This document shows, one piece after another, positions 1 to 64,000 of a DNA stretch of 64,000 bases; within the stretch, counting starts at the first letter, position 1, and every line of letters starts with the position of its first letter. Both the position numbers and the translations under genes were made by a program. The notes under the pieces are model-generated. The model ran no database searches and was not told where the DNA came from. It saw only the letters and a list, made by a program, of their open reading frames with translations. The stretch lies in NCBI RefSeq assembly GCF_027489515.1, contig NZ_JAIXZS010000083.1:123686-187685 (forward strand), read 5' to 3'. The DNA is from Novosphingobium sp. GTDB lineage: Bacteria > Pseudomonadota > Alphaproteobacteria > Sphingomonadales > Sphingomonadaceae.

Positions 1-2156
1 GGGCAGACGAAACCACCGAGCGAGGGTCCGTCCGGGCCGAGGATGATCGGCATGTCGCCCGTAAAGTCGACGGCGCCGATGGCGTAGGGGTTATCGTGGA
101 TGTTCGAGGGGTGGAGGCCCGCTTCGCCGCCATCCTTGCGCGCCCAGTGCGGCTTTGGGCCGATAAGGCGCACGCCAGTTCGGTTGGAGTTGTAGTGCAC
201 CTGCCATTCGGCGGCGACGATCATCGCAATATCGTCGGGCGTGAAGAAATCGGGCGCGCCGTGTGGGCCGTAGAGGACCCGCAAGGTCCATTCGTTGCCG
301 AGCGGCGGGAGCGCGGTGGTGGCAAGAGCCGGTTCGACGGGCTCGTCGCCGAGGTGGAGCACATCGCCTGCAACTAGCCGGCGCGCGGCGTGACCGCCGA
401 ACTGGCCGAGTTCGAACGTGGCGCGGCTGCCGAGGTAGGGCGCGATATCGAGGCCGCCCGCGAAGAGCAGGTAGCCGCGCATGCCGCCGCCCCGCGCGCG
501 GCCGAGTGCGAGCGTCTGACCAGCAGCGATGGCGATCACCTGTCCGCGCGGGACGGGGGCGCCATCGAGCGTTGCGCCGAAATCGGCGCCGGTCAGCGCG
601 ACGCGCGCGGGTGCGGTGAATGCGAGGGTAGGGCCCGAATGGGTGAGTTCAAGGCCTGCGGTGCCTTCAGGATTGCCGAGCAGGCGGTTGCCGAGCCGGA
701 ACGACTGGTCGTCCATCGGCCCCGAAGGCGGCACGCCGACCGCCCAGAGGCGCTGGCGGCCGGGCCAGTCCTGCACTGTGGTGGCGGTGCCGCCGCTGAC
801 AACCCGGACGCTGCGCGGGGTGTAGGCAATGGTATCGAGGACGCGGGTCGAGACTTCGCCACTGGTGAAGGCGGGGGAGCGGACAACGTCGCGCAGCCAT
901 CGCAAATTGGTTTCGATCCCGTCGACGCGGGTTTCGCCGAGCGCGGTCTGCATCGCGGTGACGGCAAGGTCGCGCGTCGGCGCGTGGACGATGAGCTTGG
1001 CGAGCATGGGATCGTACCAAGCGGTGACCTCGCTGCCCGCCATGACCCAGGTTTCGGTGCGGATGTCCGCCGGGAACTCTACTGCAGTGAGTGTGCCCGA
1101 GGTGGGGCGGTAATCCAGCGCCGGGTCTTCCGCATAGAGACGGACCTGCACGGAATGGCCGTTTGGCAAGGTTGGCGCCGTGTCGAGGAAGCTGAAATCA
1201 CCTGCGCCGCCGCGCACCATCCATTCGACAAGATCGATCCCCATGACCATCTCGGTCACGCCGTGCTCGACCTGCAGGCGGGTGTTCATCTCGAGGAAGT
1301 AGAACTGCTCGCGCTCGGCATCGTAGAGGAATTCGACCGTGCCGGCATTGCGATAACGCGCGGCTTCACCGAGGCGGATCGCAGCGGTGTAGAGATCCTG
1401 CCTGATCTGCTCGGGCAGCAGCGGCGCGGGGGATTCCTCGACCACTTTCTGATTGCGCCGCTGGAGCGAGCAATCGCGTTCGCCGAGGGCCACGACCCGG
1501 CCTTCGCCATCGCCAAAGATCTGCACTTCGACATGGCGCGCGCGGCGTACGTAGCGTTCCAGGAAGACACCTGCATCGCCGAAGTTGCTCTGGCCGAGGC
1601 GGGCGACGGTAGCGAAGCCTTCCTGCACATCGGCCTGACTTTCGCAGACGCGCATGCCGATGCCGCCGCCGCCGGCGGTCGCCTTGAGCATGACCGGAAA
1701 GCCGATTTCGTTGGCGGCGCCGAGCGCTTCCTTCTCGCTCGTCAGCAGCTCGGAGCCGGGGGCGAGCGGCACACCGTGCGCCTTGGCGAGCGCGCGGGCG
1801 CTGTGCTTGAGGCCGAACATGCGGATGTTGTCGGGCGTGGGGCCGATGAAGACGATCCCGGCAGCGGCGCAGGCTTCGGCGAAGTCGGTGTTCTCGGCCA
1901 GGAAGCCGTAGCCGGGATGGACCGCGCCCGCGCCAGTGACCTTGGCCGCGGCGAGGATCGCGTCGATGTTGAGATAGCTTTCCGAAGGCCGCGCGCCGCC
2001 GATGCAGACTGCCTCGTCAGCCTCGGAGACATGGAGCGAGCCCGCATCGGCCTCCGAATAGACCGCGACCGAGCGCAGCCCCATGCGGCGCAAGGTGCGG
2101 ATGATCCGGGTGGCAATGGCCCCGCGGTTGGCAATGAGGACGGTGTCGAAGCTCAT
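1..2156 (-). CDS. uca: Urea/guanidine carboxylase (biotin carboxylase plus carboxyltransferase domains), 3' end runs off the window
   Basis: Manual translation from ATG at 2156: MSFDTVLIANRGAIATRIIRTLRR...HPGYGFLAEN...GGGGIGM...RDCSLQRRNQKV...FLEMNTRLQVEHGVTE, followed by the AHS2-type HYNSNRTGVRL...NIHDNPYAIG. It is absent from the ORF track, presumably because no stop lies inside the window. DUF1989 neighbours support the call. Confidence 0.93.
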   Translation of the reverse strand, partial: MSFDTVLIANRGAIATRIIRTLRRMGLRSVAVYSEADAGSLHVSEADEAVCIGGARPSESYLNIDAILAAAKVTGAGAVHPGYGFLAENTDFAEACAAAGIVFIGPTPDNIRMFGLKHSARALAKAHGVPLAPGSELLTSEKEALGAANEIGFPVMLKATAGGGGIGMRVCESQADVQEGFATVARLGQSNFGDAGVFLERYVRRARHVEVQIFGDGEGRVVALGERDCSLQRRNQKVVEESPAPLLPEQIRQDLYTAAIRLGEAARYRNAGTVEFLYDAEREQFYFLEMNTRLQVEHGVTEMVMGIDLVEWMVRGGAGDFSFLDTAPTLPNGHSVQVRLYAEDPALDYRPTSGTLTAVEFPADIRTETWVMAGSEVTAWYDPMLAKLIVHAPTRDLAVTAMQTALGETRVDGIETNLRWLRDVVRSPAFTSGEVSTRVLDTIAYTPRSVRVVSGGTATTVQDWPGRQRLWAVGVPPSGPMDDQSFRLGNRLLGNPEGTAGLELTHSGPTLAFTAPARVALTGADFGATLDGAPVPRGQVIAIAAGQTLALGRARGGGMRGYLLFAGGLDIAPYLGSRATFELGQFGGHAARRLVAGDVLHLGDEPVEPALATTALPPLGNEWTLRVLYGPHGAPDFFTPDDIAMIVAAEWQVHYNSNRTGVRLIGPKPHWARKDGGEAGLHPSNIHDNPYAIGAVDFTGDMPIILGPDGPSLGGFVC

Positions 2157-2175
2157 GTGGGATTTCGCGCTCACT

Positions 2176-2273
2176 GCCCCCCTCCCCGGCGGGGAGGGGC
2201 TGGGGGTGGGGGTACGAGATTTGCTGCTTCAGGCGCAGGGCACCCCCACCCGGCCTCCCCCGAGCGGGGGAGA
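2176..2273. repeat. About 100-bp palindromic intergenic repeat (RIME/CIR-like alphaproteobacterial type), copy 1
   Basis: Shares GGGGAGGGG(C/T)TGGGGGTGGGGG and CACCCCCACCCGGCCTCCCCCGA with 44130-44226. Internally self-complementary with a variable core. Confidence 0.85.
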
Positions 2274-2304
2274 GGAAGAAGGGCAGTGCGGTGCCCGACG
2301 TGGC

Positions 2305-2943
2305 TCATGCCGCGACGATCATGCGCACGGGCGTGGGATTGAAGCCGTTGCAGGGGTTGTTGATCTGCGGGCAGTTCGAGACGACGACGATGACGTCCAT
2401 CTCGGCCTTGAGATCAACGGTTAGGCCGGGCGCGGAGATGCCGTCGACGATGCCGAGCGCCCCGTCCGCTTCCACCGGCACGTTCATGAAGAAGTTGATG
2501 TTGGCGACGATATCGCGTTTGCCGCGGCCTTCGGTGAGGTTGGCTTCGAGAAAGTTTTCCACGCAGGCGTGCTGTGCCTTGGTGTGGTGGCCATAGCGCA
2601 GCGTGTTGCTCTCGCAGGAGCAGGCGCCGCCGATGGTATCGTGGTATTCGACTGTCGTACCGGCGATGGTCATCATCGGGCGGCCCTCGTTCGAGCGCAG
2701 CACGGTGCCGGTGCGCAGGAACAGGTTGCCCTGTGCCGCCACGGTGTCCTGCGCCGAATAGCGCTCGGTATCGTCAGCCTCGCTATAGAGAAGGAAGTCC
2801 ACCGCCTGGTTGCCTTCGAGGTCGACGATGCGCAGCGTCTGACCCTTCTTGATGTGATGGATCCAGGGAGCGCGGGCGGGGACGACTTCGTCATGGACGA
2901 TCGTATCGGGCAGGCCGTCGTGGTGCGGATCGCGGTTGAGCAT
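2305..2943 (-). CDS. cgdB: DUF1989 urea-carboxylase-associated protein 2 (carboxyguanidine deiminase subunit)
   Basis: LRIVDLEGNQAVDFLLY, HDTIGGACSCESN, ACVENF, NINFFMNVPV, VSNCPQINNPCNG. Directly upstream of the carboxylase. Confidence 0.85.
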   Translation of the reverse strand: MLNRDPHHDGLPDTIVHDEVVPARAPWIHHIKKGQTLRIVDLEGNQAVDFLLYSEADDTERYSAQDTVAAQGNLFLRTGTVLRSNEGRPMMTIAGTTVEYHDTIGGACSCESNTLRYGHHTKAQHACVENFLEANLTEGRGKRDIVANINFFMNVPVEADGALGIVDGISAPGLTVDLKAEMDVIVVVSNCPQINNPCNGFNPTPVRMIVAA

Positions 2944-2957
2944 GGGTCAGTCTCCGG

Positions 2958-3797
2958 TCAGCGACGATAGTAGTCTTCGACGTTGAGGAAGGCGCGCAGG
3001 CCCTCCGGCGTCGCGGTGCGGATGGGATCGTCTTCGGCGGCCACCGGCCCGCGCCATGCTGTCGCGCGCAGGGGGGTGACGGTGTAGTCAGGCCGGGGAT
3101 CGAGCACGTGGGGGACGTTGGCGATCACCACGATGACCTCCATCTCGGCGCGCAGGACGACTTCGCGGCCCGGCTCGAAGGGGCCGATCTGCGGCTCGAT
3201 GGTGCCGTCATCGGCAATGCGCGCGCCCTTGAACAGGGTAACGGCGGCGTGGATATCGCGGCGCTGAAGGCCGTGCTTGGCGGCGCCGAGGAGGAAGCGG
3301 TCGCGGCCGTTGGGGAACTGCCCGCTGTTGCGTCCGTCGCCATACTTGGCGGCGTTGGTGTAGGCGTTGGAGGTGCCGGAGAACGTATCGTGCGCGCCGC
3401 CGGTCGTGTCCTCGGCAATGCTCATCAGGACGCGGCCCATATCGGACAAGAGCAGCTTGCCCGCGCCGAGATAGGCGTTCCACTGGATCTTTACCGTATC
3501 GGCAAAGCTGTAGCGCTCGGTCGGCATTTCGGCGTTGAAGATCTGGAAGCTCGCGCAGGCATCGCCCTTCGCGTCTATGAGGCGCAAGCGCGCGCCGCGC
3601 GGCAGGCGGCGGGTGGCGTAGCCGCCGGGGGCCAAGGTTTCCTCCCAGAGCAGGTCGGACGCAGGGACGCCTTCGGGCAGGTCCGGCGCGGCGGGTGGGA
3701 GGACGGGCATCGCCTCCACCACGGTGCCGCCTTGCGCACGGGCGTGATCGCGGGCTGCGTTGGGATTGGCCAGAATTGCTGCGGGCGTTGCGGTCAT
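2958..3797 (-). CDS. cgdA: DUF1989 urea-carboxylase-associated protein 1 (carboxyguanidine deiminase subunit)
   Basis: ERYSFADTVKIQWNAYLGAGKLLLSDMGRVL, ANVPHVLDPRPDY. Paired with the second DUF1989 gene. Confidence 0.85.
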   Translation of the reverse strand: MTATPAAILANPNAARDHARAQGGTVVEAMPVLPPAAPDLPEGVPASDLLWEETLAPGGYATRRLPRGARLRLIDAKGDACASFQIFNAEMPTERYSFADTVKIQWNAYLGAGKLLLSDMGRVLMSIAEDTTGGAHDTFSGTSNAYTNAAKYGDGRNSGQFPNGRDRFLLGAAKHGLQRRDIHAAVTLFKGARIADDGTIEPQIGPFEPGREVVLRAEMEVIVVIANVPHVLDPRPDYTVTPLRATAWRGPVAAEDDPIRTATPEGLRAFLNVEDYYRR

Positions 3798-4267
3798 GCG
3801 GCGGCTCCCTGCGGCGCATCGGCTTCGGGCTCGTAGAGCTGCGGAAGGAGCGCGGTGGTGGTGACGAGTTCGAGCTGCTGGACCCCGCGCACGCGCCGCA
3901 GCGCGTCCGACAGATCCTTGAGACGGGCGGCGGGGCCCTGGACGAGGAGCACCTCGAGCGATTGGTCATCCTCGAGGAAGACGTGCTGCGAGGAGATCAC
4001 TTCCTTGAGATAGTGCGCCTGCGTCTGCGCGAGCTGGTGGCGCACGCGGCCGCGTTCGCCGCGGTAGACGAGCGTGATTGTGCCGGCGAGCATCTCGTCG
4101 GGCCGGGTGAAGGCCTCATGCGCGGCAAGCGCATGGCGGATCAGCTCGGCCATGAGCTGCGAGCGCGAAGGGAGCTGGCGCTCGGTCACCATCATGTCGA
4201 GCTTGCGGAACAATTCGGCCGGAAGGCTCATGCTGAGCCGGGCGAGGCCTGTGGGTTCTGGACTCAT
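3794..4267 (-). CDS. NikR-fold transcriptional regulator (ribbon-helix-helix plus ACT-like domain) with degenerate nickel site
   Basis: ATG at 4267 (MSPEPTGLARLSMSLPAELFRKLD...SRSQLMAELIR) with purine-rich RBS. The C-domain AGTITLVY...QHVFLEDDQSLEVLLVQG aligns by eye to NikR. Stop overlaps the cgdA start. Confidence 0.8.
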   Translation of the reverse strand: MSPEPTGLARLSMSLPAELFRKLDMMVTERQLPSRSQLMAELIRHALAAHEAFTRPDEMLAGTITLVYRGERGRVRHQLAQTQAHYLKEVISSQHVFLEDDQSLEVLLVQGPAARLKDLSDALRRVRGVQQLELVTTTALLPQLYEPEADAPQGAAA

Positions 4268-4280
4268 GGGCTGTTCTCTC

Positions 4281-5060
4281 TCAGCTGGCGGCAGTTGCGG
4301 GCTGGGGCGCGGCTTCCGGCTCCGGGGCCGGGACCGGGGGGCCGCGCAAGGGGAGGTCGTAGACGGCGGTCGCACCGTAGCGGTGCGGCGCGTGGGGATC
4401 GTGGCGGCGCTTGTCGAGCGCAAGGACGCGCGTGCCGAGCGTGAAGGCTTCCTTGATGTCGTGCGTGACCATGACGACCGTGAGCGCATAGTCGCGCCAC
4501 AGGCGGGTGATCAGGCCATGCATGTCGGCGCGAATGCCGGGATCGAGCGCGCCGAAGGGTTCATCGAGGAGGAGGATGCGCGGCCGCTTGATGAGGGCCT
4601 GCGCGATGGCGAGGCGCTGCTGCATGCCGCCCGACATCTGCGCGGGGTAGAGGTGGAGGCTGTCTGCAAGTCCGACCGCTTCGAGCATTTCGGTTGCCTG
4701 CGCCTCGGCCTTGCGACGGGCAGCGCCGAAAAGCCGCGCGGCAAATGGGGCGGCCGGGCATTCGAGGCCGAAGGTGACGTTGCCGAGAACCGTCATATGC
4801 GGGAAGACCGAATAACGCTGGAAGACGACGCCGCGATCGGGCCCGCACTGGGGGGTGAGCGGCTCGCCGTCGAGCAGGATCTTGCCGCGCGTGGGCGCTT
4901 CCTGCCCGAGGATGAGGCGCAGCAGGCTCGATTTGCCCGCGCCCGAGGGGCCGATGATAGAGAGGAAGGCGCCTTCGGCCACCTGGAGGTTGACCTTTTC
5001 GAGCACGACTTTGTCGCCGTACTCCACCCAGACGTTCTTGAGCTGGAGGAGCGCGTTCAT
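4281..5060 (-). CDS. ABC transporter ATP-binding protein (NitT/TauT type)
   Basis: Start MNALLQLKNV at 5060. Walker A GPSGAGKS, signature MSGGMQQR, Walker B LLLDEPFGALD. Confidence 0.93.
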   Translation of the reverse strand: MNALLQLKNVWVEYGDKVVLEKVNLQVAEGAFLSIIGPSGAGKSSLLRLILGQEAPTRGKILLDGEPLTPQCGPDRGVVFQRYSVFPHMTVLGNVTFGLECPAAPFAARLFGAARRKAEAQATEMLEAVGLADSLHLYPAQMSGGMQQRLAIAQALIKRPRILLLDEPFGALDPGIRADMHGLITRLWRDYALTVVMVTHDIKEAFTLGTRVLALDKRRHDPHAPHRYGATAVYDLPLRGPPVPAPEPEAAPQPATAAS

Positions 5061-5872
5061 CTGCCGTCTCCATGGGCCCAGGGGAATGCGCGCTTGCTGA
5101 TCGCGGCGAGCGTCACGTCCATCAGGATGGCAAGCAGCGCGATCCACGCGACGTAAGGGATGATCACGTCCATCGAGAGATAACGGCGGACGAGAAAGAT
5201 GCGGTAGCCGAGACCGATATCGGAGGCGACGGCTTCGGCGGAGATAAGGAAGACCCACGCCGGACCGAGCGCAAGGCGGATCGCCTGGAGGAGGCGCGGC
5301 ATCGCCTGCGGCAGCGCAACGCGGGCGATGATCTGCCACGAGTTGGCCCCGAGGGTCTCGGCCTTGATGATCTGCTCGCGTGGCAGGCTGCCTACATGCG
5401 CGGCGATATCGCGGACCATGACGGGCGCAACGCCGATGGCGATGAGGACGACCTTCGAGGTTTCACCGAGGCCAAGCGCGATGAACAGGATGGGCAGCAG
5501 CGCAATCGGCGGGATCACCGCGATGCCGGTGACCAGCGGGCTCAGCGCTGCGCGCACCGGCGGCAGCGCGCCGATGAGCAGGCCAAGAATAAGTGCGAAC
5601 AGCGTCGCGATGCCAAGCCCCAGTCCGAGCCGCTGGAGGCTGGCAAAGGTATCGGCCCAGAACACGAGGTTGCCCGAAAGCGGATCGGGCGTGGTAAGCA
5701 GATCGGTGATCGCCTTGGCCATCCCGGAGGGGAGCGGGAAGATCTTGTCTGACGGGTTGGCGGCATGGCGCTGCACCGCGGTGATCAGGTAGAACACCAA
5801 GAGCAGCAGGATCGGTGCACCGCCCGCAATCAGGCGGTCACGCCTCGAAAGATGCCAGTTGATCCAGCGCAT
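5057..5872 (-). CDS. ABC transporter permease (NitT/TauT type)
   Basis: Multiple hydrophobic segments and an EAA-like loop (IKAETLGANSWQ). Overlaps the ATPase start. Confidence 0.9.
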   Translation of the reverse strand: MRWINWHLSRRDRLIAGGAPILLLLVFYLITAVQRHAANPSDKIFPLPSGMAKAITDLLTTPDPLSGNLVFWADTFASLQRLGLGLGIATLFALILGLLIGALPPVRAALSPLVTGIAVIPPIALLPILFIALGLGETSKVVLIAIGVAPVMVRDIAAHVGSLPREQIIKAETLGANSWQIIARVALPQAMPRLLQAIRLALGPAWVFLISAEAVASDIGLGYRIFLVRRYLSMDVIIPYVAWIALLAILMDVTLAAISKRAFPWAHGDGR

Positions 5873-5876
5873 GCGC

Positions 5877-6983
5877 TCAGATCTTCCCGTCTGCGGCGAG
5901 CTTCATGAAGCTGTCGTCGAAGCGCAAGGTGACATTGGCCCCATCGCCGAGCGTCTTGCCGCCGGGGAACGCGATGCCGACCGCATCGGCGGAGGTGGCG
6001 CCCTTGAACAAGCCCTTGGAAAAGCTGAAATCGCGCACCCGCGTCATTGTGGTGACCAGCGCAGGGGACTGCGCGGCGGCGACGGCGGCCTTGGGATCTG
6101 TGTATAGGAAGGTCGTCTTTAGCTGGCTGTCGAAGGTTTCGGGCGCGGCGCCGGCGAGCTTGGCCATTGCGGCGCGCGCTGCCTTCCCTTCGGCATCCTG
6201 CCGCATCATCAGTTGCACGGTATCGTACCAGATGCCCGCGAGCGCCTTGCCGAGATCGGGGTTAGCCTTGAGCGTGGCGGTATCGACGACGAGGAGATCG
6301 AGGATCTCACCCGGAATGTCGGCCGAGGAGAACACCTGCGTGACACCGGGTTGCGCGCGCATAACCGAAAGCTGCGGGTTCCACGCAACCGCCGCGGTCA
6401 CATCGGCGCTGGCGAAGGCGCCGACGATATCGGCATCGGCGGTGTTGACCGTCTTCACGTCGGTCATGCCCATTCCGCCCTTTTCCAGCGCGCGGGCGAG
6501 GAGGTAGTGCGAGACCGAGAGCTCCACCAGATTAACCGAGCGGCCCTTGATGGCGCTCAGGCTGGTCGCGCCCTTGAGCAGCACGCCGTCGTTGCCGTTC
6601 GAATAGTCGCCAAGGATGACGGCGGTTGTGTCCTTGCCGCCGGCCGCCGGGATCGTCAGCGCGTCCATGTTGGCAAGGGTGACGCCGTCGAGTTTGCCGG
6701 CGGTGTACTGGTTGATCGATTCGACGTAGTCGTTGACCTGCACGATCTTGATCTTGAGGTGGTATTTGTCCTCCCACTTTTTCACGATGCCGGCCTGCTG
6801 CGCATAGGGCCAGGGCATCCAGCCGGCATAGATCGACCAGCCGATGCTGAATTCGCTCTTCTTTTCAGCCGGAGCATTGCTGCCGCCTGCGCAGCCGCCA
6901 ATTGCAAGCGTTGTAGCAAGCGCTGCGGCAAGGAGAGAACCGGTGAGCGCCCGGCGGGGCCTGGCGGGGGAGGTGTTTGACAC
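5877..6983 (-). CDS. ABC substrate-binding lipoprotein of urea-carboxylase-associated (guanidine) transporter
   Basis: GTG at 6983 preceded by AAAGGAGA. Lipobox-like LAIGGC. WSIYAGWMPW and DYSNGNDG motifs are typical of this SBP family. Confidence 0.85.
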   Translation of the reverse strand: MSNTSPARPRRALTGSLLAAALATTLAIGGCAGGSNAPAEKKSEFSIGWSIYAGWMPWPYAQQAGIVKKWEDKYHLKIKIVQVNDYVESINQYTAGKLDGVTLANMDALTIPAAGGKDTTAVILGDYSNGNDGVLLKGATSLSAIKGRSVNLVELSVSHYLLARALEKGGMGMTDVKTVNTADADIVGAFASADVTAAVAWNPQLSVMRAQPGVTQVFSSADIPGEILDLLVVDTATLKANPDLGKALAGIWYDTVQLMMRQDAEGKAARAAMAKLAGAAPETFDSQLKTTFLYTDPKAAVAAAQSPALVTTMTRVRDFSFSKGLFKGATSADAVGIAFPGGKTLGDGANVTLRFDDSFMKLAADGKI

Positions 6984-7042
6984 GATTCTGTCTCCTTTCG
7001 CAGTGCAGCATTGCGAGAAACAATCCACTTGTCCATGCCAAA

Positions 7043-7070
7043 ATGTTACGTTCCTGAAAAAACGTAATAC
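7043..7070. promoter_or_regulatory. Candidate operator 1, ATGTTA-N16-TAATAC (core TGTTACGT-N10-ACGTAAT)
   Basis: Inverted repeat about 60 bp upstream of the SBP start. Its 6-16-6 geometry matches the E. coli NikR operator GTATGA-N16-TCATAC. A second copy lies at 7273-7300. Confidence 0.6.
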
Positions 7071-7267
7071 CATCTCCATGCAGGGCCGCGCAGATTCGGC
7101 GAATCAGGGGAGGGGTTCGCGGGCATTGTGTTGATTCGGCGCAACGGCTGCAGGCTGTGGTGTGCGCCTTGAGCCGATCGATGCGGCAGTTGCACAGGAA
7201 AAATACCAAGGATTTCCGCAGTGCAGCGGAGGGTGGATAATACCGGGATCGTGTCGAATTATTACGC

Positions 7268-7300
7268 TTGACCTGTTATGTAATATCGATAACGTAACTG
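7268..7300 (+). promoter_or_regulatory. Putative sigma70 promoter TTGACC-N16-TAACGT overlapped by candidate operator 2 (TGTTATGT-N10-ACGTAAC)
   Basis: TTGACC at 7268-7273 and TAACGT at 7290-7295. The palindrome at 7274-7298 has the same half-sites and spacing as operator 1. Confidence 0.55.
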
Positions 7301-7676
7301 AAATGTCGCAGAAGGAGCAATCCTTTGCGGCGCAAGCAACGACATTTCAAGTCAGGCGAATGCTTGTCTGGCGGCGATATTCTGCACGGCACAGTCGATG
7401 CGGGAGCGTTGGTGTGTGTTTTCGGTAATAGTTTGCGAAAGCGGGCAGCAATCACGAGATGATGTATTTGCTGGATGACGGGCCCTTCAGGTCGAATTGC
7501 CTCTTGGTTCATCTGGCGTCTTGAAGAATACGATCGCCTTCATGGTGATTGTGAAGTGAGGGAATGACGACGGCGCCAGAACTGCAAACGGTTCGGCGCG
7601 CCCCGCGCAAAGTGGGCAAACAGGGATGGGGATGTCGCTTCGAGAAGGCTTTCACGCAGGCAACGCGGGGGCTCGA

Positions 7677-10115
7677 GTGACCAAGAAATCTTTCAAGACG
7701 ACACTGGCCAAACAGGCCCTGTTCGGTGCGACGATCCTGATGGGCAGCACCGCTTTTCCCGCATTGGCGCAGATTGCGCCAGAAGCTGCGGGTGACGCGC
7801 CGCAGGCGGCAGCGGTCGAGGACAATAGCGCCATCGTGGTGACCGCCACCCGGCGCGCGACGTCGCTGCAGGACGTGCCGATCAACATCACCGCGGTAAG
7901 CGCCGACCAGCTTGCGCGCCAGCGCATCGACGACGTGCGCGACATCGCCGACTTCACGCCTGGCATCACGATTGCGGACACCGGTCCGGGCTCGACCGGC
8001 ACAATCGTTCTGCGCGGCCTCAACGCCTCCGACTCTGACACGACCGGCGCAACCTATGACAACGCGCTGGGTGTCTATCTCGGCGAAGTCCCGCTCTACT
8101 TCGACTTCAAGATGCTCGATATCGCGCGCGTCGAGACGCTGCTCGGTCCGCAAGGCACGCTCTACGGTCTCGGTACGCTGGCGGGCGCCATCCGCAACAT
8201 CCCCAACCGTCCGGACACGACCAACTACAGCGGGGAAATGCACGGCCGTCTTTACGCCAAGAACCAGGCCTCGAAGGCCGGTTATCAGATCGACGGCGTG
8301 ATCAACATTCCGATCGTGAAGGACCACATCGCCTTCCGCTCGGCGACCGGCTACTATTTTGACCCGGGCTTCATCGATTATCCGCTGATCGTGAAGACGC
8401 CGGGCGTCTCCCTGCCTCAGGCGCCCCGCTCGCCCGCGATCACGCAGGCCTTCGCCGATGCAAACTTCGCCGGGCAGAAGGATCTCAACTATGAGAAGAC
8501 CTTCACCACCCGCAACCAGCTGCTCGTGCAGGTGACGCCCGACCTCTCGGTCGATTTCACTTACGCCTTCCAGCACACCAAGACCGGCGGCGGCCAGTAC
8601 AACAGCAACGGCGTGTTCGGCACCGGCAAGTATGAAAGCGCGGCCCGCTTTGCCGAGCCCGTGGATCGCCGCGCGCACCTCGCCAGCGTGGAGATCAACG
8701 CGAATGTTGCGGAAATCTTCGATCTTGTCGCCACCACGGCCTACACCCAAGTGAAGAACAAGCGGATCGGGGACAACACCGACCTCCTGCTCGATCTCGA
8801 CTATGACTACGAGCTGTTCCCTGCCTTCACCAGCTACAACGAGAGCGAAAACACCCGCAACCAGTTCAACAACGAGGTCCGCCTCGTCTCGACACATGGC
8901 GGGCCGTTCAGCTGGGTGCTTGGCGGGTTCTTCAACGAGCAGAAGCTGCAGGCCGATTACCGCGAACACGTACCGGGCCTGCCCGGCGTCGATCTGGTGC
9001 GTAACCCCGAGGAGATCGAGTACGCATCGTTCAACCGCGCCAAGATCAGCGAGCGCGCGGTGTTCGGCGAGGGTACGTTCAAGATCACGCCGGAATGGCA
9101 AGTCACGGCGGGCGGACGTCTGTTCAACTACACGTCGAAGGTTTCGGGGCGCGCGGTCACGCCGCTGCTGGGCGATCCCATCAGCCCCTATGCCCTCACG
9201 GCAGCCGGCGGGACGTCGCGCAAGGGCGGCAACGTGTGGAAGTTGAACACGTCATACAAGTTCTCGTCGGGCCTGATGCTCTACGCGACCTATAGCAAGG
9301 GCTATCGCATCGGCGGACCCAACACGGTTGCCCCTTGCGTGCTGCCGCTCAAGCCGCCGCCGTTCCAGAACGTCTGCGCGTTGCCGAACGAGCAGCAGTT
9401 TGGCCCGGACTCGACCAAGAACCTCGAGGTGGGTATCCGCGCCGAGCTGTTTGACCGCAAGCTGACCTTGAACATGAACGCGTTCAAGATCGATTGGGAC
9501 GGCATCCAGGTCGCCTCCGCCACGGTCAACGGCATCGTCGGCATCACGGTCAACGGCGGCAAGGCGAAGTCCGAAGGTTTCGAGACCTCGTTCCAGCTGC
9601 GGCCCATCGATGGTCTGTCGATCCAGGGGACCTACTCGTACACGAACGCAAGGCTGACGCAGGACGTTGCCAAGATCATCTCGGTGAACAGCCCGGCCGG
9701 CAAGTATCCCAGCTCGCCGATCCAACTCGACGCGCTGAGCGGTGACCGCCTGCCCGGCTCGACCCGGCACAGCGGCAGCCTTGGTATCAACTACACCAAG
9801 CCAATGCTGGGCGGTGATGTCACCGCCGACTGGACCGCGACCTATCGCGGCGACGTCGTGACGCGTCTTGGCTGGGACCGCGCCTTTGGTGACAAGCTGG
9901 ACGGCTTCATCCTGCACCGCGCTTCGCTGAGCTGGCAGAATGATACGTTCACGTTCGGTCTCTACGCCAACAACATCTTCAACAAGTACGCGGTGACAGC
10001 GATTTCCAACGACCGTTCGCGGATAGGTGTCAACGACGGGGTGCGCCTGCGCTACTTCCGCCGCACCGTGATCACCCCGCGTACTGTCGGACTGGAGTTC
10101 CGGGTGAAGTACTGA
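7677..10115 (+). CDS. TonB-dependent receptor
   Basis: Signal peptide, IVVTATRR TonB-box region, plug signature ETLLGPQGTLYG, aromatic C-terminus EFRVKY. Start uncertain (GTG 7677 or ATG 7626). Confidence 0.93.
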   Translation: MTKKSFKTTLAKQALFGATILMGSTAFPALAQIAPEAAGDAPQAAAVEDNSAIVVTATRRATSLQDVPINITAVSADQLARQRIDDVRDIADFTPGITIADTGPGSTGTIVLRGLNASDSDTTGATYDNALGVYLGEVPLYFDFKMLDIARVETLLGPQGTLYGLGTLAGAIRNIPNRPDTTNYSGEMHGRLYAKNQASKAGYQIDGVINIPIVKDHIAFRSATGYYFDPGFIDYPLIVKTPGVSLPQAPRSPAITQAFADANFAGQKDLNYEKTFTTRNQLLVQVTPDLSVDFTYAFQHTKTGGGQYNSNGVFGTGKYESAARFAEPVDRRAHLASVEINANVAEIFDLVATTAYTQVKNKRIGDNTDLLLDLDYDYELFPAFTSYNESENTRNQFNNEVRLVSTHGGPFSWVLGGFFNEQKLQADYREHVPGLPGVDLVRNPEEIEYASFNRAKISERAVFGEGTFKITPEWQVTAGGRLFNYTSKVSGRAVTPLLGDPISPYALTAAGGTSRKGGNVWKLNTSYKFSSGLMLYATYSKGYRIGGPNTVAPCVLPLKPPPFQNVCALPNEQQFGPDSTKNLEVGIRAELFDRKLTLNMNAFKIDWDGIQVASATVNGIVGITVNGGKAKSEGFETSFQLRPIDGLSIQGTYSYTNARLTQDVAKIISVNSPAGKYPSSPIQLDALSGDRLPGSTRHSGSLGINYTKPMLGGDVTADWTATYRGDVVTRLGWDRAFGDKLDGFILHRASLSWQNDTFTFGLYANNIFNKYAVTAISNDRSRIGVNDGVRLRYFRRTVITPRTVGLEFRVKY

Positions 10116-10254
10116 GCGAAGTACTTCGTTTGGGGGGATGACTGCACAATAGGGGGCGGGGTTGATCCTCGCCCCCGATTGCGCAATCCTGCTGCAGCAA
10201 AGGCTGGCAGCAGAACAGGATAACGAGCAACAACAGGCGAGGAGTTGCAGGGTC

Positions 10255-11145
10255 ATGAGCTTGGGCTTGAAGAAGCTGGCGGTCGATTGCCTTCCGCCCG
10301 CGACATTGGCGGCGGTGGTGGCATTCTGGTATTTCGCGCCTGCTGCAGTGGTCGCGAACCCGTGGACTTCGCTCATCGTCAACGCCGTTGTCACGGCATT
10401 CGTACTCGGCCTCGAACTCGTTTTCGAACGTCACGCCGGTTGGCGGATCAACCGCGAGGAGTTCTTCACCGATCTCTTCTACTTCGTGCTGATCAACACC
10501 GTGATCGGACGGATGGCCTATATCCTTTCCGAAGCACCGCTGCGTTCGCTCAAGGAATCCTGGGGCATCGCGACCCCATGGGTGACTGAGATGCCGTTCC
10601 TCGCCCAGGTCGCGCTTGTCGTGTTCCTGTGGGAATTCGGCCAGTATTGGATGCACCGGCTGATGCACAACTGGGAGCCCTTCTGGCTGACCCATGCACC
10701 GCACCACCACATCACGCAGCTCAATGCCATGAAGGGCGCTGTCGGAAACCCGATCGAGCTGTTCCTGATCAGCCTCGGCATCGTCGCCTTGCTCGACGTT
10801 TCCCCGGCGGCGTACCTCTGCGCGTTTGCCACGACCAACGTGATCGCAACTTATGCCCATGCCAACGTGAAGAGCGATCCGCCGCTGTTCTACAGCTTCT
10901 TCTTCACCACGATCCGCCACCACAGCTTCCACCATTCGGTGGGTTATGAAAACACCCGCTGCAACTATGGCAATTCGCTGATCCTGATCGACCGGATGTT
11001 CGGCACCTACAAGGAAGGTGAGGGCGTGCTTGTCGGACAGGACGACCGCCGGCGGCTGACGATCTGGGAGCAGTTCGTGTTCCCGTTCAAGCCGCTGATC
11101 GAGATGGTGGAGCGGCGCAAGGACAAGTCGTCCGCTGCCGGATAA
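10255..11145 (+). CDS. Sterol-desaturase / fatty-acid-hydroxylase family membrane di-iron enzyme
   Basis: Three His boxes HRLMH, HAPHH, HHSFHH plus transmembrane segments. ATG at 10255 has a GGAG RBS upstream. Confidence 0.85.
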   Translation: MSLGLKKLAVDCLPPATLAAVVAFWYFAPAAVVANPWTSLIVNAVVTAFVLGLELVFERHAGWRINREEFFTDLFYFVLINTVIGRMAYILSEAPLRSLKESWGIATPWVTEMPFLAQVALVVFLWEFGQYWMHRLMHNWEPFWLTHAPHHHITQLNAMKGAVGNPIELFLISLGIVALLDVSPAAYLCAFATTNVIATYAHANVKSDPPLFYSFFFTTIRHHSFHHSVGYENTRCNYGNSLILIDRMFGTYKEGEGVLVGQDDRRRLTIWEQFVFPFKPLIEMVERRKDKSSAAG

Positions 11146-11154
11146 ACCCGCGGC

Positions 11155-12726
11155 GTGAAGGCTGAACCAACCCGCATTGCCGCCGTCCGCCGCGCACTGG
11201 GGCGCAGCGATTTCGCGGCGGCGGAGCAGCTGGCGGCTAGCGTCGTGGCCGCCTTTCCCGAGGATGCCGAAGGCCGGTTCCTGCTTGGCATGGCGCGGGC
11301 AGAGGCTGGGCGCGTCGGGGCAGGGATCGCCGATATTGCCCGCGCGGTCGAACTTGACCCGCGAGGCAGCTACCGCGCGCAGTTGGCGCGGCTGCAGGTT
11401 ATGTTGCGGCAGGATGGGGAGGCTGCGCAGACGCTGGCGGCGGCCGAAAGCGCCTTGCCGGACGATGCGCTGGGCCGCGATACGATGGGCTGCGTCTATG
11501 CCCGGCTCGGCGAACACAAGGCGTCGGTGCCGCATTTTCGCGCGGCGGTGCAACTGGCTCCGGGCAACGTTTCGTTTCGCTACAATCTTGCCGCCGCGCT
11601 CAACTTCATCGGCGATACGGACGGCGCTGAGGTGGAGGCCGAAGCGCTGATCGCGCTCGATCCCGATTATGCGAGGGGCCATCACATGCTGGCCGGGCTT
11701 CGCAAGGTCAGTGCCGAGCGGAACCATGTCGAGCGGCTGACGGCGGCATTGGCGCGCGCGCAGGCAGCTGATGCACGGTTGCTTCTGGGCTATGCGCTGG
11801 CGAAGGAGCTCGAGGATATCGGCGAGCAGCAAGGGGCGTTCGCCCGGCTTGCTGAGACGAATGCCGAGCACCGGGCGCGGCTGCCTTATGTATTCACGCG
11901 CGACGGCGCCAATTTCGACGCGATCGAGCGGACCTGGCCGCGCCTAGTGCAGGCGCCGGTGCGGGGGGCTCCGCAGGATGCGCCGATCTTCGTGATCGGG
12001 ATGCCGCGCACCGGCACGACGCTGGTGGACCGCATCCTCTCCTCGCATCCCGAAGTGTGGAGCGCGGGCGAGCTGCAGGCGATGCCGCTGGCGGTGAAGA
12101 TGGCAGCAGGGACGCGCAGCCGCGTGGTGCTCGATCCCGAGACGCTGGAGGCAGCAGCGAGCGCCGATCTCGGCGCCATCGGGCGTGATTATCTGGCACG
12201 GGCGCGCACCCACGCCGGGGCGCGCGAGGGGCGTTTTGTCGACAAGTTTCCGGGGAACTTCCAGTACGCCGGGTTTATCGCGCGGGCGCTGCCCGAGGCG
12301 CGAATCGTGTGCCTCAGGCGCCATCCGCTCGATACGGTGCTGGCGAACTTCCGGAACCTCTTCGCGATCTCGTCGCGCTATTACGACTACAGCTACGACC
12401 TCATGGACATTGCGCGCTACTATGTGCGGTTCGATCGGCTGATGGCACTCTGGTGCGAGGCGCTGCCGGGCCGGATCCTCGAGCTTGGTTACGAGGATCT
12501 GGTGGCGGATCAGGAAGGCGGGACGCGCGCGCTGCTAGCGCATTGCGGGCTGGCATGGGATGCGGCCTGCCTCGATTTCCACCGCAACACCGCGCCGGTC
12601 TCAACCCCGAGCGCAGCGCAAGTGCGGCGGCCGATGTACAAGGATTCGGTGGCGCGCTGGACGAGGCACCGGGACACGCTGGCCCCGGTGATCGCATACT
12701 TCGAGATGGAAGGGATCGCTATCTAG
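11155..12726 (+). CDS. TPR-repeat-containing sulfotransferase family protein
   Basis: N-terminal TPR-like helices. 5'-PSB loop IGMPRTGTTLVDRIL, DKFPGNF, RHPLDT, and C-terminal TPSAAQVRRPMY. Confidence 0.85.
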   Translation: MKAEPTRIAAVRRALGRSDFAAAEQLAASVVAAFPEDAEGRFLLGMARAEAGRVGAGIADIARAVELDPRGSYRAQLARLQVMLRQDGEAAQTLAAAESALPDDALGRDTMGCVYARLGEHKASVPHFRAAVQLAPGNVSFRYNLAAALNFIGDTDGAEVEAEALIALDPDYARGHHMLAGLRKVSAERNHVERLTAALARAQAADARLLLGYALAKELEDIGEQQGAFARLAETNAEHRARLPYVFTRDGANFDAIERTWPRLVQAPVRGAPQDAPIFVIGMPRTGTTLVDRILSSHPEVWSAGELQAMPLAVKMAAGTRSRVVLDPETLEAAASADLGAIGRDYLARARTHAGAREGRFVDKFPGNFQYAGFIARALPEARIVCLRRHPLDTVLANFRNLFAISSRYYDYSYDLMDIARYYVRFDRLMALWCEALPGRILELGYEDLVADQEGGTRALLAHCGLAWDAACLDFHRNTAPVSTPSAAQVRRPMYKDSVARWTRHRDTLAPVIAYFEMEGIAI

Positions 12727-12732
12727 CCGGGC

Positions 12733-15132
12733 TTACCGGGCCGGACAGGGGATCGTCTCGCCGACGCCTTCAATGCTGGCGCCGCGCAGCGAGAGCACGA
12801 GACCCTTGTCCCCTGCAATGCGCAAGGGCGTGCCAACCGACTTGAAGTCCGCGCCGGCATCCTTGAAGCAGCGCAGCGGAATGCGCAGCGTGAGCGCGCC
12901 GGCGGACGGCGTTACCTTGAGTGTGGCGCCGGCCATTGTCACTGCGATGGGGCCGGCGGCGGCATCGAGACGGCCTTCCAGCTTCAGCGCGAACTCCTCG
13001 TCGAGCTGGCGCATGAGATCCACTGGCGGGCCATCGATGCCAATCGCGCCAGGCTCGGCCCATGAATATTGCCGCGCATCCTCCTGCGCACCGATATCGA
13101 CCGGCCGCTCGGCGATGCCGGGATCGAGGCTGAGGTGCCAGGGCGAGGGGACCTTGCCGAGCGCGATGTAGACGCCCTCGCTGGCCGAGGCGACGAGATC
13201 GACGTGCGGGTCTTCATTCACCGTGCCGACCATGGACTTGCTGGCGTAAGTCAGGCCGTAGCCAGTGGGGAACAGCGGGGTCTTGACCGGGGACACCGCG
13301 TCGGCGGGCCAGGGGAAGGGGAGCTTGCCGGTGAAGCCACGGGCCGGCTTGCCAGCCTTGCCAGCGACGAGGACGTCTGCAACGCCCTGGCCTTGCGTGC
13401 CGGGAAGCCAGGCCGCGACGAAAGCATCGGAGGCGTTGAGTTCTGTCCCGACGAACATCGGGCGGCCCGAGAGGAACACCGAGACGACCTTGATGCCCTG
13501 CGCCTTGAGCTTGGCCAGCAGGTCCTTCTCGCCCGCCTGTGCGCGGAAGGCGATGTTGGGCATGTCGCCCTGGAATTCGGCGTAAGGTTGCTCGCCATAG
13601 ACGACGACGGCGACATCAGGCCGATTGGCAAAGCTGCCATCGGCCGAGATTGCGGCGCTGCCGCCTGCGTCCTTGATGGCAGCGGCGATCGCGCGGCCAA
13701 TAGTCTGGCCCTTGGGGAAATCCGCCGCGGTCGTATCGGTGCCCTGCCAGGTGATCGTCCAGCCGCCGGCCTGCATGGCCATGCTGTCGGCACCCGGGCC
13801 GGTGATCAGGACTTTGGCGCCGGGCTTGAGCGGGAGAACGCTGCCGTTATTCTTGAGGAGGACGAGCGACTTGGCCGCCGCTTCGCGCGCTACGGCAAGG
13901 TGTGCATCGGCGCCGACCACGGACGGATTGCCGCGATCCACCGGGTTTGCGCCAAGCAGGCCGAGCTTGGCCTTGACGCGCAGGATGCGGCGGACGGCAT
14001 CGTCGATGCGCGCCATCGGGATCGTGCCGTCCTTCGCCTCGCGCACGGTGGCTTCGTAGAGGCCCTTCCAGCTGTTGGGCGCCATCGCGAGATCGAGCCC
14101 GGCGGTGAAGGTCTTGGCGCAATCGGTGACGGTGCAGCCGGGAATCTGGCCGTGGCCGTTCCAATCCCCGACGACGAGGCCCTGGAAGCCCATGCGGCCC
14201 TTGAGCACATCGGTGAGCAGCGACTGGTTGCCGTGATTCTTGGCTCCGTTCCAGCTCGAGAAGCTGGCCATCACTGTCAATGCACCCGCATTGATCGCGG
14301 GCGGATAGCCCTGCGCATGGCGGGCGACGAGTTCGCGTTCGGAAATCAGCGCATCACCCTGGTCCTTGCCGCCATCGGTGCCGCCATCGGCGAGGTAATG
14401 CTTCGCGGTGGCAGCGACGCGGTCGGCGGCGAGGGGCTTGCCGGGGATCAGCGGGCCTTGCAGGCCGATTGTCATGGCCTTGGCGTAGCTGGCGACGAGC
14501 GCGGGATCGGCGGCATATCCTTCGTAGCTGCGGCCCCAGCGCAGATCCTGCGGTACAGCAAGGGTGGGCGCAAAGGTCCAGTCGATGCCGCTGGCGGCGA
14601 CCTCGATGGCCGTCACTTCGCCGATGCGCCGGATCAGCGCAGGATCATGCGCCGCGCCGAGGCCGATGTTGTGCGGGAAGATCGTGGCGCTGGGGAGGTT
14701 GGAATGGCCGTGGACGGCATCGATGCCGAACAGCATGGGAATGCCCGCGCCCGCCTTGGCTGAAGCGGCGCGGAACGCACGGACCAGCTTTGCCCACTTG
14801 GCCGCGTCGGCGCGTTCATCGCCCCATGGGCCCGAATTGCCGCCCGCGAGGATCGAGCCGAGCGGGTACCTCGCAAGGTCTTCCGGCGTGATCGCGCTGA
14901 TGTCGGCCTGGATCATCTGGCCGACCTTCTGCTCGAGCGTCATCGCTGCGATCATGCGGGTAATGCGGCGCTCGGTCGCGGGCGTGGTGATCGCTGCCGG
15001 GCTGTGCGCAGCCGGCCAGAGCGCGGGGTGAGCGGTGCTGAAGGCATCAGCGGGGGCTGGCGGATTCGGGGCCGCAATGGCGCTTCCCGACGCCAGCAAC
15101 ATGGCTGCCATAAGTGCGCGCCGAACTGTCAT
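12733..15132 (-). CDS. GH3 beta-glucosidase / exo-1,3/1,4-beta-glucanase, secreted
   Basis: GIDAVHGH, WGRSYEG, ATAKHY, nucleophile region VVGDWNGH, YAEFQGD. Signal peptide from MTVRRAL (ATG 15132). Confidence 0.92.
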   Translation of the reverse strand: MTVRRALMAAMLLASGSAIAAPNPPAPADAFSTAHPALWPAAHSPAAITTPATERRITRMIAAMTLEQKVGQMIQADISAITPEDLARYPLGSILAGGNSGPWGDERADAAKWAKLVRAFRAASAKAGAGIPMLFGIDAVHGHSNLPSATIFPHNIGLGAAHDPALIRRIGEVTAIEVAASGIDWTFAPTLAVPQDLRWGRSYEGYAADPALVASYAKAMTIGLQGPLIPGKPLAADRVAATAKHYLADGGTDGGKDQGDALISERELVARHAQGYPPAINAGALTVMASFSSWNGAKNHGNQSLLTDVLKGRMGFQGLVVGDWNGHGQIPGCTVTDCAKTFTAGLDLAMAPNSWKGLYEATVREAKDGTIPMARIDDAVRRILRVKAKLGLLGANPVDRGNPSVVGADAHLAVAREAAAKSLVLLKNNGSVLPLKPGAKVLITGPGADSMAMQAGGWTITWQGTDTTAADFPKGQTIGRAIAAAIKDAGGSAAISADGSFANRPDVAVVVYGEQPYAEFQGDMPNIAFRAQAGEKDLLAKLKAQGIKVVSVFLSGRPMFVGTELNASDAFVAAWLPGTQGQGVADVLVAGKAGKPARGFTGKLPFPWPADAVSPVKTPLFPTGYGLTYASKSMVGTVNEDPHVDLVASASEGVYIALGKVPSPWHLSLDPGIAERPVDIGAQEDARQYSWAEPGAIGIDGPPVDLMRQLDEEFALKLEGRLDAAAGPIAVTMAGATLKVTPSAGALTLRIPLRCFKDAGADFKSVGTPLRIAGDKGLVLSLRGASIEGVGETIPCPAR

Positions 15133-15155
15133 TCTCACCCTTCCCGCTTTATTTC

Positions 15156-15169
15156 TGTGAACGTTCCCA
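15156..15169. promoter_or_regulatory. LacI-type operator TGTGAACGTTCCCA upstream of GH3
   Basis: 14-bp near-palindrome with central CG. It matches the two sites at 26386-26417. Confidence 0.7.
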
Positions 15170-15220
15170 ATAGCGTTCGTCGCATGAGAAAGCATCAAAA
15201 TCAAGCGGGGCTGTCAGATT

Positions 15221-16438
15221 TCATTGGTCTGTTTCGGAAGAGAGCCGGGACAGCAGCAAGGCTGCGACCAGTGCAAGCGCGGCAAACAGCAGAAAAAGGC
15301 CGGTAAAACCGAACCAGGGCACGAGCGCGAGAGTGAACCAAGGCATGACCAGCGAGGGTACGGTGTTGGTGAGATTGAACAGGCCAAGGTCGCGCCCGCG
15401 CCGGCCCGCGTCGGGCAGCGTGCGCAGCGTCTGCGCCGAATGCAGGGCAAGGAAGATCGAGGTGGAGAAACCGAACACGCCGTAGCTGAGCACCCCGGCC
15501 GGCACACTCTGCGCAAGCGCCATACCGACGAGGCCGACAGGCGCGACCAGCGTGCACAGCACAAGCGGCAGGAACGGATGGCCGCGCCGGTCCGCCCAGC
15601 GCCCTGCAAGGAGAGCCGCAGGGGCCGAGACGACAAGCACCGTGCTGAAGACGCGCGCGGTGAGGTGGTCGTCGACCGCAGGATTGATGGAGCGAAGCCA
15701 GAGGTAGAGGAACGAGAACAGGGCCGCCTCGGCGACCTGCACGAGGAGACGGGCCGCCCACATGAGCAGCGCCGCTCGCTTGCGCCGACGCGGCGGCGCG
15801 GATGCGGGCGGTGCTACCACCGCTGCCGTGCGGCTGCCGAGCAGCAGCGCCGGCAAGACAGCGGCGGCGACGCCGAGCGCGACGATCACGAGGCGGCCAT
15901 CGGGGGTGGCAAGGCCCGGTATGGTGACGAGCGCCCCTGCCAGAGCGCCAAGCCCGGGGGCAAAGGCAAGCAGTCCGCCGAGCAGACCCTTCTGGCTGTC
16001 GGGCACGCAGTCTGCCCCCCACGCAGCCAGCGGAGCGAGCATCATGTTGAGCCCGAGCTGCCACAGCACCACGACGGCGATGATATCGCGCAGGGTATGC
16101 ACCGAAGGCACCGCAAGCAGCAGTATGCAGGAGAGCGCAAGGCCGAGCGCTGCCCAAGGGCGGCGCGTGGCCGTGATGTCGCTCAGCCAGCCGAACAGGA
16201 TATGACCCAGGCTTGCCGAAATCGCCCCGCAGAACGCGATGGCTGAAAGCCAGACGATCGCCTGCTCCCCCGGCGCGAGCGCGGCAACCCGCACTGGGAG
16301 GAGGATGGTAAGAAAGGGTACATAGGCAATCGACCCGCCCGCCCACGCCAGCGCATAAAGCACCAGGAACAAGAGTGGCTGGCGGGAAGGGGGCTGGCCC
16401 AAGGGAAGTTCGCCGGGGCCGCCGGGCCTGTCAGACAC
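15221..16438 (-). CDS. MFS transporter (probable sugar importer)
   Basis: About 12 hydrophobic segments, with GWLSDITATRRPW and GRWADRRG MFS loop motifs. Confidence 0.88.
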   Translation of the reverse strand: MSDRPGGPGELPLGQPPSRQPLLFLVLYALAWAGGSIAYVPFLTILLPVRVAALAPGEQAIVWLSAIAFCGAISASLGHILFGWLSDITATRRPWAALGLALSCILLLAVPSVHTLRDIIAVVVLWQLGLNMMLAPLAAWGADCVPDSQKGLLGGLLAFAPGLGALAGALVTIPGLATPDGRLVIVALGVAAAVLPALLLGSRTAAVVAPPASAPPRRRKRAALLMWAARLLVQVAEAALFSFLYLWLRSINPAVDDHLTARVFSTVLVVSAPAALLAGRWADRRGHPFLPLVLCTLVAPVGLVGMALAQSVPAGVLSYGVFGFSTSIFLALHSAQTLRTLPDAGRRGRDLGLFNLTNTVPSLVMPWFTLALVPWFGFTGLFLLFAALALVAALLLSRLSSETDQ

Positions 16439-17495
16439 TCACGGTTTGCCTGGCAGGGGCGACCGAGCCGCGCTCGACGAGGCTCGCCGGGATCACCGTG
16501 AGCGCATCGTTGAGAACTTCGCCCTTCTGCGCCGCGATAATGAGCTCGACGGCCTTGGAGGCCGTCGCCGCGATGGGCTGGTCGATCGCGGTGAGCTGGG
16601 GCTGGGTGAACTGCATCATCGGCGTGTTGTCGAAGCTGATGAGCGAGAGATCGCGCGGCACGGCAAGCCCGGCCTGGCGGGCGACTTCGAGCGTCGCGAG
16701 CGCCATCTGGTCGTTGCTGGCGATGATCGCGGTCGGCGGCTCGGAGTGCGCAAGCAGCGCGCGGGCGGCGCGCTCGCCCGACGTGTAGGTAAAGTCGCCC
16801 GCGTGGAGCAGGCCCGCGGTGGCGAGGCCAGCCTCAGCCATCGCGGCCCGCCAGCCTTCGACGCGCCAACCGCTGAGATTGTATTCCGCCGCGCCCGCGA
16901 TGAAGCCGATTCGGCGGTGTCCATGCTCGACCAGATAGCGTGTCGCGGCGGCGGCTGCGCCTTCATCGTCCATCAGGATCGGCATGCCGGCATCGCCCGC
17001 CTTGGAACCGATCCGCGCAAAGGGGATCTGCTGCTGCGCAAGACAGCGCACGATTTGCGGATTGTCCGAGTGCGGCGGGGTGAGAATGATGCCATCGGGC
17101 TGCAGTGCGGCGATGGCGGCCAGGAGTTCGCGCTCGACGTGATCGGAATGCGTGTCGACCAGCTCGACGATCATCCGGTAGCCGTGTTCGGCGCACTTGA
17201 GCATACCGCCCAGCAGCATCTGGTCGACCCAGTCGGTGCCCTGCCGCGCGCGCCAGTCGGCGATCGTGCGGTCGCGGTCGTTGAGGGCAAGGATCAGGTA
17301 CGAGCGCGAACCGCTCATCCGCTGGGCTGCGATGGAAGGCACATAGCCGAGGCGCTTGATCGACTCGAGCACGCGCTCCTTGAGTTCGGGACGGACGTTG
17401 GGCTCGTTGTTGATGACGCGGCTGACCGTCTGGAGCGATACCCCGACGTCTGCCGCAACGTGCCTGATCGTGACCGCCTGACGACGCCTCGCCAT
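16431..17495 (-). CDS. LacI-family transcriptional regulator
   Basis: HTH VTIRHVAADVGVSLQTVSRVIN, hinge YVPSIAAQRM, C-terminal DLSLISFDN...LTAIDQP. Confidence 0.95.
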   Translation of the reverse strand: MARRRQAVTIRHVAADVGVSLQTVSRVINNEPNVRPELKERVLESIKRLGYVPSIAAQRMSGSRSYLILALNDRDRTIADWRARQGTDWVDQMLLGGMLKCAEHGYRMIVELVDTHSDHVERELLAAIAALQPDGIILTPPHSDNPQIVRCLAQQQIPFARIGSKAGDAGMPILMDDEGAAAAATRYLVEHGHRRIGFIAGAAEYNLSGWRVEGWRAAMAEAGLATAGLLHAGDFTYTSGERAARALLAHSEPPTAIIASNDQMALATLEVARQAGLAVPRDLSLISFDNTPMMQFTQPQLTAIDQPIAATASKAVELIIAAQKGEVLNDALTVIPASLVERGSVAPARQTVSV

Positions 17496-17498
17496 GCG

Positions 17499-18437
17499 TT
17501 ACTTGTTCCCTTCTTGTGGCGCAGGCGCTGCGCTGGCGGTTGCCACAGGCTTTTGCCAGACGCGCACCCAATCGATCAAGAAGCGCTTGGGAAAATTGGT
17601 GTTGGCGATACCCTTGAGGCCGCGCGATTCCGCCAGACCCCCGCCGAACGCGAGATTGAGGATAAGGTGAAAGGGCTGATCAAATGGCGCGCCGGGCGTG
17701 GCTGAGCCTGATGTCCACCATTCGCTACGCTGGCGCACGGCATAGGTCTGGCCGTCGATCTGCCAGACGATCTGATCGCCCCGCCATTCGATGGCGTAAG
17801 TGTGGAAGCCCTTCAGCACTGCGGGTTTGTGGACTTCCGTGCCCTTGTGGCTGTTGCCGGGCCACGGCTTGCCGAAATGGAGCGTGCCGAGGATCGTGTC
17901 CTCCTTGCCGCCGGCGCAGGAGGCGCAAGGAACGCCGAGGTTGACGGCCTCGAGAATGTCGATCTCGCCAGAGGCGGCCCAGGTGCCGTAAGTGTCCTTT
18001 TCCGGCAGCATCCAGATCGCAGGCCAGGTACCCTGACCTTGCGGCAGATTGGCGCGCACTTCGATGCGGCCATAGCGCCAGGCGGCCTTGCCACGCGTGG
18101 TGAGGCGTGCGGAGCTGTAGTCCCGGGTGACAAGCGCACCGGGCTCGGCCGGGTTGGCGCGCTGGCTGGCGGGAAGTGCGGGGCCGGTGACGCGCTCGTT
18201 GCGCGCGGTGATGACGAGCTTGCCTTGCACAATCCGCGCGTTGCGCGGCTTGTCGGTGTAGCATTGACGTTCGTTGTTGCCGCCGCCCCAGCAATCGACA
18301 TCGAAGCCCCACTTGGCGGGATCGATCGCCGGGCCGGTGAACTCGTCGGACCAGACGAGTTGCCAACCGGGCCCAGTGGGCGCAGCCAGCGCGGGAAGCG
18401 GTACGGCCAGTACGGCGAGGGCGAGCAAGTGCCGCAT
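17499..18437 (-). CDS. GH16 laminarinase-type endo-beta-1,3-glucanase
   Basis: WSDEF, YGRIEVRA, WPAIWML, catalytic EIDILE, FHTYAIEW, FDQPFHLILNLAFGG. Signal peptide present. Confidence 0.92.
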   Translation of the reverse strand: MRHLLALAVLAVPLPALAAPTGPGWQLVWSDEFTGPAIDPAKWGFDVDCWGGGNNERQCYTDKPRNARIVQGKLVITARNERVTGPALPASQRANPAEPGALVTRDYSSARLTTRGKAAWRYGRIEVRANLPQGQGTWPAIWMLPEKDTYGTWAASGEIDILEAVNLGVPCASCAGGKEDTILGTLHFGKPWPGNSHKGTEVHKPAVLKGFHTYAIEWRGDQIVWQIDGQTYAVRQRSEWWTSGSATPGAPFDQPFHLILNLAFGGGLAESRGLKGIANTNFPKRFLIDWVRVWQKPVATASAAPAPQEGNK

Positions 18438-19939
18438 CAGGCTGCGCGCGCTGCCTGCACGCCGCAGTACTGGGCGACATAGGCTTGGTGATCGGGCAGG
18501 CCCGCGACGGTCTTGGCGACGCTTTCGCGCAGGCCGTGCAGCAGGTGTTCGAGTTCGGCGTCCGAAAGCTTGGTCGCGACCGGGTGGTAGCTCTGCGGCA
18601 TGATGCCCTGACCCATCATGACCTGCACCCAGCTGTTCTCGACGAACAGCTCCTCGTTCTTGCGGAAGACGCGGCCCGTTTCGCGGAACAGCTCGATCTT
18701 GTGCGTGAGGCTATCGGGGATCTCCATTGCGGCGCACTGGCGCCAGAACGGGCTGTCGCGGCGGTCGGTGGCCTTGTAGTGGAGGATCAGGAAGTCGCGG
18801 ATCTGCTCCATGTCGGTCAGCTGCTGATCGTTGAACTCGGCGATGTCATGTTCACTAACTTTACCCATGGGAAGCATGCGGACAATTCTAAGAATTGCTC
18901 TTTGAATCAAATGGATACTTGTTGATTCCAGTGGCTCCATGAAGCCGCCCGAAAGACCCACCGCGATGCAGTTGCGGTGCCACTGCTTGCGGCGCGCGCC
19001 GGTGGTGAAGCGGATGAAATTGGGCTGGGTCAGCCGCTCGCCCTCGACGGTCGAGAACAGGCGTTCGAGCGCGGCGTCCTTCTCGAGATAGCGGCTGCAA
19101 TAGACGATGCCGTTGCCCTGCCGGTGCTGGAGCGGAATGCGCCACTGCCAGCCCGCATCATGGGCGATCGCACGGGTATAGGGCACGGGCGGGCGGACGC
19201 TGGCGGTCTGCACCGCGATGGCGGAATCGCAGGGGAGCCAATGCGTCCAGTCGTCGTACCCCACGTGGAGCGCGCCTTCCATCAGGAGTGCGCGAAAGCC
19301 GGTGCAATCGAGGAACAGATCGCCTTCCAGGCGCTGACCGGAATCGAGGCGCAGCGCGGCGATGTCGCCCGTTTCGGGGTGAAGCTCGACTTCAGCGATC
19401 TTGCCCTCGACCCGGCGGCAGCCATCCGCTTCGGCCAGCTTGCGCAGGAACACCGCGTAGAGGCCGGAATCGAGCTGGTAGGCGTAGTTGATGCGGTTAT
19501 CCGGCAGGTGCGCGAACCGGGACTTCATCGCAGCCTGAAGCTCGATGCAGTAGTCGTCGTAGCTCGCCTTGTGGCCGCGCGTGAGGCCGTGCATCCAGAA
19601 GTGCTGGAAGCCTGCGCTCCAGTGATCGCGCCCGGTCGTGCCAAAGGAATGGAAGTAGCTTTCGCCCGGCACCCGCCAGTTCTCGAAATTGATGCCGAGC
19701 TTGAAGGTGGCCTGCGTCGCACGCATGAAATCGGCCTCGCCGATGCCAAGCAGGCGGTTGTAGGCAACCAGCGGGGGGATGGTGCTTTCGCCCACCCCGA
19801 TCGTGCCGATGGCCTCGGATTCGACCAGCGTGAGTTCGATGGCATCACCAAGCGTGCGGGCGAGCGCGGCAGCGGCCATCCAGCCGGCAGTGCCGCCCCC
19901 GGCGACGATGATACGGCGCTTTGCGTAGCTTTCAGTCAT
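18437..19939 (-). CDS. Tryptophan-halogenase-family flavin-dependent enzyme
   Basis: GGGTAG, GVGESTIP, conserved Lys in ATFKLGI, WQWRIP, FMEPLESTS. Confidence 0.9.
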   Translation of the reverse strand: MTESYAKRRIIVAGGGTAGWMAAAALARTLGDAIELTLVESEAIGTIGVGESTIPPLVAYNRLLGIGEADFMRATQATFKLGINFENWRVPGESYFHSFGTTGRDHWSAGFQHFWMHGLTRGHKASYDDYCIELQAAMKSRFAHLPDNRINYAYQLDSGLYAVFLRKLAEADGCRRVEGKIAEVELHPETGDIAALRLDSGQRLEGDLFLDCTGFRALLMEGALHVGYDDWTHWLPCDSAIAVQTASVRPPVPYTRAIAHDAGWQWRIPLQHRQGNGIVYCSRYLEKDAALERLFSTVEGERLTQPNFIRFTTGARRKQWHRNCIAVGLSGGFMEPLESTSIHLIQRAILRIVRMLPMGKVSEHDIAEFNDQQLTDMEQIRDFLILHYKATDRRDSPFWRQCAAMEIPDSLTHKIELFRETGRVFRKNEELFVENSWVQVMMGQGIMPQSYHPVATKLSDAELEHLLHGLRESVAKTVAGLPDHQAYVAQYCGVQAARAA

Positions 19940-20967
19940 TGGCTGAGGGTCCTTAGCAGGAAGGAGCGGAGGCGGCCGGCGGCGGCCGGATCGAGCGGAT
20001 CCAGAATGCCGCGCCCGCCTTCGGGAATGTGGTCGGTGACATCAGGTCCGTTCTCGAACACGTAGTAATCGAAGAGCGCGCGCCAGATCGCCTTGTCCTC
20101 GCTTGGCAGATCGCGGATCGATAGGATTGCGTGGTTGAGCGCATCCTGCGGCTGGCCAAGCCAGCGCGGGGTATCGCGCCACCAGTAATTCATCAGAATG
20201 TTGAACGGGGCGAGCCCTTCGACATGGTGCCACCACATCGAGGGGATGAAGAGCGCGTCGCCGGGTTCCAGCACCGCAACCTGCGCGTGGGCGAGCGCCT
20301 CGGCAAAGCGAGGGTGCCGATCGAGATCGGGCGCATGGAAATCGACCATCGAGACCGCGCGGCCCGCCGGCGTGTTGTCGATAGGGCCGAGGTGTAGACC
20401 CGCGAACTGATCGGGCGGGAACAGCGTGAAGCGGCGGCGGCCGGCGGCGCAGCAGGCGAGATTGTCCGGAAAATCGTTGTGCGCCGCGATCCGGGTCGGC
20501 GTGCCGATCCACAAGCTGATGACGGGCTCGCGCCTGCCGAGATCGAGGGCGTTTTCGGCGGCGACGGTGGTGAAGTGCGTCGGCACGTCGATCGAGCCCA
20601 TGTAGATCGCGGGGGCATCGGCGCGGCCTTCGTTGGCGTCCATGCCGCCGAACACATCGGCCAGCTTGCCCCGCGCCTCGCGGAAATTCATCGCCATGTC
20701 GTCGCCGTAGAACAGGCGGCCGTCCTTGCCCGGCTCACCCAGCGAGACGGTGAAGGGAACGGGGCGGGCGCGTTCGAGAAGATAGGCGCGCGCGGTTCTG
20801 GCTGACACGAGCCCTGCCTGCACCAGCGGCCAATGGCGGACGAGGCCGCGGATCACGAAGGGCGTGCGCGCGCCCTGCAGCAGTGCATCGAGCGCGGCGG
20901 CATCGGGTGCCGCGCGCTCTTCCACCGCGGGCATCGCGGCGAATATCGAGGCATCCGCCTCAGCCAA
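19936..20967 (-). CDS. Cupin-like / JmjC-type putative Fe(II)-2OG oxygenase
   Basis: HxD...H triad (AAHNDFPDN...WWHHVE) and LEPGDALFIPSMWWH. Confidence 0.8.
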   Translation of the reverse strand: MAEADASIFAAMPAVEERAAPDAAALDALLQGARTPFVIRGLVRHWPLVQAGLVSARTARAYLLERARPVPFTVSLGEPGKDGRLFYGDDMAMNFREARGKLADVFGGMDANEGRADAPAIYMGSIDVPTHFTTVAAENALDLGRREPVISLWIGTPTRIAAHNDFPDNLACCAAGRRRFTLFPPDQFAGLHLGPIDNTPAGRAVSMVDFHAPDLDRHPRFAEALAHAQVAVLEPGDALFIPSMWWHHVEGLAPFNILMNYWWRDTPRWLGQPQDALNHAILSIRDLPSEDKAIWRALFDYYVFENGPDVTDHIPEGGRGILDPLDPAAAGRLRSFLLRTLSQ

Positions 20968-21694
20968 GGAGGACCTTGCGGTTCTTGCGCGCGATCAGGT
21001 TGCCAAACTGCGCGAGGCTGGCGAGCACCATGTAGATGCGCGCGAGATGGCCCTCGCGCATCAGCGCGGCAAGCGCTTCGCCGTCGAGGCTGGCGAGGCG
21101 TTCCTCGTGGATGGTGAGAAAGCCGACAAGCGACTGGACTGCGCCGTTGTCGAGCGTGACTTCGAGCGTGAAGGGCTCGACAAGGCCATAGGTTTCGAGC
21201 GCGGTGAAGAAGGCGGCGCCTTCCTGCCAGGCATAGTCGAGATCGCCGAGCATCGTGGCGACGGCTTCGAGATAGGGCGTAGGCGCCCCGGCATCATCGA
21301 ACACGCGCATGCCTTCACCGCGTGCGGCGATGCGGGGGCTGGCCATGTCGATGTGGACTTGCGGCGTTGCGCCCTCTTGCGCCGGGCGGCCGATGAGGAA
21401 GGGCTGCACGGCATGGGCCATGGGGCGATAGCGCGCTTCCCAGACCGTGCCCCCACCGAGGCCGGTCGCAAGGAAGAGGTTCTCGCCCGCCTCGAACCCG
21501 AACAGCGCGAGCGCGGCAAGCTTGCCGGTTTCGGCATCGCGGCGCAAAACGATGGGGTAATGCGCCTGCACCTCGCGGAATTCGGCCGGCATGGCGAGCG
21601 AGGCCATCACGTTGTCGCCGAATTCCGCGCCAGCTTCGGTCTGGATGCGAAGCTGGCCGTGATCGGTGGAATTGAGGATCTGGTGCTGGCTCAT
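20960..21694 (-). CDS. SapC family protein
   Basis: [49 protein letters not shown]. Typical companion of halogenase/TBDR loci. Confidence 0.8.
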
Positions 21695-23220
21695 GCGGGT
21701 ATCCTGGCGGCTGCCGTGCGGGCAGCAAGATGATCGAGGTAGTCGCGCGTGGCCGGCAATGCGGCGGCAAGCGCGCGTGCCTTTGCCGCAATTTCGGCGA
21801 GGCGGGCAGGCGCGGCGGGCTGGCAGCCTGCAAGCGGAACGGGCATGCCCATGCCGTGCAGCACATATTGCTGGCTGGCGGCGGGGAACATCTCGTCGAC
21901 ACGAGGGAAATCCCAGGCCGACGGCGCCTGCTCACGCCACAAGGCGAGGCATTCGGCCAGGCGCGGCGGGATGGTTTCAGGCGCGCGCTGGGCCTGCCAA
22001 TAGGGCTCGGTCCGCCGGCTTGGCACATAGTGGAGCTTGAGGAATTCAACGACGCGGTCCCAGCGGTAGCGGAACAGCTCGTTGAAGCGCGCGGCGTGGA
22101 TATCCATGCTTGTGCGGTTTTGCGGGAAATTGTCGGCCAGCGCTTTCAGCGAGAGCTCGATCAGCACGATCGCCGAGGCTTCGAGCGGTTCGATGAACCC
22201 GGCGGAAAGACCCACGGCGAGGCAATTGCCGATCCAGAAGCGGTCACGGTGGCCGGTCCGGAAAGCTAGCTTGCGCGGGGTTAGGGTGGCGGGATCGGCG
22301 CCGGGCACTTTGGCCGCGACATAGGCCCTGAGGATCTCCGCCGCGCGGTCATCCGAGATGAAGCGCGAGGCATAGACGCAGCCGATGCCGCGGCGGGTGG
22401 GAAGGCCGATATCCCAAAGCCAGCCCGCCTCGTGCGCGGTGCCGATGGTCTGCGCGGCGATGGGGCTGCCGGGTTCGACCGGGACCTGCACCGCAAGCGC
22501 GCGGTCGTTGAAGGAAACGTCGGAGCGGTCGATCCAGGCGGCGCCGCATTCACCGGCAATGAGGATCGCGGCCTGGCCAGAGCAATCCACGAACAGGTCG
22601 CCTTCGAGCGAAGTTCCATCCTGCAGCAAGAGCGCAGCAATATCGCCGTTTGCTGCGCGGCTGACGCCCGTCACCTTTGCAGCAATCCGTGCCACGCCAA
22701 GCCGCTGGGTGGCGTGGCGCATGAGCAGCGCGGCAAACTTGCCGGCATCGAGATGGTAGCCGTAGTTCAGCGCGCCCGCATAATCGGGCATGGCGCGCTG
22801 GCGCGGTGCGAGGTGGGCTGCACAAACGGCATGCTGCGGGGTGATCGCCGCAGCAAACGGCCCCCCTTGGCCGCCCAACTGCCATGTGGCGGCAAGATCG
22901 CGCATCTCTGCCGCAGGCGGGGCGGTGAAGGGGTGAAGGTAGCTGTCTTCGGCCGAACCGTCACGCCATCCATCAAAGCGCGAGCCTTGCTTGAAGGACG
23001 CATCGCACTGGGTGAGAAATTCGGCTTCGGGAATGCCGATGGTCGCCAGCGTCTCGCGCATCGTCGGCCAGGTGCCTTCGCCGACGCCGATGGTCGGGAT
23101 ATCGGGCGCCTCGACCAGTGTAATTCGCTGTGCCGGAAGCCGCGCGCCGAGCAGGCTGGCCGAAAGCCATCCGGCGGTGCCGCCGCCGACGATGACGATA
23201 TGCTGGACCGGATTGCTCAT
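21691..23220 (-). CDS. Tryptophan-halogenase-family flavin-dependent enzyme (second paralog)
   Basis: ATG 23220 [26 protein letters not shown], Lys in ASFKQG, WLWDIG (variant of WxWxIP), FIEPLEASA. Confidence 0.88.
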
Positions 23221-23329
23221 CGAAGGGCGACCATAGCGCAGATTTGCCCGTGTGACCAAAGAGAAGAGCCGCACCGCTGCGTGCAGTGCGGCCCTCTCGA
23301 TTGCAGACCTTCGTTCAGGGATGAACCTG

Positions 23330-26323
23330 TCAGAAGGAGAAGCGTGCGCCTGCTGCCCAACGCGCATAACCGGGCGCCGCGAAGAACACGGTCTGGTCGT
23401 TGCGCATGTGGCCCTTGCGATCGGCGTTGGTGATGTTGATCCCTTCGCCGAAGACAGTGACGCCCTTCTTGATCTCGTAGCTCGCGCTCACGTCCCACTG
23501 GCCGTAGGGGTTCACGTAGTACGGATCGAAGCCGTAGCCCGACAGGAACCCGGCGCGCCAGTTGTAGGCGACGCGGGCCTGGAGGCCCTTCTTGTCGTAG
23601 TAGAGCACCGCGTTCGCACTGTTGCTGATGCCGGTGACCGCGAACTGCGGGACGGTATAGCGCTTCGTGTTGTCGAACTTGGTATCGCTGCGCACCACGG
23701 TGTAGTTCACGATGGCACCGAAACCGGTTTCCCAGAAGCTGTGCTGGACCGCGAATTCCCAGCCCCAGATGCGGGCCTTCTGGTCGCTGTTGGTCGGCTG
23801 CGTGGTGATGAAGTTGACCAGCGGATCATCCGCCAGCGACTTCACGCCCGTCACGTTGCCCGCGCCGTCACGGCCGGCGACCGTCTGCGGATACTTGTTG
23901 CCGATGTAGTTGAGGATCTGCTGCGCGGTGGCATCAGCCCCGAGTGCGGCACGCGCCTCCTTGGCCCGGTCGCCAGCGGCCGCGTTGGTCAGGCCGAAGG
24001 CGGGCTGATTGACCTGCGTCTGGCTGATGTAGTTCTTCACGACCTTGTGGAAGAAGCCCACCGAGATATAGCTCGTCGGCCCGTAGTACCATTCACCCGA
24101 GATATCGACGCCCTTCGACTTGTAGGGCAGCAGGTTCGGGTTGCCGCTCGAGGCCGTGCTGCCGCCGATGCGGATCGGCGAGGCGAGCGTGGTGCCGCCC
24201 TGCATGCTGGCATAGTCCGGACGGGTGATCGTGTGGCTGTACGACGCGCGGAACTTGAAGTTCTTGAACGGCTGCATGTCGAAGTCGATCGCAGGCAGCC
24301 AGTTCTCGTACTGGCCCTTGAGCGTCACGAATGAACGCTCTGCACCGTAGATGATCGCGGTTTCGTTACCACCGGTCCACACCGTGCCCGAGGGGATCGG
24401 CACGAGCGCGCTCGAATCGACCTTGGTCTTTTCGTAACGCAGGCCGAGGCGCAGATGCGACGGCGCATCGCCCAGATCGAACGAGTGCGTCGACTGGATG
24501 TAAGGCGCAACCGTGCGTTCGCGGATCGAGCGGTCGGTATCGAACTTGGCAAGGCAGGTACCGGCGGTCTGCGCGTTGGCGCAGATGCCGATCTTGTCGT
24601 TGAGCAAGTTGATCAGGCCGGGCGTGTTGACATTGAAGTAGCTCGGAATGATCCCGCTGCCCGTCACGTTCATGCCGCTGAGATCATTGGGCAGATCGCG
24701 GATGGTGTAGAGATCGTCGGGCGTATCGGCCTTGGACAGCGTGCCGCCCCAGGTGTCGTTCTGGATGACGCCGAAGGCCGAGCGGACCTTGTTTTCGGTG
24801 TAGGTCACGCCGAAATCGAGGCTGTCGATGAACGAGGCGTCGAAATCGTAGCCGCCGCGCAAGGACGCCTCGTTGATCTCGTCACGCATGTAGGCGGTGC
24901 GGAAGGCGTTGCCGGCGGGGCGGATGTTGGCCGCGTTGATCTCGGCGCCCGGGTACATCTCGACCGAGATGACCGGCATGTCTGAGGTGAAATCGACCTT
25001 CTGGCTCTTCACGCCGAAGATCGCGCTGCCGACGGCAATGCCCGACCCGTACGGTGCGGTCGGCTTGCTTTCGGCGGTCGAGTGATGGCCGTCGAGCTCG
25101 AGGCGGAGGCCGCCCGGACCATCCCACTTGAGGTTGCCGCCGATCGAGTGGTTGCGCGAGCGGTTGGCCGCGACCGCGCCGGTGATGGCGAGGTCCTTGC
25201 CTTCGTTGGGCCCGAAGCTTTCAGCGTAGAAGTTGGGGCCGGCGGCGGGGCCATCGGTCCAGCTGCTGCTCGTCTGGTTGTGGTTGAACCACACGCCGAT
25301 GCTGTTGGTGCGCGCATCGATGGTGTTCTGCGAGAAGGTGTAATCGACCGTGGCGACGAGCGTGTCGGTCGGCTTGACCTGGATCACGGCCTGACCGTTG
25401 ATGCGCTCGCGGCGGAAGGTGGTGAAATCGTAGCCGGCGTTCTGCGTCACCTGATAGACGGTGTTCGGGCCGGGCCGGTTTTCGGTCTTGGCGAAGTTGC
25501 CGCGCCAGTCATTGGCGTCGACCGGGAGCGAACCCCAGTTGTTTTCATAGCCGAGGTAGCCTTCGCGCCAGCCGGCGTTGAACTGCGCCTGGCTCGCGCG
25601 GCGATCCTGATAGGAGCCGCTGATCGAGATACCGATGCGGTTGTCGGCGAAGGTATCGCTGATGACGCCCGAGAATTCCGGCTTCACCTTGCCGCCTTCG
25701 AACACCGAAGTATCGTAGAGTGCCTTCGCGCCGATGCTGCCGTGAAGGCCGGGGCGGTCGAGCGGACGCGGCGTCTTGATGTTGATCACCGAACCGATAC
25801 CGCCGGTGGCGAGGTTGGCGCGGCCCGACTTGTAGACTTCGACACCCGCGATGCCTTCCGAGGCGAGGTTGGCGAAATCGAAGCTGCGCGAGGCCGGCGC
25901 GCCGCTCGAGCCGCCGAGGCTGGAGGCGGGCATCTGGCGGCCGTTGAGCAGCACAAGGTTGTAATCGGGGCCGAAGCCGCGGACGGTGACGAACTGGCCT
26001 TCACCGTTGCTGCGGTCGATCGAGACGCCGGTGATGCGCTGCAGCGATTCCGCAAGGTTGGTATCGGGGAACTTGCCGATGTCTTCCGCCGAGATCGCAT
26101 CGATCACGCCGATGCCGGTGCGCTTGATATTGAGCGAGCTCTTGAGCGAGGCCCGGATGCCGGTGACGACGATGGCGGCCGGCGCGTCGTCGCTCGCAGC
26201 CTGCGGTGCGGCCGCGGGCTGAGCCGCTTCCTGCGCCATTGCCTGCTGAGCGGTGAGAGCGAGTGCGGCTGCAGAAGCGCCCAGCATGAGGTGGGCATAG
26301 GCAGGCTTGCGCGATGCTTTCAT
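23330..26323 (-). CDS. TonB-dependent receptor (carbohydrate-utilisation type)
   Basis: ATG 26323 with [37 protein letters not shown]-terminal GARFSF. Confidence 0.95.
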
Positions 26324-26385
26324 TGCGATTCTTCCCCCTGAATTCCGGCGCTTTGTCCGGTTGAGTAAGCGTGTGCCGTGTTGGT

Positions 26386-26417
26386 TGTGAACGTTCACCT
26401 AGCTGGGAACGTTCACT
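26386..26417. promoter_or_regulatory. Tandem LacI-type operators TGTGAACGTTCACC and TGGGAACGTTCACT
   Basis: Two near-palindromes with starts 18 bp apart, upstream of the TBDR. Same consensus as 15156-15169. Confidence 0.72.
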
Positions 26418-26585
26418 TCGTCAAGACGATACCGGGCGTTTTGCGCAGCAGTGGTTGCAGTTTTTGCGCAGCCCTGAGGGGCGAGCGTCAGCCGCGAACC
26501 CCAGGCCGGCCTGAAACGATGGCGTGCGCCAACGCCGCAGCGGGCGCTGGCCTAGAGCACCGCTGCAGGGGCCGCGAGTTCGGTT

Positions 26586-27515
26586 TCAGCGCTTCTCGCC
26601 AGCAAGGAAGCGTTCGAGCGGCATGAGCGCGGCGGCGGGGCTTTCCTCAAAGGGCACGTGGCCCATGCCGGGCAGGCGGACGAGGCGGGCGCCGGGCATG
26701 AGGCGCAGGTAATCCTGGGCGTTGCTGATGGGGATCATCGCATCCTGCTCGCCCCACAGGAGGAGCGTAGGTGCGGTGATGCTGCGCAAGCGCGGGGCGG
26801 GATCCGTCAGCACGGTCTGGCGAGTGCGATCAAGGATTGCGCGGCGCACGCCGGGCGCGAGCAGCATGTCGCGGTAGCGATCGAGTACGGCATCGGGGAG
26901 CGCGTCGGGGTGTGCCCATGCCGGCGCGAGATTGGCACGGATAAGGCTGCGCGGGCCGACCCACGGCATGGCCTCCAGCATGAGCGGCACTTCGGGCGCC
27001 TTGCCATATTCGAAGCCGGGGCTGGCGAAGCCGTCAGGGGAGATCAGCACGAGCTTGTCGACACGCTGCGGATAGTGCGCGGCGAACTCCCAGGCGAAAC
27101 GGCCGCCGAGCGAATTGCCGATCAACGTGGCCTTGGGGAGCGCCAGCTGGTCCATCAGCGCGGCAAGAACCGCGAGGGTGCGCGCGTCCGAATAATCACC
27201 GGTGGGATCGGGGCCGGTGAGGCCGAAGCCGGGGAGATCGAGGCGGATGACGCGGTAACGGGCGGAAAGTGCCTTGGCCCATGCGTCCCAGGTATCGAGG
27301 CTGGAGCCGAAGCCGTGAAGCAGGATCACTGCCGGCGCCTCGCGCGGGCCGGTATCGCGCAGGCGCACACGCAGGCCGAGGACGGTGCGATAGTCCGAAG
27401 GGTAGGCGGCCTCCAGCGCAGCGCGAGGCTTGTCGGGCGCGTAGAGCCACACGGCGAGGCTGGCGATGGCGACGAGGAGGAGCCCTGCTGTCCAGCGCAG
27501 GATGCGGCGGATCAT
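26586..27515 (-). CDS. Alpha/beta-fold hydrolase with N-terminal membrane anchor
   Basis: LHGFGSS oxyanion motif, GNSLGG nucleophile elbow, GHVPFEE catalytic His. ATG 27515. Confidence 0.85.
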   Translation of the reverse strand: MIRRILRWTAGLLLVAIASLAVWLYAPDKPRAALEAAYPSDYRTVLGLRVRLRDTGPREAPAVILLHGFGSSLDTWDAWAKALSARYRVIRLDLPGFGLTGPDPTGDYSDARTLAVLAALMDQLALPKATLIGNSLGGRFAWEFAAHYPQRVDKLVLISPDGFASPGFEYGKAPEVPLMLEAMPWVGPRSLIRANLAPAWAHPDALPDAVLDRYRDMLLAPGVRRAILDRTRQTVLTDPAPRLRSITAPTLLLWGEQDAMIPISNAQDYLRLMPGARLVRLPGMGHVPFEESPAAALMPLERFLAGEKR

Positions 27516-27516
27516 A

Positions 27517-28473
27517 TCAGAACACCGCGTGCTCGCCGCGATCATCCGGCGCGGCTTCGCCAGCGAGCACGGCGCGGTAGTGATCGAACAGGGTGTCGCT
27601 GCCGGTTTCGGGCGTCAACGCGGCGCTGTATTGGCCGGTCGCGGGATCGAGAACGAGCATGGATTCCGTCGCATAGTAGTGCCCGATGCGGGCAAGTTCG
27701 GCCTTGGTGGCGAGCGCGGGGACGAGGCGCGCGGCAAGGCCGAGTGTACCAGCGATGCCGCCGATGAAGCCCGGTGGGACCGAGCGGTACTTGGGCGGCA
27801 GGCCGGCGAGGGCGAAGAGTGCCTCGCCCTGATCGCGCGGGGTGATCGCAGGGCCGGGGCCGCCAATGGGAAGCACCTTGTTCCAGCGTTCGGGATCGGT
27901 GAGGCAACCGGCGATATAGGCGGCAAGATCACGGTTGCTGATCGGCTTGCAGGCGGTGAGCGTGCCATCACCGAAAAGGAGGAAAGGCTTGCCCTGGCGC
28001 ACACGCTCGATCTGGCCGGATAGTGATTTGAAGAAGGCGGTTGGGCGTACGATCGAATAGCGCAAGCCCGAGGCGATCAGCTCGGCCTCGAAAGCGAGCT
28101 TGGCCTGCTGGAAGGCGCGGAGCGGCTTCTGCACGCAGATTGCCGAGAGCAGCACGAAATGCTGCGCACCGCATCGCTCGGCGAGGGCGAGCGCGTGGCT
28201 GTGCGCCTTGTGGTCAATCGCCCAGGCATCACGCGGGACACCGGTGCGCGAGGCCATGCAGGAGACGACGGCGTCGAAATGTTCGCCGGCAAAGCCATCA
28301 TGCATCAGGCTGACCGTATCGGCAGGGTCGGCGCGGCGGAGGCGTACGCTGGGGAGGGGCTCGGCGGGCTCGTGCCGGACAATCGCGACGACCTCGTGCC
28401 CCGCATCGACAAGCGCCTGCGCGGTCGCCCTGCCGATCGTGCCAGTGGCACCGAGCAGCGCGACGCGGCTCAT
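27517..28473 (-). CDS. bciA: Divinyl (proto)chlorophyllide 8-vinyl reductase, NAD(P)-binding
   Basis: GATGTIG Rossmann motif plus DVR-diagnostic stretches VVSCMASRTG, HFVLLSAICVQKP, SIVRPTAFFKSL, FGDGTLTACKPIS, IGGPG, IGHYYATESML, matching my recollection of plant DVR/BciA. Confidence 0.8.
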   Translation of the reverse strand: MSRVALLGATGTIGRATAQALVDAGHEVVAIVRHEPAEPLPSVRLRRADPADTVSLMHDGFAGEHFDAVVSCMASRTGVPRDAWAIDHKAHSHALALAERCGAQHFVLLSAICVQKPLRAFQQAKLAFEAELIASGLRYSIVRPTAFFKSLSGQIERVRQGKPFLLFGDGTLTACKPISNRDLAAYIAGCLTDPERWNKVLPIGGPGPAITPRDQGEALFALAGLPPKYRSVPPGFIGGIAGTLGLAARLVPALATKAELARIGHYYATESMLVLDPATGQYSAALTPETGSDTLFDHYRAVLAGEAAPDDRGEHAVF

Positions 28474-29330
28474 GGCCTCGGCGCGGCTTTGGCGGCCATG
28501 ACCTGCCGGCCATCGGCGGCGTGGGCGGCGAGGATGAAGCCGGCTTCATCGCGCTTCAGGGCAAGGTGCAGGGGCTCGTCGGCCACGGCGGGAGAAACGG
28601 CACGGAAGCTGAACTTCGCCAGCGCCGTTTCCGATCCCAGCGTGCGGCGGGCGAGATCGAGCAGCAAGGTGGCGATCAGCGGACCGTGGACGACGAGACC
28701 GCGATAGCCCTCGGTGCCGGTCGCGTAAGGGTGATCGTAGTGTATGCGGTGGGTGTTGAAGGTGAGCGCGGAGAAGCGAAACAGGAGCGCAGCAGTGGGG
28801 AGCACTTCGCGCACCGCATCCCACCCGGCGGGATCGAAGCGGCCTTCGCCCAGCGGCGGCGGGGCGGGCGGGCTGCCGGGGGGCGGGGCATCGCGGTAGA
28901 CCAGCGTCTGCGTTTCGCGGACCGCGAGGGTTTCGCCCGCGAAGGTTTCGTGCGCGAGCTCGGCAAAGACGAGCGGGCCTGTGCCACCCTGCTTTTCGGT
29001 GATCGAAAGCACGCGGCTGCGGCGTTCGATGACGCTGTCGCAGGGGATCGGGGCAAGGAATTCGGCGGACCCCGCCGCCCACATGCGGCGTTCGAGCGGG
29101 AGAGGGGGGAGGAGGCTGCCGGGGCTGTCGTCGCGCCTGGGGTGGCCGTCCGGCCCCAGCATGGCGGTCGCGGCATCGGGCGTGCAAAGGCACCAGTGGA
29201 GGCCCTGAGGGGCAGCGTTGTCTGCAGGCTCGGCGCGGTCCAGCGTGGCGCACCAGCGGGTGAGCAGGCTGGCGATGAGCACATCGCGGCGCAATTCCTC
29301 GCGGCCGATCCATGCGGTGTAATCCGCCAT
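28470..29330 (-). CDS. meh: Double hot-dog dehydratase, mesaconyl-C4-CoA hydratase-like
   Basis: RRMWAAG, LFRFSALTFNTHRIHYDHPY, GLVVHGPL. Same operon as mct and mcd homologues. Confidence 0.65.
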   Translation of the reverse strand: MADYTAWIGREELRRDVLIASLLTRWCATLDRAEPADNAAPQGLHWCLCTPDAATAMLGPDGHPRRDDSPGSLLPPLPLERRMWAAGSAEFLAPIPCDSVIERRSRVLSITEKQGGTGPLVFAELAHETFAGETLAVRETQTLVYRDAPPPGSPPAPPPLGEGRFDPAGWDAVREVLPTAALLFRFSALTFNTHRIHYDHPYATGTEGYRGLVVHGPLIATLLLDLARRTLGSETALAKFSFRAVSPAVADEPLHLALKRDEAGFILAAHAADGRQVMAAKAAPRP

Positions 29331-30916
29331 CAGCCGCGCCCCGCCATGAGGCCGCGCGCGATGACTTGCGCCTGAATTTCCGCCGCGCCTTCAAAGATCG
29401 AAAGGATGCGCGCGTCGCACAATACGCGGCTGATCTCGTATTCGAGCGCATAGCCGTTGCCGCCGTGGATTTGCAGGCTGGCGTCGGCTGCGGTCCATGC
29501 GGCGCGGGCGGCGTGGAGCTTGGCCATGCCGGCTTCGATATCGCAGCGGCGGCCCGCGTCCTTGGCGCGCGCGGCGGCGTAGGAGAGTTCGCGCGCGGTG
29601 ACGTATTCGGCGAGCATGACCGCGAGTTTGTCCGCCACGCGGGGAAAGTGGATGAGTGCCTGCCCGAACTGCTTGCGCTGGAGCGCGTAATCGAGGCCCA
29701 GTTCCAGCGCGCGGCGGGCGGTGCCGACGGCGCGCGCGGCGGTCTGGATGCGGGCGCCTTCGAAGGTCTGCATGAGCTGCTTGAAGCCGGCGCCTTCCTT
29801 GCCGCCGAGAAGGGCATCGGCGGGCGCGCGCATGCCATCGAACTGCAAGGTGTATTCGCGCATGCCGCGGTAGCCGAGGACTTCGATTTCGCTGCCGGTC
29901 ATGCCTTCGGCGGGGAAGGGGTTGTCCTCGGTGCCGCGCGGCTTGGGGACGAGGAGCATGGAAAGGCCGGCGTAGCCCGGGGTGTCGGGCTGGGTGCGGA
30001 CGAGCAGCGTCATCACGTCGGACCGGGCGGCGTGGGTGATCCAGGTCTTGGCGCCGTGGATGACCCAGTCGCCGCTTTCATCCTGCTTCGCGCGGGTGGT
30101 GAGGGCGCCGAGATCGGAGCCGACATCGGGTTCGGTGAAGACCGCGACGGGTAGGGTCTCGCCCGCCGCGATGCGGGGGAGCCATTCGGCCTTCTGCGCT
30201 TCGGTGCCGCCGAGCATGATGAGTTCGCCCGCGATCTCCGAGCGGGTGCCGAGCGAGCCTGCGCCGATCCAGCCGCGCGAGAGTTCCTCGCTGACAAGGC
30301 ACATGACCAGCTTGCCGAGGCCGAGGCCGCCGTACTCCTCAGGAATGCAGACGCCGAAGGTGCCGAGATCGGCCATCGCGCGCACGGTCTCGTCCGGGAT
30401 AAGTGCATTGGCGAGGTGCCACTTGTGCGCGTGGGGGAGGATCTCGGCATCGGTGAAGCGGCGGAACTGGGCGCGGATTTCATCGAGCGCAGCGTCGTGG
30501 AAGGTTTCGCTGGGCCATTGGCCTTCGGCGAGCGCGGCGGCGAGAGCGGCGCGGGTTTCGGCCATGTCGGCATCGAGCAAGGGCGCGGCGATATCGGCGA
30601 GGGTGCGGGCTTCGGCGGTGAGCCCGAGGTCTGCCGGGCGCAGCATTTCGGCGGGGCCCATGAGGAGCGCGCCGGTGAGCTGGCCTAGCGTTTCGGCGAA
30701 AGCGAGCTGCGCAACATGGGCATCGAGCGGATTGCTGCTTCCCTCGGCCCACTGCGCGACGGCTTCGAGAGCGGCCACGCTGGTGGCGATCCATGCAAAG
30801 CCGTGCGCGGCGCGCTGCTCCGCATCGACCGGACGGTTGGCGAGGCGGCGGGCGAGCGCGGCGCGGGCGGCTTCGCGGTAGGCAATGGCCGCAAGAAGCG
30901 GCGCTTTGAGGTCCAT
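29330..30916 (-). CDS. mcd: (2S)-methylsuccinyl-CoA dehydrogenase-like acyl-CoA dehydrogenase
   Basis: Extra N-terminal domain (QRAAHGFAWIAT), SEELSRGWIGAGSLGTRSEIA, GSEIEVLGYRGMREY, LCDARILSIFEGAAEIQAQVIAR, matching my recollection of Rhodobacter Mcd. ATG 30916. Confidence 0.78.
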   Translation of the reverse strand: MDLKAPLLAAIAYREAARAALARRLANRPVDAEQRAAHGFAWIATSVAALEAVAQWAEGSSNPLDAHVAQLAFAETLGQLTGALLMGPAEMLRPADLGLTAEARTLADIAAPLLDADMAETRAALAAALAEGQWPSETFHDAALDEIRAQFRRFTDAEILPHAHKWHLANALIPDETVRAMADLGTFGVCIPEEYGGLGLGKLVMCLVSEELSRGWIGAGSLGTRSEIAGELIMLGGTEAQKAEWLPRIAAGETLPVAVFTEPDVGSDLGALTTRAKQDESGDWVIHGAKTWITHAARSDVMTLLVRTQPDTPGYAGLSMLLVPKPRGTEDNPFPAEGMTGSEIEVLGYRGMREYTLQFDGMRAPADALLGGKEGAGFKQLMQTFEGARIQTAARAVGTARRALELGLDYALQRKQFGQALIHFPRVADKLAVMLAEYVTARELSYAAARAKDAGRRCDIEAGMAKLHAARAAWTAADASLQIHGGNGYALEYEISRVLCDARILSIFEGAAEIQAQVIARGLMAGRG

Positions 30917-30918
30917 GC

Positions 30919-32151
30919 TCAGGCCGCGCGCTCGAAGACTGCGGCGATGCCCTGGCCGCCGCCGATGCACATGGTCTCAAGGCCGAAGCGGCCGTCGCGC
31001 CGGACGAGTTCGCGTGTGAGGTTGGCGAGGATGCGCCCCCCGGTCGCACCGATGGGATGGCCGAGCGAAATGCCCGATCCGTTGACGTTGAGCACATCGT
31101 GGCGGCTGTCGTTGTCGGACCAGCCCCAACCCTTGAGCACGGCGAGGACTTGCGGCGCGAAAGCTTCGTTGAGTTCGACGAGGTCGATATCGCTCCAGCC
31201 GAGGCCGGTGCGGGCGAACAGGCGCTCGACCGCCGGGACGGGGCCGATGCCCATGCGCGCCGGATCGCAGCCGGCGGCCGCCCAGGAGTGGAACCAGGCG
31301 ATGGGTTCGAGGCCGAGTTCTTCGAGCTTGTGTTCGGCGACGACGAGGCAGGCGGCGGCGGCGTCGTTCTGCTGGCTGGCGTTGCCGGCAGTGACAACCG
31401 CGCCGGGGATGGCCTTGGCTTCCAAGGCTTTCAGCGCGCCGAGGCTCTCCATCGTCGCGTCGGCACGGTAGCCTTCGTCGTGGGCGAAGATCTTGGGGTC
31501 GCCCTTCTTCTGGGGGATTTCGACAGGGACGAGTTCATCATCGAACAGGCCGTTCTTCCACGCGGCGGCGGCGCGCTGGTGGCTGCGGACGGCATAGGCG
31601 TCGCAGGCTTCGCGACTGATATCGTAGTCGCGCGCGAGGTTTTCGGCCGTTTCGATCATGCCTGAGATCACGCCAAAGCGCTCGATCGGCTGCGACATGA
31701 GGCGGCCGCGGGTGAGGCGGTCGTGGAGCATCAGGCCCCCCGCGCGGGTGCCGCGGCGGCCTTCGGTGGTGTAGTATTCGACGTTCGACATGGACTCGAC
31801 GCCGCCCGCGACGACGACATCGGACTGGCCGGTCTGCACCATCATCGCGGCGTTGATGACGGCTTGCAGGCCCGAGCCGCAGCGGCGGTCGAGCTGGTAG
31901 CCGGGGACTTCCATGGGGAGCCCGGCGGCGAGCCATGACCAGTGGCCGATGGCTGGCGCTTCGGCATTGCCATAGCCTTGCGAGAAGACGACGTCGTCGA
32001 CCCGTGCGGGGTCGATCTTCGTGCGCTCCATCAGCGCTTTGAGGATAACCGCGCCAAGCTGGCCGGCGTTGAGATCGGCAAGGCTGCCGCCGAACTTGCC
32101 GACGGCGGTACGGATGGGGGCGACAATGGCGGCGCGAGTGAGCTTGGTCAT
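30919..32151 (-). CDS. Thiolase (acetyl-CoA C-acyltransferase)
   Basis: ATG 32151. DRRCGSGLQA catalytic Cys, ELNEAFA, GHPIGATG, TMCIGGGQG. Confidence 0.92.
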   Translation of the reverse strand: MTKLTRAAIVAPIRTAVGKFGGSLADLNAGQLGAVILKALMERTKIDPARVDDVVFSQGYGNAEAPAIGHWSWLAAGLPMEVPGYQLDRRCGSGLQAVINAAMMVQTGQSDVVVAGGVESMSNVEYYTTEGRRGTRAGGLMLHDRLTRGRLMSQPIERFGVISGMIETAENLARDYDISREACDAYAVRSHQRAAAAWKNGLFDDELVPVEIPQKKGDPKIFAHDEGYRADATMESLGALKALEAKAIPGAVVTAGNASQQNDAAAACLVVAEHKLEELGLEPIAWFHSWAAAGCDPARMGIGPVPAVERLFARTGLGWSDIDLVELNEAFAPQVLAVLKGWGWSDNDSRHDVLNVNGSGISLGHPIGATGGRILANLTRELVRRDGRFGLETMCIGGGQGIAAVFERAA

Positions 32152-33356
32152 GCGGAGGTTCCTGCGATGCCGGCTTCGATAAGCTGGTCTATGGCTTGGG
32201 GATCGAGGGCGAGGTGGCTGGCGAGCACTTCGCGCGTATCGGCGCCGAGCACGGGCGCGGGGGCGGGGGTGCGGCGTTCGAGGCCCGGGAAGGTCGCGAA
32301 GGCCCCTGCCGCCGGGTAGGCGAAGCCGCTGGGGTTGTCCGCGGTGTGCTGGAACATCGGATTTTCGCCAACGAGCCGCGGGTCCTGCACGGCTTCGGGC
32401 ATGGACTTGTAGGGGCCGTGGGTGACGCCGTTCGCGTCGAGCTTTTCGGACAGGGCTGCGTGGGAGAGCGGGGCGATAGCAGCCTCGATCAACGCGTAGA
32501 TCGCATCGCGGTGGGTGTAGCGCACGCCGTCGTCGCCGGTGAAGGAGATGCCGTGGCGAGCCTCCAGCGCGGCGAGGCTCTGCTGGAGATCGAGCGCACG
32601 GACGAGGCCTTGCCATTGGCGTTCGTTGATCGCGACGATCATCACGCGCACGCCGTCAGCGGTCACGAAGTCGCGGCCGATCGTGCCGTAGACCCCGTTG
32701 CCGAGGCGCTCGCGGTCCGCGCAGTTCTGCAGGACTTCGGCGACGCGGCCGAGATTTGCGGCGGAGCCCATGGCGATATCGGTGAGGGGGAGGCGCACTT
32801 CGCCGCCGAGGCTGGTTTCATCCCGGCGTCGCAGCGCGGAGACGAGGGCGAAGGCGCCGTAGGCTCCGGTGAGGAGATCCCACGCGGGGAGAACGTGGTT
32901 GACCGGCGCGGGGTCGGCCAGTGTGCCGGTCAGCGCGGGATAACCGACGACGGCGTTGGCCGTATAATCGAGCGCGATGGCGCCATCCGGCCAGCCCATC
33001 ACGCGCACGGTGATAAGATCGGGGCGGCCGGCGGCGAGCTTCTCGTGGGCGAGGAAGCCGCCGACGGGGAGGTTCGTGACGAGGGTGCCGACGCTCTGGA
33101 TCAGGCGGGTGAGGACGTCGCGCCCTTCGCGGCTTGTGAGATCGAGCGCGACGCTCTTCTTGGCGCGGTTGAGGTTTTCCCACGAAAGCGAGTGGCCTTC
33201 GGGGGTCAGCGGCCAGCGCTTGAAATCCTGGCCCCCGCCAATCTGGTCGACTCGGATCACTTCGGCGCCGAACTGGGCGAGATAGAGCCCGATGGTCGGC
33301 GACGCGACGAAGGAGGAGACCTCGATCACCGTGATACCGGAGAGCAGATTGTACAT
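32148..33356 (-). CDS. mct: Family III CoA-transferase, mesaconyl-CoA C1-C4 intramolecular transferase-like
   Basis: ATG 33356. GGGQDFKRWP, LNRAKKSV, LDYTAN, VNHVLPAWDLLTG, GNGVYGTIGRDFVTADG, closely paralleling my recollection of Chloroflexus Mct. Confidence 0.72.
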   Translation of the reverse strand: MYNLLSGITVIEVSSFVASPTIGLYLAQFGAEVIRVDQIGGGQDFKRWPLTPEGHSLSWENLNRAKKSVALDLTSREGRDVLTRLIQSVGTLVTNLPVGGFLAHEKLAAGRPDLITVRVMGWPDGAIALDYTANAVVGYPALTGTLADPAPVNHVLPAWDLLTGAYGAFALVSALRRRDETSLGGEVRLPLTDIAMGSAANLGRVAEVLQNCADRERLGNGVYGTIGRDFVTADGVRVMIVAINERQWQGLVRALDLQQSLAALEARHGISFTGDDGVRYTHRDAIYALIEAAIAPLSHAALSEKLDANGVTHGPYKSMPEAVQDPRLVGENPMFQHTADNPSGFAYPAAGAFATFPGLERRTPAPAPVLGADTREVLASHLALDPQAIDQLIEAGIAGTSA

Positions 33357-33499
33357 GGGGTCGCGGGCTTTCAGGACGGTTCTTGTGGTTTGTCCCACCG
33401 TGTAATCAATCGAGCGTTTAAGCCAAGGGCCTTGGCGGGTAGCTGTCGATTTCGAGGGGAGAGTGCCCAGGGCGCACCTCATGTCAGAGCGGCTCTTAT

Positions 33500-33597
33500 C
33501 CCCCTTCGTCATTGCGAGGAGCGCAGCGACGAAGCAATCCAGAGCTCTGTGCGTGCCGCTCTGGATTGCTTCGCTTCGCTCGCAATGACGAAGGGGG
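33500..33597. repeat. CGTC-tagged REP-like palindromic element (98 bp)
   Basis: Perfect 19-bp terminal inverted repeat CCCCCTTCGTCATTGCGAG / CTCGCAATGACGAAGGGGG and a perfect inner 15-bp inverted repeat GAAGCAATCCAGAGC / GCTCTGGATTGCTTC. Confidence 0.85.
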
Positions 33598-33666
33598 CAG
33601 GGACAAAGGGGCAGGGCGAGGGTGTGGTGTCTGGACTCCGCTCGGCACGAACGGATGGGGGGCCAA

Positions 33667-34140
33667 TTAGTCTGGCACTGGCAGCGCGGTGCGGTTCACG
33701 ATGGGGCGCAGGGCAAAGCTCGTCGTCACTTGCGCAACGCCGGCGATCCGCGTGAGACGCTTCCTCAGGAAATCCTCGAAGGCGGCGAGCGAGGGGACGA
33801 GGACTCGCAGCTGGTAGTCCGCCTCGCCGGTCATCAGGTAACAGTCCATGACTTCGGGAAACTCGGCGACGGCGCTTTCGAAGGTCGCAAGGTGGTGATC
33901 GTCCTGCTGGTCGAGCCGGATGCGCACGAAGGCGTTGACAGGGAGGCCAATGGTCTCTGGTTCGACCAAGGCGACATAGCCGGAGATCACCCCGCGTTCC
34001 TCCAGCGCGCGGACGCGGCGCAGGCAGGGGCTTGGGCTGAGGCCGACATCCTCGCAGAGCTGCTGGTTGGTGAGGCGGCCGTTCTGCTGGAGGCGGCGCA
34101 GGATCTTGCGGTCAATCGCGTCGAGATCGGTATCCGGCAT
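33667..34140 (-). CDS. Lrp/AsnC family regulator
   Basis: LDAIDRKILRRLQQNGRLTNQQL...LSPSPCLRRVRALEERGVISGY, CYLMTGEADY. Confidence 0.95.
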   Translation of the reverse strand: MPDTDLDAIDRKILRRLQQNGRLTNQQLCEDVGLSPSPCLRRVRALEERGVISGYVALVEPETIGLPVNAFVRIRLDQQDDHHLATFESAVAEFPEVMDCYLMTGEADYQLRVLVPSLAAFEDFLRKRLTRIAGVAQVTTSFALRPIVNRTALPVPD

Positions 34141-34163
34141 TATCTTTTACTCATGGCGCCAAA

Positions 34164-34182
34164 ATTGGCAGATTATGCCAAT
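34164..34182. promoter_or_regulatory. Candidate operator ATTGGCA-N5-TGCCAAT between the Lrp gene and the E1 gene
   Basis: Perfect 7-bp inverted repeat in the short divergent intergenic region. Confidence 0.45.
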
Positions 34183-34274
34183 AGTGTGCCCGTGCGAGGC
34201 AAAGTTCGCAAGACGCTGCGCGGCGCTTCCGGCTATGTTTCGTGAATCCACGCTTCACGACGGACTCGAATGCC

Positions 34275-36617
34275 ATGACCGCCGCACTTGCCGATCCCCG
34301 CGTCCAACTGGTCCCCGCCATCGAAGCGCTCGATGCGCGGCTGCGCTGGCTTTCGGCGTGGACGGTTCACAATGCCAACAACATCCGCACTAAGCGCGAC
34401 GGGATGAAGGTGGGCGGGCATCAGGCGAGCTGCGCTTCGATGTCGACGATCATGGCCGCGCTCTATTTCCATGCGCTGCGCCCGCAAGACAAGGTGGCGG
34501 TGAAGCCGCACGCAGGGCCGCTGCTCCATGCGATCCATTACATGCTGGGCAACCAGTCGCTCGAGCAGCTGCAGCGCTTTCGCGGGCTGGGCGGGATGCA
34601 GAGCTATCCCTCACGCACGAAGGACCAGATCCCGGTCGACTTCTCGACCGGATCAGTCGGCCTTGGCGTCGCAATCACCGCCTTTGCCAGCCTCGTGCAG
34701 GACTACTGCATCGCGCAGGGACATATGAGCGAGGCCGATGCGGGACGGATGATCGCGCTGATGGGCGATGCCGAGCTCGACGAAGGCAATATCTATGAAT
34801 GCCTGATCGAGGCCTACAAGCACGATATCCGCAATTGCTGGTGGGTGGTCGACTACAACCGCCAGTCACTCGATGCGACGACCGCGGACCGCATGTTCCG
34901 CCGCTTCGACGATATCTTCGAGACCTGCGGCTGGCGGGTGATCACGCTGAAGAGCGGGAAGCTGCAGAAGGCGGTGTTCGCGAAGCCCGGCGGGGCGGCG
35001 CTGGAGGACTGGATCGACAACTGCCCCAATGCCGAGTTTGCAGCGCTCACGTATCAGGGCGGTTCGGCCTGGCGCGAGCGGCTGATGAAGGACCTTGGCG
35101 ACCAGCCCAAGACGCGCGCTCTGATCGAGAGTTTCGACGATGCTGCGCTGGCGCAGCTGATGACCAACCTTGGCGGGCACTGCGCCGAGACGCTGATCGA
35201 GGCCTTTGCGCAGGCGAATGACGACAAGCCGACGCTATTCATCGCCTACACCGTCAAGGGCTATGGCCTGCCGCTGGCGGGGCACAAGGACAACCATTCG
35301 GGCATGATGAACACCGTGCAGATCGAGGGTCTGCGCGCGAGCATGGGCATTGCCGAAGGGGCAGAGTGGGAGCCGTGGGGCGGGCTGGGCGATAATCTGG
35401 TAGCGGAACTCAAGGCCTTCGTCGAGCGCAGCGCGCTGGCGGGGAAGCCTGCCGAGCACAGCCCGCCAGCGATACCGGTGCCCGCGCGGCTGGCGGTGCC
35501 GGAGGGCGAGGAGCAATCGACGCAGTCTGCCTTCGGGCGCATCCTGATGGATCTGGCGCGGCCCGGCGATCCGCTGGGCGACCGCATCGTCACGACGGCG
35601 CCCGACGTGACGCAGACCACGAACCTTGGCGGCTTCGTCAACCGGCGGGGCCTCTTCCGGCGGAGCGAGCTCAAGGACGTGTTTCAGGCTGCGCGCATCC
35701 CATCGGCGCAGAAGTGGGTGGGCAACACGGCCGGGCAGCATGTCGAGCTGGGGATTGCCGAGACCAACTTCTTCCTCGTGCTGGCAGCCTTCGGGCTTTC
35801 CGCGCCGCATTTCGGGACACGGCTGCTGCCGGTGGGGACGGTCTACGATCCCTTCATCGCGCGCGGGCTCGATGCGTTGAACTACGGCTGCTATCAGGAT
35901 GCGCGGTTCCTGCTGGTGGGGACGCCTTCAGGCCTCACGCTCGGCGCCGAGGGCGGCGCGCACCAGTCGATCAACACGCCGCTGATCGGGATGGGGCAGC
36001 CCAACCTCGATTACCTCGAACCGGCGTTTGCCGACGAAGTGGCGCTGCTGATGCGCCATGCCTTCGAGCATATGCAGAAGCCCGATGGGGCTTCGGTGTA
36101 CTTGCGGCTCAGCACGCGCTCGATCACGCAAGTCGTTCGCGAGGACGAGAGCTGGGAAGCCGATGCGTTGAAGGGCGCCTACTGGCTCAAGCGTCCGGCG
36201 CACGGCGCGGAGGCGGCCATCGTGTTCACCGGGGCGATCGCGCCCGAGGCGTTGGCGGCGTGGGAAACGCTGCGCGAGGATCTGCCGGGGCTGGGGCTGC
36301 TCAATGTGACTTCGCCCGATCTGCTCCACCGCGGCTGGTCGGCGCGGCGTGCGGCGCGCTGGACGGGCAAGAGGCCGGAACCCAGTCATATCGACACCCT
36401 GCTCGGCGCGCTTTCGCCGAATGCCGGGCTGGTGACGGTGATCGACGGATCGCCCTCGGCTCTCTCGTGGCTGGGCGCGGTCAAGGGCATGCGGGTGAGC
36501 CCGCTGGGAGTCGACCGGTTCGGCCAGACGGGCGATCTGCCCGACCTCTACCGGACCTACCGGCTCGATGCCGATGCGATCATCGATGCGGCGGCGGAGC
36601 TGTTTCTGGAGGGGTGA
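34275..36617 (+). CDS. AceE-like homodimeric 2-oxoacid dehydrogenase E1 (ThDP-dependent)
   Basis: GGHQASCAS, MQSYPS, FSTGSVGLG, ThDP motif GDAELDEG...DYNRQSLD, YTVKGYG, ELGIAE, EGGAHQS, FGQTGDLPDLY. ATG 34275. Confidence 0.8.
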   Translation: MTAALADPRVQLVPAIEALDARLRWLSAWTVHNANNIRTKRDGMKVGGHQASCASMSTIMAALYFHALRPQDKVAVKPHAGPLLHAIHYMLGNQSLEQLQRFRGLGGMQSYPSRTKDQIPVDFSTGSVGLGVAITAFASLVQDYCIAQGHMSEADAGRMIALMGDAELDEGNIYECLIEAYKHDIRNCWWVVDYNRQSLDATTADRMFRRFDDIFETCGWRVITLKSGKLQKAVFAKPGGAALEDWIDNCPNAEFAALTYQGGSAWRERLMKDLGDQPKTRALIESFDDAALAQLMTNLGGHCAETLIEAFAQANDDKPTLFIAYTVKGYGLPLAGHKDNHSGMMNTVQIEGLRASMGIAEGAEWEPWGGLGDNLVAELKAFVERSALAGKPAEHSPPAIPVPARLAVPEGEEQSTQSAFGRILMDLARPGDPLGDRIVTTAPDVTQTTNLGGFVNRRGLFRRSELKDVFQAARIPSAQKWVGNTAGQHVELGIAETNFFLVLAAFGLSAPHFGTRLLPVGTVYDPFIARGLDALNYGCYQDARFLLVGTPSGLTLGAEGGAHQSINTPLIGMGQPNLDYLEPAFADEVALLMRHAFEHMQKPDGASVYLRLSTRSITQVVREDESWEADALKGAYWLKRPAHGAEAAIVFTGAIAPEALAAWETLREDLPGLGLLNVTSPDLLHRGWSARRAARWTGKRPEPSHIDTLLGALSPNAGLVTVIDGSPSALSWLGAVKGMRVSPLGVDRFGQTGDLPDLYRTYRLDADAIIDAAAELFLEG

Positions 36618-36640
36618 GCCGGGCAAACCTACAGCATTCT

Positions 36641-36675
36641 AACATCTAATGGAAGATATAAGTCCACTTGATGTT
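36641..36675. promoter_or_regulatory. Imperfect 35-bp palindrome upstream of the choline-locus TBDR
   Basis: AACATCTAATGGA-N9-TCCACTTGATGTT, 11 of 13 pairs, in an AT-rich patch with a central TATAAG. Confidence 0.35.
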
Positions 36676-36839
36676 GGGATTTGTTCCCTAAGTACCTGAA
36701 ATATTTGTTGCAGTTTGGCATCGCCTGACGCGGATTGGTTTGCCGCGCGCCGGGTGCGCTTGCGCGCATCGGAGGCTTGAGGCACTTCTTCGTTCATCTG
36801 GAGAAGCGGGAGGGTCGCTGACCTCCGGGGAGAAAAGAT

Positions 36840-39290
36840 ATGAACATGAGCGACATGATCACCATCCGCCGCGCGATGCTGGCGGGCACGGCGCTTGCGG
36901 GTGCAACGCTGGGGGTGCTGGCAACACCGGCCATCGCGCAGGACGCGCAGGCCACAGAAACCGCCGCAGCGCCCGAGACTGCCGAGATCGTCGTCACCGC
37001 ACAGCGCCGCGAGCAGAAGGCCAACGATGTCGGCATCGCGGTGAGCGTGATCGGGGCCAAGGACATCAAGGCCCTGAACATCGTCAATGCGACAGACGTC
37101 GTGCGTGCGATCCCGAACCTCAAGTTCAACGCCTATGGATCGAGCCAGGTCGTCTACAATATCCGCGGTGTCTCGCAGAACGACTATGGCGACCAGCAGG
37201 AGCCGCCGGTCGCGGTCTATCAGGATGACAGCTATACCTCGTCAATCACCGCGGCGAGCTTCCCGGTGTTCGACCTTGCGCGCGTGGAAGCGCTGCGGGG
37301 CCCGCAGGGCACGCTGTTTGGCCGCAACGCCACGGGCGGCGCGGTGCAGTTCATCTCTGCGCAGCCGACCGACAAGCTCGACGGCTATCTTTCGGCGACG
37401 TATGGCCGCTTCAATCAGGTGGTGCTGGAAGGCGCGCTTTCGGGCCCGCTGTCTGACACGCTGACCGCGCGCATCTCGGGCCAGTACACGCGCGATGACG
37501 GCTACATCAAGAACATCACCCCCGGCCAGCCGGACCGCGGCGCGGACAACCATTGGGCGCTGCGCGGCATCGTGAAGTGGGAGCCGAGCAGCGACTTCAA
37601 GGCCAAGCTGACGGTGCGCTACGCCAAGGCCGACCGTGAGCGGCAGGCAGGCATCTACTCGCTCGAGCCGACGTGCCCCAACGCGCAGTTCCAGGGCGAA
37701 TTCCTCGGGCCGAAGGAATTCTGTTCGTACTGGGGCGTGACGGGCACGACCGGTAACGGTTATGCCAACCCGGCGATCACGCCTTCGCAGGGCGGCAATC
37801 CGTGGCGCACGGCGGGCACCAATGATGCTTATGTCGATCGCGACGTGTTCGGCGCCACGCTGCGGCTCGATGCCAAGCTGGGCGCGTTCGACGTGACTTC
37901 GATCACCGACTATCAGCACCTCAAGAAGTTCTACATCGAGCAGGGCGACAGCGTGCCCGAGTTCCCCTACGTGCCGCAGGGCATTCCGCGCTCGCCCGGC
38001 CCGTGCCCCGCGCCCGCGCAGAGCGTGACCTGCTATGAGAGCGGTACGGTGTTCTTCCAGCGCGCGCGCACCAATCAGGTCAGCCAGGAAATCCGCGCTG
38101 CAGCCACGTTCGGTCAGAACTACCTGACCATCGGCGGCTTTGGCATGATCATCGATGGCAAGTTTGCCGCCAAGTATGCGGTGCCGTTCATCCAGTACGA
38201 TCCGGACGTGAACTTCACCCAGCGCACCGAGAGCTTTGCGTTTTTCGCGCAGGACGAATTCAAGATCAGCGACCAGTGGAAGCTGATCGGCGGCATCCGC
38301 TACTGGCAGGACAAGAAGCGCGGCGTCTACAATGCGGTCGCGCCGACCGGGCCTTATGCGCTTTCGCTCTACTTCGGGCCGGACGATATCCGTTATAACG
38401 ATACGACCGGCACGGTGACGCCGGGCTCGTGGACCTATAGCAGCGGTGCGCCCTCGGGCGTTACGACCACGCCGGATGCAGCAAACCCGACCTTCCGCGG
38501 CGTCACGGCGCGGGCGGAAATCGACTACAAGCCGACGCCCGACACGCTGATCTATGCGAGCTATAACCGCGGTTCGAAATCGGGCGGGTTCACCTTCTCG
38601 ACCGGTACGCCGTTCCCGACGCAGCTGGTCGATGTGCTGAACAACATTCCCTATCGGCCCGAGACGCTCAATGCCTACGAAGTGGGCGTGAAAGCCAAGC
38701 TGCCGGGGAACACGCAGTTCAACCTTTCGGCGTTCTACTACGATTACAAGAACTACCAGGCCTTCGTACAGGTCTTCGCGGCGCAGGTGGTTCGCAACCT
38801 GCCGGCGAAGATCAAGGGTATCGAGGCGGACATCACCAGCCGTCCGATCCCGGGTCTGACGCTGCAGCTTTCGGGCGCGGTGCAGGACAGCGAAGTCAAG
38901 AACGTGCTGCTGCCGGACGGCGTGACGGTGAAAACCAGCGACCTGCCGCAGGCGCCCGGCTTTGCCGGCAATGCGCTGGTGCGGTATGAGTTCGACACCG
39001 GGATCGGCCGTGCCTCGCTGCAGGCGGACGCGCTCTACACGGGCAAGTTCTGCTTTACGGTGATGTGCGCACCGGTGGAGCGCGAGCGGGCTTATGCTGT
39101 GGCGAACGTGCGTGTGGGCTTCACGCCCAAGGACAGCAACCTCGATCTGGCGTTCTTCGTGAACAACCTGTTCGAGCGCAAGTACCGCGTCTATGCCTTC
39201 GACGCCTCGACCTATTGGGGCTACACCACGGGCGTCTATGCCAAGCCGCGCACGTGGGGCGTGAATGCGGTGTGGCACTTCGGGAAGTAA
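36840..39290 (+). CDS. TonB-dependent receptor heading the choline/betaine catabolic cluster
   Basis: Signal peptide, EIVVTAQRRE, EALRGPQGTLFGRNATGGAV, beta-barrel C-terminus. Start at 36840 or 36846. Confidence 0.94.
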   Translation: MNMSDMITIRRAMLAGTALAGATLGVLATPAIAQDAQATETAAAPETAEIVVTAQRREQKANDVGIAVSVIGAKDIKALNIVNATDVVRAIPNLKFNAYGSSQVVYNIRGVSQNDYGDQQEPPVAVYQDDSYTSSITAASFPVFDLARVEALRGPQGTLFGRNATGGAVQFISAQPTDKLDGYLSATYGRFNQVVLEGALSGPLSDTLTARISGQYTRDDGYIKNITPGQPDRGADNHWALRGIVKWEPSSDFKAKLTVRYAKADRERQAGIYSLEPTCPNAQFQGEFLGPKEFCSYWGVTGTTGNGYANPAITPSQGGNPWRTAGTNDAYVDRDVFGATLRLDAKLGAFDVTSITDYQHLKKFYIEQGDSVPEFPYVPQGIPRSPGPCPAPAQSVTCYESGTVFFQRARTNQVSQEIRAAATFGQNYLTIGGFGMIIDGKFAAKYAVPFIQYDPDVNFTQRTESFAFFAQDEFKISDQWKLIGGIRYWQDKKRGVYNAVAPTGPYALSLYFGPDDIRYNDTTGTVTPGSWTYSSGAPSGVTTTPDAANPTFRGVTARAEIDYKPTPDTLIYASYNRGSKSGGFTFSTGTPFPTQLVDVLNNIPYRPETLNAYEVGVKAKLPGNTQFNLSAFYYDYKNYQAFVQVFAAQVVRNLPAKIKGIEADITSRPIPGLTLQLSGAVQDSEVKNVLLPDGVTVKTSDLPQAPGFAGNALVRYEFDTGIGRASLQADALYTGKFCFTVMCAPVERERAYAVANVRVGFTPKDSNLDLAFFVNNLFERKYRVYAFDASTYWGYTTGVYAKPRTWGVNAVWHFGK

Positions 39291-39323
39291 TCGGTAGCCG
39301 GCCTTTGCGGGCTGGCGCCGAAC

Positions 39324-39362
39324 TCCCCTCTCCCAACCCTCTCCCCTCAAGGGGAGAGGGCT
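39324..39362. repeat. Half-copy of a related palindromic intergenic repeat
   Basis: CCCTCTCCCAACCCTCTCCCCTCAAGGGGAGAGGG. The hairpin CCCTCTCCCC-tcaa-GGGGAGAGGG resembles the right arm of the 2176 and 44130 elements. Confidence 0.6.
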
Positions 39363-39383
39363 TCTCCTTGAGATTGCAGGGTC

Positions 39384-40790
39384 ATGGCTACTTTCGAGAC
39401 AATCAATCCCGCGACCGGTGAAGTGCTGGCGACGCTGCCCATCGCCGGTGAGGCCGAAGTCAACGCGGCGGTAGCCAAGGCGGCGGCTGCGCAGAAGGAA
39501 TGGGCCAAGCGCACCGGGACCGAGCGTGGGCGCATCCTGCGCCGCGCGGCGGATATCCTGCGCGAGCGGAACGATGAACTGGCCGCAATCGAGACGCGCG
39601 ATACCGGCAAGCCGATCCAGGAAACGCTGGTTGTCGATGTCGTCTCGGGCATTGATTGCCTCGAGTTCTTTGCCGGTGTCGCCCCGACTATTGCGGGCGA
39701 GCATATCGATCTCGGGCCGTCGGCGTTCGGCTATACCCGGCGCGAGCCGCTCGGGGTTTGTGCAGGGATCGGCGCGTGGAACTATCCGATCCAGATCGCC
39801 TGCTGGAAATCGGCGCCGGCGCTCGCCTGCGGGAATGCGGTTATCTTCAAGCCATCGGAATTGACCCCGCTCACCGCGATAGAAGTGGAGAAGATCTACC
39901 TCGAGGCCGGGTTGCCCGAGGGACTCTTCCAGGTGCTTCACGGCTTTGGTGCAACGGGAGCGATGCTGACCGAACATCCTGGCATTGCGAAGATCTCGCT
40001 CACCGGCAGTGTGCCGACCGGCAAGAAGATCATGGCAGGCGCAGCTTCCACGCTCAAGAACGTGACGCTGGAATTGGGCGGCAAATCACCGCTGATCATT
40101 TTTGCCGATGCCGATATCGAGAACGCGGTTTCGGGCGCGCATCTCGCCAATTTCTATTCGGCGGGTGAAGTCTGCTCGAACGGGACGCGCGTATTCGTCG
40201 AGCGCAGCGTGCTGCCGCAGTTCCTCGAAAGCCTGAAGGCGCGCACCGAGCGGATCAAGCTGGGCGATCCGATGGACCCCGCAACCCAGATGGGCTCGCT
40301 GATTTCGGAAGCGCACCTGAACAAGGTCATGGGCTATATCGAGAAGGGCAAGGCGGAAGGCGCCGAAGTCCTGACCGGCGGACACCGCGTGACCGAGGGC
40401 GTGCCGGCGGCGGGCTTTTTCGTGGCGCCGACGGTGTTTACCGCATGCACCGACGACATGACCGTGGTGCGCGAAGAGATCTTCGGCCCCGTCATGACGG
40501 TGCTGCCTTTCGATAGCGAAGAGGAAGTAATCGCGCGGGCGAACGATACCGAGTTCGGGCTGGCGGCCGGTGTGTTCACCAATGACCTGACGCGCGCGCA
40601 CCGCGTGATCGCGGCGCTCGATGCGGGTTCCTGCTGGATCAACACCTTCAACATCTGCCCGGTCGAAATGCCGTTTGGCGGGTTCAAGCAGTCCGGGATC
40701 GGCTTTGAGAACAGCCGCGAAGCGATCCAGCACTTCACGCGCCTCAAGGGCGTCTATGTCGCGATGGAGCCAATCGATGCCCCTTACTGA
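39384..40790 (+). CDS. betB: Betaine aldehyde dehydrogenase
   Basis: [32 protein letters not shown], catalytic [17 protein letters not shown]. Immediately upstream of betA. Confidence 0.88.
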
Positions 40791-42444
40791 GGGTGAGTTC
40801 GATTACATCATCGTAGGAGCCGGCTCGGCCGGCTGCGTGCTGGCGGACCGGCTTTCTGCCGATGGCAAGCACAAGGTGCTGGTGCTGGAATTCGGCGGAT
40901 CGGACCAGTCGATCTACATCCAGATGCCAAGCGCGCTGGCCATCCCTATGAACACCACGCGGTGGAACTGGCACTATGAAAGCGAGCCTGAGCCGGGGCT
41001 TGACGGGCGCGTGCTGCACACCCCGCGCGGCAAGGGGCTGGGCGGTTCGTCGTCGATCAATGGCCTTGTCTACATTCGCGGCAATCCGCTCGATTTCGAG
41101 CGCTGGGAAGAGGAAGGCGCGCGGGGCTGGAACTATGCCTCGGTGCTCCCCTACTTCAAGCGCGCTGAGCGCCGCGACGAGGGCGGCAACGAATATCGCG
41201 GCGGCGAGGGGCCGCTAGATACGCGCTACGGCACGCTCGAAAACCCGCTCAACCAGGCCTGGCTCGATGCAGCGCAGCAGGCGGGGTACAGCCTGACCGA
41301 CGACGTCAACGGCTACCGGCAGGAAGGCTTCGGCCGGATGGACATGACCGTCCGCGATGGCGAGCGCTGCAGTGCGGCCAAAGCCTATCTGCGTCCGGCG
41401 ATGCGGCGCCCGAACCTGACGGTGTTGCAGCATACGCTGGCGACGCGGGTGGTTCTGGAAGGCAAGCGCGCGGTCGGCGTGGAGATCGAGCGCTATGGAG
41501 GGCGGTCCATCGTGCGGGCCGGGCGCGAAGTGATCCTTGCCGGCGGGCCGATCAATTCGCCGCAATTGTTGAAGCTTTCCGGCATCGGTCCGGCGGCGGA
41601 ACTGGCGCAGCATGGGATTGCGGTGGTGGCAGACCGCCCGGGCGTCGGCGCGAACCTGCAGGATCACCTGGAGTTCTATTTCCAGATGGCCTGCACCCAG
41701 CCGGTCACGCTCTACAAGTACGCCAATCTTTTCGGCAAAGGCTATGTCGGTGCGCGCTGGCTGTTCCTGAAATCGGGCCTTGGTGCGACCAATCATTTCG
41801 AGACCTGCGGCTTCATCCGCAGCAAGGCGGGCATCCGCTATCCCGACATCCAGTATCACTTCTTCCCGATGGCGGTGAGCTACGACGGCAATTCGCTGGC
41901 AAGCGAGCACGGGTTTCAGGCCCACGTCGGCCCGATGCGCTCGAAGAGCCGGGGGACGGTGACGCTGCGCAGCGCCGACCCGGCGGACAAGCCGGTGATC
42001 CGCTTCAACTACATGACGCACCCCGATGATATCGAGGAAATGCGCGCCTGCGTGCGGCTGACGCGGGAAATATTCCAGCAGCCGGCCTTCGCGCCGTGGC
42101 GCGGGCGGGAGATCCAGCCGGGTGCGGATGTGACGAGCGACGAGGCGATCGATGCGTTCATTCGCCAGAAGGTTGAAAGCGCCTATCACCCCTCGTGCAC
42201 TTGCAAGATGGGCGCAGTGGATGATCCGATGGCGGTGGTCGATCCCGAGCTCAGGGTGATCGGTATCGAGGGGCTGCGGGTGGTCGACAGCTCGGTCATG
42301 CCCTCGGTGACGACAGGTAACCTCAACGCGCCAACGATCATGATCGGCGAAAAGGGCGCGGACCACATTCTCGGCAAAGAGCTGCTCGCGCCGTCGAACG
42401 CGCCCTACTACGTTGCGCCGGATTGGGAGACAGCTCAACGATGA
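40777..42444 (+). CDS. betA: Choline dehydrogenase (GMC oxidoreductase)
   Basis: ATG 40777. [62 protein letters not shown]. Confidence 0.9.
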
Positions 42445-42454
42445 TGGGGCAACG

Positions 42455-44104
42455 ATGAGCGGAGCCGCGGTCGCCGACGTCGCTGGGATCGAGGAGAACG
42501 GCGAACTGCTCCGCTCGCTCGACTGGAAGGGCGCATTCTGGGCCTCGAGCGGCGTTCCAGCGGGCGTGCTCCTGACCATCGGCGGGATCGCGACGATGAT
42601 TGGCCAGCCAAGCTGGGTGATCTTCATTGCCTCGATCATGATGGGTTTCCTGCAGAGCTTCGTCTACGCCGAGATCGCCGGGCTCTATCCGCACAAGTCT
42701 GGCGGGGCCTCGGTCTATGGGGCGGCGGCATGGCTGCCCTATTCCAAGTTTGTCGCGCCGATTTCGGTGTGGTGCAACTGGCTGGCCTGGTCGCCGGTGC
42801 TGACGCTCGGCACCAGTCTGGCGGCGGGCTACATCATGGCGAGCCTGTTTGCGCCCGACAGCGCGATCAACACCTGGCACATCACGCTGCTCGATCTGGG
42901 CTTTATCCGGGAGAAGCTGACGCTGCGCATCAACGCCGTCTCGATCATCGGGACCGCGTTTCTGCTGCTGACCTTTGCGTTGCAGCATGGCGGTGCGGCC
43001 AAGGCTGCGAATGCGCAGAAGATCCTCGGCATTGCCTGCCTTGCCCCGCTCATCCTCGTAGGCTTCGTGCCGCTGATCACCGGTGATCTGCCGACGCAGA
43101 ACCTGTTTCCGATCCTGCCCCTGGTGCGCGATGCGGCGGGCCATGCGCATTTCGGCACATGGGACGGCTATGGCCTGACACTAATGGCTGCCGCGATGTT
43201 CGGTGCTGGCTGGTCGACTTACGGATTCGAGACAGCGGTCTGCTATACCCGCGAGTTCAAGAACCCGGCGAAGGATACGCCGCGCGCGCTGATTGCCTCG
43301 GGCATTCTGTGCATCGTGATCTTCGCGCTGGTGCCGCTGGCGTTCCAGGCCTCGCTGGGGCTGGAAGCGATGATGGACCCGCGCATCGGGGATGGGTCCG
43401 GCGTGGCGCTGGCGCTCGCCACCATCGTGACCAAGGGGCTGGGCGTTACGGCCGGCGGCGCGGTGGTCGTCGCCAACCTGTTCATCGCGATGCTGATCCT
43501 CTCGCTGCTGCTGATCGTGATGACCTCGATGATGGGCTCCTCGCGCACGCTCTATCAGGCGGCGGTCGATGGCTGGCTGCCGAAGTATCTGGGCCGGGTG
43601 AACAGCCACGGCGCGCCGACGGCGGCGATGTGGACCGATCTCGCGTTCAACCTCGTGCTGCTGCTCGCCTCGGACTACTTCGCGGTGCTGATGATCAGCA
43701 ACGTCTGCTACATGGCCTTCAACTTCCTCAACCTGCAATCGGGCTGGATCCACCGCATGGACCGGGCCAATTGGGAGCGCCCGTTTCGCTGCCCGACCTG
43801 GCTGCTGGGGCTTGGCGCCGTGTTGGGTTTCGTGAACATGGCTTTCATGGGCGCAGGCGCGGACGTCTATGGGGCTGGCACGTTGCGCAACGGCCTCATC
43901 GGCGTGCTGCTGATCCTGCCGGTCTTTGCCTTTCGCCATTACGTGCAGGATAAGGGTGTGTTCCCGGCCGCGCTGTCGGAAGATTTTGCCGAAAGCCCGG
44001 CGATGAAGCGCGCGGGGCTGCTGCCGTGGGTTGCGCTGGCGGGCGCTGCGGTGGTGGTGTTTGCGGCGCATTCACTGGCCATGCTGCCGGTGCCGGTGGG
44101 GTAG
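42455..44104 (+). CDS. APC-superfamily amino acid/amine permease
   Basis: About 12-13 transmembrane helices, with YAEIAGLYPHKSGG and WSTYGFET APC motifs. ATG 42455. Confidence 0.85.
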   Translation: MSGAAVADVAGIEENGELLRSLDWKGAFWASSGVPAGVLLTIGGIATMIGQPSWVIFIASIMMGFLQSFVYAEIAGLYPHKSGGASVYGAAAWLPYSKFVAPISVWCNWLAWSPVLTLGTSLAAGYIMASLFAPDSAINTWHITLLDLGFIREKLTLRINAVSIIGTAFLLLTFALQHGGAAKAANAQKILGIACLAPLILVGFVPLITGDLPTQNLFPILPLVRDAAGHAHFGTWDGYGLTLMAAAMFGAGWSTYGFETAVCYTREFKNPAKDTPRALIASGILCIVIFALVPLAFQASLGLEAMMDPRIGDGSGVALALATIVTKGLGVTAGGAVVVANLFIAMLILSLLLIVMTSMMGSSRTLYQAAVDGWLPKYLGRVNSHGAPTAAMWTDLAFNLVLLLASDYFAVLMISNVCYMAFNFLNLQSGWIHRMDRANWERPFRCPTWLLGLGAVLGFVNMAFMGAGADVYGAGTLRNGLIGVLLILPVFAFRHYVQDKGVFPAALSEDFAESPAMKRAGLLPWVALAGAAVVVFAAHSLAMLPVPVG

Positions 44105-44129
44105 CTCACCGCCCCGAGGGCAACCTTGG

Positions 44130-44226
44130 CTCTCCTCGCCGGTGGGGAGGGGTTGGGGGTGGGGGTTCGGCCTTTCCGTCAAGCTCAGCGCACCCCCACC
44201 CGGCCTCCCCCGAACCGGGGGAGGGG
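44130..44226. repeat. About 100-bp palindromic intergenic repeat, copy 2
   Basis: Arms match those of 2176-2273 (see there), with a different core. Confidence 0.85.
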
Positions 44227-44323
44227 CGGTAAGTGGCGGACTTCGGATTGTTTGGCCTCTAACGACCTAATACTCTGCATAAGTCTTTGCGATAGCCGCA
44301 ATGAGCGGTTCAGCCGCGCGCGC

Positions 44324-44353
44324 TTGGCTGGCATATCGGATCCCTGATATAAG
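44324..44353 (+). promoter_or_regulatory. Possible sigma70 promoter TTGGCT-N18-TATAAG for the dimethylglycine dehydrogenase operon
   Basis: Hexamers seen 21 bp upstream of ATG 44375. Weak match only. Confidence 0.3.
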
Positions 44354-44374
44354 AGATCGAAAGCCGAGGGCGAA

Positions 44375-46882
44375 ATGAAGACGACAGCGCGGGTAGTGGT
44401 GATCGGTGGCGGTGTGGTGGGCGTGAGCACGCTCTATCACCTCGCCAAGCTCGGCTGGAGCGATTGCGTTCTGATCGAGCGCAAGGAGTTGACTTCGGGT
44501 TCCACGTGGCACGCCGCGGGCCTGCTGCCGCTGTTCAACCTCTCGTACTCGGTCGGCAAGCTGCACCAGTACTCGGTCGATCTCTACCCCTCGCTGGAGG
44601 CCGAGACCGAGCTCAACGTCGGCTTCTCCAACGTTTCCAACATCCGCCTCGCCACCACGCGCGACCGCATGGACGAGTACAAGTACTACGCCGGGGTCGC
44701 GAGCACCATCGGGGTCGAGGTGAACTTCCTCAGCCCCGACGAGGTCAAGGCGATCTGGCCGCTGGCCGACATGACGAACGTGCTCGGCGCGATTCAGCAC
44801 CCGGCCGACGGCTATATCCAGCCCGCCGATCTCACGCAGGCGCTCGCCAAGGGCGCCCGTCAGCGTGGGGCGACGATCTACCGCAACACGACCGTCACCG
44901 GCATCACCCAGAAGGCCAATGGCGAATGGTTGGTGACGACCGACCAGGGCGAGATCACCTGCGAGCATGTCGTCTCCGCGACCGGCAGCTTCGCGCGCCA
45001 GACGGGCGAGATGATCGGCCTCGATATTCCGGTCGTGCCGGTCGAGCATCAGTATATCGTGACCGAGCAGCACCCCGAGATCATGGCGCGGCGCAAGGCG
45101 GGTCTGCCTGAAATGGGCGTGCTGCGCGAAAGCGACGCAAGCTGGTACATGCGTGAGGAAGCGGGCGGCCTCTTGCTCGGGCCTTATGAAGTCGGCGCGC
45201 CTGCGTGCTACGTGAAGGGACCGGCGGCCAACAGCGAGTACGAACTGTTCCCCGACGCGCTGGAGCGTCTCGAGCCCTATATCCTCTCGGCCATCGCGCG
45301 CGTGCCGGCGTTCGGCGAAGTGGGCGTCAAAAAGGTCTACAACGGCGCCATCGCCTACACCCCCGATGGTTCGCCCATCGTCGGCCCGGCGTGGGACAAG
45401 AAGAACTTTTGGCTCAACGAAGGCCACTCCTTCGGCATCACGGCTGCGGGCGGCGCAGGCTGGCAGCTGGCGCAGTGGATCGTCGAGGGTGAGCCGAGCA
45501 TCGACATGATGGGCGTCGATCCGCGCCGCTTCGGCGACTACGCGGGTGAGGGCTACCTCATCGAGAAGAATGAGGAAGCCTACGCCAAGGTCTTCACCGT
45601 GCACTACCCCGACGAGGAGCGCGAGGCCGCGCGTCCGCTGCGCCGCACGCCGTGCTACGACCGGATGAAGGCGCTGGGTGCTGTGTTCGGCAGCGTGTTT
45701 GGATGGGAGCGCCCCAACTGGTTCGCGCCCGAAGGCTATGAACTGAGCGAAGCCGATCTCGACAAGCCCGACGTGATCCTCAACCACAATCACCCCGATG
45801 TGCCGGGCGAGCCGATCCGCGAGAAGTGGTCGTTCCGCCGCTCGAACTACTTCGAGCATGTCGGCAACGAATGCCGCCATGTGACGCAGCATGTCGGAAT
45901 TCAGGACATGTCGGCGTTTGCGAAGTGCATGATTTCCGGCCCCGGCGCGGAAGACTGGCTGAATGGCCTGCTCTCCAACGTGGTCCCGAAGAAGACGGGC
46001 CGCGTCACGCTCTCGTACCTGCTGACGGATGCAGGCGGTGTGCGCGCGGAGTTCACTGTCTACAAGAAGGGTCCGCAGGCCTATTACCTCGTCTCGGCGG
46101 GCGCGCTGGAGCGGCATGACCAGGACTATCTGGTGAAGGCCTTGCCGACCGACGGTTCGGTGCGCTTCGAGCGGCTGACGACGGCGATGGGCGTGCTGGT
46201 CGTGGCGGGGCCGAAGTCGCGCGACGTGCTGCAGAAGCTGACCCACGCCGATCTTTCGAACGCGGCGTTCCCCTGGCTCACCGGCCAGTCGGTTTCGCTG
46301 GGCAGCGCCAAGGTCGATCTACTGCGCGTCAACTTTATCGGTGAGCTGGGCTTCGAAATCCATCACCCGATCGAGATGCAGAACTACATCTTCGACAAGA
46401 TCATGGCTGCGGGTGCGGAGTTCCAGATCAAGCCCTTCGGCATCCGTGCGATGACCGCGATGGCGATCGAGAAGAGCTACAAGCTGATCCCGCGCGAGCT
46501 TTCGATCGAATATGCGGCGCTCGAAAGCGGGCTCGACCGCTTCGTCAGCTTCAAGAAGCCGGCGTTCAAGGGCCGCGAGGGGCTGCTGGCGCGCAAGGAA
46601 GCGGGGCTAAAGTGGCAGTTCGTCACGCTGGAAGTCTTCGGCGTGACCGATGCCGACGCGCGCGGATCGGAAGCGATCCTCCGCGATGGCGCGCTGGTTG
46701 GCCGCGCGACCTCGGGCGGCTATGGCTGGCGAACGGCCAAGAGCCTGGCGCTCGCGATGGTCGCACCTGAACATGCCGCCATCGGCACGGAACTGGAAAT
46801 CGTGATCCTGGGTGAGCCGCGCCGCGCGGTGATCATCCCGGATTCGCCGTTCGACCCGGACAACAACGCATTGCGGAGCTGA
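44375..46882 (+). CDS. Dimethylglycine dehydrogenase-like FAD-dependent oxidoreductase with GcvT folate-binding domain
   Basis: IGGGVVG, LTSGSTWHAAG, YIQPADL, YTPDGSP, FGWERPNWF, DMSAFAK, VNFIGELGFEIH. Context between the bet and sox genes. Confidence 0.88.
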   Translation: MKTTARVVVIGGGVVGVSTLYHLAKLGWSDCVLIERKELTSGSTWHAAGLLPLFNLSYSVGKLHQYSVDLYPSLEAETELNVGFSNVSNIRLATTRDRMDEYKYYAGVASTIGVEVNFLSPDEVKAIWPLADMTNVLGAIQHPADGYIQPADLTQALAKGARQRGATIYRNTTVTGITQKANGEWLVTTDQGEITCEHVVSATGSFARQTGEMIGLDIPVVPVEHQYIVTEQHPEIMARRKAGLPEMGVLRESDASWYMREEAGGLLLGPYEVGAPACYVKGPAANSEYELFPDALERLEPYILSAIARVPAFGEVGVKKVYNGAIAYTPDGSPIVGPAWDKKNFWLNEGHSFGITAAGGAGWQLAQWIVEGEPSIDMMGVDPRRFGDYAGEGYLIEKNEEAYAKVFTVHYPDEEREAARPLRRTPCYDRMKALGAVFGSVFGWERPNWFAPEGYELSEADLDKPDVILNHNHPDVPGEPIREKWSFRRSNYFEHVGNECRHVTQHVGIQDMSAFAKCMISGPGAEDWLNGLLSNVVPKKTGRVTLSYLLTDAGGVRAEFTVYKKGPQAYYLVSAGALERHDQDYLVKALPTDGSVRFERLTTAMGVLVVAGPKSRDVLQKLTHADLSNAAFPWLTGQSVSLGSAKVDLLRVNFIGELGFEIHHPIEMQNYIFDKIMAAGAEFQIKPFGIRAMTAMAIEKSYKLIPRELSIEYAALESGLDRFVSFKKPAFKGREGLLARKEAGLKWQFVTLEVFGVTDADARGSEAILRDGALVGRATSGGYGWRTAKSLALAMVAPEHAAIGTELEIVILGEPRRAVIIPDSPFDPDNNALRS

Positions 46883-46886
46883 TCCC

Positions 46887-48128
46887 ATGATGCACTTTGA
46901 CGCGATTGCCGAAAGCCTGAAGCAGGACAAGCCGGGCTTCACCCTGCCGCAGAAGCTCTACGTCAGCGAGGAGGCCTACCGGTTCGATACCGAGGTCATG
47001 CTCAAGCAGGTGTGGCTCTATGCCTGCACCGTGGCGCACGTGAAAAACCCGGGCGATCAGTTCCTGTTTGAACTGGGCGAAACGTCGGTGATCGTGGTGC
47101 GCGACAAGCAGGGCGAAATCCGCGCCTTCCACAACACCTGCACGCATCGCGGCGCCAAGCTGTGCGAGAGCGCGGGGAAGTCTGCGCGTATCACCTGCCC
47201 CTATCACCAGTGGACCTTCGCGCTCGATGGCAAGCTGCTGGCGGCGCGCAACATGCCGGAGGACTTCAACAAGGCGGAGAATGGCCTGCGGCCTGTCGCG
47301 CTCGAAAACATCGGCGGCCTGATCTTCCTGTGCCTTTCGGACAATCCGCCGCCGATCGACCGGGTGAAGGCCGATATCGAAGAGCAGATCGCGATCTTCG
47401 ACATGACCAAGCTCAAGGTGGCGGTGCAGGACGACCTGATCGAGCCCGCCAACTGGAAGCTCGTCATGGAAAACAACCGCGAGTGCTATCACTGCGACGC
47501 GGGCCATCCGGAGCTGATGAAGTCGCTTTCGACCTATGGCTTCGGCAAGGGCCTGCCGGAAGACGGCGAGGCCGATGTGGTGGATGACGCCGCATTCGAT
47601 GCTATGCTGGAAGCGCAGCGCCAGCGCTGGAAGGATCTCGGGATCTACTACGATCTGATCGAGTTTCCCGACAACTGGTGGCACCGCGTCGCGCGGTTGC
47701 CGCTGGCGAACGGCGCCGTCTCACAGACGCTTGACGGCAAGCCTGCCTCGAAGAAGCTGATCTGGCCGCATGGCGATCAGGAGCAGACCAGCCTTTCGGT
47801 CTGGACGCAGCCCAATTCGTGGCACCACTTCTGCTGCGATCACGTGGTGACGTTCTCGCTCACGCCGCTGGGCCCGGACAAGACGCTGCTGCGCACGACA
47901 TGGCTCGTGCACGAAGATGCAGTTGAAGGCGTCGACTACGACCCTGAAAACCTCGCCGCGGTGTGGCGCGCGACCAACGCGCAAGACAGCCACTTCTCGG
48001 CAATCAACCACGCCGGGATCAAGGGCGATGGCTACCGCCCGGGGATGTATTCGGTCGAGGAGAAGCTGGTGGACGCGTTCAAGGCCTTCTACGTCGAGCG
48101 CAGCCGCGCCGCTCTGGGGATCGACTGA
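46887..48128 (+). CDS. gbcA: Rieske non-heme iron oxygenase alpha subunit, glycine-betaine (or proline-betaine) demethylase type
   Basis: Rieske CTH...CPYH, mononuclear iron WKLVMENNRECYHCDAGHPE, distal QD. GbcA/Stc2-like clade by motif and context. Confidence 0.72.
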   Translation: MMHFDAIAESLKQDKPGFTLPQKLYVSEEAYRFDTEVMLKQVWLYACTVAHVKNPGDQFLFELGETSVIVVRDKQGEIRAFHNTCTHRGAKLCESAGKSARITCPYHQWTFALDGKLLAARNMPEDFNKAENGLRPVALENIGGLIFLCLSDNPPPIDRVKADIEEQIAIFDMTKLKVAVQDDLIEPANWKLVMENNRECYHCDAGHPELMKSLSTYGFGKGLPEDGEADVVDDAAFDAMLEAQRQRWKDLGIYYDLIEFPDNWWHRVARLPLANGAVSQTLDGKPASKKLIWPHGDQEQTSLSVWTQPNSWHHFCCDHVVTFSLTPLGPDKTLLRTTWLVHEDAVEGVDYDPENLAAVWRATNAQDSHFSAINHAGIKGDGYRPGMYSVEEKLVDAFKAFYVERSRAALGID

Positions 48129-48130
48129 CG

Positions 48131-49384
48131 ATGAAGCGGTTTTCCGGTTTCAACCTGATCGGCGAGGCGTTCCGCAGCCATCAGGGCTGGCCCGAGCACT
48201 GGCCCGACAAGGCCCCCAAGGCGAGCTACGATGCGATCATCGTCGGCGCGGGCGGGCACGGGCTTGGCGCGGCTTATTACCTCGCCAAGAAGTACGGCAT
48301 CACCAATGTCGCGGTGATCGAGAAGGGCTGGCTGGGCGGCGGGAACACCGGGCGCAACACCACGATCATCCGCTCGAACTACCTCTACGACGAGAGCGCG
48401 CACCTCTACGATCACGCGGTGAAGCTGTGGGACGGGCTGAGCCAGGAACTCAACTACAACATCATGTATTCGAAGCGCGGCGTGCTGATGCTCGCGCACA
48501 ATGTGCATGATGTGCAGAGCTTCAAGCGGCACATCCACGCCAACCGGCTCAACGGCGTCGACAACGAATGGCTGACGCCGGAAGAGTGCAAGGCCTATTG
48601 CCCGCCGCTCGATATTTCGCCGCGCACCCGCCATCCGGTGCTGGGCGGCGCGCTGCAGCGGCGCGGCGGCACGGCGCGGCATGACAGCGTGGCCTGGGGT
48701 TATGCCCGTGCAGCCTCGGCGCTGGGCGTGGACATCATCCAGAACTGCGCGGTGACGGGCATCCGGCGCGGCGCAGACGGGGCGATCGAGGGCGTCGAGA
48801 CCGAGCGCGGCTTTATTGCCTCACGCCGGGTCGGCGTTTCGGCGGCGGGCAGCACCTCGCTCGTGATGAAGATGGCCGGCCTCGATTTTCCGCTCGAAAG
48901 CTATCCGCTGCAGGCGCTGGTTTCGGAGCCGGTCAAGCCGATCTTCCCTTGCGTCGTCATGTCGAACACCGTCCATGCCTACATGAGCCAGTCCGACAAG
49001 GGCGAGCTGGTGATCGGCGCGGGCACCGACCAGTACACCAGTTATTCGCAGCGCGGCGCGTTCCACATCGTCGAGCATACGCTGGCGGCGATCTGCGAGA
49101 TCTTCCCGATCTTCACGCGCATGCGGATGCTGCGCACGTGGGGCGGCATCGTCGATGTGACGCCGGACCGCTCGCCGATCCTCGGCAAGACGCCGGTCAA
49201 GGGGCTCTACGTGAACTGCGGGTGGGGCACCGGCGGCTTCAAGGCGACGCCGGGTGCGGGCGACCTCCTCGCCTACACCATGGCGCACGACGAGCCGCAC
49301 AAGATCAACGCGCCCTACAATCTCGACCGGTTCCGCAATGGCCGGCTGATCGACGAGGCGGCTGCGGCCGCCGTCGCGCACTGA
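48131..49384 (+). CDS. soxB: Sarcosine oxidase beta subunit
   Basis: ATG 48131. GAGGHG, GNTGRNTTIIRSNY, ARHDSVAWGY, WGTGGFKATPG, DEAAAAAVAH. Confidence 0.95.
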   Translation: MKRFSGFNLIGEAFRSHQGWPEHWPDKAPKASYDAIIVGAGGHGLGAAYYLAKKYGITNVAVIEKGWLGGGNTGRNTTIIRSNYLYDESAHLYDHAVKLWDGLSQELNYNIMYSKRGVLMLAHNVHDVQSFKRHIHANRLNGVDNEWLTPEECKAYCPPLDISPRTRHPVLGGALQRRGGTARHDSVAWGYARAASALGVDIIQNCAVTGIRRGADGAIEGVETERGFIASRRVGVSAAGSTSLVMKMAGLDFPLESYPLQALVSEPVKPIFPCVVMSNTVHAYMSQSDKGELVIGAGTDQYTSYSQRGAFHIVEHTLAAICEIFPIFTRMRMLRTWGGIVDVTPDRSPILGKTPVKGLYVNCGWGTGGFKATPGAGDLLAYTMAHDEPHKINAPYNLDRFRNGRLIDEAAAAAVAH

Positions 49385-49394
49385 GGCACACGAC

Positions 49395-49667
49395 ATGCTG
49401 CTGATTCACTGCCCCTATTGCGAAGAGGCGCGGCCCGAGGTCGAGTTCGCCTATGGCGGCGAAGCGCATATTGCGCGGCCCGTCGATCCTTCGACCTACT
49501 CTGACGAGCAGTGGGAGGAATTCCTCTACATCCGCAGCAATCCGCGCGGGCGGCACCATGAGCGGTGGCGCCATTCGCATGGCTGCGGGCGCTTCTTCAA
49601 CGCGGTGCGCGATACGGTGACGGACGTTTTCGAGACAACTTATAAGGCCGGGGAGGCCCGCAAGTGA
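49395..49667 (+). CDS. soxD: Sarcosine oxidase delta subunit
   Basis: MLLIHCPYC, EFAYGGEAH, ERWRHSHGCGRFFNAVRDT. Confidence 0.95.
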   Translation: MLLIHCPYCEEARPEVEFAYGGEAHIARPVDPSTYSDEQWEEFLYIRSNPRGRHHERWRHSHGCGRFFNAVRDTVTDVFETTYKAGEARK

Positions 49668-52528
49668 CCGGTTTTCGTCTGGCAGACGGCGGGCGGATCG
49701 ACCGCCGCACGAAGCGCAACTTCACGTTCGATGGCAAGGCGCGCTGGGGCTATGCCGGAGACAGCCTTGCCTCCGCGCTGCTGGCGCAAGGGCAGATGCT
49801 GTTCGGGCGCTCGTTCAAGTATCACCGGCCGCGCGGTATCCTCGGTGCTGGCGTGGAAGAGCCCAATGCGCTGGTGACGGTGGACCGCGGCCCGGGCCGG
49901 GTCACGCCGAACCTGCGCGCGCCTTCGGTTGCGATCCACGACGGGCTCAAGGCTGTGAGCCAGAACCGTTTCCCGACGCTCAAGACCGATCTGATCGCGG
50001 TCAACAACGTGCTGTCTGCATTCTTCCCGGCGGGCTTCTACAACAAGACCTTCATGTGGCCGCGCGCCGCGTGGGAGAAGGTCTACGAGCCGATCATCCG
50101 GCGGCTTGCGGGGCTGGGCGACAGCCCGACGACGCGCGATCCCGATCATTACGATGCGACGTACGCGCACTGCGAGACACTGGTGGTGGGTGCTGGGCCT
50201 GCGGGCATTGCTGCGGCGCTGGAAGCAGCGGCGACCGGCGGCCGCGTGATCCTGATCGACGAGCAGGAAGAAATCGGCGGCGGCGCGCTCAGCGATCCGG
50301 CGCAGTGGGCGTGGCTGGCGGAAGCGAGCGCGAAGCTGGCGGCGATGGACAACGTGACCGTCCTCTCACGCACGACGGCCATTGGCCACTATCACCAGAA
50401 CTTCGTCGTCGCGGCCGAGCGGCTGACCGACCATCTGGCGGTGAACGAGGCCGAAGGGCCGCGCGAGAAGCTTTGGCGCATCCGGGCGGGCGAAGTCGTG
50501 CTGGCGATGGGCGCCATCGAACGCCCGCTGGTGTTTGAAGGCAACGATGTGCCCGGCGTGATGCTGGCGAGCGCGGCGAAGACTTTCGCGCTGCGCTATG
50601 GCGTAGCGGTGGGCCGCAAGGTCGTCGTCATGGCGGTGCATGACAGCGGTTGGCGCGATGCGCTGGCGCTGCACAAGGCAGGCGTCAACATCGCTGCGAT
50701 TGTCGATCTGCGGCGCGATGTTGCCTCCGACCTGATCGAAGGCGCACGGGATGCGCGGATCGCCTGCTATCAGGGCTATGCGGTGACAAGCATTTCCGGC
50801 GGGCAGGCAGTGAAGGGCGTGACCATCGCGCTGGCAGGCTTCGGCAAGGGGCAGCAGCTCGATTGCGACGCCGTGCTGATGGCTGGTGGCTGGACGCCGA
50901 CGGTGCATCTGTGGAGCCATGCCAAGGGCACGCTGCGCTGGGACGAGGCCTGGGGCGCGTTCGTGCCCGACAAGACGCATGAGAACCTGCGCTGCGTCGG
51001 TGCTTGCGCGGGTGCGTGGAGCTTCGGCAAGGGCCTTCCGGGCGGGCTGTTGCCTGCGCCCAAGCCGCTGCATGAAAGCAAGGCTTTCGTCGATTTCCAG
51101 AACGACGTGAAGGCGCGTGATATCGGCCTGGCGGTGCAGGAAGGCTTTCGCTCGATCGAGCATATCAAGCGTTACACCACCAATGGCATGGCGACCGATC
51201 AGGGCAAGACTTCGAACCTCAATGGCCTCCAGATCGCCTCAGGCGTGCTGCACCGCCCGGTGACCGAGATCGGCCTTACCACGTTCCGCCCGCCCTATAC
51301 GCCGCAAAGCTTTGGCGCGATCCTTGGCCACCACAAGGAAGCGCTGTTTCAGCCGCTGCGCAAGACGGTGATCGATGATTGGGCTGCGAGCCATGGCGCG
51401 GTCTACGAGAACGTCGCACAGTGGCGCCGTGCGCGTTTCTTCCCGCAAGGCTCCGAGGACATGGACGCGGCGGTGGCGCGGGAGTGCCGCACGGTGCGTT
51501 CGGCTGTGGGCGTGTTCGATGCCTCCACGCTCGGCAAGATCGAAGTGGTGGGGTCCGATGCGGCGGAGTTCCTCAACCGCATGTACACGAACCCGTGGAA
51601 ATCGCTGGAGCCGGGCCGCTGCCGCTATGGTCTGCTGCTGGGCGAGCATGGGTTCATCATCGACGACGGCGTTTCGGCGCGGCTTGCGCCCGACCGGTTC
51701 CACTTGACGACCACGACCGGTGGCGCGGCGCGCGTGCTGAACATGATGGAGGACTACCTCCAGACCGAGTGGTCGGACCTCGACGTCTGGCTCACCAGCA
51801 CGACCGAGCAGTGGGCAGTGATCGCGGTGCAGGGGCCCAAGGCCCGCCGCGTGATCGAGCCGCTGATGGAAGGCATCGACCTTTCGCCGGAAGCCTTCCC
51901 GCACATGGCGGTTCGGGAAGGCCGGATCTGCGGCGTGGAGACGCGGCTGTTCCGCGTGAGCTTCACCGGCGAACTCGGCTTTGAAGTCAACGTGCCGGCC
52001 GAACATGGGCGCATGGTGTGGGAAGCGATCTGGGCCGAAGGCCAGAAGCACGGCGCGGTCGCCTATGGCACCGAGACGATGCACGTACTGCGCGCGGAGA
52101 AGGGCTTCATCATCGTCGGGCAGGATACCGACGGGACGATCACGCCGGACGATGCGGGGCTTGGCTGGGCCGTCGGCAAGAAGAAGCCAGATTTCGTCGG
52201 CAAGCGCTCGCTGGCGCGGCCCGACATCGTGGCGCCGGGCCGCAAGCAGCTGGTCGGCCTGCTCACCGATGATCCGCAGGCCGTGCTGGAGGAGGGCGCG
52301 CAGATCGTCGCCGATCCGAACCAGCCGGTGCCGATGACGATGCTGGGGCACGTGACGTCTTCGTACCACAGCGCGACGCTGGGCCGCTCGATCGCGATGG
52401 CGCTGGTGGCGGGCGGACGTGACCGGATGGGCGAGACGCTGCACATTCCGATGCCCGCGGGGACGATCAGCGCCAAGGTGGTCGCACCGATGTTCTATGA
52501 TCCGGAAGGGAGCCGCCTGAATGGTTGA
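49664..52528 (+). CDS. soxA: Sarcosine oxidase alpha subunit
   Basis: GDSLASALLA, RSFKYHRPRG, GFYNKTFMWP, KRYTTNGMATDQGKTSN, GcvT-like C-terminal half. Confidence 0.95.
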   Translation: MTGFRLADGGRIDRRTKRNFTFDGKARWGYAGDSLASALLAQGQMLFGRSFKYHRPRGILGAGVEEPNALVTVDRGPGRVTPNLRAPSVAIHDGLKAVSQNRFPTLKTDLIAVNNVLSAFFPAGFYNKTFMWPRAAWEKVYEPIIRRLAGLGDSPTTRDPDHYDATYAHCETLVVGAGPAGIAAALEAAATGGRVILIDEQEEIGGGALSDPAQWAWLAEASAKLAAMDNVTVLSRTTAIGHYHQNFVVAAERLTDHLAVNEAEGPREKLWRIRAGEVVLAMGAIERPLVFEGNDVPGVMLASAAKTFALRYGVAVGRKVVVMAVHDSGWRDALALHKAGVNIAAIVDLRRDVASDLIEGARDARIACYQGYAVTSISGGQAVKGVTIALAGFGKGQQLDCDAVLMAGGWTPTVHLWSHAKGTLRWDEAWGAFVPDKTHENLRCVGACAGAWSFGKGLPGGLLPAPKPLHESKAFVDFQNDVKARDIGLAVQEGFRSIEHIKRYTTNGMATDQGKTSNLNGLQIASGVLHRPVTEIGLTTFRPPYTPQSFGAILGHHKEALFQPLRKTVIDDWAASHGAVYENVAQWRRARFFPQGSEDMDAAVARECRTVRSAVGVFDASTLGKIEVVGSDAAEFLNRMYTNPWKSLEPGRCRYGLLLGEHGFIIDDGVSARLAPDRFHLTTTTGGAARVLNMMEDYLQTEWSDLDVWLTSTTEQWAVIAVQGPKARRVIEPLMEGIDLSPEAFPHMAVREGRICGVETRLFRVSFTGELGFEVNVPAEHGRMVWEAIWAEGQKHGAVAYGTETMHVLRAEKGFIIVGQDTDGTITPDDAGLGWAVGKKKPDFVGKRSLARPDIVAPGRKQLVGLLTDDPQAVLEEGAQIVADPNQPVPMTMLGHVTSSYHSATLGRSIAMALVAGGRDRMGETLHIPMPAGTISAKVVAPMFYDPEGSRLNG

Positions 52529-53048
52529 GATCGCAGAGATCGCGGTTTCGGCGGCGGAGCTGAAGCTGGGCACCGAGCCGGTGCAGGGTGATGGCGTTCG
52601 CCTTTCGCATGCTGACCCCAAGGCGCGCTATTCGCTGCGGGCGCGCGATGCCAAGGTTCTGGCCGCGGTGATCGGGCGCGCATTGCCAGGGAAGATCGGC
52701 GATACCGATGGCGGGATTGCCTGCCTTGGTCCAGACGAATGGTATGCGTTGCTGCCCGCGGGGACCGACCTGCCGCGCGTTGAGGGCTTGCCGGCGAGCG
52801 TGGTCGACGTTTCCTCGCGCGCGCTGGGACTGGTGCTTGAAGGGCCGGGGGCGCTCGCGGTGCTATCCAGCGGCTGCCCGCTCGATCTGGCGAAGATGGG
52901 CGTGGGCCGCGCGACGCGGACGGTGTTTGAGACGGTGGAGATCGTGGTCTGGCGCGAGGCAGAGGATCGCTGGCACGTGGAAGTCTGGCGCAGCTTTGCG
53001 ACCTGGCTGTGGAACGCGTTCCTAGCCGTGATGCCGCACGCGAAATGA
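52521..53048 (+). CDS. soxG: Sarcosine oxidase gamma subunit
   Basis: LGPDEW, VDVSSR, GCPLDL, EVWRSFATWLW. Confidence 0.88.
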   Translation: MVEIAEIAVSAAELKLGTEPVQGDGVRLSHADPKARYSLRARDAKVLAAVIGRALPGKIGDTDGGIACLGPDEWYALLPAGTDLPRVEGLPASVVDVSSRALGLVLEGPGALAVLSSGCPLDLAKMGVGRATRTVFETVEIVVWREAEDRWHVEVWRSFATWLWNAFLAVMPHAK

Positions 53049-53550
53049 GCGAGGCGGCGCTCAAGGATGCCCTCGCGGCGCTGGGGATCGATTGGTCGAT
53101 CCTCGAGCATGAGGCGGTCTATACCGTCGAGGAAAGCCTTGCGATCCACGATGCGCTGCCTGGTGCGCATACCAAGAACCTGTTCCTCAAGGACAGCGGC
53201 GGGCAGTTCTGGCTGGTGACGGTGGAGCATTCGCGCCGCGTTGACCTCAAGGCGCTGGCCGGCGCGATCGGCGCGAAGAAGCTGAGCTTCGGCAAGGCCG
53301 AGGACATGGAGCGGCTGCTGGGGGTGACACCGGGTTCGGTGACCCCGCTGGCCGCGATCAACGATACGGGCGGCGCGGTGCGCGTGGTGCTCGATCCCGA
53401 ACTTGCGGCGGCGGATGCGGTGCACGTCCATCCCTTGCGCAATACTGCGACGGTGGGCTTGCCGGGCGCGGATCTGGTGCGCGCGCTGGCGGCGTGGGGG
53501 CATGACCCGCTGATCGTGACGATCCCCGAGCGCATGGTCGCCGACCCGGC

Positions 53551-53554
<4 letters not shown>
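53045..53554 (+). CDS. ProXp-ala/PrdX-like (YbaK/INS superfamily) aminoacyl-tRNA deacylase
   Basis: ATG 53045. [44 protein letters not shown] overlaps with both soxG and sdaA. Confidence 0.85.
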
Positions 53555-54927
<1,373 letters not shown>

Positions 54928-54930
54928 AGG

Positions 54931-54957
54931 CATAAATAGGGACTGTCCCTATTTATG
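54931..54957. repeat. Perfect 27-bp palindrome CATAAATAGGGAC-T-GTCCCTATTTATG
   Basis: 13-bp arms with a 1-nt spacer, 3 bp after the sdaA stop. AT-rich relative to its surroundings. Confidence 0.7.
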
Positions 54958-55038
54958 GAGGGCAGGCACATGCTCGTCGACAGCGCTTGCACCCCTTGAT
55001 ACGATCTAGGACAAGTGTTCGGGGTTGGGGGTATCGAC

Positions 55039-56817
55039 ATGGCGGTTTCGCGTTTCGGCAAGTGGCTGCAGGGTGGGTTTGTGGCGGCGGCGCTGGCGCT
55101 TCCGGCGGGGCAGGCCTTGGCCAAGGAAGCGGTCGATCTGATCCTCCACAAGGGCCAGGTGATCACCGTCGACCGCGCGTTTACGCTCAAGACAGCGGTG
55201 GCAGTGAAGGGCGAGCGCATCGTTGCGGTGGGCGGCGAGGAGCTGCTGAATGCCTATTCCGCGCCCAAGGTGATCGACCTTGGCGGCAAGACGTTGATGC
55301 CGGGCTTTACCGATACGCACCTCCATCCCAAGCCCGTCTCGCCCAATGATATCGCGGTGCAGGATGCGAAGAGCATCACCGAAGTTCAGGCGATGCTGCG
55401 GGCCAAGGCAAAGGAGCTGGGGCCGGGCAAGTGGATCACCGGCTATGGCTGGCAGGAATCGAACTTTGCCGAGAAGCGCAATCTGAGCCGCGCCGATCTC
55501 GATGCGGCGGCGCCCAACAACCCGGTCGCGCTGCTGCGCGCGGGATCGCATTCGGCGGCGTACAATACGGCAGCATTCAAGATCGCCAAGGTAGACAAGT
55601 CGACGCCTGAGCCTGCGACTGGCCTGATCGAGCGCGGGCCGGACGGCGAGCCGAGCGGGATCATCCGTGAGCGCATGGATGTGGTCTCGAAGTTCATTCC
55701 CGATCCAGGCTGGGAAGCGATGCGTGGCCCCACGATCACCTGGCTCAAGCAGATGCTCGCACTCGGCATCACCAGCTTCCATGATGCCAGCGGCACGATC
55801 GATGACGAGCCGGTGGACAAGGGCGGCACGGACTCGAAGGACCTGGATCCGCTGTGGGGCGCGTCCAACATGACATGGACGCGCGCGCGCGAGATCTACG
55901 CCAAGATGGGCAACGAGCTGCCGCGCATCACGATGTACATCATCCATCCCGGCGCAGAGCGACTGAAGGCATTTCCCTATCACACCGGCTATGGCGACAA
56001 CCAACTGCGGCTCGGCGCAATCGGCGAGAATGCGGTCGATGGCGGCTTCACCGGGCCGACCGCGTGGCTGCTGGCCGACTACAAGGGCCAACCCGGTTTT
56101 CGCGGCAAGGGACGCTTTACCGATGCCGAGTTGCAGGAACTGGTCGACAGCGCGGCCAAGCTCGGCTGGCAGATGGGCATCCATGCCATCGGCGATGCGG
56201 CCATCGTGCAGGCAGTGAAGGCTTATCACAACGCGCTGACGACAATCCCCGATTCCGCCCTTGCATCGAATGACCGGCGCTGGTTCCTTGATCACTTCAC
56301 GATCATGCCGCCCGACGCGACCATGGCGACGATGGCGCAGGATCACGTGATGATCTCGCAGCAGCCCAACTTCCTCTACAATCTCGATGACCGCTATGCC
56401 GCGCTGCTCGATGACTGGCGGCTCGCGCACAACAATGCCGTGGTGACGCCGGTCAAGAAGTTCGGCCTATTCATGGCCTTTGCCAGCGACAACCTGCCGA
56501 TCGGGCCGCTGGTGGGGCTCTATGCCGCGGTAACCCGCAAGGGGCCGAGCGGGGCGGTGCGCGGGCCGGAGGAAGCCGTCACCCGGCAGGAAGCGATCCG
56601 CATGTATACGGCGAACGGGCCGTACCTTTCGTGGGAGGAAAACGAGAAAGGCACGCTGGAGCCGGGCAAGCTGGCCGACATGATCGTCCTGCCGTTCGAT
56701 CCGCTGACCGCGCCGATGGAGACGTTCCTCACTGGTGCGGTCGACATGACTTTTCTTGGCGGGAAGCTGGTCTACCAGCGTCCCGGTAGTGGCAAAAAAG
56801 CCGCACTCGCCAAGTAA
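55039..56817 (+). CDS. Secreted amidohydrolase-3 family metal-dependent hydrolase (YtcJ/NfdA-like)
   Basis: Signal peptide, GFTDTHLH, GIHAIGD, LDH, FASD, GTLEPGKLADMIVL. ATG 55039. Confidence 0.85.
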   Translation: MAVSRFGKWLQGGFVAAALALPAGQALAKEAVDLILHKGQVITVDRAFTLKTAVAVKGERIVAVGGEELLNAYSAPKVIDLGGKTLMPGFTDTHLHPKPVSPNDIAVQDAKSITEVQAMLRAKAKELGPGKWITGYGWQESNFAEKRNLSRADLDAAAPNNPVALLRAGSHSAAYNTAAFKIAKVDKSTPEPATGLIERGPDGEPSGIIRERMDVVSKFIPDPGWEAMRGPTITWLKQMLALGITSFHDASGTIDDEPVDKGGTDSKDLDPLWGASNMTWTRAREIYAKMGNELPRITMYIIHPGAERLKAFPYHTGYGDNQLRLGAIGENAVDGGFTGPTAWLLADYKGQPGFRGKGRFTDAELQELVDSAAKLGWQMGIHAIGDAAIVQAVKAYHNALTTIPDSALASNDRRWFLDHFTIMPPDATMATMAQDHVMISQQPNFLYNLDDRYAALLDDWRLAHNNAVVTPVKKFGLFMAFASDNLPIGPLVGLYAAVTRKGPSGAVRGPEEAVTRQEAIRMYTANGPYLSWEENEKGTLEPGKLADMIVLPFDPLTAPMETFLTGAVDMTFLGGKLVYQRPGSGKKAALAK

Positions 56818-56950
56818 TGGCCTGTGGATAAGGCTGGGGAAGCCGGCAATATTGCAGTAATGGGGCAATTCCCGCGAATTGCCATCGATCTGACTCCGTA
56901 TCGCGCCAATGCGCGGCCGAAACCCATGGGCTTCGGAAAGCATTACGGCG

Positions 56951-57766
56951 ATGATCGGCAAGCTTCTGCGCAGCGGTTTGATGGCGATGCTGCACCTCGC
57001 CTCGAGTCTTTCGGTCGCGACTGTGCCCGGATTGTCTGGCACCGGACTGGAGCATGCGAGATTGATCGGTGCCCTGCAGCTGCAGGGCGAGGTCTTCCAT
57101 GTTCAGGGTCTGGCACTCGACCCGGCCCATGTCTGGATCACCTCGGTCGACCATGAGCGGCACCGGGCATTCCTCCATGTGTTCGACCGCGCGAGCGGCC
57201 AGTTCCTGCGGCGGATCGAGCTCACCGACGGAGCGCGCTACCATCCCGGCGGGCTCTCGCTGGTTGGGGGATCGCTGTGGGTGCCGGTGGCCGAACTGCG
57301 GCCGGACAGCTCTGCGGTGCTGCTGGAAATCGATGCTGTGACGCTTTCGGTTCGCCGCCGGATTGCGGTCGCGGATCATATCGGCTGCGTGGCGGCAGAG
57401 GGCACACGTCTTGTGGCCGGCAATTGGGACAGCCGGATGCTCTACGAGTTCGATCTGGCGCGTGGCGACAAGCCGGTGCGCGTGGTCCCGAACCCTTCGG
57501 CAACGCACTTTCAGGACATGAAGTTCGCCGGCGGAAAGCTGGTTGCGGGCGGTAATGTCGGTTGGCTCGACGGCACGGTCGACTGGATCGATCCGGCAAA
57601 GATGCGCGTTACCCGCTCGCTCAAGGCCGGTTTCATCGGCACGGTGCGCCCGTTCGGTCGCGGTGGGCCGATCACCGGCGAAGGCATGGCGATCGAGGGC
57701 CGCGAGCTCTATGTCCTGCCCGAGGACGGCCCGAGCCGGGTGTTTCAATTCCGCCTCGACGCCTGA
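56951..57766 (+). CDS. DUF6454-like secreted hypothetical protein (probable beta-propeller)
   Basis: FHVQG, YHPGG, LWVPVAE, DHIG, FQD motifs and an N-terminal signal-like stretch. Family assignment from memory. Confidence 0.55.
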   Translation: MIGKLLRSGLMAMLHLASSLSVATVPGLSGTGLEHARLIGALQLQGEVFHVQGLALDPAHVWITSVDHERHRAFLHVFDRASGQFLRRIELTDGARYHPGGLSLVGGSLWVPVAELRPDSSAVLLEIDAVTLSVRRRIAVADHIGCVAAEGTRLVAGNWDSRMLYEFDLARGDKPVRVVPNPSATHFQDMKFAGGKLVAGGNVGWLDGTVDWIDPAKMRVTRSLKAGFIGTVRPFGRGGPITGEGMAIEGRELYVLPEDGPSRVFQFRLDA

Positions 57767-57889
57767 GGACCTTGGGGCTGATCGCCTCCCGATATCAAAA
57801 TTCTATGGGCTGCATGCAAACGGCGCTTCCGGAGCGCGCGCCGCTTGGATAGGCAGGGGCAAACGGCGCAAGGCCACGAGAGGAGACCC

Positions 57890-59370
<1,481 letters not shown>

Positions 59371-59374
<4 letters not shown>

Positions 59375-59955
59375 AGCAGCGCTGCGGCGCGGACGAGGTC
59401 TTCGGGTCGGTCCACATCGAGCGCGAGCGCGGGATCGAGCGGAACGACAGGCGCGCCCTTGAGCCGGCCTGCGCCGCCGCGATCGCCATCGAGTGCGGTG
59501 AGGGCGGCATAGTGGGCCGCGCCGAACAGGGCGGGCGGCATGGTCACGCCATCCGCTTCGGTGGCTATGCGGTCTCCATCGAACTGGGTGACGAGCGCGT
59601 GGATGTGGGCTGGCGGGACCAGCGGCATGTCTGCCAGCGCCACCAGCACGCCGCGCGGCCCCGCCGCCTGCGCAGCGGCGATCCCCAGCGCGAGGGAGCG
59701 GGCCTGCGGAGCGCCGGGCGGTGTCAGCGGCACGCAAGTGTAGCCGAGGTCGGAAAGGTCGGGCACATGAGGTCCGATCACCGCATAGCGCGCGGCGAAG
59801 GGCAGGGCCGCCAGCATCTGTGCCGCGTGAAGCGCGAGTGGCTTGCCGCCAAGCGGCGCGATCAGCTTTGGGCCACCGAAGCGCACGGACTGCCCGCCAG
59901 CGAGCAGAACCAGCGCGATGCCGGTGTAGTCCGTCTCAGTTGCGGGTGGGGACAT
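59371..59955 (-). CDS. mocA: MocA-like nucleotidyltransferase (molybdenum cofactor cytidylyltransferase)
   Basis: [37 protein letters not shown]. Adjacent to xdhC. ATG 59955. Confidence 0.75.
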
Positions 59956-60931
59956 GCGCGGCGGGATCTTGCCCCGACCGGCCCGGGGCGTGCCCGCTCC
60001 AGCCTGGTAAGCCCGCGCAGGCCTGATAGTCCTGAACCAGTTCACCGAGGATCGAGAGCGCGAGCGTCGCGGGATCGCGCGTCGCCGGGATGAGGCCGAT
60101 CCCGCCGCGCAGTGCATCGAGGCTGGCCTGCGGAACGCCGATGGTGCGCAGACCCGCAAGCCGCGCCCGGTGCGTGCGCGCGCTGCCGACCGCGCCGTGG
60201 TAGAACCCGTCCTGCGCCAGGGCGAGGGGCAGGAGGTGTTCCTCCCAATCGTGATCGTGGAAGAGGAACACGAAGGCCGTCCAGGGATCGCCGAGCAGCA
60301 GCGGCAGCGCGGTGCGGCTCGCCAGCAGCGTGATGCCGGGCTCAGCCGCGGCGTGGCGATCGGTTGCAGGTGCGTAGGCCTCCACCGCAAGGCCGAAAGC
60401 GCGCGCAAGGCGAACGAGGGCAATGAGGTCTTCGCCGTGCCCGAGCGCGACAAGCCGCAGCGGCGGCGCATAGGCGCGCTGGAAGCCCTGTGCGCCCGGG
60501 GCGTCGGCCAAGGTGACTCCATCCTCGCCAAGCCGGAGTGTGGCTGCCTTGCGGCCGACAAGCCGAGCAAGAACCTGCGCGATCACGGCGGGATCGGGAC
60601 GCGGCGTAAACAGCAGGTCGATCCCGCCGCCGCAGGGCAGGCGGATATCCAGATAGGGCGAGCCGATGCCGTATCGCACCGTACGGCCTTGGCCCCGCGC
60701 CAGCACGTCTTGCGCTTCTGCGATCACGGCAGCTTCGACACAACCGCCGGAAAAGGACCCGGCGCTGCGGCCATCAGCAAGCACGGCCATCTGCGCGCCG
60801 ATCCCGCGCGAGGAGCCCCCTTCGATCCCGGTCAGCGTGACGAGCACGCCTTCGACACCGGTTGCAGCGCCTTCGAGCAGCAGGCCGAGAATGCTGCGAT
60901 CATCGTGCGCGGCCCCGCTCTGAGCCGTCAT
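59936..60931 (-). CDS. xdhC: XdhC/CoxI family Moco-insertion chaperone
   Basis: GSSRGIGAQMAV, GSFSGGCVE, LPCGG, LFHDHDWE, GAVGS, GLIPATRDPATLALSILGE. ATG 60931. Confidence 0.85.
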   Translation of the reverse strand: MTAQSGAAHDDRSILGLLLEGAATGVEGVLVTLTGIEGGSSRGIGAQMAVLADGRSAGSFSGGCVEAAVIAEAQDVLARGQGRTVRYGIGSPYLDIRLPCGGGIDLLFTPRPDPAVIAQVLARLVGRKAATLRLGEDGVTLADAPGAQGFQRAYAPPLRLVALGHGEDLIALVRLARAFGLAVEAYAPATDRHAAAEPGITLLASRTALPLLLGDPWTAFVFLFHDHDWEEHLLPLALAQDGFYHGAVGSARTHRARLAGLRTIGVPQASLDALRGGIGLIPATRDPATLALSILGELVQDYQACAGLPGWSGHAPGRSGQDPAAHVPTRN

Positions 60932-61467
60932 TGCTTGGAGCCCGGATACTGGAGACGCAGCGAAGCCGGGGCGCGGCACTTGCGGATCGATTCATTCGCC
61001 AGCCGCAGCCGTTCTGCCTTGAGCGAGACACTGGTGAGGGCGAACTGGCGCTCGTGCGCGACTTCCTCGCCGGTGAACGGCTTGGTGCCGGCGGGCACGC
61101 TCTTGCCGCCGAGCACGAAGACCACGTAGTTCATGAGGTCCGCGAGCTGCGCATTGTCGGTGATACGGCTGTGCGCGACATTGGGCAGGCGCAGCAGATA
61201 GGCGCGGCTTTCCGGCGTGCACATGAACCAGCCGACGCGGTCCTTGATCTCTGGCAGGTGTGCGGGGACGGTCGTGCCGCGCAGGCCATGGCAACCGGCG
61301 CAGTTCTCGATAAAGTCGCTCTGCGCAAGTTCAGGGTCTGCCATCATGGCGCGCACATCCGCCGTGATCTCGGGCGAATGGTTGTCCGGCTCAGCCGCGC
61401 GGAGCGAGCCGAGCGACACGGCGCCAAGCAGGGCGGCAGCGGCGATGAGGCCCATGCGCTTGTTCAT
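60928..61467 (-). CDS. Periplasmic mono-heme cytochrome c
   Basis: Signal peptide and a single CAGCH heme motif. Directly downstream of mauA. Confidence 0.8.
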   Translation of the reverse strand: MNKRMGLIAAAALLGAVSLGSLRAAEPDNHSPEITADVRAMMADPELAQSDFIENCAGCHGLRGTTVPAHLPEIKDRVGWFMCTPESRAYLLRLPNVAHSRITDNAQLADLMNYVVFVLGGKSVPAGTKPFTGEEVAHERQFALTSVSLKAERLRLANESIRKCRAPASLRLQYPGSKQ

Positions 61468-61524
61468 ACGCCTATCCTTAGACCCGTTCGCCGCCTGCCG
61501 GAACCCCCGTTCGACCCAGCAGCG

Positions 61525-62067
61525 TCAGGCCGTGCCGACGAGGACCGCGGTCGAGCAGTGGTATTCCATGCTCGTCGTGCCGAAGCACCAGATCACGTCG
61601 TTGTTGAGCTGCGGCACGTAGAGCTGCGTTTCGCGGTCCGTGCCGTCGCAATCGCACTTGTTGCAGTAGGCCTTGCCGCAGCAATCGCGGTAGGCGATCA
61701 GGTAGGCACGGCCGTCATCGGGATTGATGCAGGTGCCCACCCACGAGACGGGCGAGTGTTCCGCGCCCGGCGGACAGCGGTTGACCGCGCCGCCGCAGCA
61801 CGAGCAGAGCGAGCCGTCGATGGCGCAGTAGCGCCAGTAATCGCACTTGGTGTCGTCCTTGCTCTGAGCATTGCGGGCGAAGGTCGTCTTTGCCTCGGGT
61901 GAGCGATCGGGCTTGGCGGCGCTGGCGCGGCTGACCGGCAGGACCGGGAAGACCGGCGCGGCAACCAGCGCGAGGCCGAGCCGGGCGAGAATGCCGCGGC
62001 GCGAGGTACCGCCGGCAAAGCGGCGGAGCAACTTTTCGCCCATGGCGTCGGGATTGAAGGTCTTCAT
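61525..62067 (-). CDS. mauA: TTQ amine dehydrogenase small (light) subunit
   Basis: Tat signal SRRGIL. CDYWRYCAIDG, SWVGTC (TTQ Trp), YRDCCG, NDVIWCFG (cross-link Trp), YHC. Confidence 0.92.
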   Translation of the reverse strand: MKTFNPDAMGEKLLRRFAGGTSRRGILARLGLALVAAPVFPVLPVSRASAAKPDRSPEAKTTFARNAQSKDDTKCDYWRYCAIDGSLCSCCGGAVNRCPPGAEHSPVSWVGTCINPDDGRAYLIAYRDCCGKAYCNKCDCDGTDRETQLYVPQLNNDVIWCFGTTSMEYHCSTAVLVGTA

Positions 62068-62122
62068 GAGCTTGTCCCCTGTAGTGCGCTGGAACCGTAT
62101 GCGTTGGATGGGATAAGGGCGA

Positions 62123-62725
62123 TCAATTGGCGACGGCCTTGAGCTTGCCGATATAGTCTTGGACCGAACGGATGCCCATTTCGTGGGCGATGATCAGGCT
62201 TTCGAGATGCTCGCGGCTGTTGACGAGGCCCTTGGAGAGGATCGTGCCGTGCTCGTCCATCAGAACGGCATAGGGTAGCTTTGCGACTTCGTAGGCCTGC
62301 CCGACTTCCGGACCGTTGATGAACTGATACCCGCCAAGGCTGTGTTCGGCGATCATCTGGCGCTGCGCGGCCACATCGTCATCGCCGATGAAGACGAGCT
62401 GCACACGTTCATCGCGGGCGAAGGACTTGGCCATCGGGATGAGGTTCTTGCATAGCGGGCATGAGGGCGAGACGAACATCAGCAGCCGCAGCGGCACGCC
62501 GTGAACGTGGCCGCCCACCGTGGTCGCGGTGCCTTCGATCGTCGTGGCGGGGATCGCGGTGGCCGCGCTGCCGACCGCAGGGCCAGCCGAAGTCGTCAAG
62601 GCGCCGGCGGGGGCCACGCGCATGTGCAGCACGCCAACCTGACGGGCGAGCGCAAGTAGCGCGACCACCAGCAGCAGGATGACGATCCACGACACGATCG
62701 TCGAGACGAGCAGAGCTTGCAGCAT
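62123..62725 (-). CDS. mauD: Amine dehydrogenase accessory thioredoxin-like protein
   Basis: ATG 62725. LARQVGVLHMRVAPAGAL, SPSCPLCK, KGLVNSREHLESL. Confidence 0.9.
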   Translation of the reverse strand: MLQALLVSTIVSWIVILLLVVALLALARQVGVLHMRVAPAGALTTSAGPAVGSAATAIPATTIEGTATTVGGHVHGVPLRLLMFVSPSCPLCKNLIPMAKSFARDERVQLVFIGDDDVAAQRQMIAEHSLGGYQFINGPEVGQAYEVAKLPYAVLMDEHGTILSKGLVNSREHLESLIIAHEMGIRSVQDYIGKLKAVAN

Positions 62726-62729
62726 TCGG

Positions 62730-63302
62730 TTACCTCCGCTGGGCCGCGAGCGGCGAAGCCGCCAGCGCCCCGATGGCGTTGAAAAGCAGGTAGAGCAGGT
62801 AGACAGCGATGCCGCCGGCATAGGCAACAGCGCGGTCCATCGGGGCAAGCCCGGTTTCCGGCACGAAGACGAGGCAGAGCGCAAGGAGGGCGGCGAGCGC
62901 AAGATTACGCCCGACAAGCAGCCAGCTGAGCGGTTGACGCAAGTCCGAACGGCCGCACCCGCAATCAATCTCCCGGCGCCCGCGGACGATGTTGATACCC
63001 ATCGCAGCGGCGAAGATGACCAGCAAACCGATGGCGACAGGCGCGAAGAGCCAGGTGCCGATCATCAGGCCGATGCCTACCACCAACTCCAGCCACGGCA
63101 GCACCGCAGCGACCGGAGCGACCAACGCGGTGGGCAGCAAGCGATAATTGGCGATGACGCCGCCCAGAAGATCGGTGTGGCGCAGCTTGGCCTGGCCAGC
63201 GCCTAGAAACACGAGCCCGACGCCCACCGCCCCGGCATAGCCGAGCACGCTGAGCCCCGTCCCGCCGAGCACCGCCAGGGTCAAGGCGCCCCCGTCTGCC
63301 AT
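62730..63302 (-). CDS. mauE: MauE/DoxX membrane protein
   Basis: NYRLLP, LPWLELVVG, IDCGCG, LVGRN. Located between mauB and mauD. Confidence 0.85.
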   Translation of the reverse strand: MADGGALTLAVLGGTGLSVLGYAGAVGVGLVFLGAGQAKLRHTDLLGGVIANYRLLPTALVAPVAAVLPWLELVVGIGLMIGTWLFAPVAIGLLVIFAAAMGINIVRGRREIDCGCGRSDLRQPLSWLLVGRNLALAALLALCLVFVPETGLAPMDRAVAYAGGIAVYLLYLLFNAIGALAASPLAAQRR

Positions 63303-64000
63303 CAGGGCTCCAGCGTCCGCAGCACGCCGCCCGCCGACTTCTCGAGCTTGAACTTCTCTTCGCCCGTCTTGGCATCGAGGATCAGCAGCGTCCCGCTTTC
63401 GCCCGCGAGCACCAGCTTGGCGTTCGGTTCCTGGGTCACCGCGATTTCTTCAGCCGGATCTTCCAGCGGGATGCGTTTCACGACCTTCTTGGCCGCGACG
63501 TCGAGTTCCCACACTTCGGTGCCGGGCGCCTTGTGCGTCCAGTATTCGCCGGTGTGCATCAGCACGAAAGCGTGACCGGTGCCGAGGTGATAGGCAAGGC
63601 CCTGGCGCGCGCCGGGATACCAGTGCACGTCGAGCGGCTTGGTATCGGCGGGCGAAACTCCGGCCGCGGCCTGGATCGAGAAGGGCTCCGAAATGGTCGG
63701 CGTCGCGCCGAGCTTGGCGGTGTAGACCTGGCCGGTATAGGTCAGGAACACGGCCTCCTGCTTCGCGCCGTCATAGCCGAAATTGTCGAAGATCGGATCG
63801 TTGGTGGCCGAAAAGAACGGCGCGGAGCGGGTGATTTCCGGCTTGGTGGCGGCGACCTTGACGGTGGCGAGCGAGCCATCGGAGCACAGTGCCGAGAAAC
63901 CGACGCCGGTGACCGGCATCAGGCTGGCGCAACCGGGCAGCTCGATCTTCTTGAGGAACTTGCCCTTCACCATATCGATCACGTTGACCGACGAGGCCGG
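63302..64000 (-). CDS. mauB: TTQ amine dehydrogenase large (heavy) subunit, 5' part outside the window
   Basis: LPGCASLMP, FSALCSDG, MHTGEYWTHKAPGTEVW beta-propeller motifs. The frame continues to the window edge. Confidence 0.85.
   Translation of the reverse strand, partial: PASSVNVIDMVKGKFLKKIELPGCASLMPVTGVGFSALCSDGSLATVKVAATKPEITRSAPFFSATNDPIFDNFGYDGAKQEAVFLTYTGQVYTAKLGATPTISEPFSIQAAAGVSPADTKPLDVHWYPGARQGLAYHLGTGHAFVLMHTGEYWTHKAPGTEVWELDVAAKKVVKRIPLEDPAEEIAVTQEPNAKLVLAGESGTLLILDAKTGEEKFKLEKSAGGVLRTLEP

Follow-up and report, generated by a model that had tools for sequence, protein, structure and literature searches.

A NikR-like protein without the nickel site is encoded in a guanidine carboxylase operon of Novosphingobium sp. 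and may regulate it

A contig of Novosphingobium sp. (GCF_027489515.1, NZ_JAIXZS010000083.1, positions 123,686–187,685 of the forward strand) contains, inside an operon for guanidine carboxylation, the gene of a protein that has kept the fold of the nickel-responsive regulator NikR and has lost its nickel site. This stretch of 64,000 nt (64 kb) is referred to below as the window, and all coordinates are those of the window. We infer that this protein, independently of Ni, represses both the operon and a divergent receptor unit and is released from DNA by a guanidine-type compound; the chances of this model appear evenly balanced. The features on which the analysis is based are the following:

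3–2174, minus strand: biotin-dependent urea/guanidine carboxylase, truncated at the window edge to its N-terminal 724 aa (TIGR02712, 1158.8 bits)
2305–2943, minus strand: UAAP2, DUF1989 protein of CgdB type (TIGR03424, 336.9 bits vs. cut-off 284.7)
2958–3797, minus strand: UAAP1, DUF1989 protein, CgdA-type carboxyguanidine deiminase subunit (TIGR03425, 294.7 bits vs. cut-off 206)
3794–4267, minus strand: NikR-like regulator, 157 aa, with RHH, NikR_C/ACT-like domain and the family-specific C-terminal tail ALLPQLY
4281–5060, minus strand: ABC ATPase (uca-type), its ATG at 5060 overlapping the permease stop as ATGA
5057–5872, minus strand: ABC permease (NitT/TauT type)
5877–6983, minus strand: periplasmic binding protein of the ABC importer (SBP, uca-type; TIGR03427, 520 bits)
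7044–7069: predicted proximal operator, TATTAC-N14-GTAACA, one mismatch, 61–86 nt upstream of the SBP start
7260–7285: predicted distal operator, perfect TATTAC-N14-GTAATA
7626–10115, plus strand: divergent TonB-dependent receptor, which most related loci also have upstream of the operon

The regulator gene starts with the ATG at 4267, 13 nt after the ATPase stop, and its stop codon (3794–3796) forms an ATGA overlap with the cgdA start at 3794–3797. The NikR_C domain (PF08753) was detected with an E-value of 4.1e-21 (75.4 bits vs. cut-off 22), and the Pfam RHH_1 score of 19.3 bits was slightly below the cut-off of 20.5. The RHH domain of NikR was nevertheless found, since HMMER aligned the protein to it from residue 8; its helices lie at 17–29 and 35–54 in the AlphaFold2 model, and R10, S12, and S14 are the conserved residues of its strand. 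The coordinates and the Pfam matches bear out the earlier note on this DNA, which had described an RHH plus ACT-like protein between the ABC ATPase and cgdA, overlapping the cgdA start. All NCBIfam models of NikR matched the regulator, each below its curated equivalog cut-off (NF003381, 91.9 vs. 105; NF002815, 57 vs. 83; TIGR02793, 54.5 vs. 175). No second NikR_C protein was found in the window's own genome.

An AlphaFold2 monomer model built on a 37-sequence alignment reached a pLDDT of 84.4 and superseded a poor single-sequence model (pLDDT 59). The top 50 PDB fold matches of this model were all NikR, and the C-domain alone was superimposed by Foldseek on NikR structures with TM-scores of 0.85–0.92 and an rmsd of 1.3–1.9 Å. 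The regulator therefore shares with the solved NikR structures (2bj1/2bj3, 1q5v/2hzv, 6mrj) the two-domain architecture of RHH and a beta-alpha-beta-beta-alpha-beta C-domain. Its closest sequence among them is P. horikoshii NikR (2bj1; E = 2.6e-22, ~38% identity by HMMER). By analogy with NikR, it is presumably a homotetramer.

The high-affinity square-planar Ni site of NikR is formed by H76′, H87, H89, and C95 (E. coli numbering). At these positions, the regulator has A/H/F/S instead of H/H/H/C. HMMER alignment to E. coli NikR (1q5v) gave H76→A, H87 kept, H89→F, and C95→S, and the alignment to P. horikoshii NikR led to the same four outcomes; an earlier by-eye alignment to the E. coli protein was reproduced exactly. 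With three of the four ligands replaced, the high-affinity site is absent, and there is no cysteine in the 157 aa. Residues at the former Ni-site positions across the non-Ni branch are A/S/T/R, H/R/N, F/L/Q/H, and S/T/V/R, respectively. No replacement pocket common to the branch was found at these positions and no conserved polar pocket emerged.

The family is large. More than 2,000 close relatives of the regulator, named “CopG family” or “nickel-responsive regulator” in the source, were recorded, a profile search returned at least 5,399 clusters, and 818 proteins matched in a library of 1.8 billion representatives. The alignment was made from the 118 best-listed of these 818 matches that had suitable length, and the tree from the 112 covering most of the query. 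In this tree, 38 H-H-H-C representatives formed one side (SH-aLRT 94), and 70 proteins with other signatures at the Ni-ligand positions formed the other. H76, H89, and C95 were invariant and H62 was 95% conserved among the 38 canonical NikRs, whereas all four ligand positions and H62 were variable among the 70 non-Ni representatives. The H87 equivalent was retained in 37 of the 70, as in the window's regulator, and some cgd-linked members have none of the four ligands (RRLL, RRLV, RNLS). Family-specific features are Q110, E89, P112, and the C-terminal tail LLPPLH, which distinguishes the regulator's branch from most canonical NikRs; both the C-domain and this tail are strongly conserved across thousands of sequences. 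Judging from these alignments, the regulator is a member of a large sister branch of canonical NikR with relaxed Ni ligands. The scores below the NikR cut-offs and the separate non-Ni side of the tree are the outcome of the comparison by HMM and phylogeny that had been proposed in the earlier note as a check.

The operon is read from the minus strand in the order SBP, permease, ATPase, regulator, CgdA, CgdB, carboxylase; the likely SBP start is the GTG at 6983, located after the RBS AAGGAGA. In a locus with a 99% identical regulator (L001), the carboxylase is complete, and allophanate hydrolase comes after it. The paired DUF1989 proteins of CgdA/CgdB type, both scoring above their cut-offs, are a feature of the guanidine carboxylase pathway; the carboxylase may prefer guanidine over urea. 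One more DUF1989 paralogue, the third and a more distant one (TIGR03424, E = 5e-29), is encoded in the window's genome away from the operon, at G000:C33:93192-93746. We compared 80 related loci from species genomes, with regulators of 77–100% identity, mostly from Sphingomonadaceae with a few labelled Betaproteobacteria. The complete set from SBP to carboxylase was kept in all 80, with the cgd genes and carboxylase placed convergently in two of them.

Linkage extends to distant relatives. Among ten diverse non-Ni representatives (30–61% identity), nine were found in or beside DUF1989 or uca-type ABC genes: six (P0130, P0137, P0144, P0126, P0175, and P0228) directly before DUF1989 genes, P0147 and P0157 divergent to uca-type binding-protein genes, and P0153 3′ of an ABC ATPase, its contig stopping shortly beyond the regulator. 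For the tenth, P0222, the contig is too short to show the gene context. On the non-nickel side of the tree, the linked members are spread over at least four subclades. These counts (80/80 and 9/10) answered the synteny survey with DUF1989/uca that had been suggested for this gene. Instead of genes for nickel uptake or nickel enzymes, the regulator has a biotin carboxylase, CgdAB, and a uca-type ABC importer as neighbours, and a urease alpha subunit was not found in the window's genome.

The palindrome TATTAC-N14-GTAATA, with one mismatch allowed, occurred twice in the 4.29-Mb genome, both times in the control region of the operon, while the reversed pattern used as a control gave no matches in the same 4.29 Mb. 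The exact palindrome was present in 73/73 upstream regions of related loci. At the proximal site, the half-sites were invariant and the 14-nt spacer was free to vary in all 72 loci compared, a pattern that indicates a protein-binding site. Relatives of 30–61% identity, among them an AT-rich genome and one of Methylobacterium type, also have the palindrome ahead of the operon or of the regulator. As in NikR, the site is an inverted repeat of ~26–28 bp with half-sites about two helical turns apart. Its core, TTAC-N14-GTAA, is also the core of GTGTTAC-N13/14-GTAACAC, the predicted NikR box of delta-proteobacteria (PMC545781), and the R-x-S-x-S residues of the regulator's DNA-reading strand are those of P. 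horikoshii NikR. The shared core and strand suggest that the DNA-binding module was inherited unchanged and that the sensor part alone has changed. Taken with the fold, the lost Ni ligands, the operon position, and the ligand positions that vary throughout the branch, an operator that travels with the regulator supports the proposal of the earlier note that a NikR scaffold was repurposed away from nickel. In two other Sphingomonadaceae, an extra operator-like site with one mismatch lies between the ATPase and the regulator (L083, 8330–8355; L084, 8715–8740), and its position before the regulator points to an internal promoter under autoregulation. The window lacks this extra site, the two genes being only 13 nt apart there.

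A scan of 6900–7700 for the sigma-70 consensus found no promoter, and the promoter-like pairs described here were identified solely through cross-species conservation. On the plus strand, the distal operator spacer holds TTGACC, the −35-like hexamer of a divergent TonB-receptor promoter, with −10-like TAACGT 16 nt further on. In 54 loci, the spacer likewise contains a conserved −35 TTGAC(G/C), and a −10-like TA(C/A)CGT lies 16 nt past the hexamer. A protein bound at the distal operator should therefore block the receptor promoter, and the TonB receptor is predicted to belong to the same regulon. The proximal operator ends 8 nt before a promoter-like TGGACA-17-AATGCT in the window and 7–9 nt upstream of a conserved TGGACA-17-(G/A)ATGCT in 66 of 72 loci. 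If the latter is the promoter, the proximal site would be centred near −57, an activator-like position, and such a centre is compatible with activation as well as with the blocking of an upstream element. The operator of other lineages is found 15–35 nt from a start codon, in one of them with TATAAT in the operator spacer, and this arrangement fits repression. A sigma-54 promoter, seen by eye at TGGCAT/TGGACA, was rejected because no GC element is present at the required 10–11 nt.

The leader 3′ of the proximal operator (6984–7036, minus strand) is strongly conserved as TGGACA, a 17-nt spacer, (G/A)ATGCTGCACTGCGAAAGGGGA, and the start codon; it may consist of promoter and RBS alone or also hold a site for a second regulator. 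On the other side, ~330 nt without Rfam match (7296–7625) separate the predicted receptor promoter from the receptor ATG at 7626, and a perfect 10-nt inverted repeat, TGAAATGTCG/CGACATTTCA, is located there at 7299–7308 and 7340–7349. The divergent unit (7626–12726, plus strand) encodes the TonB-dependent receptor, a membrane di-iron protein of the FA_hydroxylase family, and a TPR-sulfotransferase. The hydroxylase was found near the cgd operon in 46 of the 80 related loci, and in ~6 of these 46 it is apparently the immediate divergent neighbour of the binding-protein gene, without an intervening receptor. It may for this reason share the regulon, possibly with a role in processing a guanidino compound.

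In the model that we favour, the protein would be the dedicated regulator of the operon that encodes it, and its RHH domains would, by analogy with NikR, read the two half-sites of TATTAC-N14-GTAATA through R10, S12, and S14 of the beta-strand. One operator would lie just upstream of the operon promoter and the second over the core promoter of the divergent unit of TonB receptor and, perhaps, membrane hydroxylase. Without substrate, the protein would occupy its operators and both units would be repressed; a guanidine-type compound bound in the C-terminal ACT-like domain would release it. It would thus perform the task of the guanidine riboswitches of most other bacteria. The analysis shows the fold, the loss of the Ni site, the operon linkage, and the conservation and specificity of the operator; repression, the nature of the effector, and whether the operon promoter is controlled negatively or positively are proposals. 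In canonical NikR, it is the presence of the ligand that leads to DNA binding, contrary to this inducer model.

That property is preserved in a different scheme, in which the protein is a ligand-activated dual regulator: a guanidine-type ligand would promote binding, the protein near −57 would activate a weak operon promoter, and the same form would repress the TonB-receptor promoter. The position of the operator 7–9 nt upstream of TGGACA-17-(G/A)ATGCT in 66/72 loci agrees with it, as do the two hexamers, both off consensus as in activator-dependent promoters, and the overlap of the distal site with a near-consensus −35. We nevertheless consider the dual scheme unlikely. An operator 15–35 nt from the start codon, as in other lineages, must overlap the core promoter; an alternative promoter inside the operator (TGnTAATAT) is possible in many loci; and opposite control of an uptake receptor and the neighbouring catabolic operon is hard to rationalise.

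The choice of guanidine as the signal draws on the distribution of riboswitches. No Rfam family was detected at gathering score in the 64-kb window, and the window's genome gave no match to guanidine-I or guanidine-II. A sample of 301 genomes of the phylum contained 32 with true CgdB, and a sample of the class added 14, giving 46 in total. In the phylum sample, guanidine-I was present in 28 of the 32, mostly beside the operon, and the remaining four genomes (that of the window, two more from its family, and one from another family) coincided exactly with those in which a NikR_C gene lies within or close to the operon. The class sample of 14 comprised nine genomes with guanidine-I, one with an adjacent NikR-like gene (from a third family), and four with neither. 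Guanidine-II was detected just before cgdA in one of these last four and in the Methylobacterium-type genome, in a genome search that scored part of its guanidine-II candidates. Altogether, 37 of the 46 genomes had guanidine-I, one guanidine-II only, four the regulator only, one the regulator and guanidine-II, and three neither; these counts lack phylogenetic independence, as a single family supplies three of the five genomes that have a linked regulator. A linked regulator (5/46) never occurred together with guanidine-I (0/46), and neither riboswitch was detected in four of the five. Strict mutual exclusivity of regulator and riboswitch was rejected, since guanidine-II is present in the Methylobacterium-type operon that has the regulator. 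The co-occurrence in this lineage makes it less certain that guanidine itself is the ligand, and the protein and guanidine-II may read different signals there.

A NikR-like protein with its own operators, usually standing in the riboswitch's place, is a candidate for the first protein switch of this pathway. A more specific version, which we propose tentatively and with the balance somewhat against it, is that the branch is the first protein class to sense free guanidine (guanidinium). Binding of this cation would take place at or close to the former Ni site at the tetramer interface, where a small residue at position 76, an aromatic one at 89, and nearby carboxylates could accommodate it, and would switch DNA binding at TATTAC-N14-GTAATA operators.

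Alternatively, the same regulator may respond to an effector other than guanidine, either a nitrogen-sufficiency co-repressor at the ACT-like domain or a precursor or intermediate of the pathway. Candidates include an amino acid, an ammonium-derived signal, urea, carboxyguanidine, allophanate, and methylguanidine- or creatinine-type compounds. ACT-like domains typically bind amino acids, which speaks for such an effector, and a co-repressor would preserve the logic of NikR, in which the ligand promotes binding. The residues of the former Ni site differ between clades, and a related operon with guanidine-II also has creatininase-family, type III GS-like, and cupin genes, suggesting another signal there. 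On the other hand, no other specific sensor was detectable in the window's clade, and the regulator stands immediately before cgdA, the position of guanidine-II riboswitches in two other sampled genomes. It is also confined to cgd/uca operons and not spread over general nitrogen genes. We therefore regard a non-guanidine effector as a rather poor prospect.

Still less probable is an autoregulator that binds no ligand, its C-domain serving for tetramerisation only and the protein setting a basal operon level, with induction coming from other systems such as Ntr control. This would agree with the absence of a conserved polar pocket in place of the Ni site and with a gene inside the operon that the protein would control. 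Against it stand the strong conservation of the C-domain and the LLPPLH tail over thousands of sequences and the finding that guanidine-I never accompanied a linked regulator in the sample, which argues for signal-specific control by the regulator.

Finally, the protein may still be a metal sensor that binds Ni or another metal at an alternative site (the H87 equivalent, H85, acidic residues) and turns on a Ni-independent carboxylase when nickel is scarce. TonB receptors and Ni-sparing isozymes are part of the regulon of H. pylori NikR. Although the H87 equivalent is retained here and in 37/70 non-Ni representatives, and genes of both kinds belong to NikR regulons elsewhere (PMC545781), we consider a metal sensor extremely improbable: H76, H89, and C95, present in 100% of canonical NikRs, vary in the branch, some cgd-linked members have none of the four ligands, the regulator lacks cysteine, urease was not found in the genome, and the operator occurs at the operon locus only in 4.29 Mb.

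Compared with canonical NikR, the preferred Ni-independent repressor keeps the architecture and the DNA-reading strand and differs in its relaxed ligand positions and in its predicted regulon, which comprises the guanidine carboxylase operon and a TonB receptor instead of nickel uptake and nickel enzymes. H. pylori NikR has dual action, activating ureA from an upstream site and repressing TonB receptors at core promoters. The predicted sites in the window have the same layout, an upstream site at a nitrogen-catabolic operon and a core-promoter site at a TonB-receptor gene; the regulator differs from the H. pylori protein in having no nickel site and serving another pathway, with a sign of regulation that is proposed here from site positions. 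With the guanidine-I (ykkC) and guanidine-II (mini-ykkC) riboswitches it shares the gene set that it is predicted to control. Unlike them, it would be a protein acting on operators in promoter DNA and not an RNA leader, with a guanidine-type compound as its proposed ligand.

According to a 2025 review, riboswitches are the sole receptors known for guanidine other than transporters and enzymes, and guanidine-binding regulatory proteins are still to be found (PMC12186494). Our literature search on NikR-like proteins together with guanidine, urea carboxylase, or carboxyguanidine deiminase found no paper on the regulator's family; papers containing both NikR and “urea carboxylase” used the terms in unrelated passages. 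With its defined operator and regulon and its thousands of natural variants, the family is a concrete candidate that can be tested, and it represents a metal-sensor scaffold reused in a non-metal pathway. If the model holds, a guanidine-sensing protein would be the counterpart of the guanidine riboswitches, and biosensors would gain a useful part from a protein switch that responds to guanidine-type compounds, taken together with its operator. The database label “nickel-responsive regulator”, together with members that score above the NCBI NikR cut-off, would mislead predictions of nickel regulons.

Such a member was found in the Methylobacterium-type locus (L082; G048:C1:4458000-4477900). There, a divergent NikR-like gene precedes genes for binding protein, permease, and ATPase, followed by a creatininase-family gene, a type III GS-like gene, a cupin, the guanidine-II riboswitch, CgdA, CgdB, carboxylase, and allophanate hydrolase. 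The regulator encoded there has the signature R/H/H/T and passes the NCBI NikR cut-off (112.6 vs. 105), and the NCBI name “nickel-responsive transcriptional regulator NikR” given to its close relatives is probably a misannotation.

Follow-up and report, generated by a model that had tools for sequence, protein, structure and literature searches.

Predicted NikR-type operators connect a guanidine operon with a divergent TonB-dependent receptor unit in Novosphingobium

How is a guanidine operon controlled where no guanidine riboswitch precedes it, and does the same control reach the outer-membrane receptor genes transcribed away from it? Guanidine metabolism was uncovered via riboswitches. The locus considered here lies in a Novosphingobium genome of 4.29 Mb and 65% G+C, in a stretch of 64,000 nt (the window) in which 640 bp of control region separate an importer/guanidine operon on the minus strand from a receptor unit on the plus strand. 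The transcription order on the minus strand is ABC importer, nikR-like gene, cgdA, cgdB and carboxylase. The importer genes (4281–6983) encode a substrate-binding protein (5877–6983), which scores 520.6 bits with TIGR03427 ABC_peri_uca against a cut-off of 334, and a permease (5057–5872) and an ATPase (4281 to about 5075), assigned by Pfam BPD_transp_1 and ABC_tran. The DUF1989 pair CgdA and CgdB is encoded at 2958–3797 and 2305–2943 (TIGR03425, 294.7 against a cut-off of 206; TIGR03424, 336.9 against a cut-off of 285). The first 724 codons of the guanidine carboxylase, a biotin carboxylase, occupy 3–2174, with the codon of Asp703 at 66–68. In an alignment to 3va7/5i8i, Asp703 stands opposite Asn1330 of the Kluyveromyces lactis enzyme and the aspartate of the GLGDV motif opposite Asp1584; aspartate at both equivalents is the mark separating guanidine carboxylase from urea carboxylase (PMC11410670). 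An allophanate hydrolase gene follows the carboxylase just beyond the window edge (723 against a cut-off of 511). The Asp/Asp signature together with the allophanate hydrolase thus justifies the label of guanidine operon used in the initial annotation, and CgdAB and the TIGR03427 binding protein are likewise present.

The same structural genes, namely a TIGR03427 importer, CgdA, CgdB, an Asp/Asp guanidine carboxylase and allophanate hydrolase, form the guanidine-I (ykkC) riboswitch operons of Pseudomonas syringae, Raoultella, Nitrosospira and others. However, across the whole window no Rfam family scored at or above its gathering threshold, and within 6900–7700 there was no match at E ≤ 5, so that a guanidine riboswitch is absent and a known RNA in the intergenic region was ruled out. 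Unlike in the ykkC operons, predicted protein operators lie at the promoters, and the regulon extends to a divergent unit with an outer-membrane receptor. This unit (7677–12726, plus strand) comprises, by Pfam assignment, genes for a TonB-dependent receptor (7677–10115, its start revised to GTG 7677), an FA_hydroxylase-family membrane enzyme (10162–11145) and a TPR-sulfotransferase (11155–12726).

What, then, are the operators? The initial annotation had proposed twin palindromes, TGTTACGT-N10-ACGTAAT at 7044–7068 and TGTTATGT-N10-ACGTAAC at 7274–7298, and both strings were found exactly there. By shuffling, the combined pattern GTTAYGT-N10-ACRTAAY is expected 0.01 times per window, and the genome scan that had been suggested for it returned only these two places in 4.29 Mb. 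Reading the upstream regions of orthologous loci revealed a shorter, nearly invariant core, TATTAC-N14-GTAATA. Operator OpA (7044–7069; 28-bp span 7043–7070) reads TGTTAC-N14-GTAATA, agrees with the family core at 11/12 positions and ends 60 nt from the GTG start (6983) of the minus-strand substrate-binding gene. Operator OpB (7260–7285) reads TATTAC-GCTTGACCTGTTAT-GTAATA, a perfect dyad (12/12) that encloses the −35 element of the receptor promoter. No other site with at least 11/12 matches was found in the genome. The first of the twin sites is therefore the conserved operator OpA, whereas the second had been placed 14 bp to the right of the conserved one. Likewise, the centres of the conserved operators are 216 bp apart rather than the 230 bp first given, and in relatives this distance lies anywhere between 104 and 348 bp. 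Since the spacing is not conserved, there is no sign of cooperative looping, and DNA looping between phased operators was rejected.

The second dyad as originally drawn (7274–7299, TGTTAT-N14-GTAACT) shares with OpB only the stretch GTAAT, overlapping its right half, and its own outer half (GTAAC, 7294–7298) overlaps the conserved −10 element. Could the operator nevertheless be TGTTAYGT-N10-ACGTAAY as first proposed, with 7044–7068 and 7274–7298 as the pair? Both strings are real and unique genome-wide, and the seven closest relatives retain the second dyad; these relatives, however, are too alike to reveal selection. The outer half is kept only in the window and this nearest clade (L039–L045) and is lost in the next relatives (L067, L049, L058, L061, L072, L118), in which 7260–7285 stays perfect, and only 8/75 orthologous sites score at least 10/12 at the offset of the second dyad. 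The inner CGT/ACG positions vary, and the 8-N10-8 motif (at least 13/16 matches) is absent from 16 same-genus loci. Both the 8-N10-8 motif as the family operator and 7274–7299 as a conserved second site were accordingly rejected. We regard the pair as first drawn as improbable; at most, the lineage-specific dyad would serve this clade as a true third site, overlapping OpB.

The conserved core is widespread. At least 391 relatives of the regulator were found when one genome per species was considered, and the best 80 of these loci, nearly all from Sphingomonadaceae (Novosphingobium, Sphingobium, Sphingomonas, Blastomonas, Croceibacterium and Stakelama) and drawn in part from closely related genomes, were analysed for sites. 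Among these best 80, 74 loci contain one or more sites at 11/12 or better and 55 contain exactly two; the six loci devoid of sites are short contigs that end before the upstream region. A site at the OpA position occurs in nearly all of the best 80 loci that include the region, and TATTAC-N14-GTAATA is found there in 15/16 same-genus loci. Frequency matrices built from 78 unique OpA-class and 71 unique OpB-class sites, out of 149 unique sites in these 80 loci, display nearly invariant half-sites and variable spacers. The consensus of OpB over 71–75 unique orthologous sites is aAtTATTACgCTTGACg...Ta.GTAATAtc.ata.c. Conservation in orthologous regions, which had been named beforehand as a point on which the proposal could fall, was thus observed, for the core TATTAC-N14-GTAATA though not for the 8-N10-8 form.

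The presence of the motif also follows that of the nikR-like gene. Across 61 related genomes, the exact 26-mer motif was found in 17/17 that contain the regulator, in 0/20 of the same genus that do not, and in 1/24 from other families, the last being about the rate of a reversed-pattern control and hence background. Many relatives have, about 43 nt upstream of the start of the regulator gene, an OpB-like operator that includes TTGAC; this third site is absent from the window. More distant, metagenomic relatives of the regulator (50–61% identity) are also encoded between the binding-protein gene and cgdA, and the 61%-identical one, which adjoins cgdA, has a perfect operator about 60 nt upstream of its start. 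An operator-promoter cassette in front of the regulator gene in relatives suggests autoregulation. These observations bear on whether the nikR-like gene might be a bystander, with another factor binding the palindromes or with the palindromes being promoter or UP-element sequences that need no dedicated regulator. The half-sites are AT-rich, like UP elements, and further conserved blocks adjoin both operators. However, the tracking of motif and gene, the dyad symmetry with half-sites that match footprinted NikR sites, the site before the regulator gene itself in relatives, and the combination of invariant half-sites with variable spacers all argue for a dedicated protein, and we give the bystander explanation almost no weight.

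The architecture of the operator points to the kind of protein that would bind it. The E. coli nikABCDE operator reads GTATGA-N16-TCATAC. The family site, nTATTAC-N14-GTAATAn, is a 28-bp dyad (7-N14-7, equal to 6-N16-6), so that the E. coli-like geometry noticed in the initial annotation agrees in span, although the half-site is not that of E. coli. Closer counterparts to the half-site, which is TGTTAC in OpA, are the predicted NikR signal of delta-proteobacteria, GTGTTAC-N13/14-GTAACAC, for which one listed site has GTaTTAC (PMC545781), and the footprinted operators of H. pylori NikR, TRTTA-N15-TAWTA, the half-sites of which are centred two helical turns from each other (PMC5385501). The assignment of the predicted cis-element as a NikR-type operator is well supported by these comparisons.

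The nikR-like gene (3794–4267, minus strand) encodes a 157-residue protein with a ribbon-helix-helix domain followed by NikR_C, and is the only gene in the genome for a NikR_C protein. The C-terminal domain scores 74.2 bits with NikR_C (PF08753) against a cut-off of 22, and the N-terminal domain scores 19.8 bits with RHH_1, slightly below the cut-off of 20.5. Among solved structures, the best match is P. horikoshii NikR (2bj1), to residues 3–132 of which the protein aligns from its residue 8 onward (E 2.6e-22). The DNA-reading strand R10-x-S12-x-S14 is invariant in 95 orthologs and is the same R-x-S-x-S strand as in P. horikoshii and H. pylori NikR. At the curated NCBIfam thresholds for NikR, all three models were missed (NF003381, 91.9 against 105; NF002169, 84.5 against 111; TIGR02793, 54.5 against 175).

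Is this protein a nickel sensor? The square-planar nickel site of NikR is formed by His76', His87, His89 and Cys95 in E. coli, corresponding to His78, His89, His91 and Cys97 in P. horikoshii. Opposite these four P. horikoshii residues, the present protein has Ala84, His95, Phe97 and Ser103, and thus three of the four ligands are replaced. The same columns in the 95 orthologs contain alanine (76) or another small residue, histidine (95), phenylalanine (90) or valine (5), and serine (95). Canonical relatives retrieved by the same search retain HHHC, and many other representative NikR-fold proteins do not; NikR-fold proteins without a nickel function may thus be a frequent and unstudied group. 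To judge from its sequence, a protein with three nickel ligands replaced cannot sense nickel in the normal way, and the regulator is not classed here as a nickel-responsive NikR; it probably answers to a small molecule instead. Candidate effectors are guanidine and a metabolite of the pathway or of nitrogen status. The orthologs share an arginine-rich conserved loop, YRGDRGRVRHQ, which could be better suited to a negatively charged effector than to the guanidinium cation.

The system thus resembles NikR systems in several respects, namely the ribbon-helix-helix and NikR_C fold, the R-x-S-x-S strand, the 28-bp dyad with a near-identical half-site, a regulator encoded beside its targets, and, as in H. 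pylori, an outer-membrane receptor among these targets. It differs in having A/H/F/S at the ligand positions throughout the clade, in scoring below the curated cut-offs, in occurring in a Novosphingobium genome in which no urease alpha subunit was found, and in its targets, which are guanidine import and breakdown and the receptor, hydroxylase and sulfotransferase genes rather than nickel transporters or nickel enzymes. An ordinary nickel regulon would require that the protein still sense nickel, that the receptor import a nickel complex, and that the nickel-free carboxylase route be switched on when nickel is scarce, as a form of metal sparing. Such a regulon has precedents: H. pylori NikR controls the outer-membrane receptors FecA3 and FrpB4 (cited in PMC5385501), in Desulfovibrio, an isozyme that needs no nickel is repressed from a predicted NikR site (PMC545781), the other known route of guanidine breakdown uses a nickel enzyme (PMC11410670), and the public annotation of the protein is nickel-responsive. 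However, the replacement of three high-affinity ligands, mostly by A, F and S, across 95 orthologs, the scores under every curated NikR cut-off, and the missing urease alpha subunit all weigh against it. In addition, the genome has no further copy of the operator, which leaves no nickel-transporter targets, and the gene is invariably part of a cgdAB/carboxylase operon. We therefore consider a nickel regulon very unlikely.

If a NikR-fold protein binds OpA and OpB, what would its binding do? The answer depends on the promoters, whose assignments are proposed from conservation only; a generic scan for consensus sigma-70 promoters made no call at either the receptor or the importer promoter. At the receptor side, the promoter-like pair TTGACC-N16-TAACGT of the initial annotation is present and conserved in relatives, and constitutes a candidate sigma-70-type promoter (7268–7295, plus strand) with −35 TTGACC at 7268–7273 and −10 TAACGT at 7290–7295. 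The spacer of OpB opens with GC-TTGACC, TTGAC is found in 70/71 class-B sites, and a −10 of the form TAnCGT follows 16 nt after the −35 at orthologous OpB sites. The receptor transcript is predicted to start near 7302. OpB encloses the −35, and its right half-site falls in the gap before the −10; a protein on OpB would therefore cover the −35 and the promoter spacer, and its presence would be expected to exclude RNA polymerase and keep the receptor unit off, as in a classic repressor site.

At the importer side, the region between OpA and the importer is also conserved (6984–7035, minus strand) and contains a candidate −35, TGGACA (7035–7030), a 17-nt spacer and a candidate −10, AATGCT (7012–7007). 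Downstream of this −10, GCTGCACTGCGAAAGGAGA contains the importer ribosome-binding site. The consensus below OpA over 68 loci is GTAAtAtttt..gaTgGACAag-N17-.ATGcTGCa.TGCgAAAGGgGa...aTCaTG, and the region is read as a putative importer promoter with a short leader. On this promoter reading, OpA lies about 8 bp upstream of the candidate −35 and is centred near −56. Since OpA is upstream of the best candidate hexamers, repression there is not self-evident; of the repression in both directions that had been proposed, the part at the receptor promoter, where OpB straddles the −35, is well founded, whereas the part at the importer side is only a possibility. A sigma-54 promoter was rejected, as there were only weak 8/11 matches (7137, 7387 and 7571), none in a conserved block and none beside OpA.

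The position of OpA admits a dual output, in which the effector-bound protein would activate the importer and carboxylase genes from OpA and repress the receptor unit at OpB, so that free guanidine shuts off the scavenging of a precursor. In its favor, OpA is upstream of a conserved candidate −35 and OpB straddles one; moreover, ligand promotes DNA binding by NikR proteins, and H. pylori NikR has been described as both activator and repressor (PMC9860126, PMC5385501). However, it has itself been questioned whether H. pylori NikR activates directly (PMC5385501), and the OpA promoter is a candidate only. Moreover, in many relatives a promoter-occluding operator of the OpB type stands directly before the nikR-like–cgdAB–carboxylase genes, and this counts against the dual output because an effector that switches off a catabolic operon makes little sense. 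We thus consider a dual output unlikely, though less so than the other alternatives discussed above.

The arrangement that we consider likely is that OpA and OpB are bound by the NikR-fold protein encoded in the guanidine operon, the nickel site of which has been lost, and that, in the simplest model, the free protein represses all of its own promoters and the effector releases it from DNA. A tetramer of the 3794–4267 product would most likely occupy both operators. At OpB, the bound protein would block RNA polymerase and so keep the genes for receptor, hydroxylase and sulfotransferase silent; binding at OpA may either occlude upstream promoter contacts, resulting in repression, or activate, as in H. 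pylori ureA. The OpB-like operator-promoter that many relatives have immediately upstream of the regulator gene fits this simplest model. Divergent regions of the TetR/tetA type are similar in having a locus-encoded regulator, several dyads in one intergenic region, an operator over −35/−10 and autoregulation, which is here suggested in relatives. They differ in the fold of the protein and in the placement of the operators, which here are 104–348 bp apart with no fixed phasing, one of them being upstream of a promoter and not over it.

Do the two divergent units then form one regulon? In most of the 16 loci from the same genus, the genes for the receptor, the hydroxylase and the sulfotransferase are found close to the guanidine operon, though in varying order and orientation. 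Where they are displaced, the operator accompanies them: at locus L030, two sites precede a hydroxylase-sulfotransferase pair 8 kb away, and on contig C1 of genome G036, a perfect site in an OpB-type cassette precedes a second, unlinked receptor-hydroxylase pair. Homologs of the hydroxylase were found in 16/17 regulator-positive and 0/44 regulator-negative genomes. Sites at both divergent promoters, sites before displaced genes and co-occurrence of the hydroxylase together indicate that the carboxylase, CgdAB, the importer, the receptor, the hydroxylase and the sulfotransferase very probably constitute one regulon, as the initial annotation had predicted.

Literature searches gave no account of guanidine or urea carboxylase genes controlled by a NikR-like protein, nor of a receptor/sulfotransferase/carboxylase system in sphingomonads. 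Three features are new here: the inclusion of the receptor cassette in the regulon, the revised position of the second operator, and a leader RNA of the receptor gene described below. The regulator is a candidate protein switch, as opposed to an RNA, for guanidine metabolism, with a sharply defined operator and a wide distribution in Sphingomonadaceae, and would represent a metal-sensor fold re-used for a non-metal signal. The shared operators and the strict co-occurrence tie the receptor, the membrane hydroxylase and the sulfotransferase to guanidine use, which suggests that a natural source of guanidine, or a guanidino substrate, has gone unrecognised. The pair of operator and regulator could also serve as a biosensor part.

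The receptor transcript appears to be controlled a second time. The GTG start at 7677 is conserved with a GGGGG ribosome-binding site; a longer N-terminus beginning at ATG 7626 was rejected, as the stretch GATGTCAC is out of frame in some relatives (e.g., L088). The predicted structured leader (7570–7692, plus strand) consists of two hairpins followed by GATGTCGCTT, which pairs with the start-codon region. Thus the 110 nt preceding the receptor start contain hairpin P1, hairpin P2, which has an insert of variable length, and a helix between GAUGUCGC and the start-codon region. This helix covaries with the start codon itself, the paired strands being GUCAC/GUGAC, GUCAU or GUCGU/AUGAC, and GCCGC/GUGGC. 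Automatic folding by RNAalifold returned the start-codon helix only, and the two hairpins needed a structure drawn by hand. In the resulting 20-pair structure, which is somewhat favored in this comparison by having been drawn from the same sequences, 86.6% of cells are paired, versus 24–42% with slid partners; 13/20 pairs change on both sides, and 0/500 shuffles reach the observed values. The covariance model R1 finds one match per genome, always upstream of this receptor, and matches the unlinked G036 locus, which was outside the training set, with E 1.3e-15. The motif had no Rfam match. On this comparative evidence, the leader is a putative new structured RNA and a second layer of control, in which it would pair with the start codon of the receptor mRNA.

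A more far-reaching reading joins all of these elements, and we offer it tentatively, as a possibility that we rather doubt. The nickel-blind NikR relative would sense guanidine or a pathway metabolite, and be the first protein sensor for it. The receptor, membrane di-iron hydroxylase and TPR-sulfotransferase that its regulon adds would capture and process a larger guanidino compound, possibly by hydroxylation next to a guanidino nitrogen with release of guanidine, and the receptor would be gated again by a new, ligand-responsive leader RNA that hides the start codon.

One further conserved element flanks OpB on the side opposite the receptor promoter (7195–7250, minus strand), where CGGTATTA and GCTGCACTGCGGAAA are followed by TTTTT. 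The consensus of this block is gctCAGTATGA-N10-GCTGCAcTGCAcAAAA-hairpin-TTTT, and the block is also kept at the unlinked locus L120.

The longest open reading frame of the TonB-dependent receptor gene takes ATG 7626 as its first codon. Conservation of a GGGGG and AGTGAC ribbon, together with reading frames broken in relatives, rules out this codon and places the real start at GTG 7677. A conserved, structured leader RNA (7570-7692, + strand) lies 5' of the gene and contains two hairpins and a helix pairing with the receptor start codon; this helix shows covariation with GTG or ATG starts among relatives. The leader RNA is present as one copy per genome, in every case with OpB (7260-7285), the operator at the receptor promoter, located upstream. 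An Rfam search of the window returned no family for it.

On the side of OpB far from the receptor promoter, a second conserved block (7195-7250, - strand) consists, in order, of gctCAGTATGA-N10-GCTGCAcTGCAcAAAA, a short hairpin and a T-run. This block is also retained at an unlinked receptor locus (L120, about 8050-8150), and a related sequence, GCTGCAcTGCGAAAGG, sits equally far from OpA (7044-7069), the operator before the binding-protein gene of the ABC importer. An activator site acting from upstream is one possible role for the block; it may instead mark a short divergent transcript.

The same genome encodes two further FA_hydroxylase paralogs outside the window (contig C9:118261-119148 and C9:229140-229997; 51% and 43% identity), one of which is found approximately 5 kb past allophanate hydrolase. 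No operator matching at least 10 of the 12 positions of TATTAC-N14-GTAATA was found near either paralog.

The entire island was found on a 672-kb plasmid in Novosphingobium rhizosphaerae (L061), and the island is present in 17 of 37 Novosphingobium genomes, which is the behaviour of an accessory, and possibly mobile, module. Several Novosphingobium genomes (L027, L032-L035, L085, L091, L093, L098, L105 and L111) contain a second NikR-like gene, positioned between the divergent receptor unit and the binding-protein gene, with 74-84% identity to the regulator in the window (3794-4267, - strand) at the five loci measured. Each of these loci carries three or four operators. Among public NikR-fold proteins (P0145-P0271), many lack the HHHC nickel signature, showing instead, for example, RHQR, RHFS or RRLV, which suggests that the NikR family includes several undescribed non-nickel branches.

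Follow-up and report, generated by a model that had tools for sequence, protein, structure and literature searches.

Why should genes for two halogenases, a SapC protein and a JmjC-type oxygenase be found in what appears to be an operon for the uptake of a glucan? This question was raised by a window of 64,000 nucleotides from Novosphingobium sp. (contig NZ_JAIXZS010000083.1), the whole stretch of DNA analyzed here. Nine genes, all on the minus strand, occupy positions 12733-26323. In the direction of transcription they encode a TonB-dependent receptor (TBDR) of the TIGR01782 (TonB-Xanth-Caul) family with plug and barrel domains (23330-26323), the halogenase homologue HalB (21691-23223; PF04820, 2e-118), SapC (20960-21694; PF07277, 4e-61), a Cupin_8/JmjC oxygenase of the FIH type (19936-20967; PF13621, 8e-66), a second halogenase, HalA (18437-19939; PF04820, 2e-186), a laminarinase-like GH16 endo-beta-1,3-glucanase with a signal peptide (17499-18437), a LacI-family repressor (16431-17495) and an MFS inner-membrane transporter (15221-16438), both assigned by family profile matches, and an ExoP-like GH3 exo-beta-1,3/1,4-glucanase with an Exop_C domain and a signal peptide (12733-15132). 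HalB, SapC, Cupin_8 and HalA are referred to below as the cassette.

Organization of the locus

From HalB through the MFS gene, the coordinates give overlaps of 1-8 nt or a spacing of 3 nt at each junction, and neither small ORFs between the overlapping genes nor a scaffold gene were found in the locus. The family profiles and coordinates confirmed the preliminary description, which had listed nine genes of these families on one strand and had noted that those from the first halogenase to the MFS gene overlap or nearly abut. As it had also held, the redox genes appear to be built into the same transcription unit as the glucan genes. HalB most likely starts at Met49 of a long ORF (558 aa), which leaves a gap of 106 nt between the receptor gene and HalB. 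A GC-rich hairpin of 14 pairs is located within this gap, 3' of the receptor gene (23264-23296, minus strand), and is probably a partial terminator or attenuator.

Two LacI-type operator-like palindromes, GTGAACGTTCAC (26387-26398) and GGGAACGTTCAC (26405-26416), overlap what is probably the receptor promoter. A third operator-like site, GTGAACGTTCCC (15157-15168), lies 25 nt upstream of the likely start of GH3, which is most probably at 15132. A genome-wide search for the palindrome with at most one mismatch gave nine matches, four of which are in the promoter regions of the beta-glucan locus and a paralogous GH3/TBDR locus. GH16 matched the laminarinase 3iln (2e-51) and GH3 matched the exo-1,3/1,4-beta-glucanase ExoP (3usz; 1e-187). 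Judged by its gene content, the locus is an uptake locus of the beta-1,3-glucan type, in agreement with its earlier designation as a beta-glucan utilisation locus.

Properties of the receptor

The receptor scored 583 bits against the TIGR01782 profile, the curated cut-off of which is 310. Its likely start is Met26 of a long ORF, with a signal peptide (...AMA/QE). The AF2 model of the receptor (997 aa) reached a pLDDT of 86.5 and a pTM of 0.83. DSSP assigned 27 strand elements to this model, which could not be reduced by hand to the 22-strand topology.

Profiles of siderophore receptors gave only weak partial matches to the receptor. This result bears on the prediction published for this neighbourhood by Iyer et al. 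(2010; PMC2938197), according to which the cassette converts amino acids into a siderophore-like compound, both halogenated and hydroxylated, that is imported by the adjacent receptor. However, the receptors belong to TIGR01782, the loci contain many glycoside hydrolases and are under sugar regulators of the LacI/ROK type, and peptide-synthesis genes were found neither in the flanks nor in related loci. We therefore regard the formation of a siderophore-like compound as very improbable.

Linkage of the cassette to the receptor

The genome contains 11 halogenase genes, in seven loci, and every one of these loci abuts a TonB receptor. A halogenase is present beside each of the six full-length TIGR01782 receptors but beside none of the approximately 49 other receptors. 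The halogenase-linked loci represent at least six sugar classes: beta-glucan, beta-glucoside/GH2, arabinoxylan-type (GH51/GH3/GH95), xylan (GH10/GH5), starch (GH13) and sucrose/fructan (GH68). Of 126 halogenase genes in 61 genomes of Sphingomonadales, 104 had a TIGR01782 receptor no more than 12 kb away. When halogenase adjacency was mapped on the receptor tree, 12 changes were sufficient, compared with 41.6 for shuffled labels (none of 500 shuffles was as low). A halogenase of Colwellia and its adjacent receptor are co-upregulated in a metatranscriptome.

We surveyed the cassette in the loci of the 80 closest relatives of the receptor from Alpha-, Beta- and Gammaproteobacteria, which were retrieved via a 10-sequence alignment. 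SapC was present in 68, Cupin_8 in 67, HalA in 65 and HalB in 50 of these loci, and genes like those of the window for GH16, GH3, LacI and MFS in 24, 34, 38 and 15, respectively. The order HalB>SapC>Cupin8>HalA was found in 37 loci and SapC>Cupin8>HalA in 15, and DUF6445 occurred in 12. These data show that the cassette follows the receptor, not the sugar. The preliminary description had proposed glucan-induced halogenation or oxidation chemistry. The presence of the redox genes in the glucan operon supports the proposal in part; since halogenases stand beside receptors of at least six sugar classes and the cassette is conserved better than the hydrolases, halogenation specific to glucan is too narrow a reading. 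The part in niche signalling or defence that was also put forward there is conjectural. Because the cassette tracks one receptor subfamily over these sugars, the search for its function narrows to something that the receptors share.

The cassette is not constant in composition. The commonest form, found with 37 of 65 halogenase-linked receptors, is a halogenase only, and loci of Massilia and Rheinheimera contain SapC and Cupin_8 but no halogenase. As these sub-modules are found singly with the receptor, a linear pathway fits less well than independent modifications of one shared target. The cassette was missing from half of the sampled TIGR01782 receptors, including several in glycan loci, which indicates that it is accessory. 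This absence from half of the related receptors would also be expected of an evolutionary passenger that is unrelated to uptake and hitch-hikes in the operon. Against such hitch-hiking, the catalytic motifs are intact, three classes share a fixed gene order and the association with receptor clades is stable, and we consider it extremely improbable.

The range of sugars also bears on whether the receptor co-imports aryl or indolyl glycosides or phenolic-decorated oligosaccharides, the released aglycones of which would be detoxified or converted by the cassette. Beta-glucosidases of GH1 and GH3 often lie nearby (17/80 and 34/80 related loci), and the arabinoxylan-type locus of this genome has an esterase, both of which are in line with such substrates. 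However, the same cassette types are found at loci for starch (GH13) and for sucrose/fructan (GH68), neither of which should supply an aromatic aglycone, and we know of no case in which halogenation serves as a route of detoxification. Conversion of co-imported aglycones is thus improbable.

The halogenases HalA and HalB

HalA contains GGGTAG, K80 in FKLG, WQWRIP and E337 in PLEST, and thereby has, by motif only, all four features of PF04820 halogenases (GxGxxG, WxWxIP, Lys and Glu). HalB contains GGGTAG, K126 in FKQG, WLWDIG and E395 in PLEAS; the Pro of WxWxIP is replaced by Gly, and Lys and Glu are kept, again as a motif match only. We take the catalytic Lys and the Glu to correspond to K79 and E346 of PrnA. 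The glycine motif, the Lys and the WxWxIP and WxWxIG variants agree with those noted previously. HalA matched Xcc4156 (6y1w) with an E-value of 4.5e-199 and BrvH (6frl) with 5.6e-135; the nearest solved structures to HalB were 9ltb (1e-219) and 2pyx (1e-132). By sequence, HalA is a flavin-dependent halogenase of the BrvH/Xcc4156 clade, and HalB is a flavin-dependent halogenase homologue of the WxWxIG type. A TBDR>SapC>Cupin8>HalA locus of Xanthomonas arboricola encodes a HalA almost identical to 6y1w (1025 bits), indicating that the characterised Xcc4156 corresponds to the HalA of the cassette. HalA of the window is 59% identical to this X. arboricola orthologue of Xcc4156.

In the presence of a flavin reductase, Xcc4156 and BrvH brominate indoles and indole derivatives in vitro but refuse free Trp, and a peptide substrate was proposed by the authors (Widmann et al. 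2020, PMC7336383). For these two enzymes, the literature thus already contains the in vitro assay (indole or Trp with a flavin reductase) that had been suggested for the halogenases of this locus. We did not assign the two enzymes of the locus to the strict tryptophan halogenases (PrnA, RebH and PyrH), which act on free L-Trp and belong to natural-product clusters, because the closest characterised relatives refuse Trp and neither the flanks nor the related loci contain biosynthetic genes. Flavin reductase, NRPS and PKS genes were absent from the flanks of the locus and none recurred among the 80 related loci, which extends the earlier statement that no flavin reductase or biosynthetic scaffold gene is nearby.

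SapC and the Cupin_8 oxygenase

The metal triad of Cupin_8 is intact (H163-N-D165 and H248). Its best solved relatives were FIH (5e-19), followed by JMJD5 and JMJD7 and then TYW5 (3al5). FIH, JMJD5 and JMJD7 are protein side-chain hydroxylases, and TYW5 acts on tRNA. The Cupin_8 of the cassette shares the fold signature and the metal triad with FIH, JMJD5 and JMJD7, but the match is limited to the core, residues about 145-274, and the protein is a member of the superfamily rather than an orthologue.

SapC has no signal peptide. Its sequence gave no match in the PDB, and a Foldseek search of the PDB with a moderate AF2 model built from 39 sequences (pLDDT 70.7) found no matching fold (best E-value 0.67). 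Only H12, E38, D116 and S226 are invariant polar residues across the four paralogues of this genome. The H114-I-D116 motif (HxD in close homologues) is not conserved among these paralogues, and hence no metal site can be claimed. An orphan single-copy SapC was found in 31 genomes, 15 of which lack any halogenase. The context of the orphan gene, which adjoins an FAD-linked oxidase, was considered as a functional clue and proved uninformative.

Receptor residues and halogenase linkage

We compared 61 halogenase-linked with 62 unlinked TIGR01782 receptors. No alignment column was invariant in the former and absent from the latter. The Trp content was 1.25% in the linked and 0.91% in the unlinked receptors, and three Trp positions, chosen post hoc, were occupied in 58/61 linked versus 7/62 unlinked receptors. 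When phylogenetically independent pairs were compared, the Trp signal was about 3.8 versus 0 of 7 pairs and was not significant (p about 0.125). Orthologous receptors at halogenase-free loci had the same conserved Trp residues, and their total Trp was as high (14.9 vs 13.5). The Trp enrichment was therefore rejected as evidence for halogenation and is treated as a clade feature, since it was recognized post hoc, fails the independent contrasts and persists without halogenases. Residues specific to halogenase-linked receptors have no robust support in this comparison.

A proposed role of the cassette

We tentatively prefer, with clearly less than even confidence, that the cassette, once induced by the sugar, acts in the cytoplasm to tailor a protein connected with the receptor. 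The halogenase and FIH enzyme types, the lack of a scaffold gene and the linkage to the receptor support a protein substrate. On the other side, the orthologues halogenate free indoles in vitro (PMC7336383), half of the sampled receptors have no cassette, SapC also occurs as an orphan gene, and the comparison of receptor residues gave the simplest form of this proposal no robust support. We infer co-induction, the cytoplasmic location, the protein nature of the substrate and the part assigned to SapC. Beta-glucan oligosaccharides would lift the repression by LacI at the palindromes before the receptor and GH3 genes. The receptor would then be made in excess, and the four cassette proteins, which have no signal peptide, in smaller amounts behind the hairpin. 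In the cytoplasm, the two halogenases would use O2, halide and FADH2 from a general reductase, and the FIH-like oxygenase Fe(II) and 2-oxoglutarate, to tailor a protein or peptide that belongs to the function of the receptor, most likely the receptor precursor before Sec export or else another partner. SapC may be an adaptor or a further enzyme. GH16, MFS and GH3 would afterwards carry out ordinary glucan breakdown.

In a narrower form of this proposal, which we consider quite unlikely, the cassette would halogenate and hydroxylate the receptor itself before export, at Trp and polar residues of the long connections seen in the AF2 model; these connections may be extracellular loops. If so, receptor halogenation could tune glycan capture or alter the surface seen by phages and bacteriocins. 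A housekeeping protein made by the ribosome would then, for the first time, be the target of enzymatic halogenation, and the variation in halogenase paralogues, of which there are 1-4 per receptor, would mirror differences in the sites to be modified.

The bromination of free indole and its derivatives by Xcc4156 and BrvH, both close to HalA (PMC7336383), would fit a rival reading in which glycan induction leads the cassette to halogenate and hydroxylate a common indolic or aromatic metabolite of the cytoplasm. The product would serve as a signal, prevent fouling or, as a defence compound, protect the site of feeding. With a primary metabolite as the substrate, scaffold genes would not be needed, and the predicted co-transcription of the cassette with the sugar genes is consistent with such induction. 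However, a small-molecule substrate leaves unexplained why the cassette stays by the receptor more faithfully than the hydrolases, regulator and transporter do, and why it partners with TIGR01782 only. The separate occurrence of the sub-modules also speaks against it, and no exporter is conserved in the 80 related loci. Moreover, to our knowledge, FIH-type JmjC enzymes act on proteins and tRNA and have no small-molecule substrates. Modification of a small metabolite is thus somewhat unlikely and ranks second to our preferred proposal.

Few unexplained gene sets are as common in sugar-scavenging Proteobacteria as this cassette, which occurs in Sphingomonads, Xanthomonas, Massilia, Alteromonas, Colwellia, SAR92 and relatives of Cellvibrio. 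Its halogenases are under development as biocatalysts. With six receptor-halogenase pairs of graded complexity, this Novosphingobium is a convenient organism for mass spectrometry and deletions.

Comparison with known systems

HalA shares with Xcc4156 (PDB 6y1w) and BrvH (PDB 6frl) the characters of a proteobacterial flavin-dependent halogenase. The paper on Xcc4156 treats the enzyme in isolation, and its text contains neither TonB nor a gene cluster (PMC7336383). Blanvillain et al. (2007; PMC1790865) described carbohydrate utilisation (CUT) loci based on TonB receptors in Xanthomonas and Caulobacter, in which the receptor is combined with glycoside hydrolases, a regulator and a transporter of the inner membrane. 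The window has all of these in its TBDR, MFS, GH16 and GH3, and LacI genes, and operator-like palindromes are also present; halogenase, SapC and cupin genes are not mentioned in the main text of that study.

The conserved neighbourhood described by Iyer, Abhiman, de Souza and Aravind (Nucleic Acids Res 2010; PMC2938197) consists of a JOR/JmjC gene, one to three tryptophan halogenases, a TonB-class receptor and SapC. The locus in the window has all four components, with the Rossmann motif, the Lys and the HxD...H triad intact, in an alphaproteobacterial host. It differs in that the optional second classical 2OG oxygenase is absent from this copy (DUF6445 of the related loci may be this enzyme) and in that the receptor is of the sugar-type TIGR01782 family in a LacI-controlled GH16/GH3 operon, which argues against the halogenated siderophore. 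That the gene combination recurs and that its role is unresolved, as stated in the preliminary description, is in accord with PMC2938197 and PMC7336383; our literature searches found nothing on the function of the cassette beyond Iyer et al. 2010 and halogenase enzymology. The locus adds no new kind of system to these but is an intact copy of a widespread block known since 2010.

Gene organization of the window locus

Nine genes lie on the minus strand at 12733-26323, as the preliminary description had read them. The first encodes a TonB-dependent receptor (23330-26323) with Plug and barrel domains, which scored 583 bits against the TonB-Xanth-Caul subfamily TIGR01782 (cut-off, 310 bits); translation probably begins at Met26 of the long ORF, and a signal peptide follows. 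Behind it lie the genes for HalB (21691-23223), SapC (20960-21694), a Cupin_8 protein (19936-20967), and HalA (18437-19939), HalA and HalB being halogenase homologues, and then those for GH16 (17499-18437), a LacI repressor (16431-17495), an MFS transporter (15221-16438), and GH3 (12733-15132). The junctions from HalB to MFS are overlaps of 1-8 nt or spacings of 3 nt, which indicates one translationally coupled unit. The receptor gene and HalB are 106 nt apart, and this gap contains a GC-rich hairpin of 14 pairs (23296-23264). The halogenase motifs were present as claimed in HalA (GGGTAG, K80, WQWRIP, as well as PLEST) and HalB (GGGTAG, K126, WLWDIG, as well as PLEAS), and the cupin carries H163-x-D165...H248. 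No signal peptide was read from the sequences of the four cassette proteins.

The neighbours of the locus are a hydrolase/NAD-binding operon and, on its other side, a separate receptor/FA-hydroxylase/TPR-sulfotransferase cassette. Neither a flavin reductase nor peptide-synthesis genes were found in these flanks, in agreement with the earlier statement that no reductase or scaffold gene is nearby. The sulfotransferase cassette (7626-12726, plus strand) is convergent with GH3. Combinations of oxygenase, halogenase, and sulfotransferase in TonB-receptor neighbourhoods were mentioned by Iyer et al. 2010 (PMC2938197), and the two cassettes may be parts of one wider theme.

Sugar genes and putative regulation

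The best match of GH16 was laminarinase 3iln (2e-51), and that of GH3, which contains an Exop_C domain, was the exo-1,3/1,4-beta-glucanase ExoP 3usz (1e-187). Upstream of the receptor gene, the perfect palindrome GTGAACGTTCAC and, 18 bp from it, a copy with one mismatch overlap a TTGAC -35-like hexamer. A third copy lies 25 nt ahead of the likely GH3 start. The fourth belongs to a paralogous GH3/receptor/HalA locus, found 50 kb upstream in this contig, and lies in its divergent promoter. This operator-like site suggests a shared regulon. Chance alone would give about nine matches genome-wide, but it would not be expected to place four of them in these promoters, and it is a reasonable inference that a LacI-family repressor governs both loci. 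From the operon structure, the cassette is predicted to be co-induced with the glucan genes. The paralogous locus (L001, C9:69776-80523) contains GH2, GH3, receptor, HalA, ROK kinase, ROK regulator, and LacI.

The cassette is linked to a receptor subfamily

The genome of the window, that of a Novosphingobium to judge from its nearest SapC homologues, has 11 PF04820 genes at seven loci, every one of which adjoins a TonB receptor gene, the seventh being a receptor fragment cut by the contig end. Exactly six full-length receptors exceed the TIGR01782 cut-off and all six adjoin a halogenase, whereas no halogenase adjoins any of about 49 other receptors. The seven loci differ in the sugar they serve: GH16/GH3 (window), GH2/GH3/ROK, GH51/GH3/GH95/esterase, GH10/GH5 with xylonate-type genes, GH13, GH68, and an SSF symporter. 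At the GH10/GH5 xylan locus, four tandem HalA-type genes (C33:38998-45044; L003:6099-12145) are divergent from a TIGR01782 receptor, and one is degenerate (221 bits versus about 650 for its neighbours). The cassette goes with the receptor, not with the sugar. The preliminary proposal of glucan-induced halogenation or oxidation was sound as to the locus and its open question, but tied the cassette to glucan, where the link is in fact with the receptor subfamily. Aglycone processing as the role of the cassette is improbable.

In 61 Sphingomonadales genomes, with only 12 receptor candidates scored in each, a TIGR01782 receptor was found no more than 12 kb away for at least 104 of 126 halogenase genes, a lower bound set by that number of candidates. 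A halogenase accompanies 65 of the 127 receptors of this subfamily. The commonest form was receptor plus halogenase alone (37/65 linked receptors). On a tree of 123 TIGR01782 receptors, halogenase adjacency required 12 changes versus 41.6 for shuffled labels; the trait is stable at clade level, with seven or more gains or losses. That the cassette is an evolutionary passenger appears very improbable. Unlinked receptors likewise lie among glycan genes (amylase, GH92, GH2, ROK, PfkB), indicating that the cassette is accessory and not required for sugar uptake.

Conservation and separable modules

With a receptor alignment we scanned one genome per species and took the 80 closest receptor relatives, which cover Sphingomonadales, Caulobacteraceae, Xanthomonas, Massilia/Duganella, Alteromonas, Colwellia, Pseudoalteromonas, SAR92, Cellvibrio relatives, and others. 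Genes like those of the window were found for SapC at 68 loci, Cupin_8 at 67, HalA at 65, HalB at 50, LacI at 38, GH3 at 34, GH16 at 24, and MFS at 15. Behind the receptor, the order HalB-SapC-Cupin_8-HalA occurred at 37 loci and SapC-Cupin_8-HalA at 15, and the whole nine-gene order at six (L149, L150, L152, L154, L156, L159). GH1 (17 loci), MFS_2 (13), and DUF6445 (12) also recurred. The DUF6445 protein (about 240 aa; e.g., L193:17899-18729), absent from the window, lies within or just 3' of the cassette.

SapC and Cupin_8 occur without any halogenase within 9 kb of the receptor in Massilia (L171, L172) and Rheinheimera (L217), and Cupin_8 alone behind an orthologous receptor, again with no halogenase within 9 kb, in Duganella (L178, L182). 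The sub-modules are thus separable, and these loci provide natural "deletion" variants for comparative experiments.

Of the 61 Sphingomonadales genomes, 31 carry an orphan single-copy SapC, and 15 of these 31 lack any halogenase, indicating a SapC role independent of the cassette. The orphan paralogue in the window's genome (C93:16772-17659; L126:10773-11660) lies 27 nt 3' of an FAD-linked oxidase (GlcD-like) gene, away from any receptor or halogenase. Across the four divergent SapC paralogues of this genome, the polar residues conserved in every copy are only H12, E38, D116, and S226. SapC had no sequence match in the PDB, and its moderate AF2 model (pLDDT 70.7), beta-rich in the N-terminal half and helical in the C-terminal part, had no fold match.

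Candidate substrates

The nearest solved relatives of the cupin are FIH, JMJD5, and JMJD7, followed by TYW5 (3al5). The first three are protein side-chain hydroxylases, and TYW5 acts on tRNA. We tentatively favour a reading in which the enzymes would tailor, in the cytoplasm and upon sugar induction, a protein substrate connected with the receptor.

Were the receptor itself modified, the target residue would be expected to recur among halogenase-linked receptors. No column was invariant in 61 linked and absent from 62 unlinked receptors. Trp content was 1.25% in linked and 0.91% in unlinked receptors, and Trp per receptor increased with halogenase number (8.1, 11.1, 11.1, 16.5, and 14.5 at 0 to 4 halogenases). 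Trp at one of positions 288, 370, and 947 (long ORF), chosen post hoc, occurred in 58/61 linked versus 7/62 unlinked receptors. However, Gly and Gln content separated the two groups as strongly, phylogenetically independent pairs gave about 3.8 versus 0 of 7 (p about 0.125), and eight orthologous receptors at halogenase-free loci kept the invariant Trp and had no fewer Trp in total (14.9 versus 13.5). The Trp pattern thus neither supports nor refutes the receptor as substrate. The receptor AF2 model was good (pLDDT 86.5).

Comparison with known systems

Iyer et al. 2010 (PMC2938197) described in alpha- and gammaproteobacteria a neighbourhood of JmjC, one to three Trp halogenases, a TonB-class receptor, SapC, and occasionally a second classical 2OG oxygenase, which DUF6445 may represent. 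Their prediction of a halogenated siderophore-like product seems to us quite improbable, slightly more so than aglycone processing; no reductase or synthetase family recurred in the 80 related loci.

HalA matched Xcc4156 (6y1w, 4.5e-199) and BrvH (6frl, 5.6e-135), and the nearest structures of HalB, 9ltb (1e-219) and 2pyx, are both unpublished. The HalA of Xanthomonas arboricola, from a receptor-SapC-Cupin_8-HalA locus, is near-identical to 6y1w (1025 bits), which identifies the characterised Xcc4156 as the HalA of this cassette. The suggested in vitro indole/Trp assay has therefore already been done on an orthologue: Xcc4156 and BrvH brominate indoles and refuse free tryptophan, and a peptide was suggested by the authors as native substrate (PMC7336383). 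Small-molecule indole chemistry is possible as the cassette's function, if somewhat unlikely; an explanation other than the five named is rather unlikely, yet deserves a real share of belief. The window locus is a further copy of an already described cassette, and its HalA shares 59% identity with the X. arboricola orthologue of Xcc4156.

Follow-up and report, generated by a model that had tools for sequence, protein, structure and literature searches.

A thiolase-linked operon of Mct-, Mcd- and Meh-like genes in Novosphingobium, a candidate route for catabolism of methyl-branched dicarboxylyl-CoA esters

Within a 64,000-nt stretch of DNA from Novosphingobium sp. (the window), an operon on the minus strand pairs a chain-shortening thiolase with close relatives of enzymes known from acetate assimilation (Mcd of the ethylmalonyl-CoA, or EMC, pathway) and CO2 fixation (Mct and Meh), which raises the question of what reaction sequence such a set would carry out. 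A sequence-only reading had described four coupled genes resembling Mct, a thiolase, Mcd and Meh at positions 28470-33356, and both the coordinates and the identities were borne out by profile and PDB matches. The four genes are translationally coupled, the first pair overlapping by 4 nt, the second being separated by 2 nt and the third overlapping by 1 nt. Although this tight coupling stands, the unit does not end with the fourth gene; an SDR-like gene comes next, its start sharing 4 nt with the end of meh, and after a gap of 1 nt there is a gene for an alpha/beta hydrolase, making an operon of six genes (Table 1). Only in L017 and L018, the two closest relatives, was the SDR-like gene found beside the operon, and the hydrolase gene likewise was seen there in the closest relatives only.

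A gene for an Lrp/AsnC-family protein precedes mct on the same strand, 310 bp before the mct start; it is divergent from an E1-like gene at 34242-36617 and has a homolog at the equivalent place in L017; from its position, the protein may regulate the operon. Scanning of positions 26000-34400 for promoters and terminators gave no signal exceeding the shuffled background. Identical gene order was seen in many Sphingomonadales genomes, and hence the arrangement is not one of chance.

Table 1. Genes of the operon and the candidate regulator (positions in the window).
Feature	Position	Strand	Length	Domains and remarks
Mct-like family III CoA-transferase	33356..32148	-	402 aa	Pfam CoA_transf_3, full length
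Degradative (T1-like) 3-ketoacyl-CoA thiolase	32151..30919	-	410 aa	Pfam Thiolase_N and Thiolase_C
EMC-type (2S)-methylsuccinyl-CoA dehydrogenase homolog (Mcd)	30916..29330	-	528 aa	Acyl-CoA dehydrogenase (ACAD) with N-terminal extension of about 145 aa
Mesaconyl-C4-CoA/itaconyl-CoA hydratase homolog (Meh/Ich-like)	29330..28470	-	286 aa	Double hot-dog
NAD(P)-binding atypical SDR-like protein, accessory operon member	28473..27517	-	318 aa	Pfam NAD_binding_10, Epimerase and NmrA
Alpha/beta hydrolase, accessory operon member	27515..26586	-	309 aa	Pfam Abhydrolase_1 and Abhydrolase_6; hydrophobic N-terminal segment
Lrp/AsnC-family protein, candidate regulator	33667..34140	-		Pfam AsnC_trans_reg and HTH_24

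With a score of 590 bits to the Mcd of Paracoccus denitrificans (PDB 6es9) over residues 15-524, the operon ACAD aligns along its N-terminal extension as well as its core; residue 15 corresponds to residue 35 of the 6es9 chain onward, and the ACAD domains begin at residue 145. An extension of this kind, of about 170 residues before the ACAD core, is typical of EMC-type Mcd. The specificity residues of the Paracoccus enzyme have been listed (PMC5798300), and the arginine cluster R252, R376 and R421 with its holders E380, S248 and T418, the C2-methyl pocket formed by A285 and a shifted F287, and F534 with the catalytic E535 are all conserved in the operon protein. The best reading of these matches is an EMC-type Mcd of the C1 type, predicted to act on (2S)-methylsuccinyl-C1-CoA. 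The two proteins share length class, extension, pocket and catalytic residues (6ES9; PMC5798300), whereas their surroundings differ; the operon mcd lies between the thiolase and the Meh-like gene in a genome where ccr, ecm and mch were not found, and elsewhere in the order Sphingomonadales mcd adjoins ccr.

Among characterised enzymes, none is nearly as close to the transferase as Mct. A PDB search returned the Mct structures 7xkg and 8apq with E-values of 7e-89 and 2.5e-86, the next family following at 5e-25, and TIGR04253 (2-methylfumaryl-CoA isomerase) was the best NCBIfam match by a wide margin, though its 316.8 bits fall short of the 725-bit cut-off. Equivalents of the catalytic Asp165, the carboxylate-binding Arg47 and Tyr136, and Asn100 of Mct are retained, and those of Asp165, Arg47 and Tyr136 are invariant in 12 homologs. 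Departures from Mct are seen at Leu43 (reportedly Leu or Ile in all intramolecular Mcts), where this protein and that of the nearest relative have Gln and the ten other homologs Pro; at Phe101, which is Leu here and Phe in most homologs; and at Arg75 and Arg104, replaced by Thr and Gly. The enzyme is proposed to move CoA intramolecularly, against which the changes at Leu43, Arg75 and Arg104 and the score under the TIGR04253 cut-off have to be weighed; its context would be catabolic, whereas that of Mct is autotrophic.

The hydratase, the sole copy in the genome, matched the itaconyl-CoA hydratase (Ich) of P. aeruginosa (8huc and 8khg; E-value 3e-47, residues 4-257) with a full-length likeness to 8KHG, and Pfam FAS1_DH_region at 23.3 bits, slightly over the 22-bit cut-off. 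A conserved FN-HRIHYD stretch lies in its C-terminal hot-dog domain. P. aeruginosa Ich has mesaconyl-C4-CoA hydratase activity (PMC12290011). The likeness to Chloroflexus Meh is one of enzyme type, the sequence comparison having been made with P. aeruginosa Ich, and the operon gene adjoins no itaconate CoA-transferase or Ccl.

For the thiolase, the match to NCBIfam PRK06205 (687 bits) lies above the cut-off of 551 bits, and the closest structure is a beta-ketothiolase (4zrc/5byv, 434 bits), with the best acetoacetyl-CoA thiolases at about 317 bits. In the translation, stretches like the three catalytic thiolase motifs (Cys, His and Cys) can be seen.

Because the dehydrogenase is expected to be C1-specific and the hydratase C4-specific, a C1-to-C4 transfer is needed between them, and the series Mcd (on the C1 ester), Mct and Meh, ending in (S)-citramalyl-CoA, is the sole fit of these three enzyme types. 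This chain, already put forward in the sequence-only reading, is backed by residue conservation, synteny and co-distribution. We put at roughly 55% the probability that the operon encodes the lower end of a pathway by which methyl-branched dicarboxylyl-CoA esters are catabolised. In such a route the T1-like thiolase would act on a 3-oxoacyl-CoA, in the simplest case 4-methyl-3-oxoadipyl-CoA, to release acetyl-CoA and 2-methylsuccinyl-C1-CoA, the latter of which the EMC-type Mcd would convert to mesaconyl-C1-CoA. The Mct-like transferase would then shift CoA from C1 to C4, the Meh/Ich-like hydratase would turn the resulting mesaconyl-C4-CoA into (S)-citramalyl-CoA, and an unlinked CitE-family lyase would cleave this to pyruvate and acetyl-CoA. 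With flux in this presumed direction, the operon most likely serves to break methyl-branched dicarboxylic acids down as far as pyruvate and acetyl-CoA.

The thiolytic origin of methylsuccinyl-CoA is shared with the mml pathway (MmlFG transferase and MmlC thiolase), in which MmlC forms it from 4-methyl-3-ketoadipyl-CoA (PMC6449761, citing Marin 2010), but the mml cluster excludes the downstream fate of this product. A like logic operates in anaerobic naphthalene degradation, where thiolysis, an intramolecular CoA shift and an ACAD follow one another (ThnP/ThnO; PMC11659651) and the shift fits a dicarboxylyl mono-CoA ester to the next enzyme; ThnP is a family I transferase with unrelated substrates, whereas the operon transferase belongs to family III.

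The sequence-only reading had proposed looking for ccr, ecm and ccl in the rest of the genome. No match to Ccr above the cut-off and no Ecm were found in this genome, which has a single B12 mutase; a true Mch is also missing from it, the Mch model matching only short MaoC-type proteins. In this genome Mcd therefore has to work outside the EMC pathway. Within the family, Ccr was found in 0 of 14 genomes of a smaller sample and in 0 of 61 genomes (60 genera) of the larger one; in the order it was present in 31 of 81 genomes, typically adjacent to mcd. Membership of the operon in the EMC pathway was rejected on the lack of Ccr, Ecm and Mch in the genome and of Ccr in the family.

For the last step, no lyase of the CitE/HpcH or HMGL type lies within the window, in agreement with the sequence-only reading. 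Elsewhere the genome holds three CitE-like genes (contigs C103, C22 and C16), but all score below the cut-off of the RipC/Ccl model (119-170 against 375 bits), and a PDB search placed the C16 and C103 proteins equally distant from Mcl, RipC, Rv2498c, CLYBL and PaCcl. The distribution of Mct is matched by none of the three. For the C16 lyase, true orthologs were present in just 3 of 60 genomes and a paralog of about 50% identity in most of 45/60 genomes, with or without Mct, so that its distribution profile does not discriminate.

Among the 61 family genomes an Mct-like protein was found in 21. Thiolase orthologs, defined by at least 75% identity, track it across genera, occurring in 19 of the 21 genomes and lying adjacent to mct or within 2.5 kb of it in 16. 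Meh-like proteins were present in 17 of the 21. Mcd occurs in 10 of the 61 genomes, every one of which also has the Mct-like protein and no Ccr. Conversely, EMC-type Mcd is absent from 11 of the 21 Mct-positive genomes, and bridging Mcd and Meh may therefore not be the primary job of the transferase. The most widespread core in the family is ACAD-mct-thl-meh, without Mcd.

The ACAD of this core is a canonical enzyme (397 aa), found in 19 of the 21 Mct-positive genomes and directly upstream of mct in 16; here it is encoded on contig C101, unlinked to the operon. Only one of the three Mcd arginines is retained in it. Its place would be in this module too, where it could catalyse the dehydrogenation step of the preceding beta-oxidation turn or serve as a second methylsuccinyl-CoA dehydrogenase. 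A usual-type 3-hydroxyacyl-CoA dehydrogenase and a crotonase, which that preceding turn would use, are absent from the operon.

The sequence-only reading also had the thiolase feed the route, from methylaromatic or isoprenoid breakdown. The thiolase-transferase linkage speaks for the first part, but a methylaromatic origin is not supported here, since no mml-type genes were found; searches of this genome gave neither MmlI nor a muconolactone isomerase, and the MmlI search had no positive control, which makes that one a weak negative.

Two other readings have to be set against a thiolase-fed route, and a third draws on the neighbourhood of the operon. PaIch is the closest characterised relative of the hydratase, and the pseudomonad itaconate/methylsuccinate cluster (PA0878-PA0883; C. 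necator; PMC12290011) likewise joins an itaconate CoA-transferase, an ACAD and an Ich-type hydratase on the way to (S)-citramalyl-CoA. In a sphingomonad counterpart of that cluster, an intermolecular CoA-transferase would activate free itaconate, methylsuccinate or mesaconate, the hydratase would be an Ich, the ACAD a methylsuccinyl-CoA dehydrogenase, and the thiolase would have a side role such as recycling of the CoA donor; the non-conserved Leu43 'cork' would permit the more open site that intermolecular transfer implies. This is unlikely, for the operon ACAD is of the C1 type with all PdMCD residues and not of the pseudomonad C4 type, the transferase resembles Mct much more closely than it does any family III enzyme that acts intermolecularly, and its Arg47 equivalent is kept, occupying the place of the mobile glycine loop. 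Moreover, the pseudomonad cluster carries Ccl and a methylsuccinate isomerase and no thiolase, and the operon is the opposite on all three counts, having neither Ccl nor an MmgE/PrpD isomerase and a thiolase whose tight linkage would be left unexplained. The pseudomonad Mcd is C4-specific and non-stereoselective, so that this cluster needs no Mct.

CoA-transferase III, ACAD, hydratase, SDR and thiolase make up the Bbs-type scheme, and the enzyme families of the operon match it. The operon might then be a self-contained beta-oxidation turn for another dicarboxylate, in which the transferase activates, the ACAD oxidises a substrate other than methylsuccinyl-CoA, the Meh-like enzyme hydrates, the SDR-like protein (a classical SDR in relatives) oxidises the hydroxyl and the thiolase cleaves. 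Sphingopyxis-type operons, with a classical SDR and a second ACAD, fit such a turn, as does the Mcd-less core that is widest in the family. We regard it as quite improbable for the operon described here; conservation of all ten residues that form the small, triple-arginine, C2-methyl pocket of PdMCD speaks against a different substrate, while methylsuccinyl-CoA itself would yield chemically odd products (oxalyl-CoA) in such a cycle, and the SDR-like gene is confined to the nearest relatives. That the operon is an assimilatory remnant, either of an EMC variant or of a partial 3-hydroxypropionate bi-cycle (Mct, Meh, Mch, Mcl, Mcr and Pcs), is barely credible. The bi-cycle does use Mct and Meh, and the contig of the operon also carries genes for Mcr and Pcs at a distance of about 105 kb, but Mch, Ccr and Ecm were not found in the genome and isocitrate lyase is present. 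Furthermore, Pcs (8 of 61 genomes) and the Mct-like protein (21 of 61) occur together in two genomes only, one of them this one, and the bi-cycle remnant was rejected on this lack of co-distribution.

Returning to the thiolase-fed catabolic route, a source consistent on chemistry alone would be isoprenoid diacids with a 3-methyl group, beta-oxidised from the omega end; this would leave 3-methyladipate, and the next thiolysis would give exactly the C1 ester. It is possible, if rather doubtful, that the operon represents a widespread Sphingomonadales pathway, with variants in Caulobacterales and some Gammaproteobacteria, by which phytol derivatives and other isoprenoid acids have their beta-methyl-blocked ends taken via 3-methyladipyl-CoA and 2-methylsuccinyl-C1-CoA to citramalyl-CoA. 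If so, it would be a third solution to the beta-methyl block, beside alpha-oxidation and Atu/Liu-type carboxylation.

Each of the enzyme types is known. The natural combination appears to be new, as we found no description of a natural mcd-mct-meh route with dedicated thiolase and ACAD in EMC-less bacteria in the literature searched, which covered few subscription journals. Methylsuccinyl-C1-CoA is a dead-end product in Cupriavidus necator (PMC12290011); were the proposed route correct, this ester would gain a catabolic fate, intramolecular CoA transfer would reach from autotrophy into catabolism, and freshwater, soil and marine sphingomonads would hold an unknown sink for methyl-branched dicarboxylates. 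The THETA cycle has a synthetic Ccr-THETA module with Mct, Meh and citramalyl-CoA lyase as engineered parts (preprint 10.64898/2026.01.16.699985). That module is fed by Ccr and Ecm, whereas the operon is natural and would be thiolase-fed; it could thus offer a natural precedent for the module's reaction steps and a source of well-adapted aerobic enzyme variants for its engineering.

Three observations go beyond the sequence-only reading, namely the extension to six genes, the unlinked canonical ACAD partner and the lack of Mcd in about half of the Mct-positive genera. At more distant loci, and in favour of the proposed catabolic route, mct-mcd-meh is surrounded by acyl-CoA ligase, crotonase, SDR and SCPx-type thiolase genes.

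The sequence-only reading had placed four tightly coupled genes at 28470-33356, and both these coordinates and the four identities (a CoA-transferase, a thiolase, a (2S)-methylsuccinyl-CoA dehydrogenase (Mcd) and a hydratase) proved correct on gene calling and homology searching. The tight coupling was likewise confirmed, but the coupled unit consists of six genes, with an SDR-like gene and a hydrolase gene added to the four. Going from mct to the hydrolase gene, neighbouring genes overlap by 4 nt, lie 2 nt apart, overlap by 1 nt, overlap by 4 nt and lie 1 nt apart. Of the relatives, only the two closest share the SDR-like and hydrolase genes, which are translationally coupled to the operon's end. 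Among public genomes, the cultured N. sediminis NBRC 106119 has the most similar operon, with protein identities of 83-96%. The upstream Lrp/AsnC-type regulator gene is divergent from a transketolase/PDH-E1-like gene, which has neither an E2 nor an E3 gene alongside, and conservation of this pair is restricted to the nearest relatives; the regulator may act on either this gene or the mct operon.

Features of the operon and of other loci in the host genome. Positions without a prefix are those of the window; G000, host genome; C9, contig of the window; C16 and C101, other contigs; L016, L110 and L111, loci around host genes
Feature	Position	Strand	Length	Remarks
Family III CoA-transferase (Mct-like)	33356..32148	minus	402 aa	
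Thiolase	32151..30919	minus	410 aa	
Acyl-CoA dehydrogenase (ACAD)	30916..29330	minus	528 aa	N-terminal extension of ~145 aa
Double hot-dog hydratase	29330..28470	minus	286 aa	
NAD(P)-binding SDR-like protein	28473..27517	minus	318 aa	NAD_binding_10/NmrA type
Alpha/beta hydrolase	27515..26586	minus	309 aa	hydrophobic N-terminus, called membrane-anchored
Lrp/AsnC-type regulator	33667..34140	minus		310 bp upstream of the six-gene unit, same strand
Transketolase/PDH-E1-like protein	34242-36617	plus	791 aa	
Malonyl-CoA reductase (Mcr) and propionyl-CoA synthase (Pcs)	G000:C9 ~12675-21977 (L016:4676-8371, L016:8495-13978)	minus		adjoining genes
HMG-CoA-lyase-like (HMGL-like) gene	G000:C9:204480-205295		305-aa frame	17 kb past the window end
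Branched-chain beta-oxidation-type cluster	G000:C16 ~18000-27500 (L110:4004-13501)			
Canonical ACAD	G000:C101:20720-21910 (L111:6721-7911)	minus		alone, beside a divergent LysR-type regulator gene

The operon ACAD aligned with the Paracoccus denitrificans enzyme PdMCD (6es9) over its whole length, including the N-terminal extension, with a score of 590 bits. In PdMCD, the distal carboxylate is bound by R252, R376 and R421, which are held by E380, S248 and T418, the C2-methyl pocket is formed by A285 and F287, and F534 and the catalytic E535 are further named residues (PMC5798300). Because equivalents of all ten are kept in the alignment to 6es9, there is strong sequence evidence that the operon ACAD is a (2S)-methylsuccinyl-C1-CoA dehydrogenase.

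The transferase matched two solved structures of mesaconyl CoA-transferase (Mct) with E-values of 7e-89 and 2.5e-86; among other family III enzymes, the best E-value was 5e-25. Its residues were compared with the positions described for Chloroflexus Mct, in which Asp165 is catalytic and Arg47 and Tyr136 are carboxylate ligands (PMC9813914). Equivalents of these three residues, and of Asn100 and Asp135, are retained, and an alignment of 12 homologs showed no variation at the Asp165, Arg47, Tyr136 and Asn100 positions. Leu43, Phe101, Arg75 and Arg104 are changed to Gln, Leu, Thr and Gly, respectively; in the same alignment, either Gln or Pro stands at the Leu43 position, and most homologs have Phe at the Phe101 position. 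Because of these changes and a score under the TIGR04253 cut-off, the enzyme is called Mct-like here and is not filed as a proven Mct.

The thiolase scored over the PRK06205 cut-off, with 434 bits against the beta-ketothiolase 4zrc/5byv compared with ~270-317 bits against acetoacetyl-CoA or 3-oxoadipyl-CoA thiolases. We take 4zrc/5byv to be the T1-like degradative thiolase of Mycobacterium smegmatis. The hydratase matched the itaconyl-CoA hydratase of P. aeruginosa (E 3e-47), an enzyme that also converts mesaconyl-C4-CoA to (S)-citramalyl-CoA (PMC12290011).

The distribution of these genes was examined in two samples. Among 81 genomes across the order, Mcd homologs occur in two contexts, linked either to the crotonyl-CoA carboxylase/reductase gene (ccr) or to an Mct-like gene. 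In seven other families, Mcd (54-62% identity) is nearly always found in Ccr-bearing genomes (Ccr being present in 31 of the 81), with ccr typically adjacent, which is the classical arrangement of the ethylmalonyl-CoA (EMC) pathway and differs cleanly from the linkage of mcd to mct in the Sphingomonadaceae. The two genes are immediate neighbours in EMC genomes of other families, for example at G018:C214:1181-4053 and G004:C1:2755669-2758585. None of the 14 other Sphingomonadaceae genomes in this sample carries Ccr; four carry Mcd, and all four also have an Mct-like gene.

The second sample comprised 61 Sphingomonadaceae genomes from 60 genera. An Mct-like gene was found in 21, and Ccr in none. 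A thiolase ortholog (at least 75% identity) was likewise present in 21 genomes, together with the Mct-like gene in 19 and adjacent to it or within 2.5 kb in 16, while Meh-like hydratase genes occurred in 22, including 17 of the 21 Mct-positive genomes. EMC-type Mcd was found in ten, every one Mct-positive, and is missing from about half of the Mct-positive genera; operon variants with and without Mcd were both confirmed. A canonical ACAD ortholog of ~390 aa was present in 23 genomes, 19 of them Mct-positive, and lies directly upstream of mct in 16. Given these counts and linkages, the canonical operon of the family is ACAD-mct-thl-(mcd)-meh (thl, thiolase). A sampled genome of the same genus has ACAD-mct-thl-mcd-meh as a contiguous run. 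More distant loci carry extra beta-oxidation genes around mct, mcd and meh. A Sphingopyxis locus reads SDR-ACAD-mct-thl-mcd-meh; in a Pseudomonadota MAG, the additional genes encode an acyl-CoA ligase, a crotonase, an SDR, two ACADs and two thiolases, one of which is SCPx-type; and in a gammaproteobacterial MAG, mct-mcd-meh is immediately preceded by genes for a DUF35 protein and an SCPx-type thiolase. Two distinct thiolase subfamilies have thus been recruited beside one mct-mcd-meh trio.

From homology, residue conservation and co-distribution, we infer a chain leading from methylsuccinyl-C1-CoA to (S)-citramalyl-CoA, and the genomic evidence is consistent with this reading of the operon. Mcd would oxidise methylsuccinyl-C1-CoA to mesaconyl-C1-CoA, an Mct-type step would move the CoA from C1 to C4, and the hydratase would convert the resulting mesaconyl-C4-CoA to (S)-citramalyl-CoA; the transfer would be needed because the dehydrogenase is C1-specific and the hydratase C4-specific. 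To judge from the close and specific association with a degradative thiolase, the chain would be fed by thiolysis, for which 4-methyl-3-oxoadipyl-CoA would be the simplest substrate, giving acetyl-CoA and methylsuccinyl-C1-CoA. Thiolytic formation of methylsuccinyl-CoA has a precedent in the MmlC reaction (PMC6449761), and ThnP/ThnO provide one for thiolysis followed by an intramolecular CoA shift and an ACAD (PMC11659651). No description of a natural mcd-mct-meh route was found in the literature searched. Close to it come the C4-type Mcd described in pseudomonads (PMC12290011, a 2025 paper of the Berg laboratory) and the engineered Ccr-THETA module, for which Mct, Meh and a citramalyl-CoA lyase have been expressed (2026 Erb-laboratory preprint, 10.64898/2026.01.16.699985).

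The operon genes are not part of the known assimilation pathways. In the host genome, which is 94.6% complete, there was no match over the cut-off for crotonyl-CoA carboxylase/reductase and no full-length mesaconyl-C1-CoA hydratase; only one B12-dependent acyl-CoA mutase is encoded, and hence no separate Ecm. Isocitrate lyase is present, and the genome has one copy each of the transferase, Mcd and hydratase genes. Mcr (1265 and 933 bits against the two halves of structures 6k8s and 6k8v) and Pcs (2884 bits against 6eqo) are encoded on the same contig, ~105 kb from the operon, as a remnant of the 3-hydroxypropionate bi-cycle might have them. However, Pcs occurs in eight of the 61 family genomes and the Mct-like gene in 21, and the two are together in only two, the host among them; with no co-distribution, the operon is not a bi-cycle remnant.

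As sources of the substrate, methylaromatic and isoprenoid breakdown had both been put forward. A methylcatechol origin is not supported, since neither MmlI nor muconolactone isomerase was found in the host genome. We hypothesize that the methylsuccinyl-C1-CoA comes from isoprenoid diacids. Judged purely by the chemistry, such a diacid with a 3-methyl group at its original carboxyl end, if beta-oxidised from the omega end, would be shortened as far as 3-methyladipate, and one more turn would yield 2-methylsuccinyl-C1-CoA. SCPx-type thiolase, MFE-2-type hydratase and SDR genes, found in related clusters and in a host cluster on contig C16, fit methyl-branched chains.

No CitE/HpcH-type or HMGL-type lyase gene lies within the 64-kb window. 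Three CitE-like genes are present elsewhere in the host genome; none is a near relative of a characterised lyase, and none tracks the Mct distribution. An HMGL-like gene lies past the window end. The C16 cluster encodes a DUF35/OB-fold protein, an SCPx-type thiolase, a 150-aa MaoC hydratase, a CitE-like lyase, an ACAD, an SDR (57% identical to that of the Sphingopyxis mct operon), an MFE-2-type hydratase and an OYE reductase, with a second ACAD and an acyl-CoA ligase on the opposite strand, and is a candidate for both the upstream pathway and the source of the lyase.

The canonical ACAD, which precedes mct in most relatives, is unlinked in the host, where its ortholog (77% identical to the ACAD of the Sphingopyxis operon) stands on contig C101. 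It appears to have been relocated out of the host operon, which gained two accessory genes. Of the three Mcd arginines, the canonical ACAD retains only one. In Mct-positive genomes lacking Mcd, the transferase may act first, moving the CoA while the ester is still saturated, and the canonical ACAD may then oxidise the resulting C4 ester; another possibility is that the module there serves a different cycle.

Follow-up and report, generated by a model that had tools for sequence, protein, structure and literature searches.

A ProXp-ala-type editing gene for tRNA(Pro) lies among one-carbon and sarcosine catabolism genes in the Sphingomonadaceae

Why should a gene for a tRNA-editing enzyme lie between those for a sarcosine oxidase subunit and a serine ammonia-lyase? 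ProXp-ala is a free-standing homologue of the editing domain of prolyl-tRNA synthetase (ProRS), and hydrolyses wrongly charged tRNA(Pro). We have studied a gene for a ProXp-ala-type aminoacyl-tRNA(Pro) trans-editing deacylase of 169 amino acids, here called proX (53045..53554, + strand), in a 64,000-nucleotide stretch of Novosphingobium DNA (the window). A previous reading of the sequence alone had placed this gene within a sarcosine oxidase-serine dehydratase operon, overlapping both of its neighbors by ATGA junctions.

Inspection of the letters confirms both overlaps. The ATG of proX (53045-53047) overlaps the TGA of soxG (53046-53048) to give ATGA at 53045-53048, and the ATG of sdaA (53551-53553) overlaps the TGA of proX (53552-53554) to give ATGA at 53551-53554. 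The start was taken as the ATG at 53045 rather than an upstream GTG at 53009, because homologues align from residue 1-3. The GC3 of proX is 0.85, like that of the neighboring genes, and comparison with four orthologues gave dN/dS = 0.10-0.15, corresponding to purifying selection. From these values we conclude that proX is a real gene under selection.

The genes around proX are all on the + strand. The four subunits of a heterotetrameric sarcosine oxidase are encoded in the order soxB (beta subunit, 48131..49384; PF01266 DAO, 245.6 bits), soxD (delta, 49395..49667; PF04267, 121.4 bits), soxA (alpha, 49664..52528; PF17806 SO_alpha_A3, GCV_T, GCV_T_C and Fer2_4) and soxG (gamma, 52521..53048; PF04268, 27.6 bits; TIGR01375, 94.5 bits, which is below the subfamily cut-off), an order that is the same in relatives. 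The soxB start was taken as the ATG 2 nt past the stop codon of the preceding gene, and soxB orthologues are 87-100% identical. That preceding gene (46887..48128) encodes a GbcA-like Rieske oxygenase (Rieske and Ring_hydroxyl_A domains; NF058607 GbcA, 414.8 bits, below the cut-off of 670), which may be the large subunit of a glycine betaine or related N-demethylating monooxygenase. It is preceded in turn by a gene (dmgdh, 44375..46882) for a dimethylglycine/sarcosine dehydrogenase-like flavoenzyme with a folate-binding GcvT domain (DAO, FAO_M, GCV_T and GCV_T_C). Further upstream are genes for a TonB-dependent receptor, a betB-like aldehyde dehydrogenase, a betA-like GMC oxidoreductase and an amino-acid permease. 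On the other side of proX, sdaA (53551..54927) encodes an L-serine ammonia-lyase of the Fe-S type (TIGR00720, 663.6 bits against a cut-off of 345); a single tblastn match makes this the sole copy found in the genome. A scan for promoters and terminators from 43000 to 58000 returned nothing above the shuffled expectation. The layout shows proX at the end of a predicted dmgdh-gbcA-soxBDAG-proX-sdaA operon, with putative translational coupling to soxG on one side and sdaA on the other. Both the junctions and the recurrence of the arrangement in relatives (see below) bear out the earlier placement of the gene.

The predicted protein matches PF04073 (tRNA_edit, YbaK/INS fold) over residues 22-146 of 169 with 108.1 bits, against a cut-off of 25.5. 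Its best structural match is ProXp-ala of Caulobacter crescentus (PDB 5vxb), aligned without gaps over residues 11-160 with E = 3.6e-40, followed by Agrobacterium Atu3699 (1vki, 7.7e-38) and human PRORSD1 (8huz, 4.5e-26). The next-best match is APE2540, at E = 1.5e-3, and the YbaK equivalog TIGR00011 scored 34.7 bits against a cut-off of 153. In fold and size ProX is the same as the C. crescentus enzyme (5VXB/1VJF/9BU5) and Atu3699 (1VKI).

The functional residues of the C. crescentus enzyme (prefixed Cc) were mapped onto ProX, with their roles taken from the published studies (PMC10164551, PMC11511748). In these, Cc K45 is the conserved lysine that positions A76, the Cc Val100 carbonyl contacts the amine, Cc H130 is a histidine gate that prevents hydrolysis of Pro-tRNAPro, and Cc K50 and R80 recognize the acceptor stem, R80 reading G72. 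Cc H23, K45, N46-L47-F48, K50, V100 and H130 correspond to H22, K44, N45-L46-F47, K49, V99 and H129 in ProX. The catalytic lysine, the Asn-Leu-Phe stretch, the GxxPGSV loop (G93-V-T-P-G-S-V99) and the histidine gate (H129-P130-L131) are all retained. H22, K44, L46, F47, V99, H129 and N133 do not vary among 78 members of the ProX clade or among 37 other alphaproteobacterial sequences, whereas N45 and K49 are fixed in the 78 but not in the 37. These residues, together with the PF04073 and 5vxb matches, uphold the earlier assignment as a ProXp-ala-type trans-editing deacylase, and the comparison shows the predicted product to be a canonical member of that family.

There are nevertheless differences from the C. 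crescentus protein. The position of Cc R80 is K79 in ProX; of the clade members, 39 have R there, 34 have K and 5 have H. Cc G32 is a small pocket residue credited with the hydrolysis of Ser-tRNAPro by the Caulobacter enzyme (bioRxiv 10.1101/2020.09.11.293571); its equivalent is S31 in ProX, and serine throughout the clade. Clade-specific substitutions occur at 87-91, 102, 104, 121, 123, 128, 151 and 161. They include D87/E89/R90/L91, L102 in place of F, and V/C128 in place of F/Y beside the histidine gate.

Is there any other means of editing tRNAPro in this cell? In the Novosphingobium genome, which is 94.6% complete, proX is the only match to PF04073. The ProRS is of the archaeal/eukaryote-like type I (proS_fam_I TIGR00408, 431.6 bits; 519 aa, with a C-terminal Tyr), and contains no INS editing domain. 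ProX is thus the only candidate tRNAPro editor in the cell. C1:G72 and A73, by which bacterial ProXp-ala recognizes its tRNA, are present in all three tRNAPro genes. ProX and the C. crescentus enzyme are alike in two respects: the accompanying ProRS has no functional editing domain, and the tRNAPro is of the C1:G72/A73 kind.

Is the arrangement peculiar to one strain? The order soxG-proX-sdaA was found at 10 other Novosphingobium loci, so it is not. In an even draw of 201 species of the genus, proX is patchy, being present in 45 (plus one fragment). We found soxD in 69 species; 40 have both genes, five proX alone, 29 soxD alone and 127 neither. The frequency of soxD is 40/45 in species with proX and 29/156 in those without, a naive odds ratio of 35 that is uncorrected for relatedness. 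The serine ammonia-lyase gene sdaA is present in 65 of the 201 species and in 39 of the 45 with proX, directly adjoining it in 31. The co-occurrence of sox, proX and sdaA that the sequence-only reading had proposed as a check is thus evident across the genus. A stronger statement, that proX always accompanies sox, was rejected, given the five species that have proX and no SoxD match and the 29 with soxD and no proX. Since four-base overlaps are common in operons, an ATGA overlap alone would be unremarkable; what lies beyond chance is the recurrence of soxG-proX-sdaA and of the proX-sdaA adjacency.

In the ProX protein tree for Novosphingobium the earliest arrangement is purU-proX-sdaA, frequently with frmA-frmB behind it and with lysR divergent from it. 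Next comes a purU-proX-sdaA block downstream of soxG, and in the clade of the window lysR and purU have been lost and proX is joined to soxG by the overlap. The orthologous sox operons of four species lacking proX end at soxG, from which we deduce that proX-sdaA is an optional module.

We also examined the surroundings of proX beyond the genus. A set of 75 Sphingomonadales loci was found by protein similarity alone, and their neighbors were identified by tblastn with representative proteins for frmA, VOC, frmB, purU, sdaA, soxBDAG, dmgdh and gbcA. All 75 loci have at least one gene of this set on the strand of proX at a distance of no more than 200 bp. If the VOC-fold gene is left out, 64 of the 75 have a same-strand one-carbon gene within 300 bp, and 71 of 75 within 2.5 kb. 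A species-level draw of the GTDB family Sphingomonadaceae (300 species, 105 genera) contains proX in 61 species and 26 genera, and the surroundings of 56 clade members were fetched. A one-carbon gene other than VOC was within 300 bp of proX at 32 of these 56 loci and within 4.5 kb at 38; with VOC included the number is 46, eight of which have a VOC gene only. The remaining 10 have none of these neighbors, and in one genus among them the neighbors of proX are moaA and a gene of the beta-lactamase family.

At least eight gene orders are found across the Sphingomonadaceae. The commonest and taxonomically widest is frmA-VOC-proX-frmB, with gaps of 14-28 bp; in the form (frmA-)VOC-proX-frmB it occurs in Sphingorhabdus, Sphingosinicella and Erythrobacteraceae. 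Sphingopyxis has sdaA-frmA-VOC-purU-VOC-proX-frmB, Novosphingobium has purU-proX-sdaA(-frmA-frmB) or soxG-proX-sdaA, and other groups have purU-proX-frmA. In a Sphingomonas group the order is proX-dmgdh-gbcA-soxBDA, and in S. paucimobilis and Facivitalis it is soxBDAG-sdaA-proX. The key assignments are secure: frmA encodes S-hydroxymethylglutathione dehydrogenase (TIGR02818, 605 bits), frmB encodes S-formylglutathione hydrolase (TIGR02821, 412 bits), and purU matches TIGR00655 with 321 bits. Within the window, the frmA/frmB operon for glutathione-dependent formaldehyde oxidation is absent beside proX; in this genome frmA-VOC lies on one contig (C45) and VOC-frmB on another (C97). The common denominator of the proX contexts is one-carbon units, formaldehyde and serine.

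These contexts bear directly on the role of sarcosine, a secondary amine that is an isomer of alanine. ProRS might misactivate sarcosine during betaine catabolism, with ProX stripping it from tRNAPro; sarcosine is alanine-sized, and alanine is accepted by ProRS, so that its acceptance too could be imagined, and the idea has chemical appeal. The overlap coupling of proX to soxG here and at the 10 other Novosphingobium loci is in keeping with this, as are the high frequency of soxD among proX-containing species of the genus, the position of proX at the head of the dmgdh-gbcA-soxBDA genes in the Sphingomonas group, and its place after soxBDAG-sdaA in S. paucimobilis. However, the link to sox extends no further than Novosphingobium and certain Sphingomonas, frm-type contexts being the rule for most of the family. 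No SoxD match was found in Sphingopyxis sp. Root154 or Qipengyuania mesophila, although both retain VOC-proX, with frmB behind it in Root154 but not in Q. mesophila, and sarcosine is therefore one of several options. The five Novosphingobium species with proX and no SoxD match, the 29 with soxD and no proX, and the sox operons that stop at soxG also argue against it. Bacterial ProXp-ala is described as rejecting proline by chemical selection as well as by size (PMC10164551; bioRxiv 10.1101/2020.09.11.293571); if the selection acts on the secondary amine, sarcosine would be disfavored too. Moreover, the literature searched yielded no paper tying ProXp-ala or ProRS to sarcosine. On balance the earlier proposal of sarcosine as the mischarged amino acid is unsupported, and we regard it as an improbable substrate on which to base the association.

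Might proX simply be an ordinary Ala-tRNAPro editor with no functional link to its neighbors, travelling with a mobile catabolic island? ProX looks entirely canonical, most of the family does without the gene, and 10 of the 56 species-level loci have unrelated neighbors. The locus counts also overstate independence, because related species share arrangements by descent. Yet the linkage persists over the eight or more gene orders, with different one-carbon partners and at both the heads and the tails of operons, with gaps of 14-30 bp or overlaps. By our estimate, a random gene would adjoin a member of a list of some ten named genes in well below 1% of cases.

Control loci are also informative here. 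A ProXp-ala homologue is present in 197 of 401 alphaproteobacterial genomes, and one-carbon neighbors were found neither at any of the 29 best alphaproteobacterial loci from outside the family nor at any of 7 from other families of the order. At about 20 of these 36 loci a thioredoxin-TPR gene (CnoX/YbbN-like) lies downstream of proX. In Novosphingobium species without ProXp-ala, the INS genes are YbaK (TIGR00011, 169.7 bits) or TTHA1699/APE2540-like, and INS-family genes are missing altogether from 85 of the 201 species. The YbaK and TTHA1699-like genes are not among one-carbon genes, and the idea that all INS genes of the genus are one-carbon-linked was accordingly discarded. Thus neither the other INS genes of the genus nor the ProXp-ala genes of other Alphaproteobacteria have such neighbors, and we consider it very doubtful that proX is a mere passenger. 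The variety of arrangements and the uniformly negative controls lead us to reject, as the main reading, a purely housekeeping role with synteny arising by chance. The survival of the linkage through so many rearrangements strongly suggests a functional link of proX to one-carbon and methylamine metabolism.

What then might connect one-carbon metabolism to tRNAPro? Formaldehyde reacts spontaneously with cysteine to form thioproline, which is charged by ProRS. The ProX clade might therefore clear tRNA charged with formaldehyde-derived residues, mainly thioprolyl-tRNAPro. A second candidate on the same basis would be aminoacyl-tRNAs that have gained an N-methyl or N-methylene group by reaction of the alpha-amine with formaldehyde. 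The commonest and widest context of proX, among frmA and frmB, is what would be expected, and its other partners (sox, dmgdh, gbcA and purU) all release or handle either formaldehyde or one-carbon units bound to folate. Of the possible chemical connections of formaldehyde with tRNAPro, thioproline alone is documented; it is loaded onto tRNAPro and has a part in the toxicity of formaldehyde (bioRxiv 10.1101/2020.03.19.981027). In addition, formaldehyde modifies the amino groups of aminoacyl-tRNAs, and the adducts are removed by DTD2 (PMC10942605). The smaller residues of the clade at the aromatic positions 102 and 128 near the histidine gate point in the same direction. Against this, H129 is invariant, and it forms the gate by which the Caulobacter and E. 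coli enzymes keep out rings as large as that of proline; the other known pocket residues are unchanged, and thioproline is larger than proline. L-aminoacyl-tRNAs are, moreover, shielded from formaldehyde by EF-Tu (PMC10942605). The literature searched contained no paper tying trans-editing or YbaK in such a way to formaldehyde or S-formylglutathione hydrolase, nor any tying "prolyl-tRNA synthetase associated" proteins to formaldehyde. We consider formaldehyde-damage proofreading to be unlikely, but rank it ahead of sarcosine and of hitch-hiking.

The type of ProRS provides a further comparison. The type I enzyme is present in this Novosphingobium genome, in one congener lacking proX, in a Sphingopyxis and in a Qipengyuania. 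The truncated-INS alphaproteobacterial ProRS (NF008979, 720-743 bits) is found in four other families of the order, which keep proX-cnoX. This suggests that the editor passed from housekeeping to accessory gene when the synthetase was exchanged, although eight genomes are a small sample. The Sphingomonadaceae ProXp-ala lineage would thus have left its housekeeping site beside the thioredoxin-TPR gene, coincident in these genomes with the family's archaeal/eukaryote-like ProRS, to become a patchy accessory gene in operons for the production or disposal of one-carbon units (sox/dmgdh/gbcA, purU, frmA/frmB and sdaA).

The reading that we prefer is that ProX is made together with the enzymes of one-carbon and methylamine catabolism, and clears tRNA(Pro) of non-cognate residues whose supply would rise at that time, the canonical alanine and serine being the first candidates; we put its probability at about one half. 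Breakdown of betaine and sarcosine would lead to glycine, then to serine (by SHMT), to pyruvate and ammonia (by SdaA), and on to alanine. Such a flux, together with one-carbon assimilation into serine, would be expected to raise the pools of Ala, Ser and Gly relative to Pro. We rank Ala-tRNAPro and Ser-tRNAPro first because ProX retains the residues characterized in the C. crescentus enzyme, which hydrolyses Ser-tRNAPro as well (bioRxiv 10.1101/2020.09.11.293571). A point against this reading is that ProRS is not known to activate serine or glycine to any great extent.

Editing of Ala- and Ser-tRNAPro is in accord with the unaltered pocket and with the very close association of proX and sdaA, but less so with the frmA/frmB context. 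We know of no reason that ties misactivation of alanine specifically to formaldehyde oxidation, despite frmA/frmB being the commonest context. The 10 of 56 loci without these neighbors also weigh against the preferred reading, as do the co-occurrence counts, which are uncorrected for phylogeny, and the clade's own substitutions at 87-91, 102 and 128. We entertain more tentatively a dedicated enzyme of one-carbon damage control, recruited after the exchange to the archaeal-type ProRS, that would clear tRNA(Pro) of thioproline and/or sarcosine and N-methylated residues; we think this rather unlikely.

How does this compare with known systems? The C. crescentus enzyme differs in its partner, which is the truncated-INS alphaproteobacterial ProRS and not type I, and in being housekeeping where proX is accessory and operon-embedded; ProX differs in residues at Cc R80 (Lys) and Cc G32 (Ser) and in the clade changes at 87-91, 102, 128, 151 and 161. 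The nearest precedent for the genomic setting is clostridial PrdX, which we take to be a ProXp-ala homologue, a gene of this type amid amino-acid catabolic genes that shift the balance of proline and alanine. PrdX has been named as a component of the D-proline reductase (prd) cluster (PMC10564238). It differs from proX in belonging to another phylum, in its association with Stickland reduction of proline, and in having no link to one-carbon or formaldehyde genes. DTD2, which removes aldehyde-modified D-aminoacyl-tRNAs in plants and archaea (PMC10942605), resembles the role proposed for ProX as a free-standing tRNA deacylase in tolerance of aldehydes including formaldehyde, a likeness that for ProX is at the level of hypothesis; its fold is unrelated and it acts on D-aminoacyl adducts. 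PepP, like proX, was noticed by chromosomal clustering with one-carbon genes, and by way of thioproline it connects the toxicity of formaldehyde with the chemistry of proline codons (Patterson et al., bioRxiv 10.1101/2020.03.19.981027). As a peptidase, PepP comes into play once translation has taken place, whereas ProXp would intervene beforehand, at the tRNA.

Trans-editing factors are usually seen as constitutive housekeeping enzymes, and a canonical one here behaves as an accessory gene. Judged from gene content and order, a ProXp-ala embedded in operons, coexisting with a type I ProRS and placed beside formaldehyde, one-carbon and serine genes, appears to be new with respect to the bacterial paradigm, and we found no paper describing it. 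Its operons span the demethylation of betaine and sarcosine, the disposal of formyl-folate and formaldehyde, and the deamination of serine. If the link is functional, the flux of one-carbon units and formaldehyde would threaten the decoding of proline codons, and the cells would answer with inducible proofreading, connecting formaldehyde toxicity, the chemistry of thioproline or sarcosine, and the fidelity of translation. Were ProX a dedicated damage-control enzyme, no other aminoacyl-tRNA deacylase of bacteria would have been connected with formaldehyde or methylamine stress before it, and were its targets formaldehyde-derived it would be a bacterial counterpart of the aldehyde-detoxifying role of DTD2 in plants and archaea. 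A functional link would also make proX a candidate protective gene for engineered methylotrophy or formaldehyde-using pathways. The Sphingomonadaceae offer a natural experiment within one family, in which the type of ProRS, the presence of the editor and the catabolic repertoire vary together.

Within the window, sdaA is followed at a distance of 87 nt by a gene encoding an Amidohydro_3 protein of 600 aa (55015-56817), and then by a gene for a DUF6454 protein (56909-57766). The same pair is also found 3′ of sdaA in most of the nearest Novosphingobium relatives. Another of the surveyed proX loci, L171, likewise has an Amidohydro_3 gene close to proX. The gap between sdaA and the amidohydrolase gene contains a perfect palindrome of 25 nt (54932-54956; ATAAATAGGGA-CTG-TCCCTATTTAT), beginning 5 nt past the sdaA stop codon. 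No T-run follows the palindrome in the window sequence, and the element could be either an operator or a hairpin at the end of the transcript.

The immediate 5′ neighbor of proX is most frequently a VOC-fold gene (40 of the 75 Sphingomonadales loci), which is present in duplicate in Sphingopyxis. It encodes a glyoxalase-fold protein of 126 aa (for example, positions 7599-7979 of proX locus L092; C97:93532-93897 in the genome from which the window derives). Among solved structures, the closest to this protein is 4qb5 (E = 2e-43), which comes from structural genomics and whose PDB title names no function. The window's own genome has a frmA-VOC block on one contig (C45:10324-11810) and a VOC-frmB block on another (C97:93532-94779), and proX is absent from both. 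In most other genera, such positions are occupied by proX.

At two loci that lack one-carbon neighbors (frmA, frmB, purU, sdaA, soxBDAG, dmgdh or gbcA), proX adjoins molybdenum-cofactor genes, these being moaA at L199 (genus g312) and a MobA-like gene at L171. In the Novosphingobium species G005, whose genome has a YbaK-type gene besides, we found a proX fragment of 57 residues with 46% identity (C146:18348-18518), which is probably the leftover of a lost proX copy. The window's own genome also contains a second, divergent sox-like cluster (C101:6845-16283) with gbcA-like (39% identity), soxB (50%) and soxA (41%) genes together with a second SoxD, and a similar second copy is carried by many congeners.

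The sampled Sphingomonadaceae (G000, G001, G619 and G620) have a type-I ProRS of the archaeal/eukaryote-like kind. Elsewhere in the order, four families (G027, G032, G035 and G039) have the alphaproteobacterial ProRS with a truncated INS domain. Among the 36 control loci (29 from other Alphaproteobacteria and seven from other families of the order; L020-L025 and L130-L157 belong to this set), ProXp-ala is followed in about 20 by a conserved thioredoxin-plus-TPR gene on the same strand. Its product is a CnoX/YbbN-like protein of about 305 aa with a WCGPC motif. We know of no discussion of this association in the literature; the pairing of ProXp-ala with the thioredoxin-TPR gene is a stable one.
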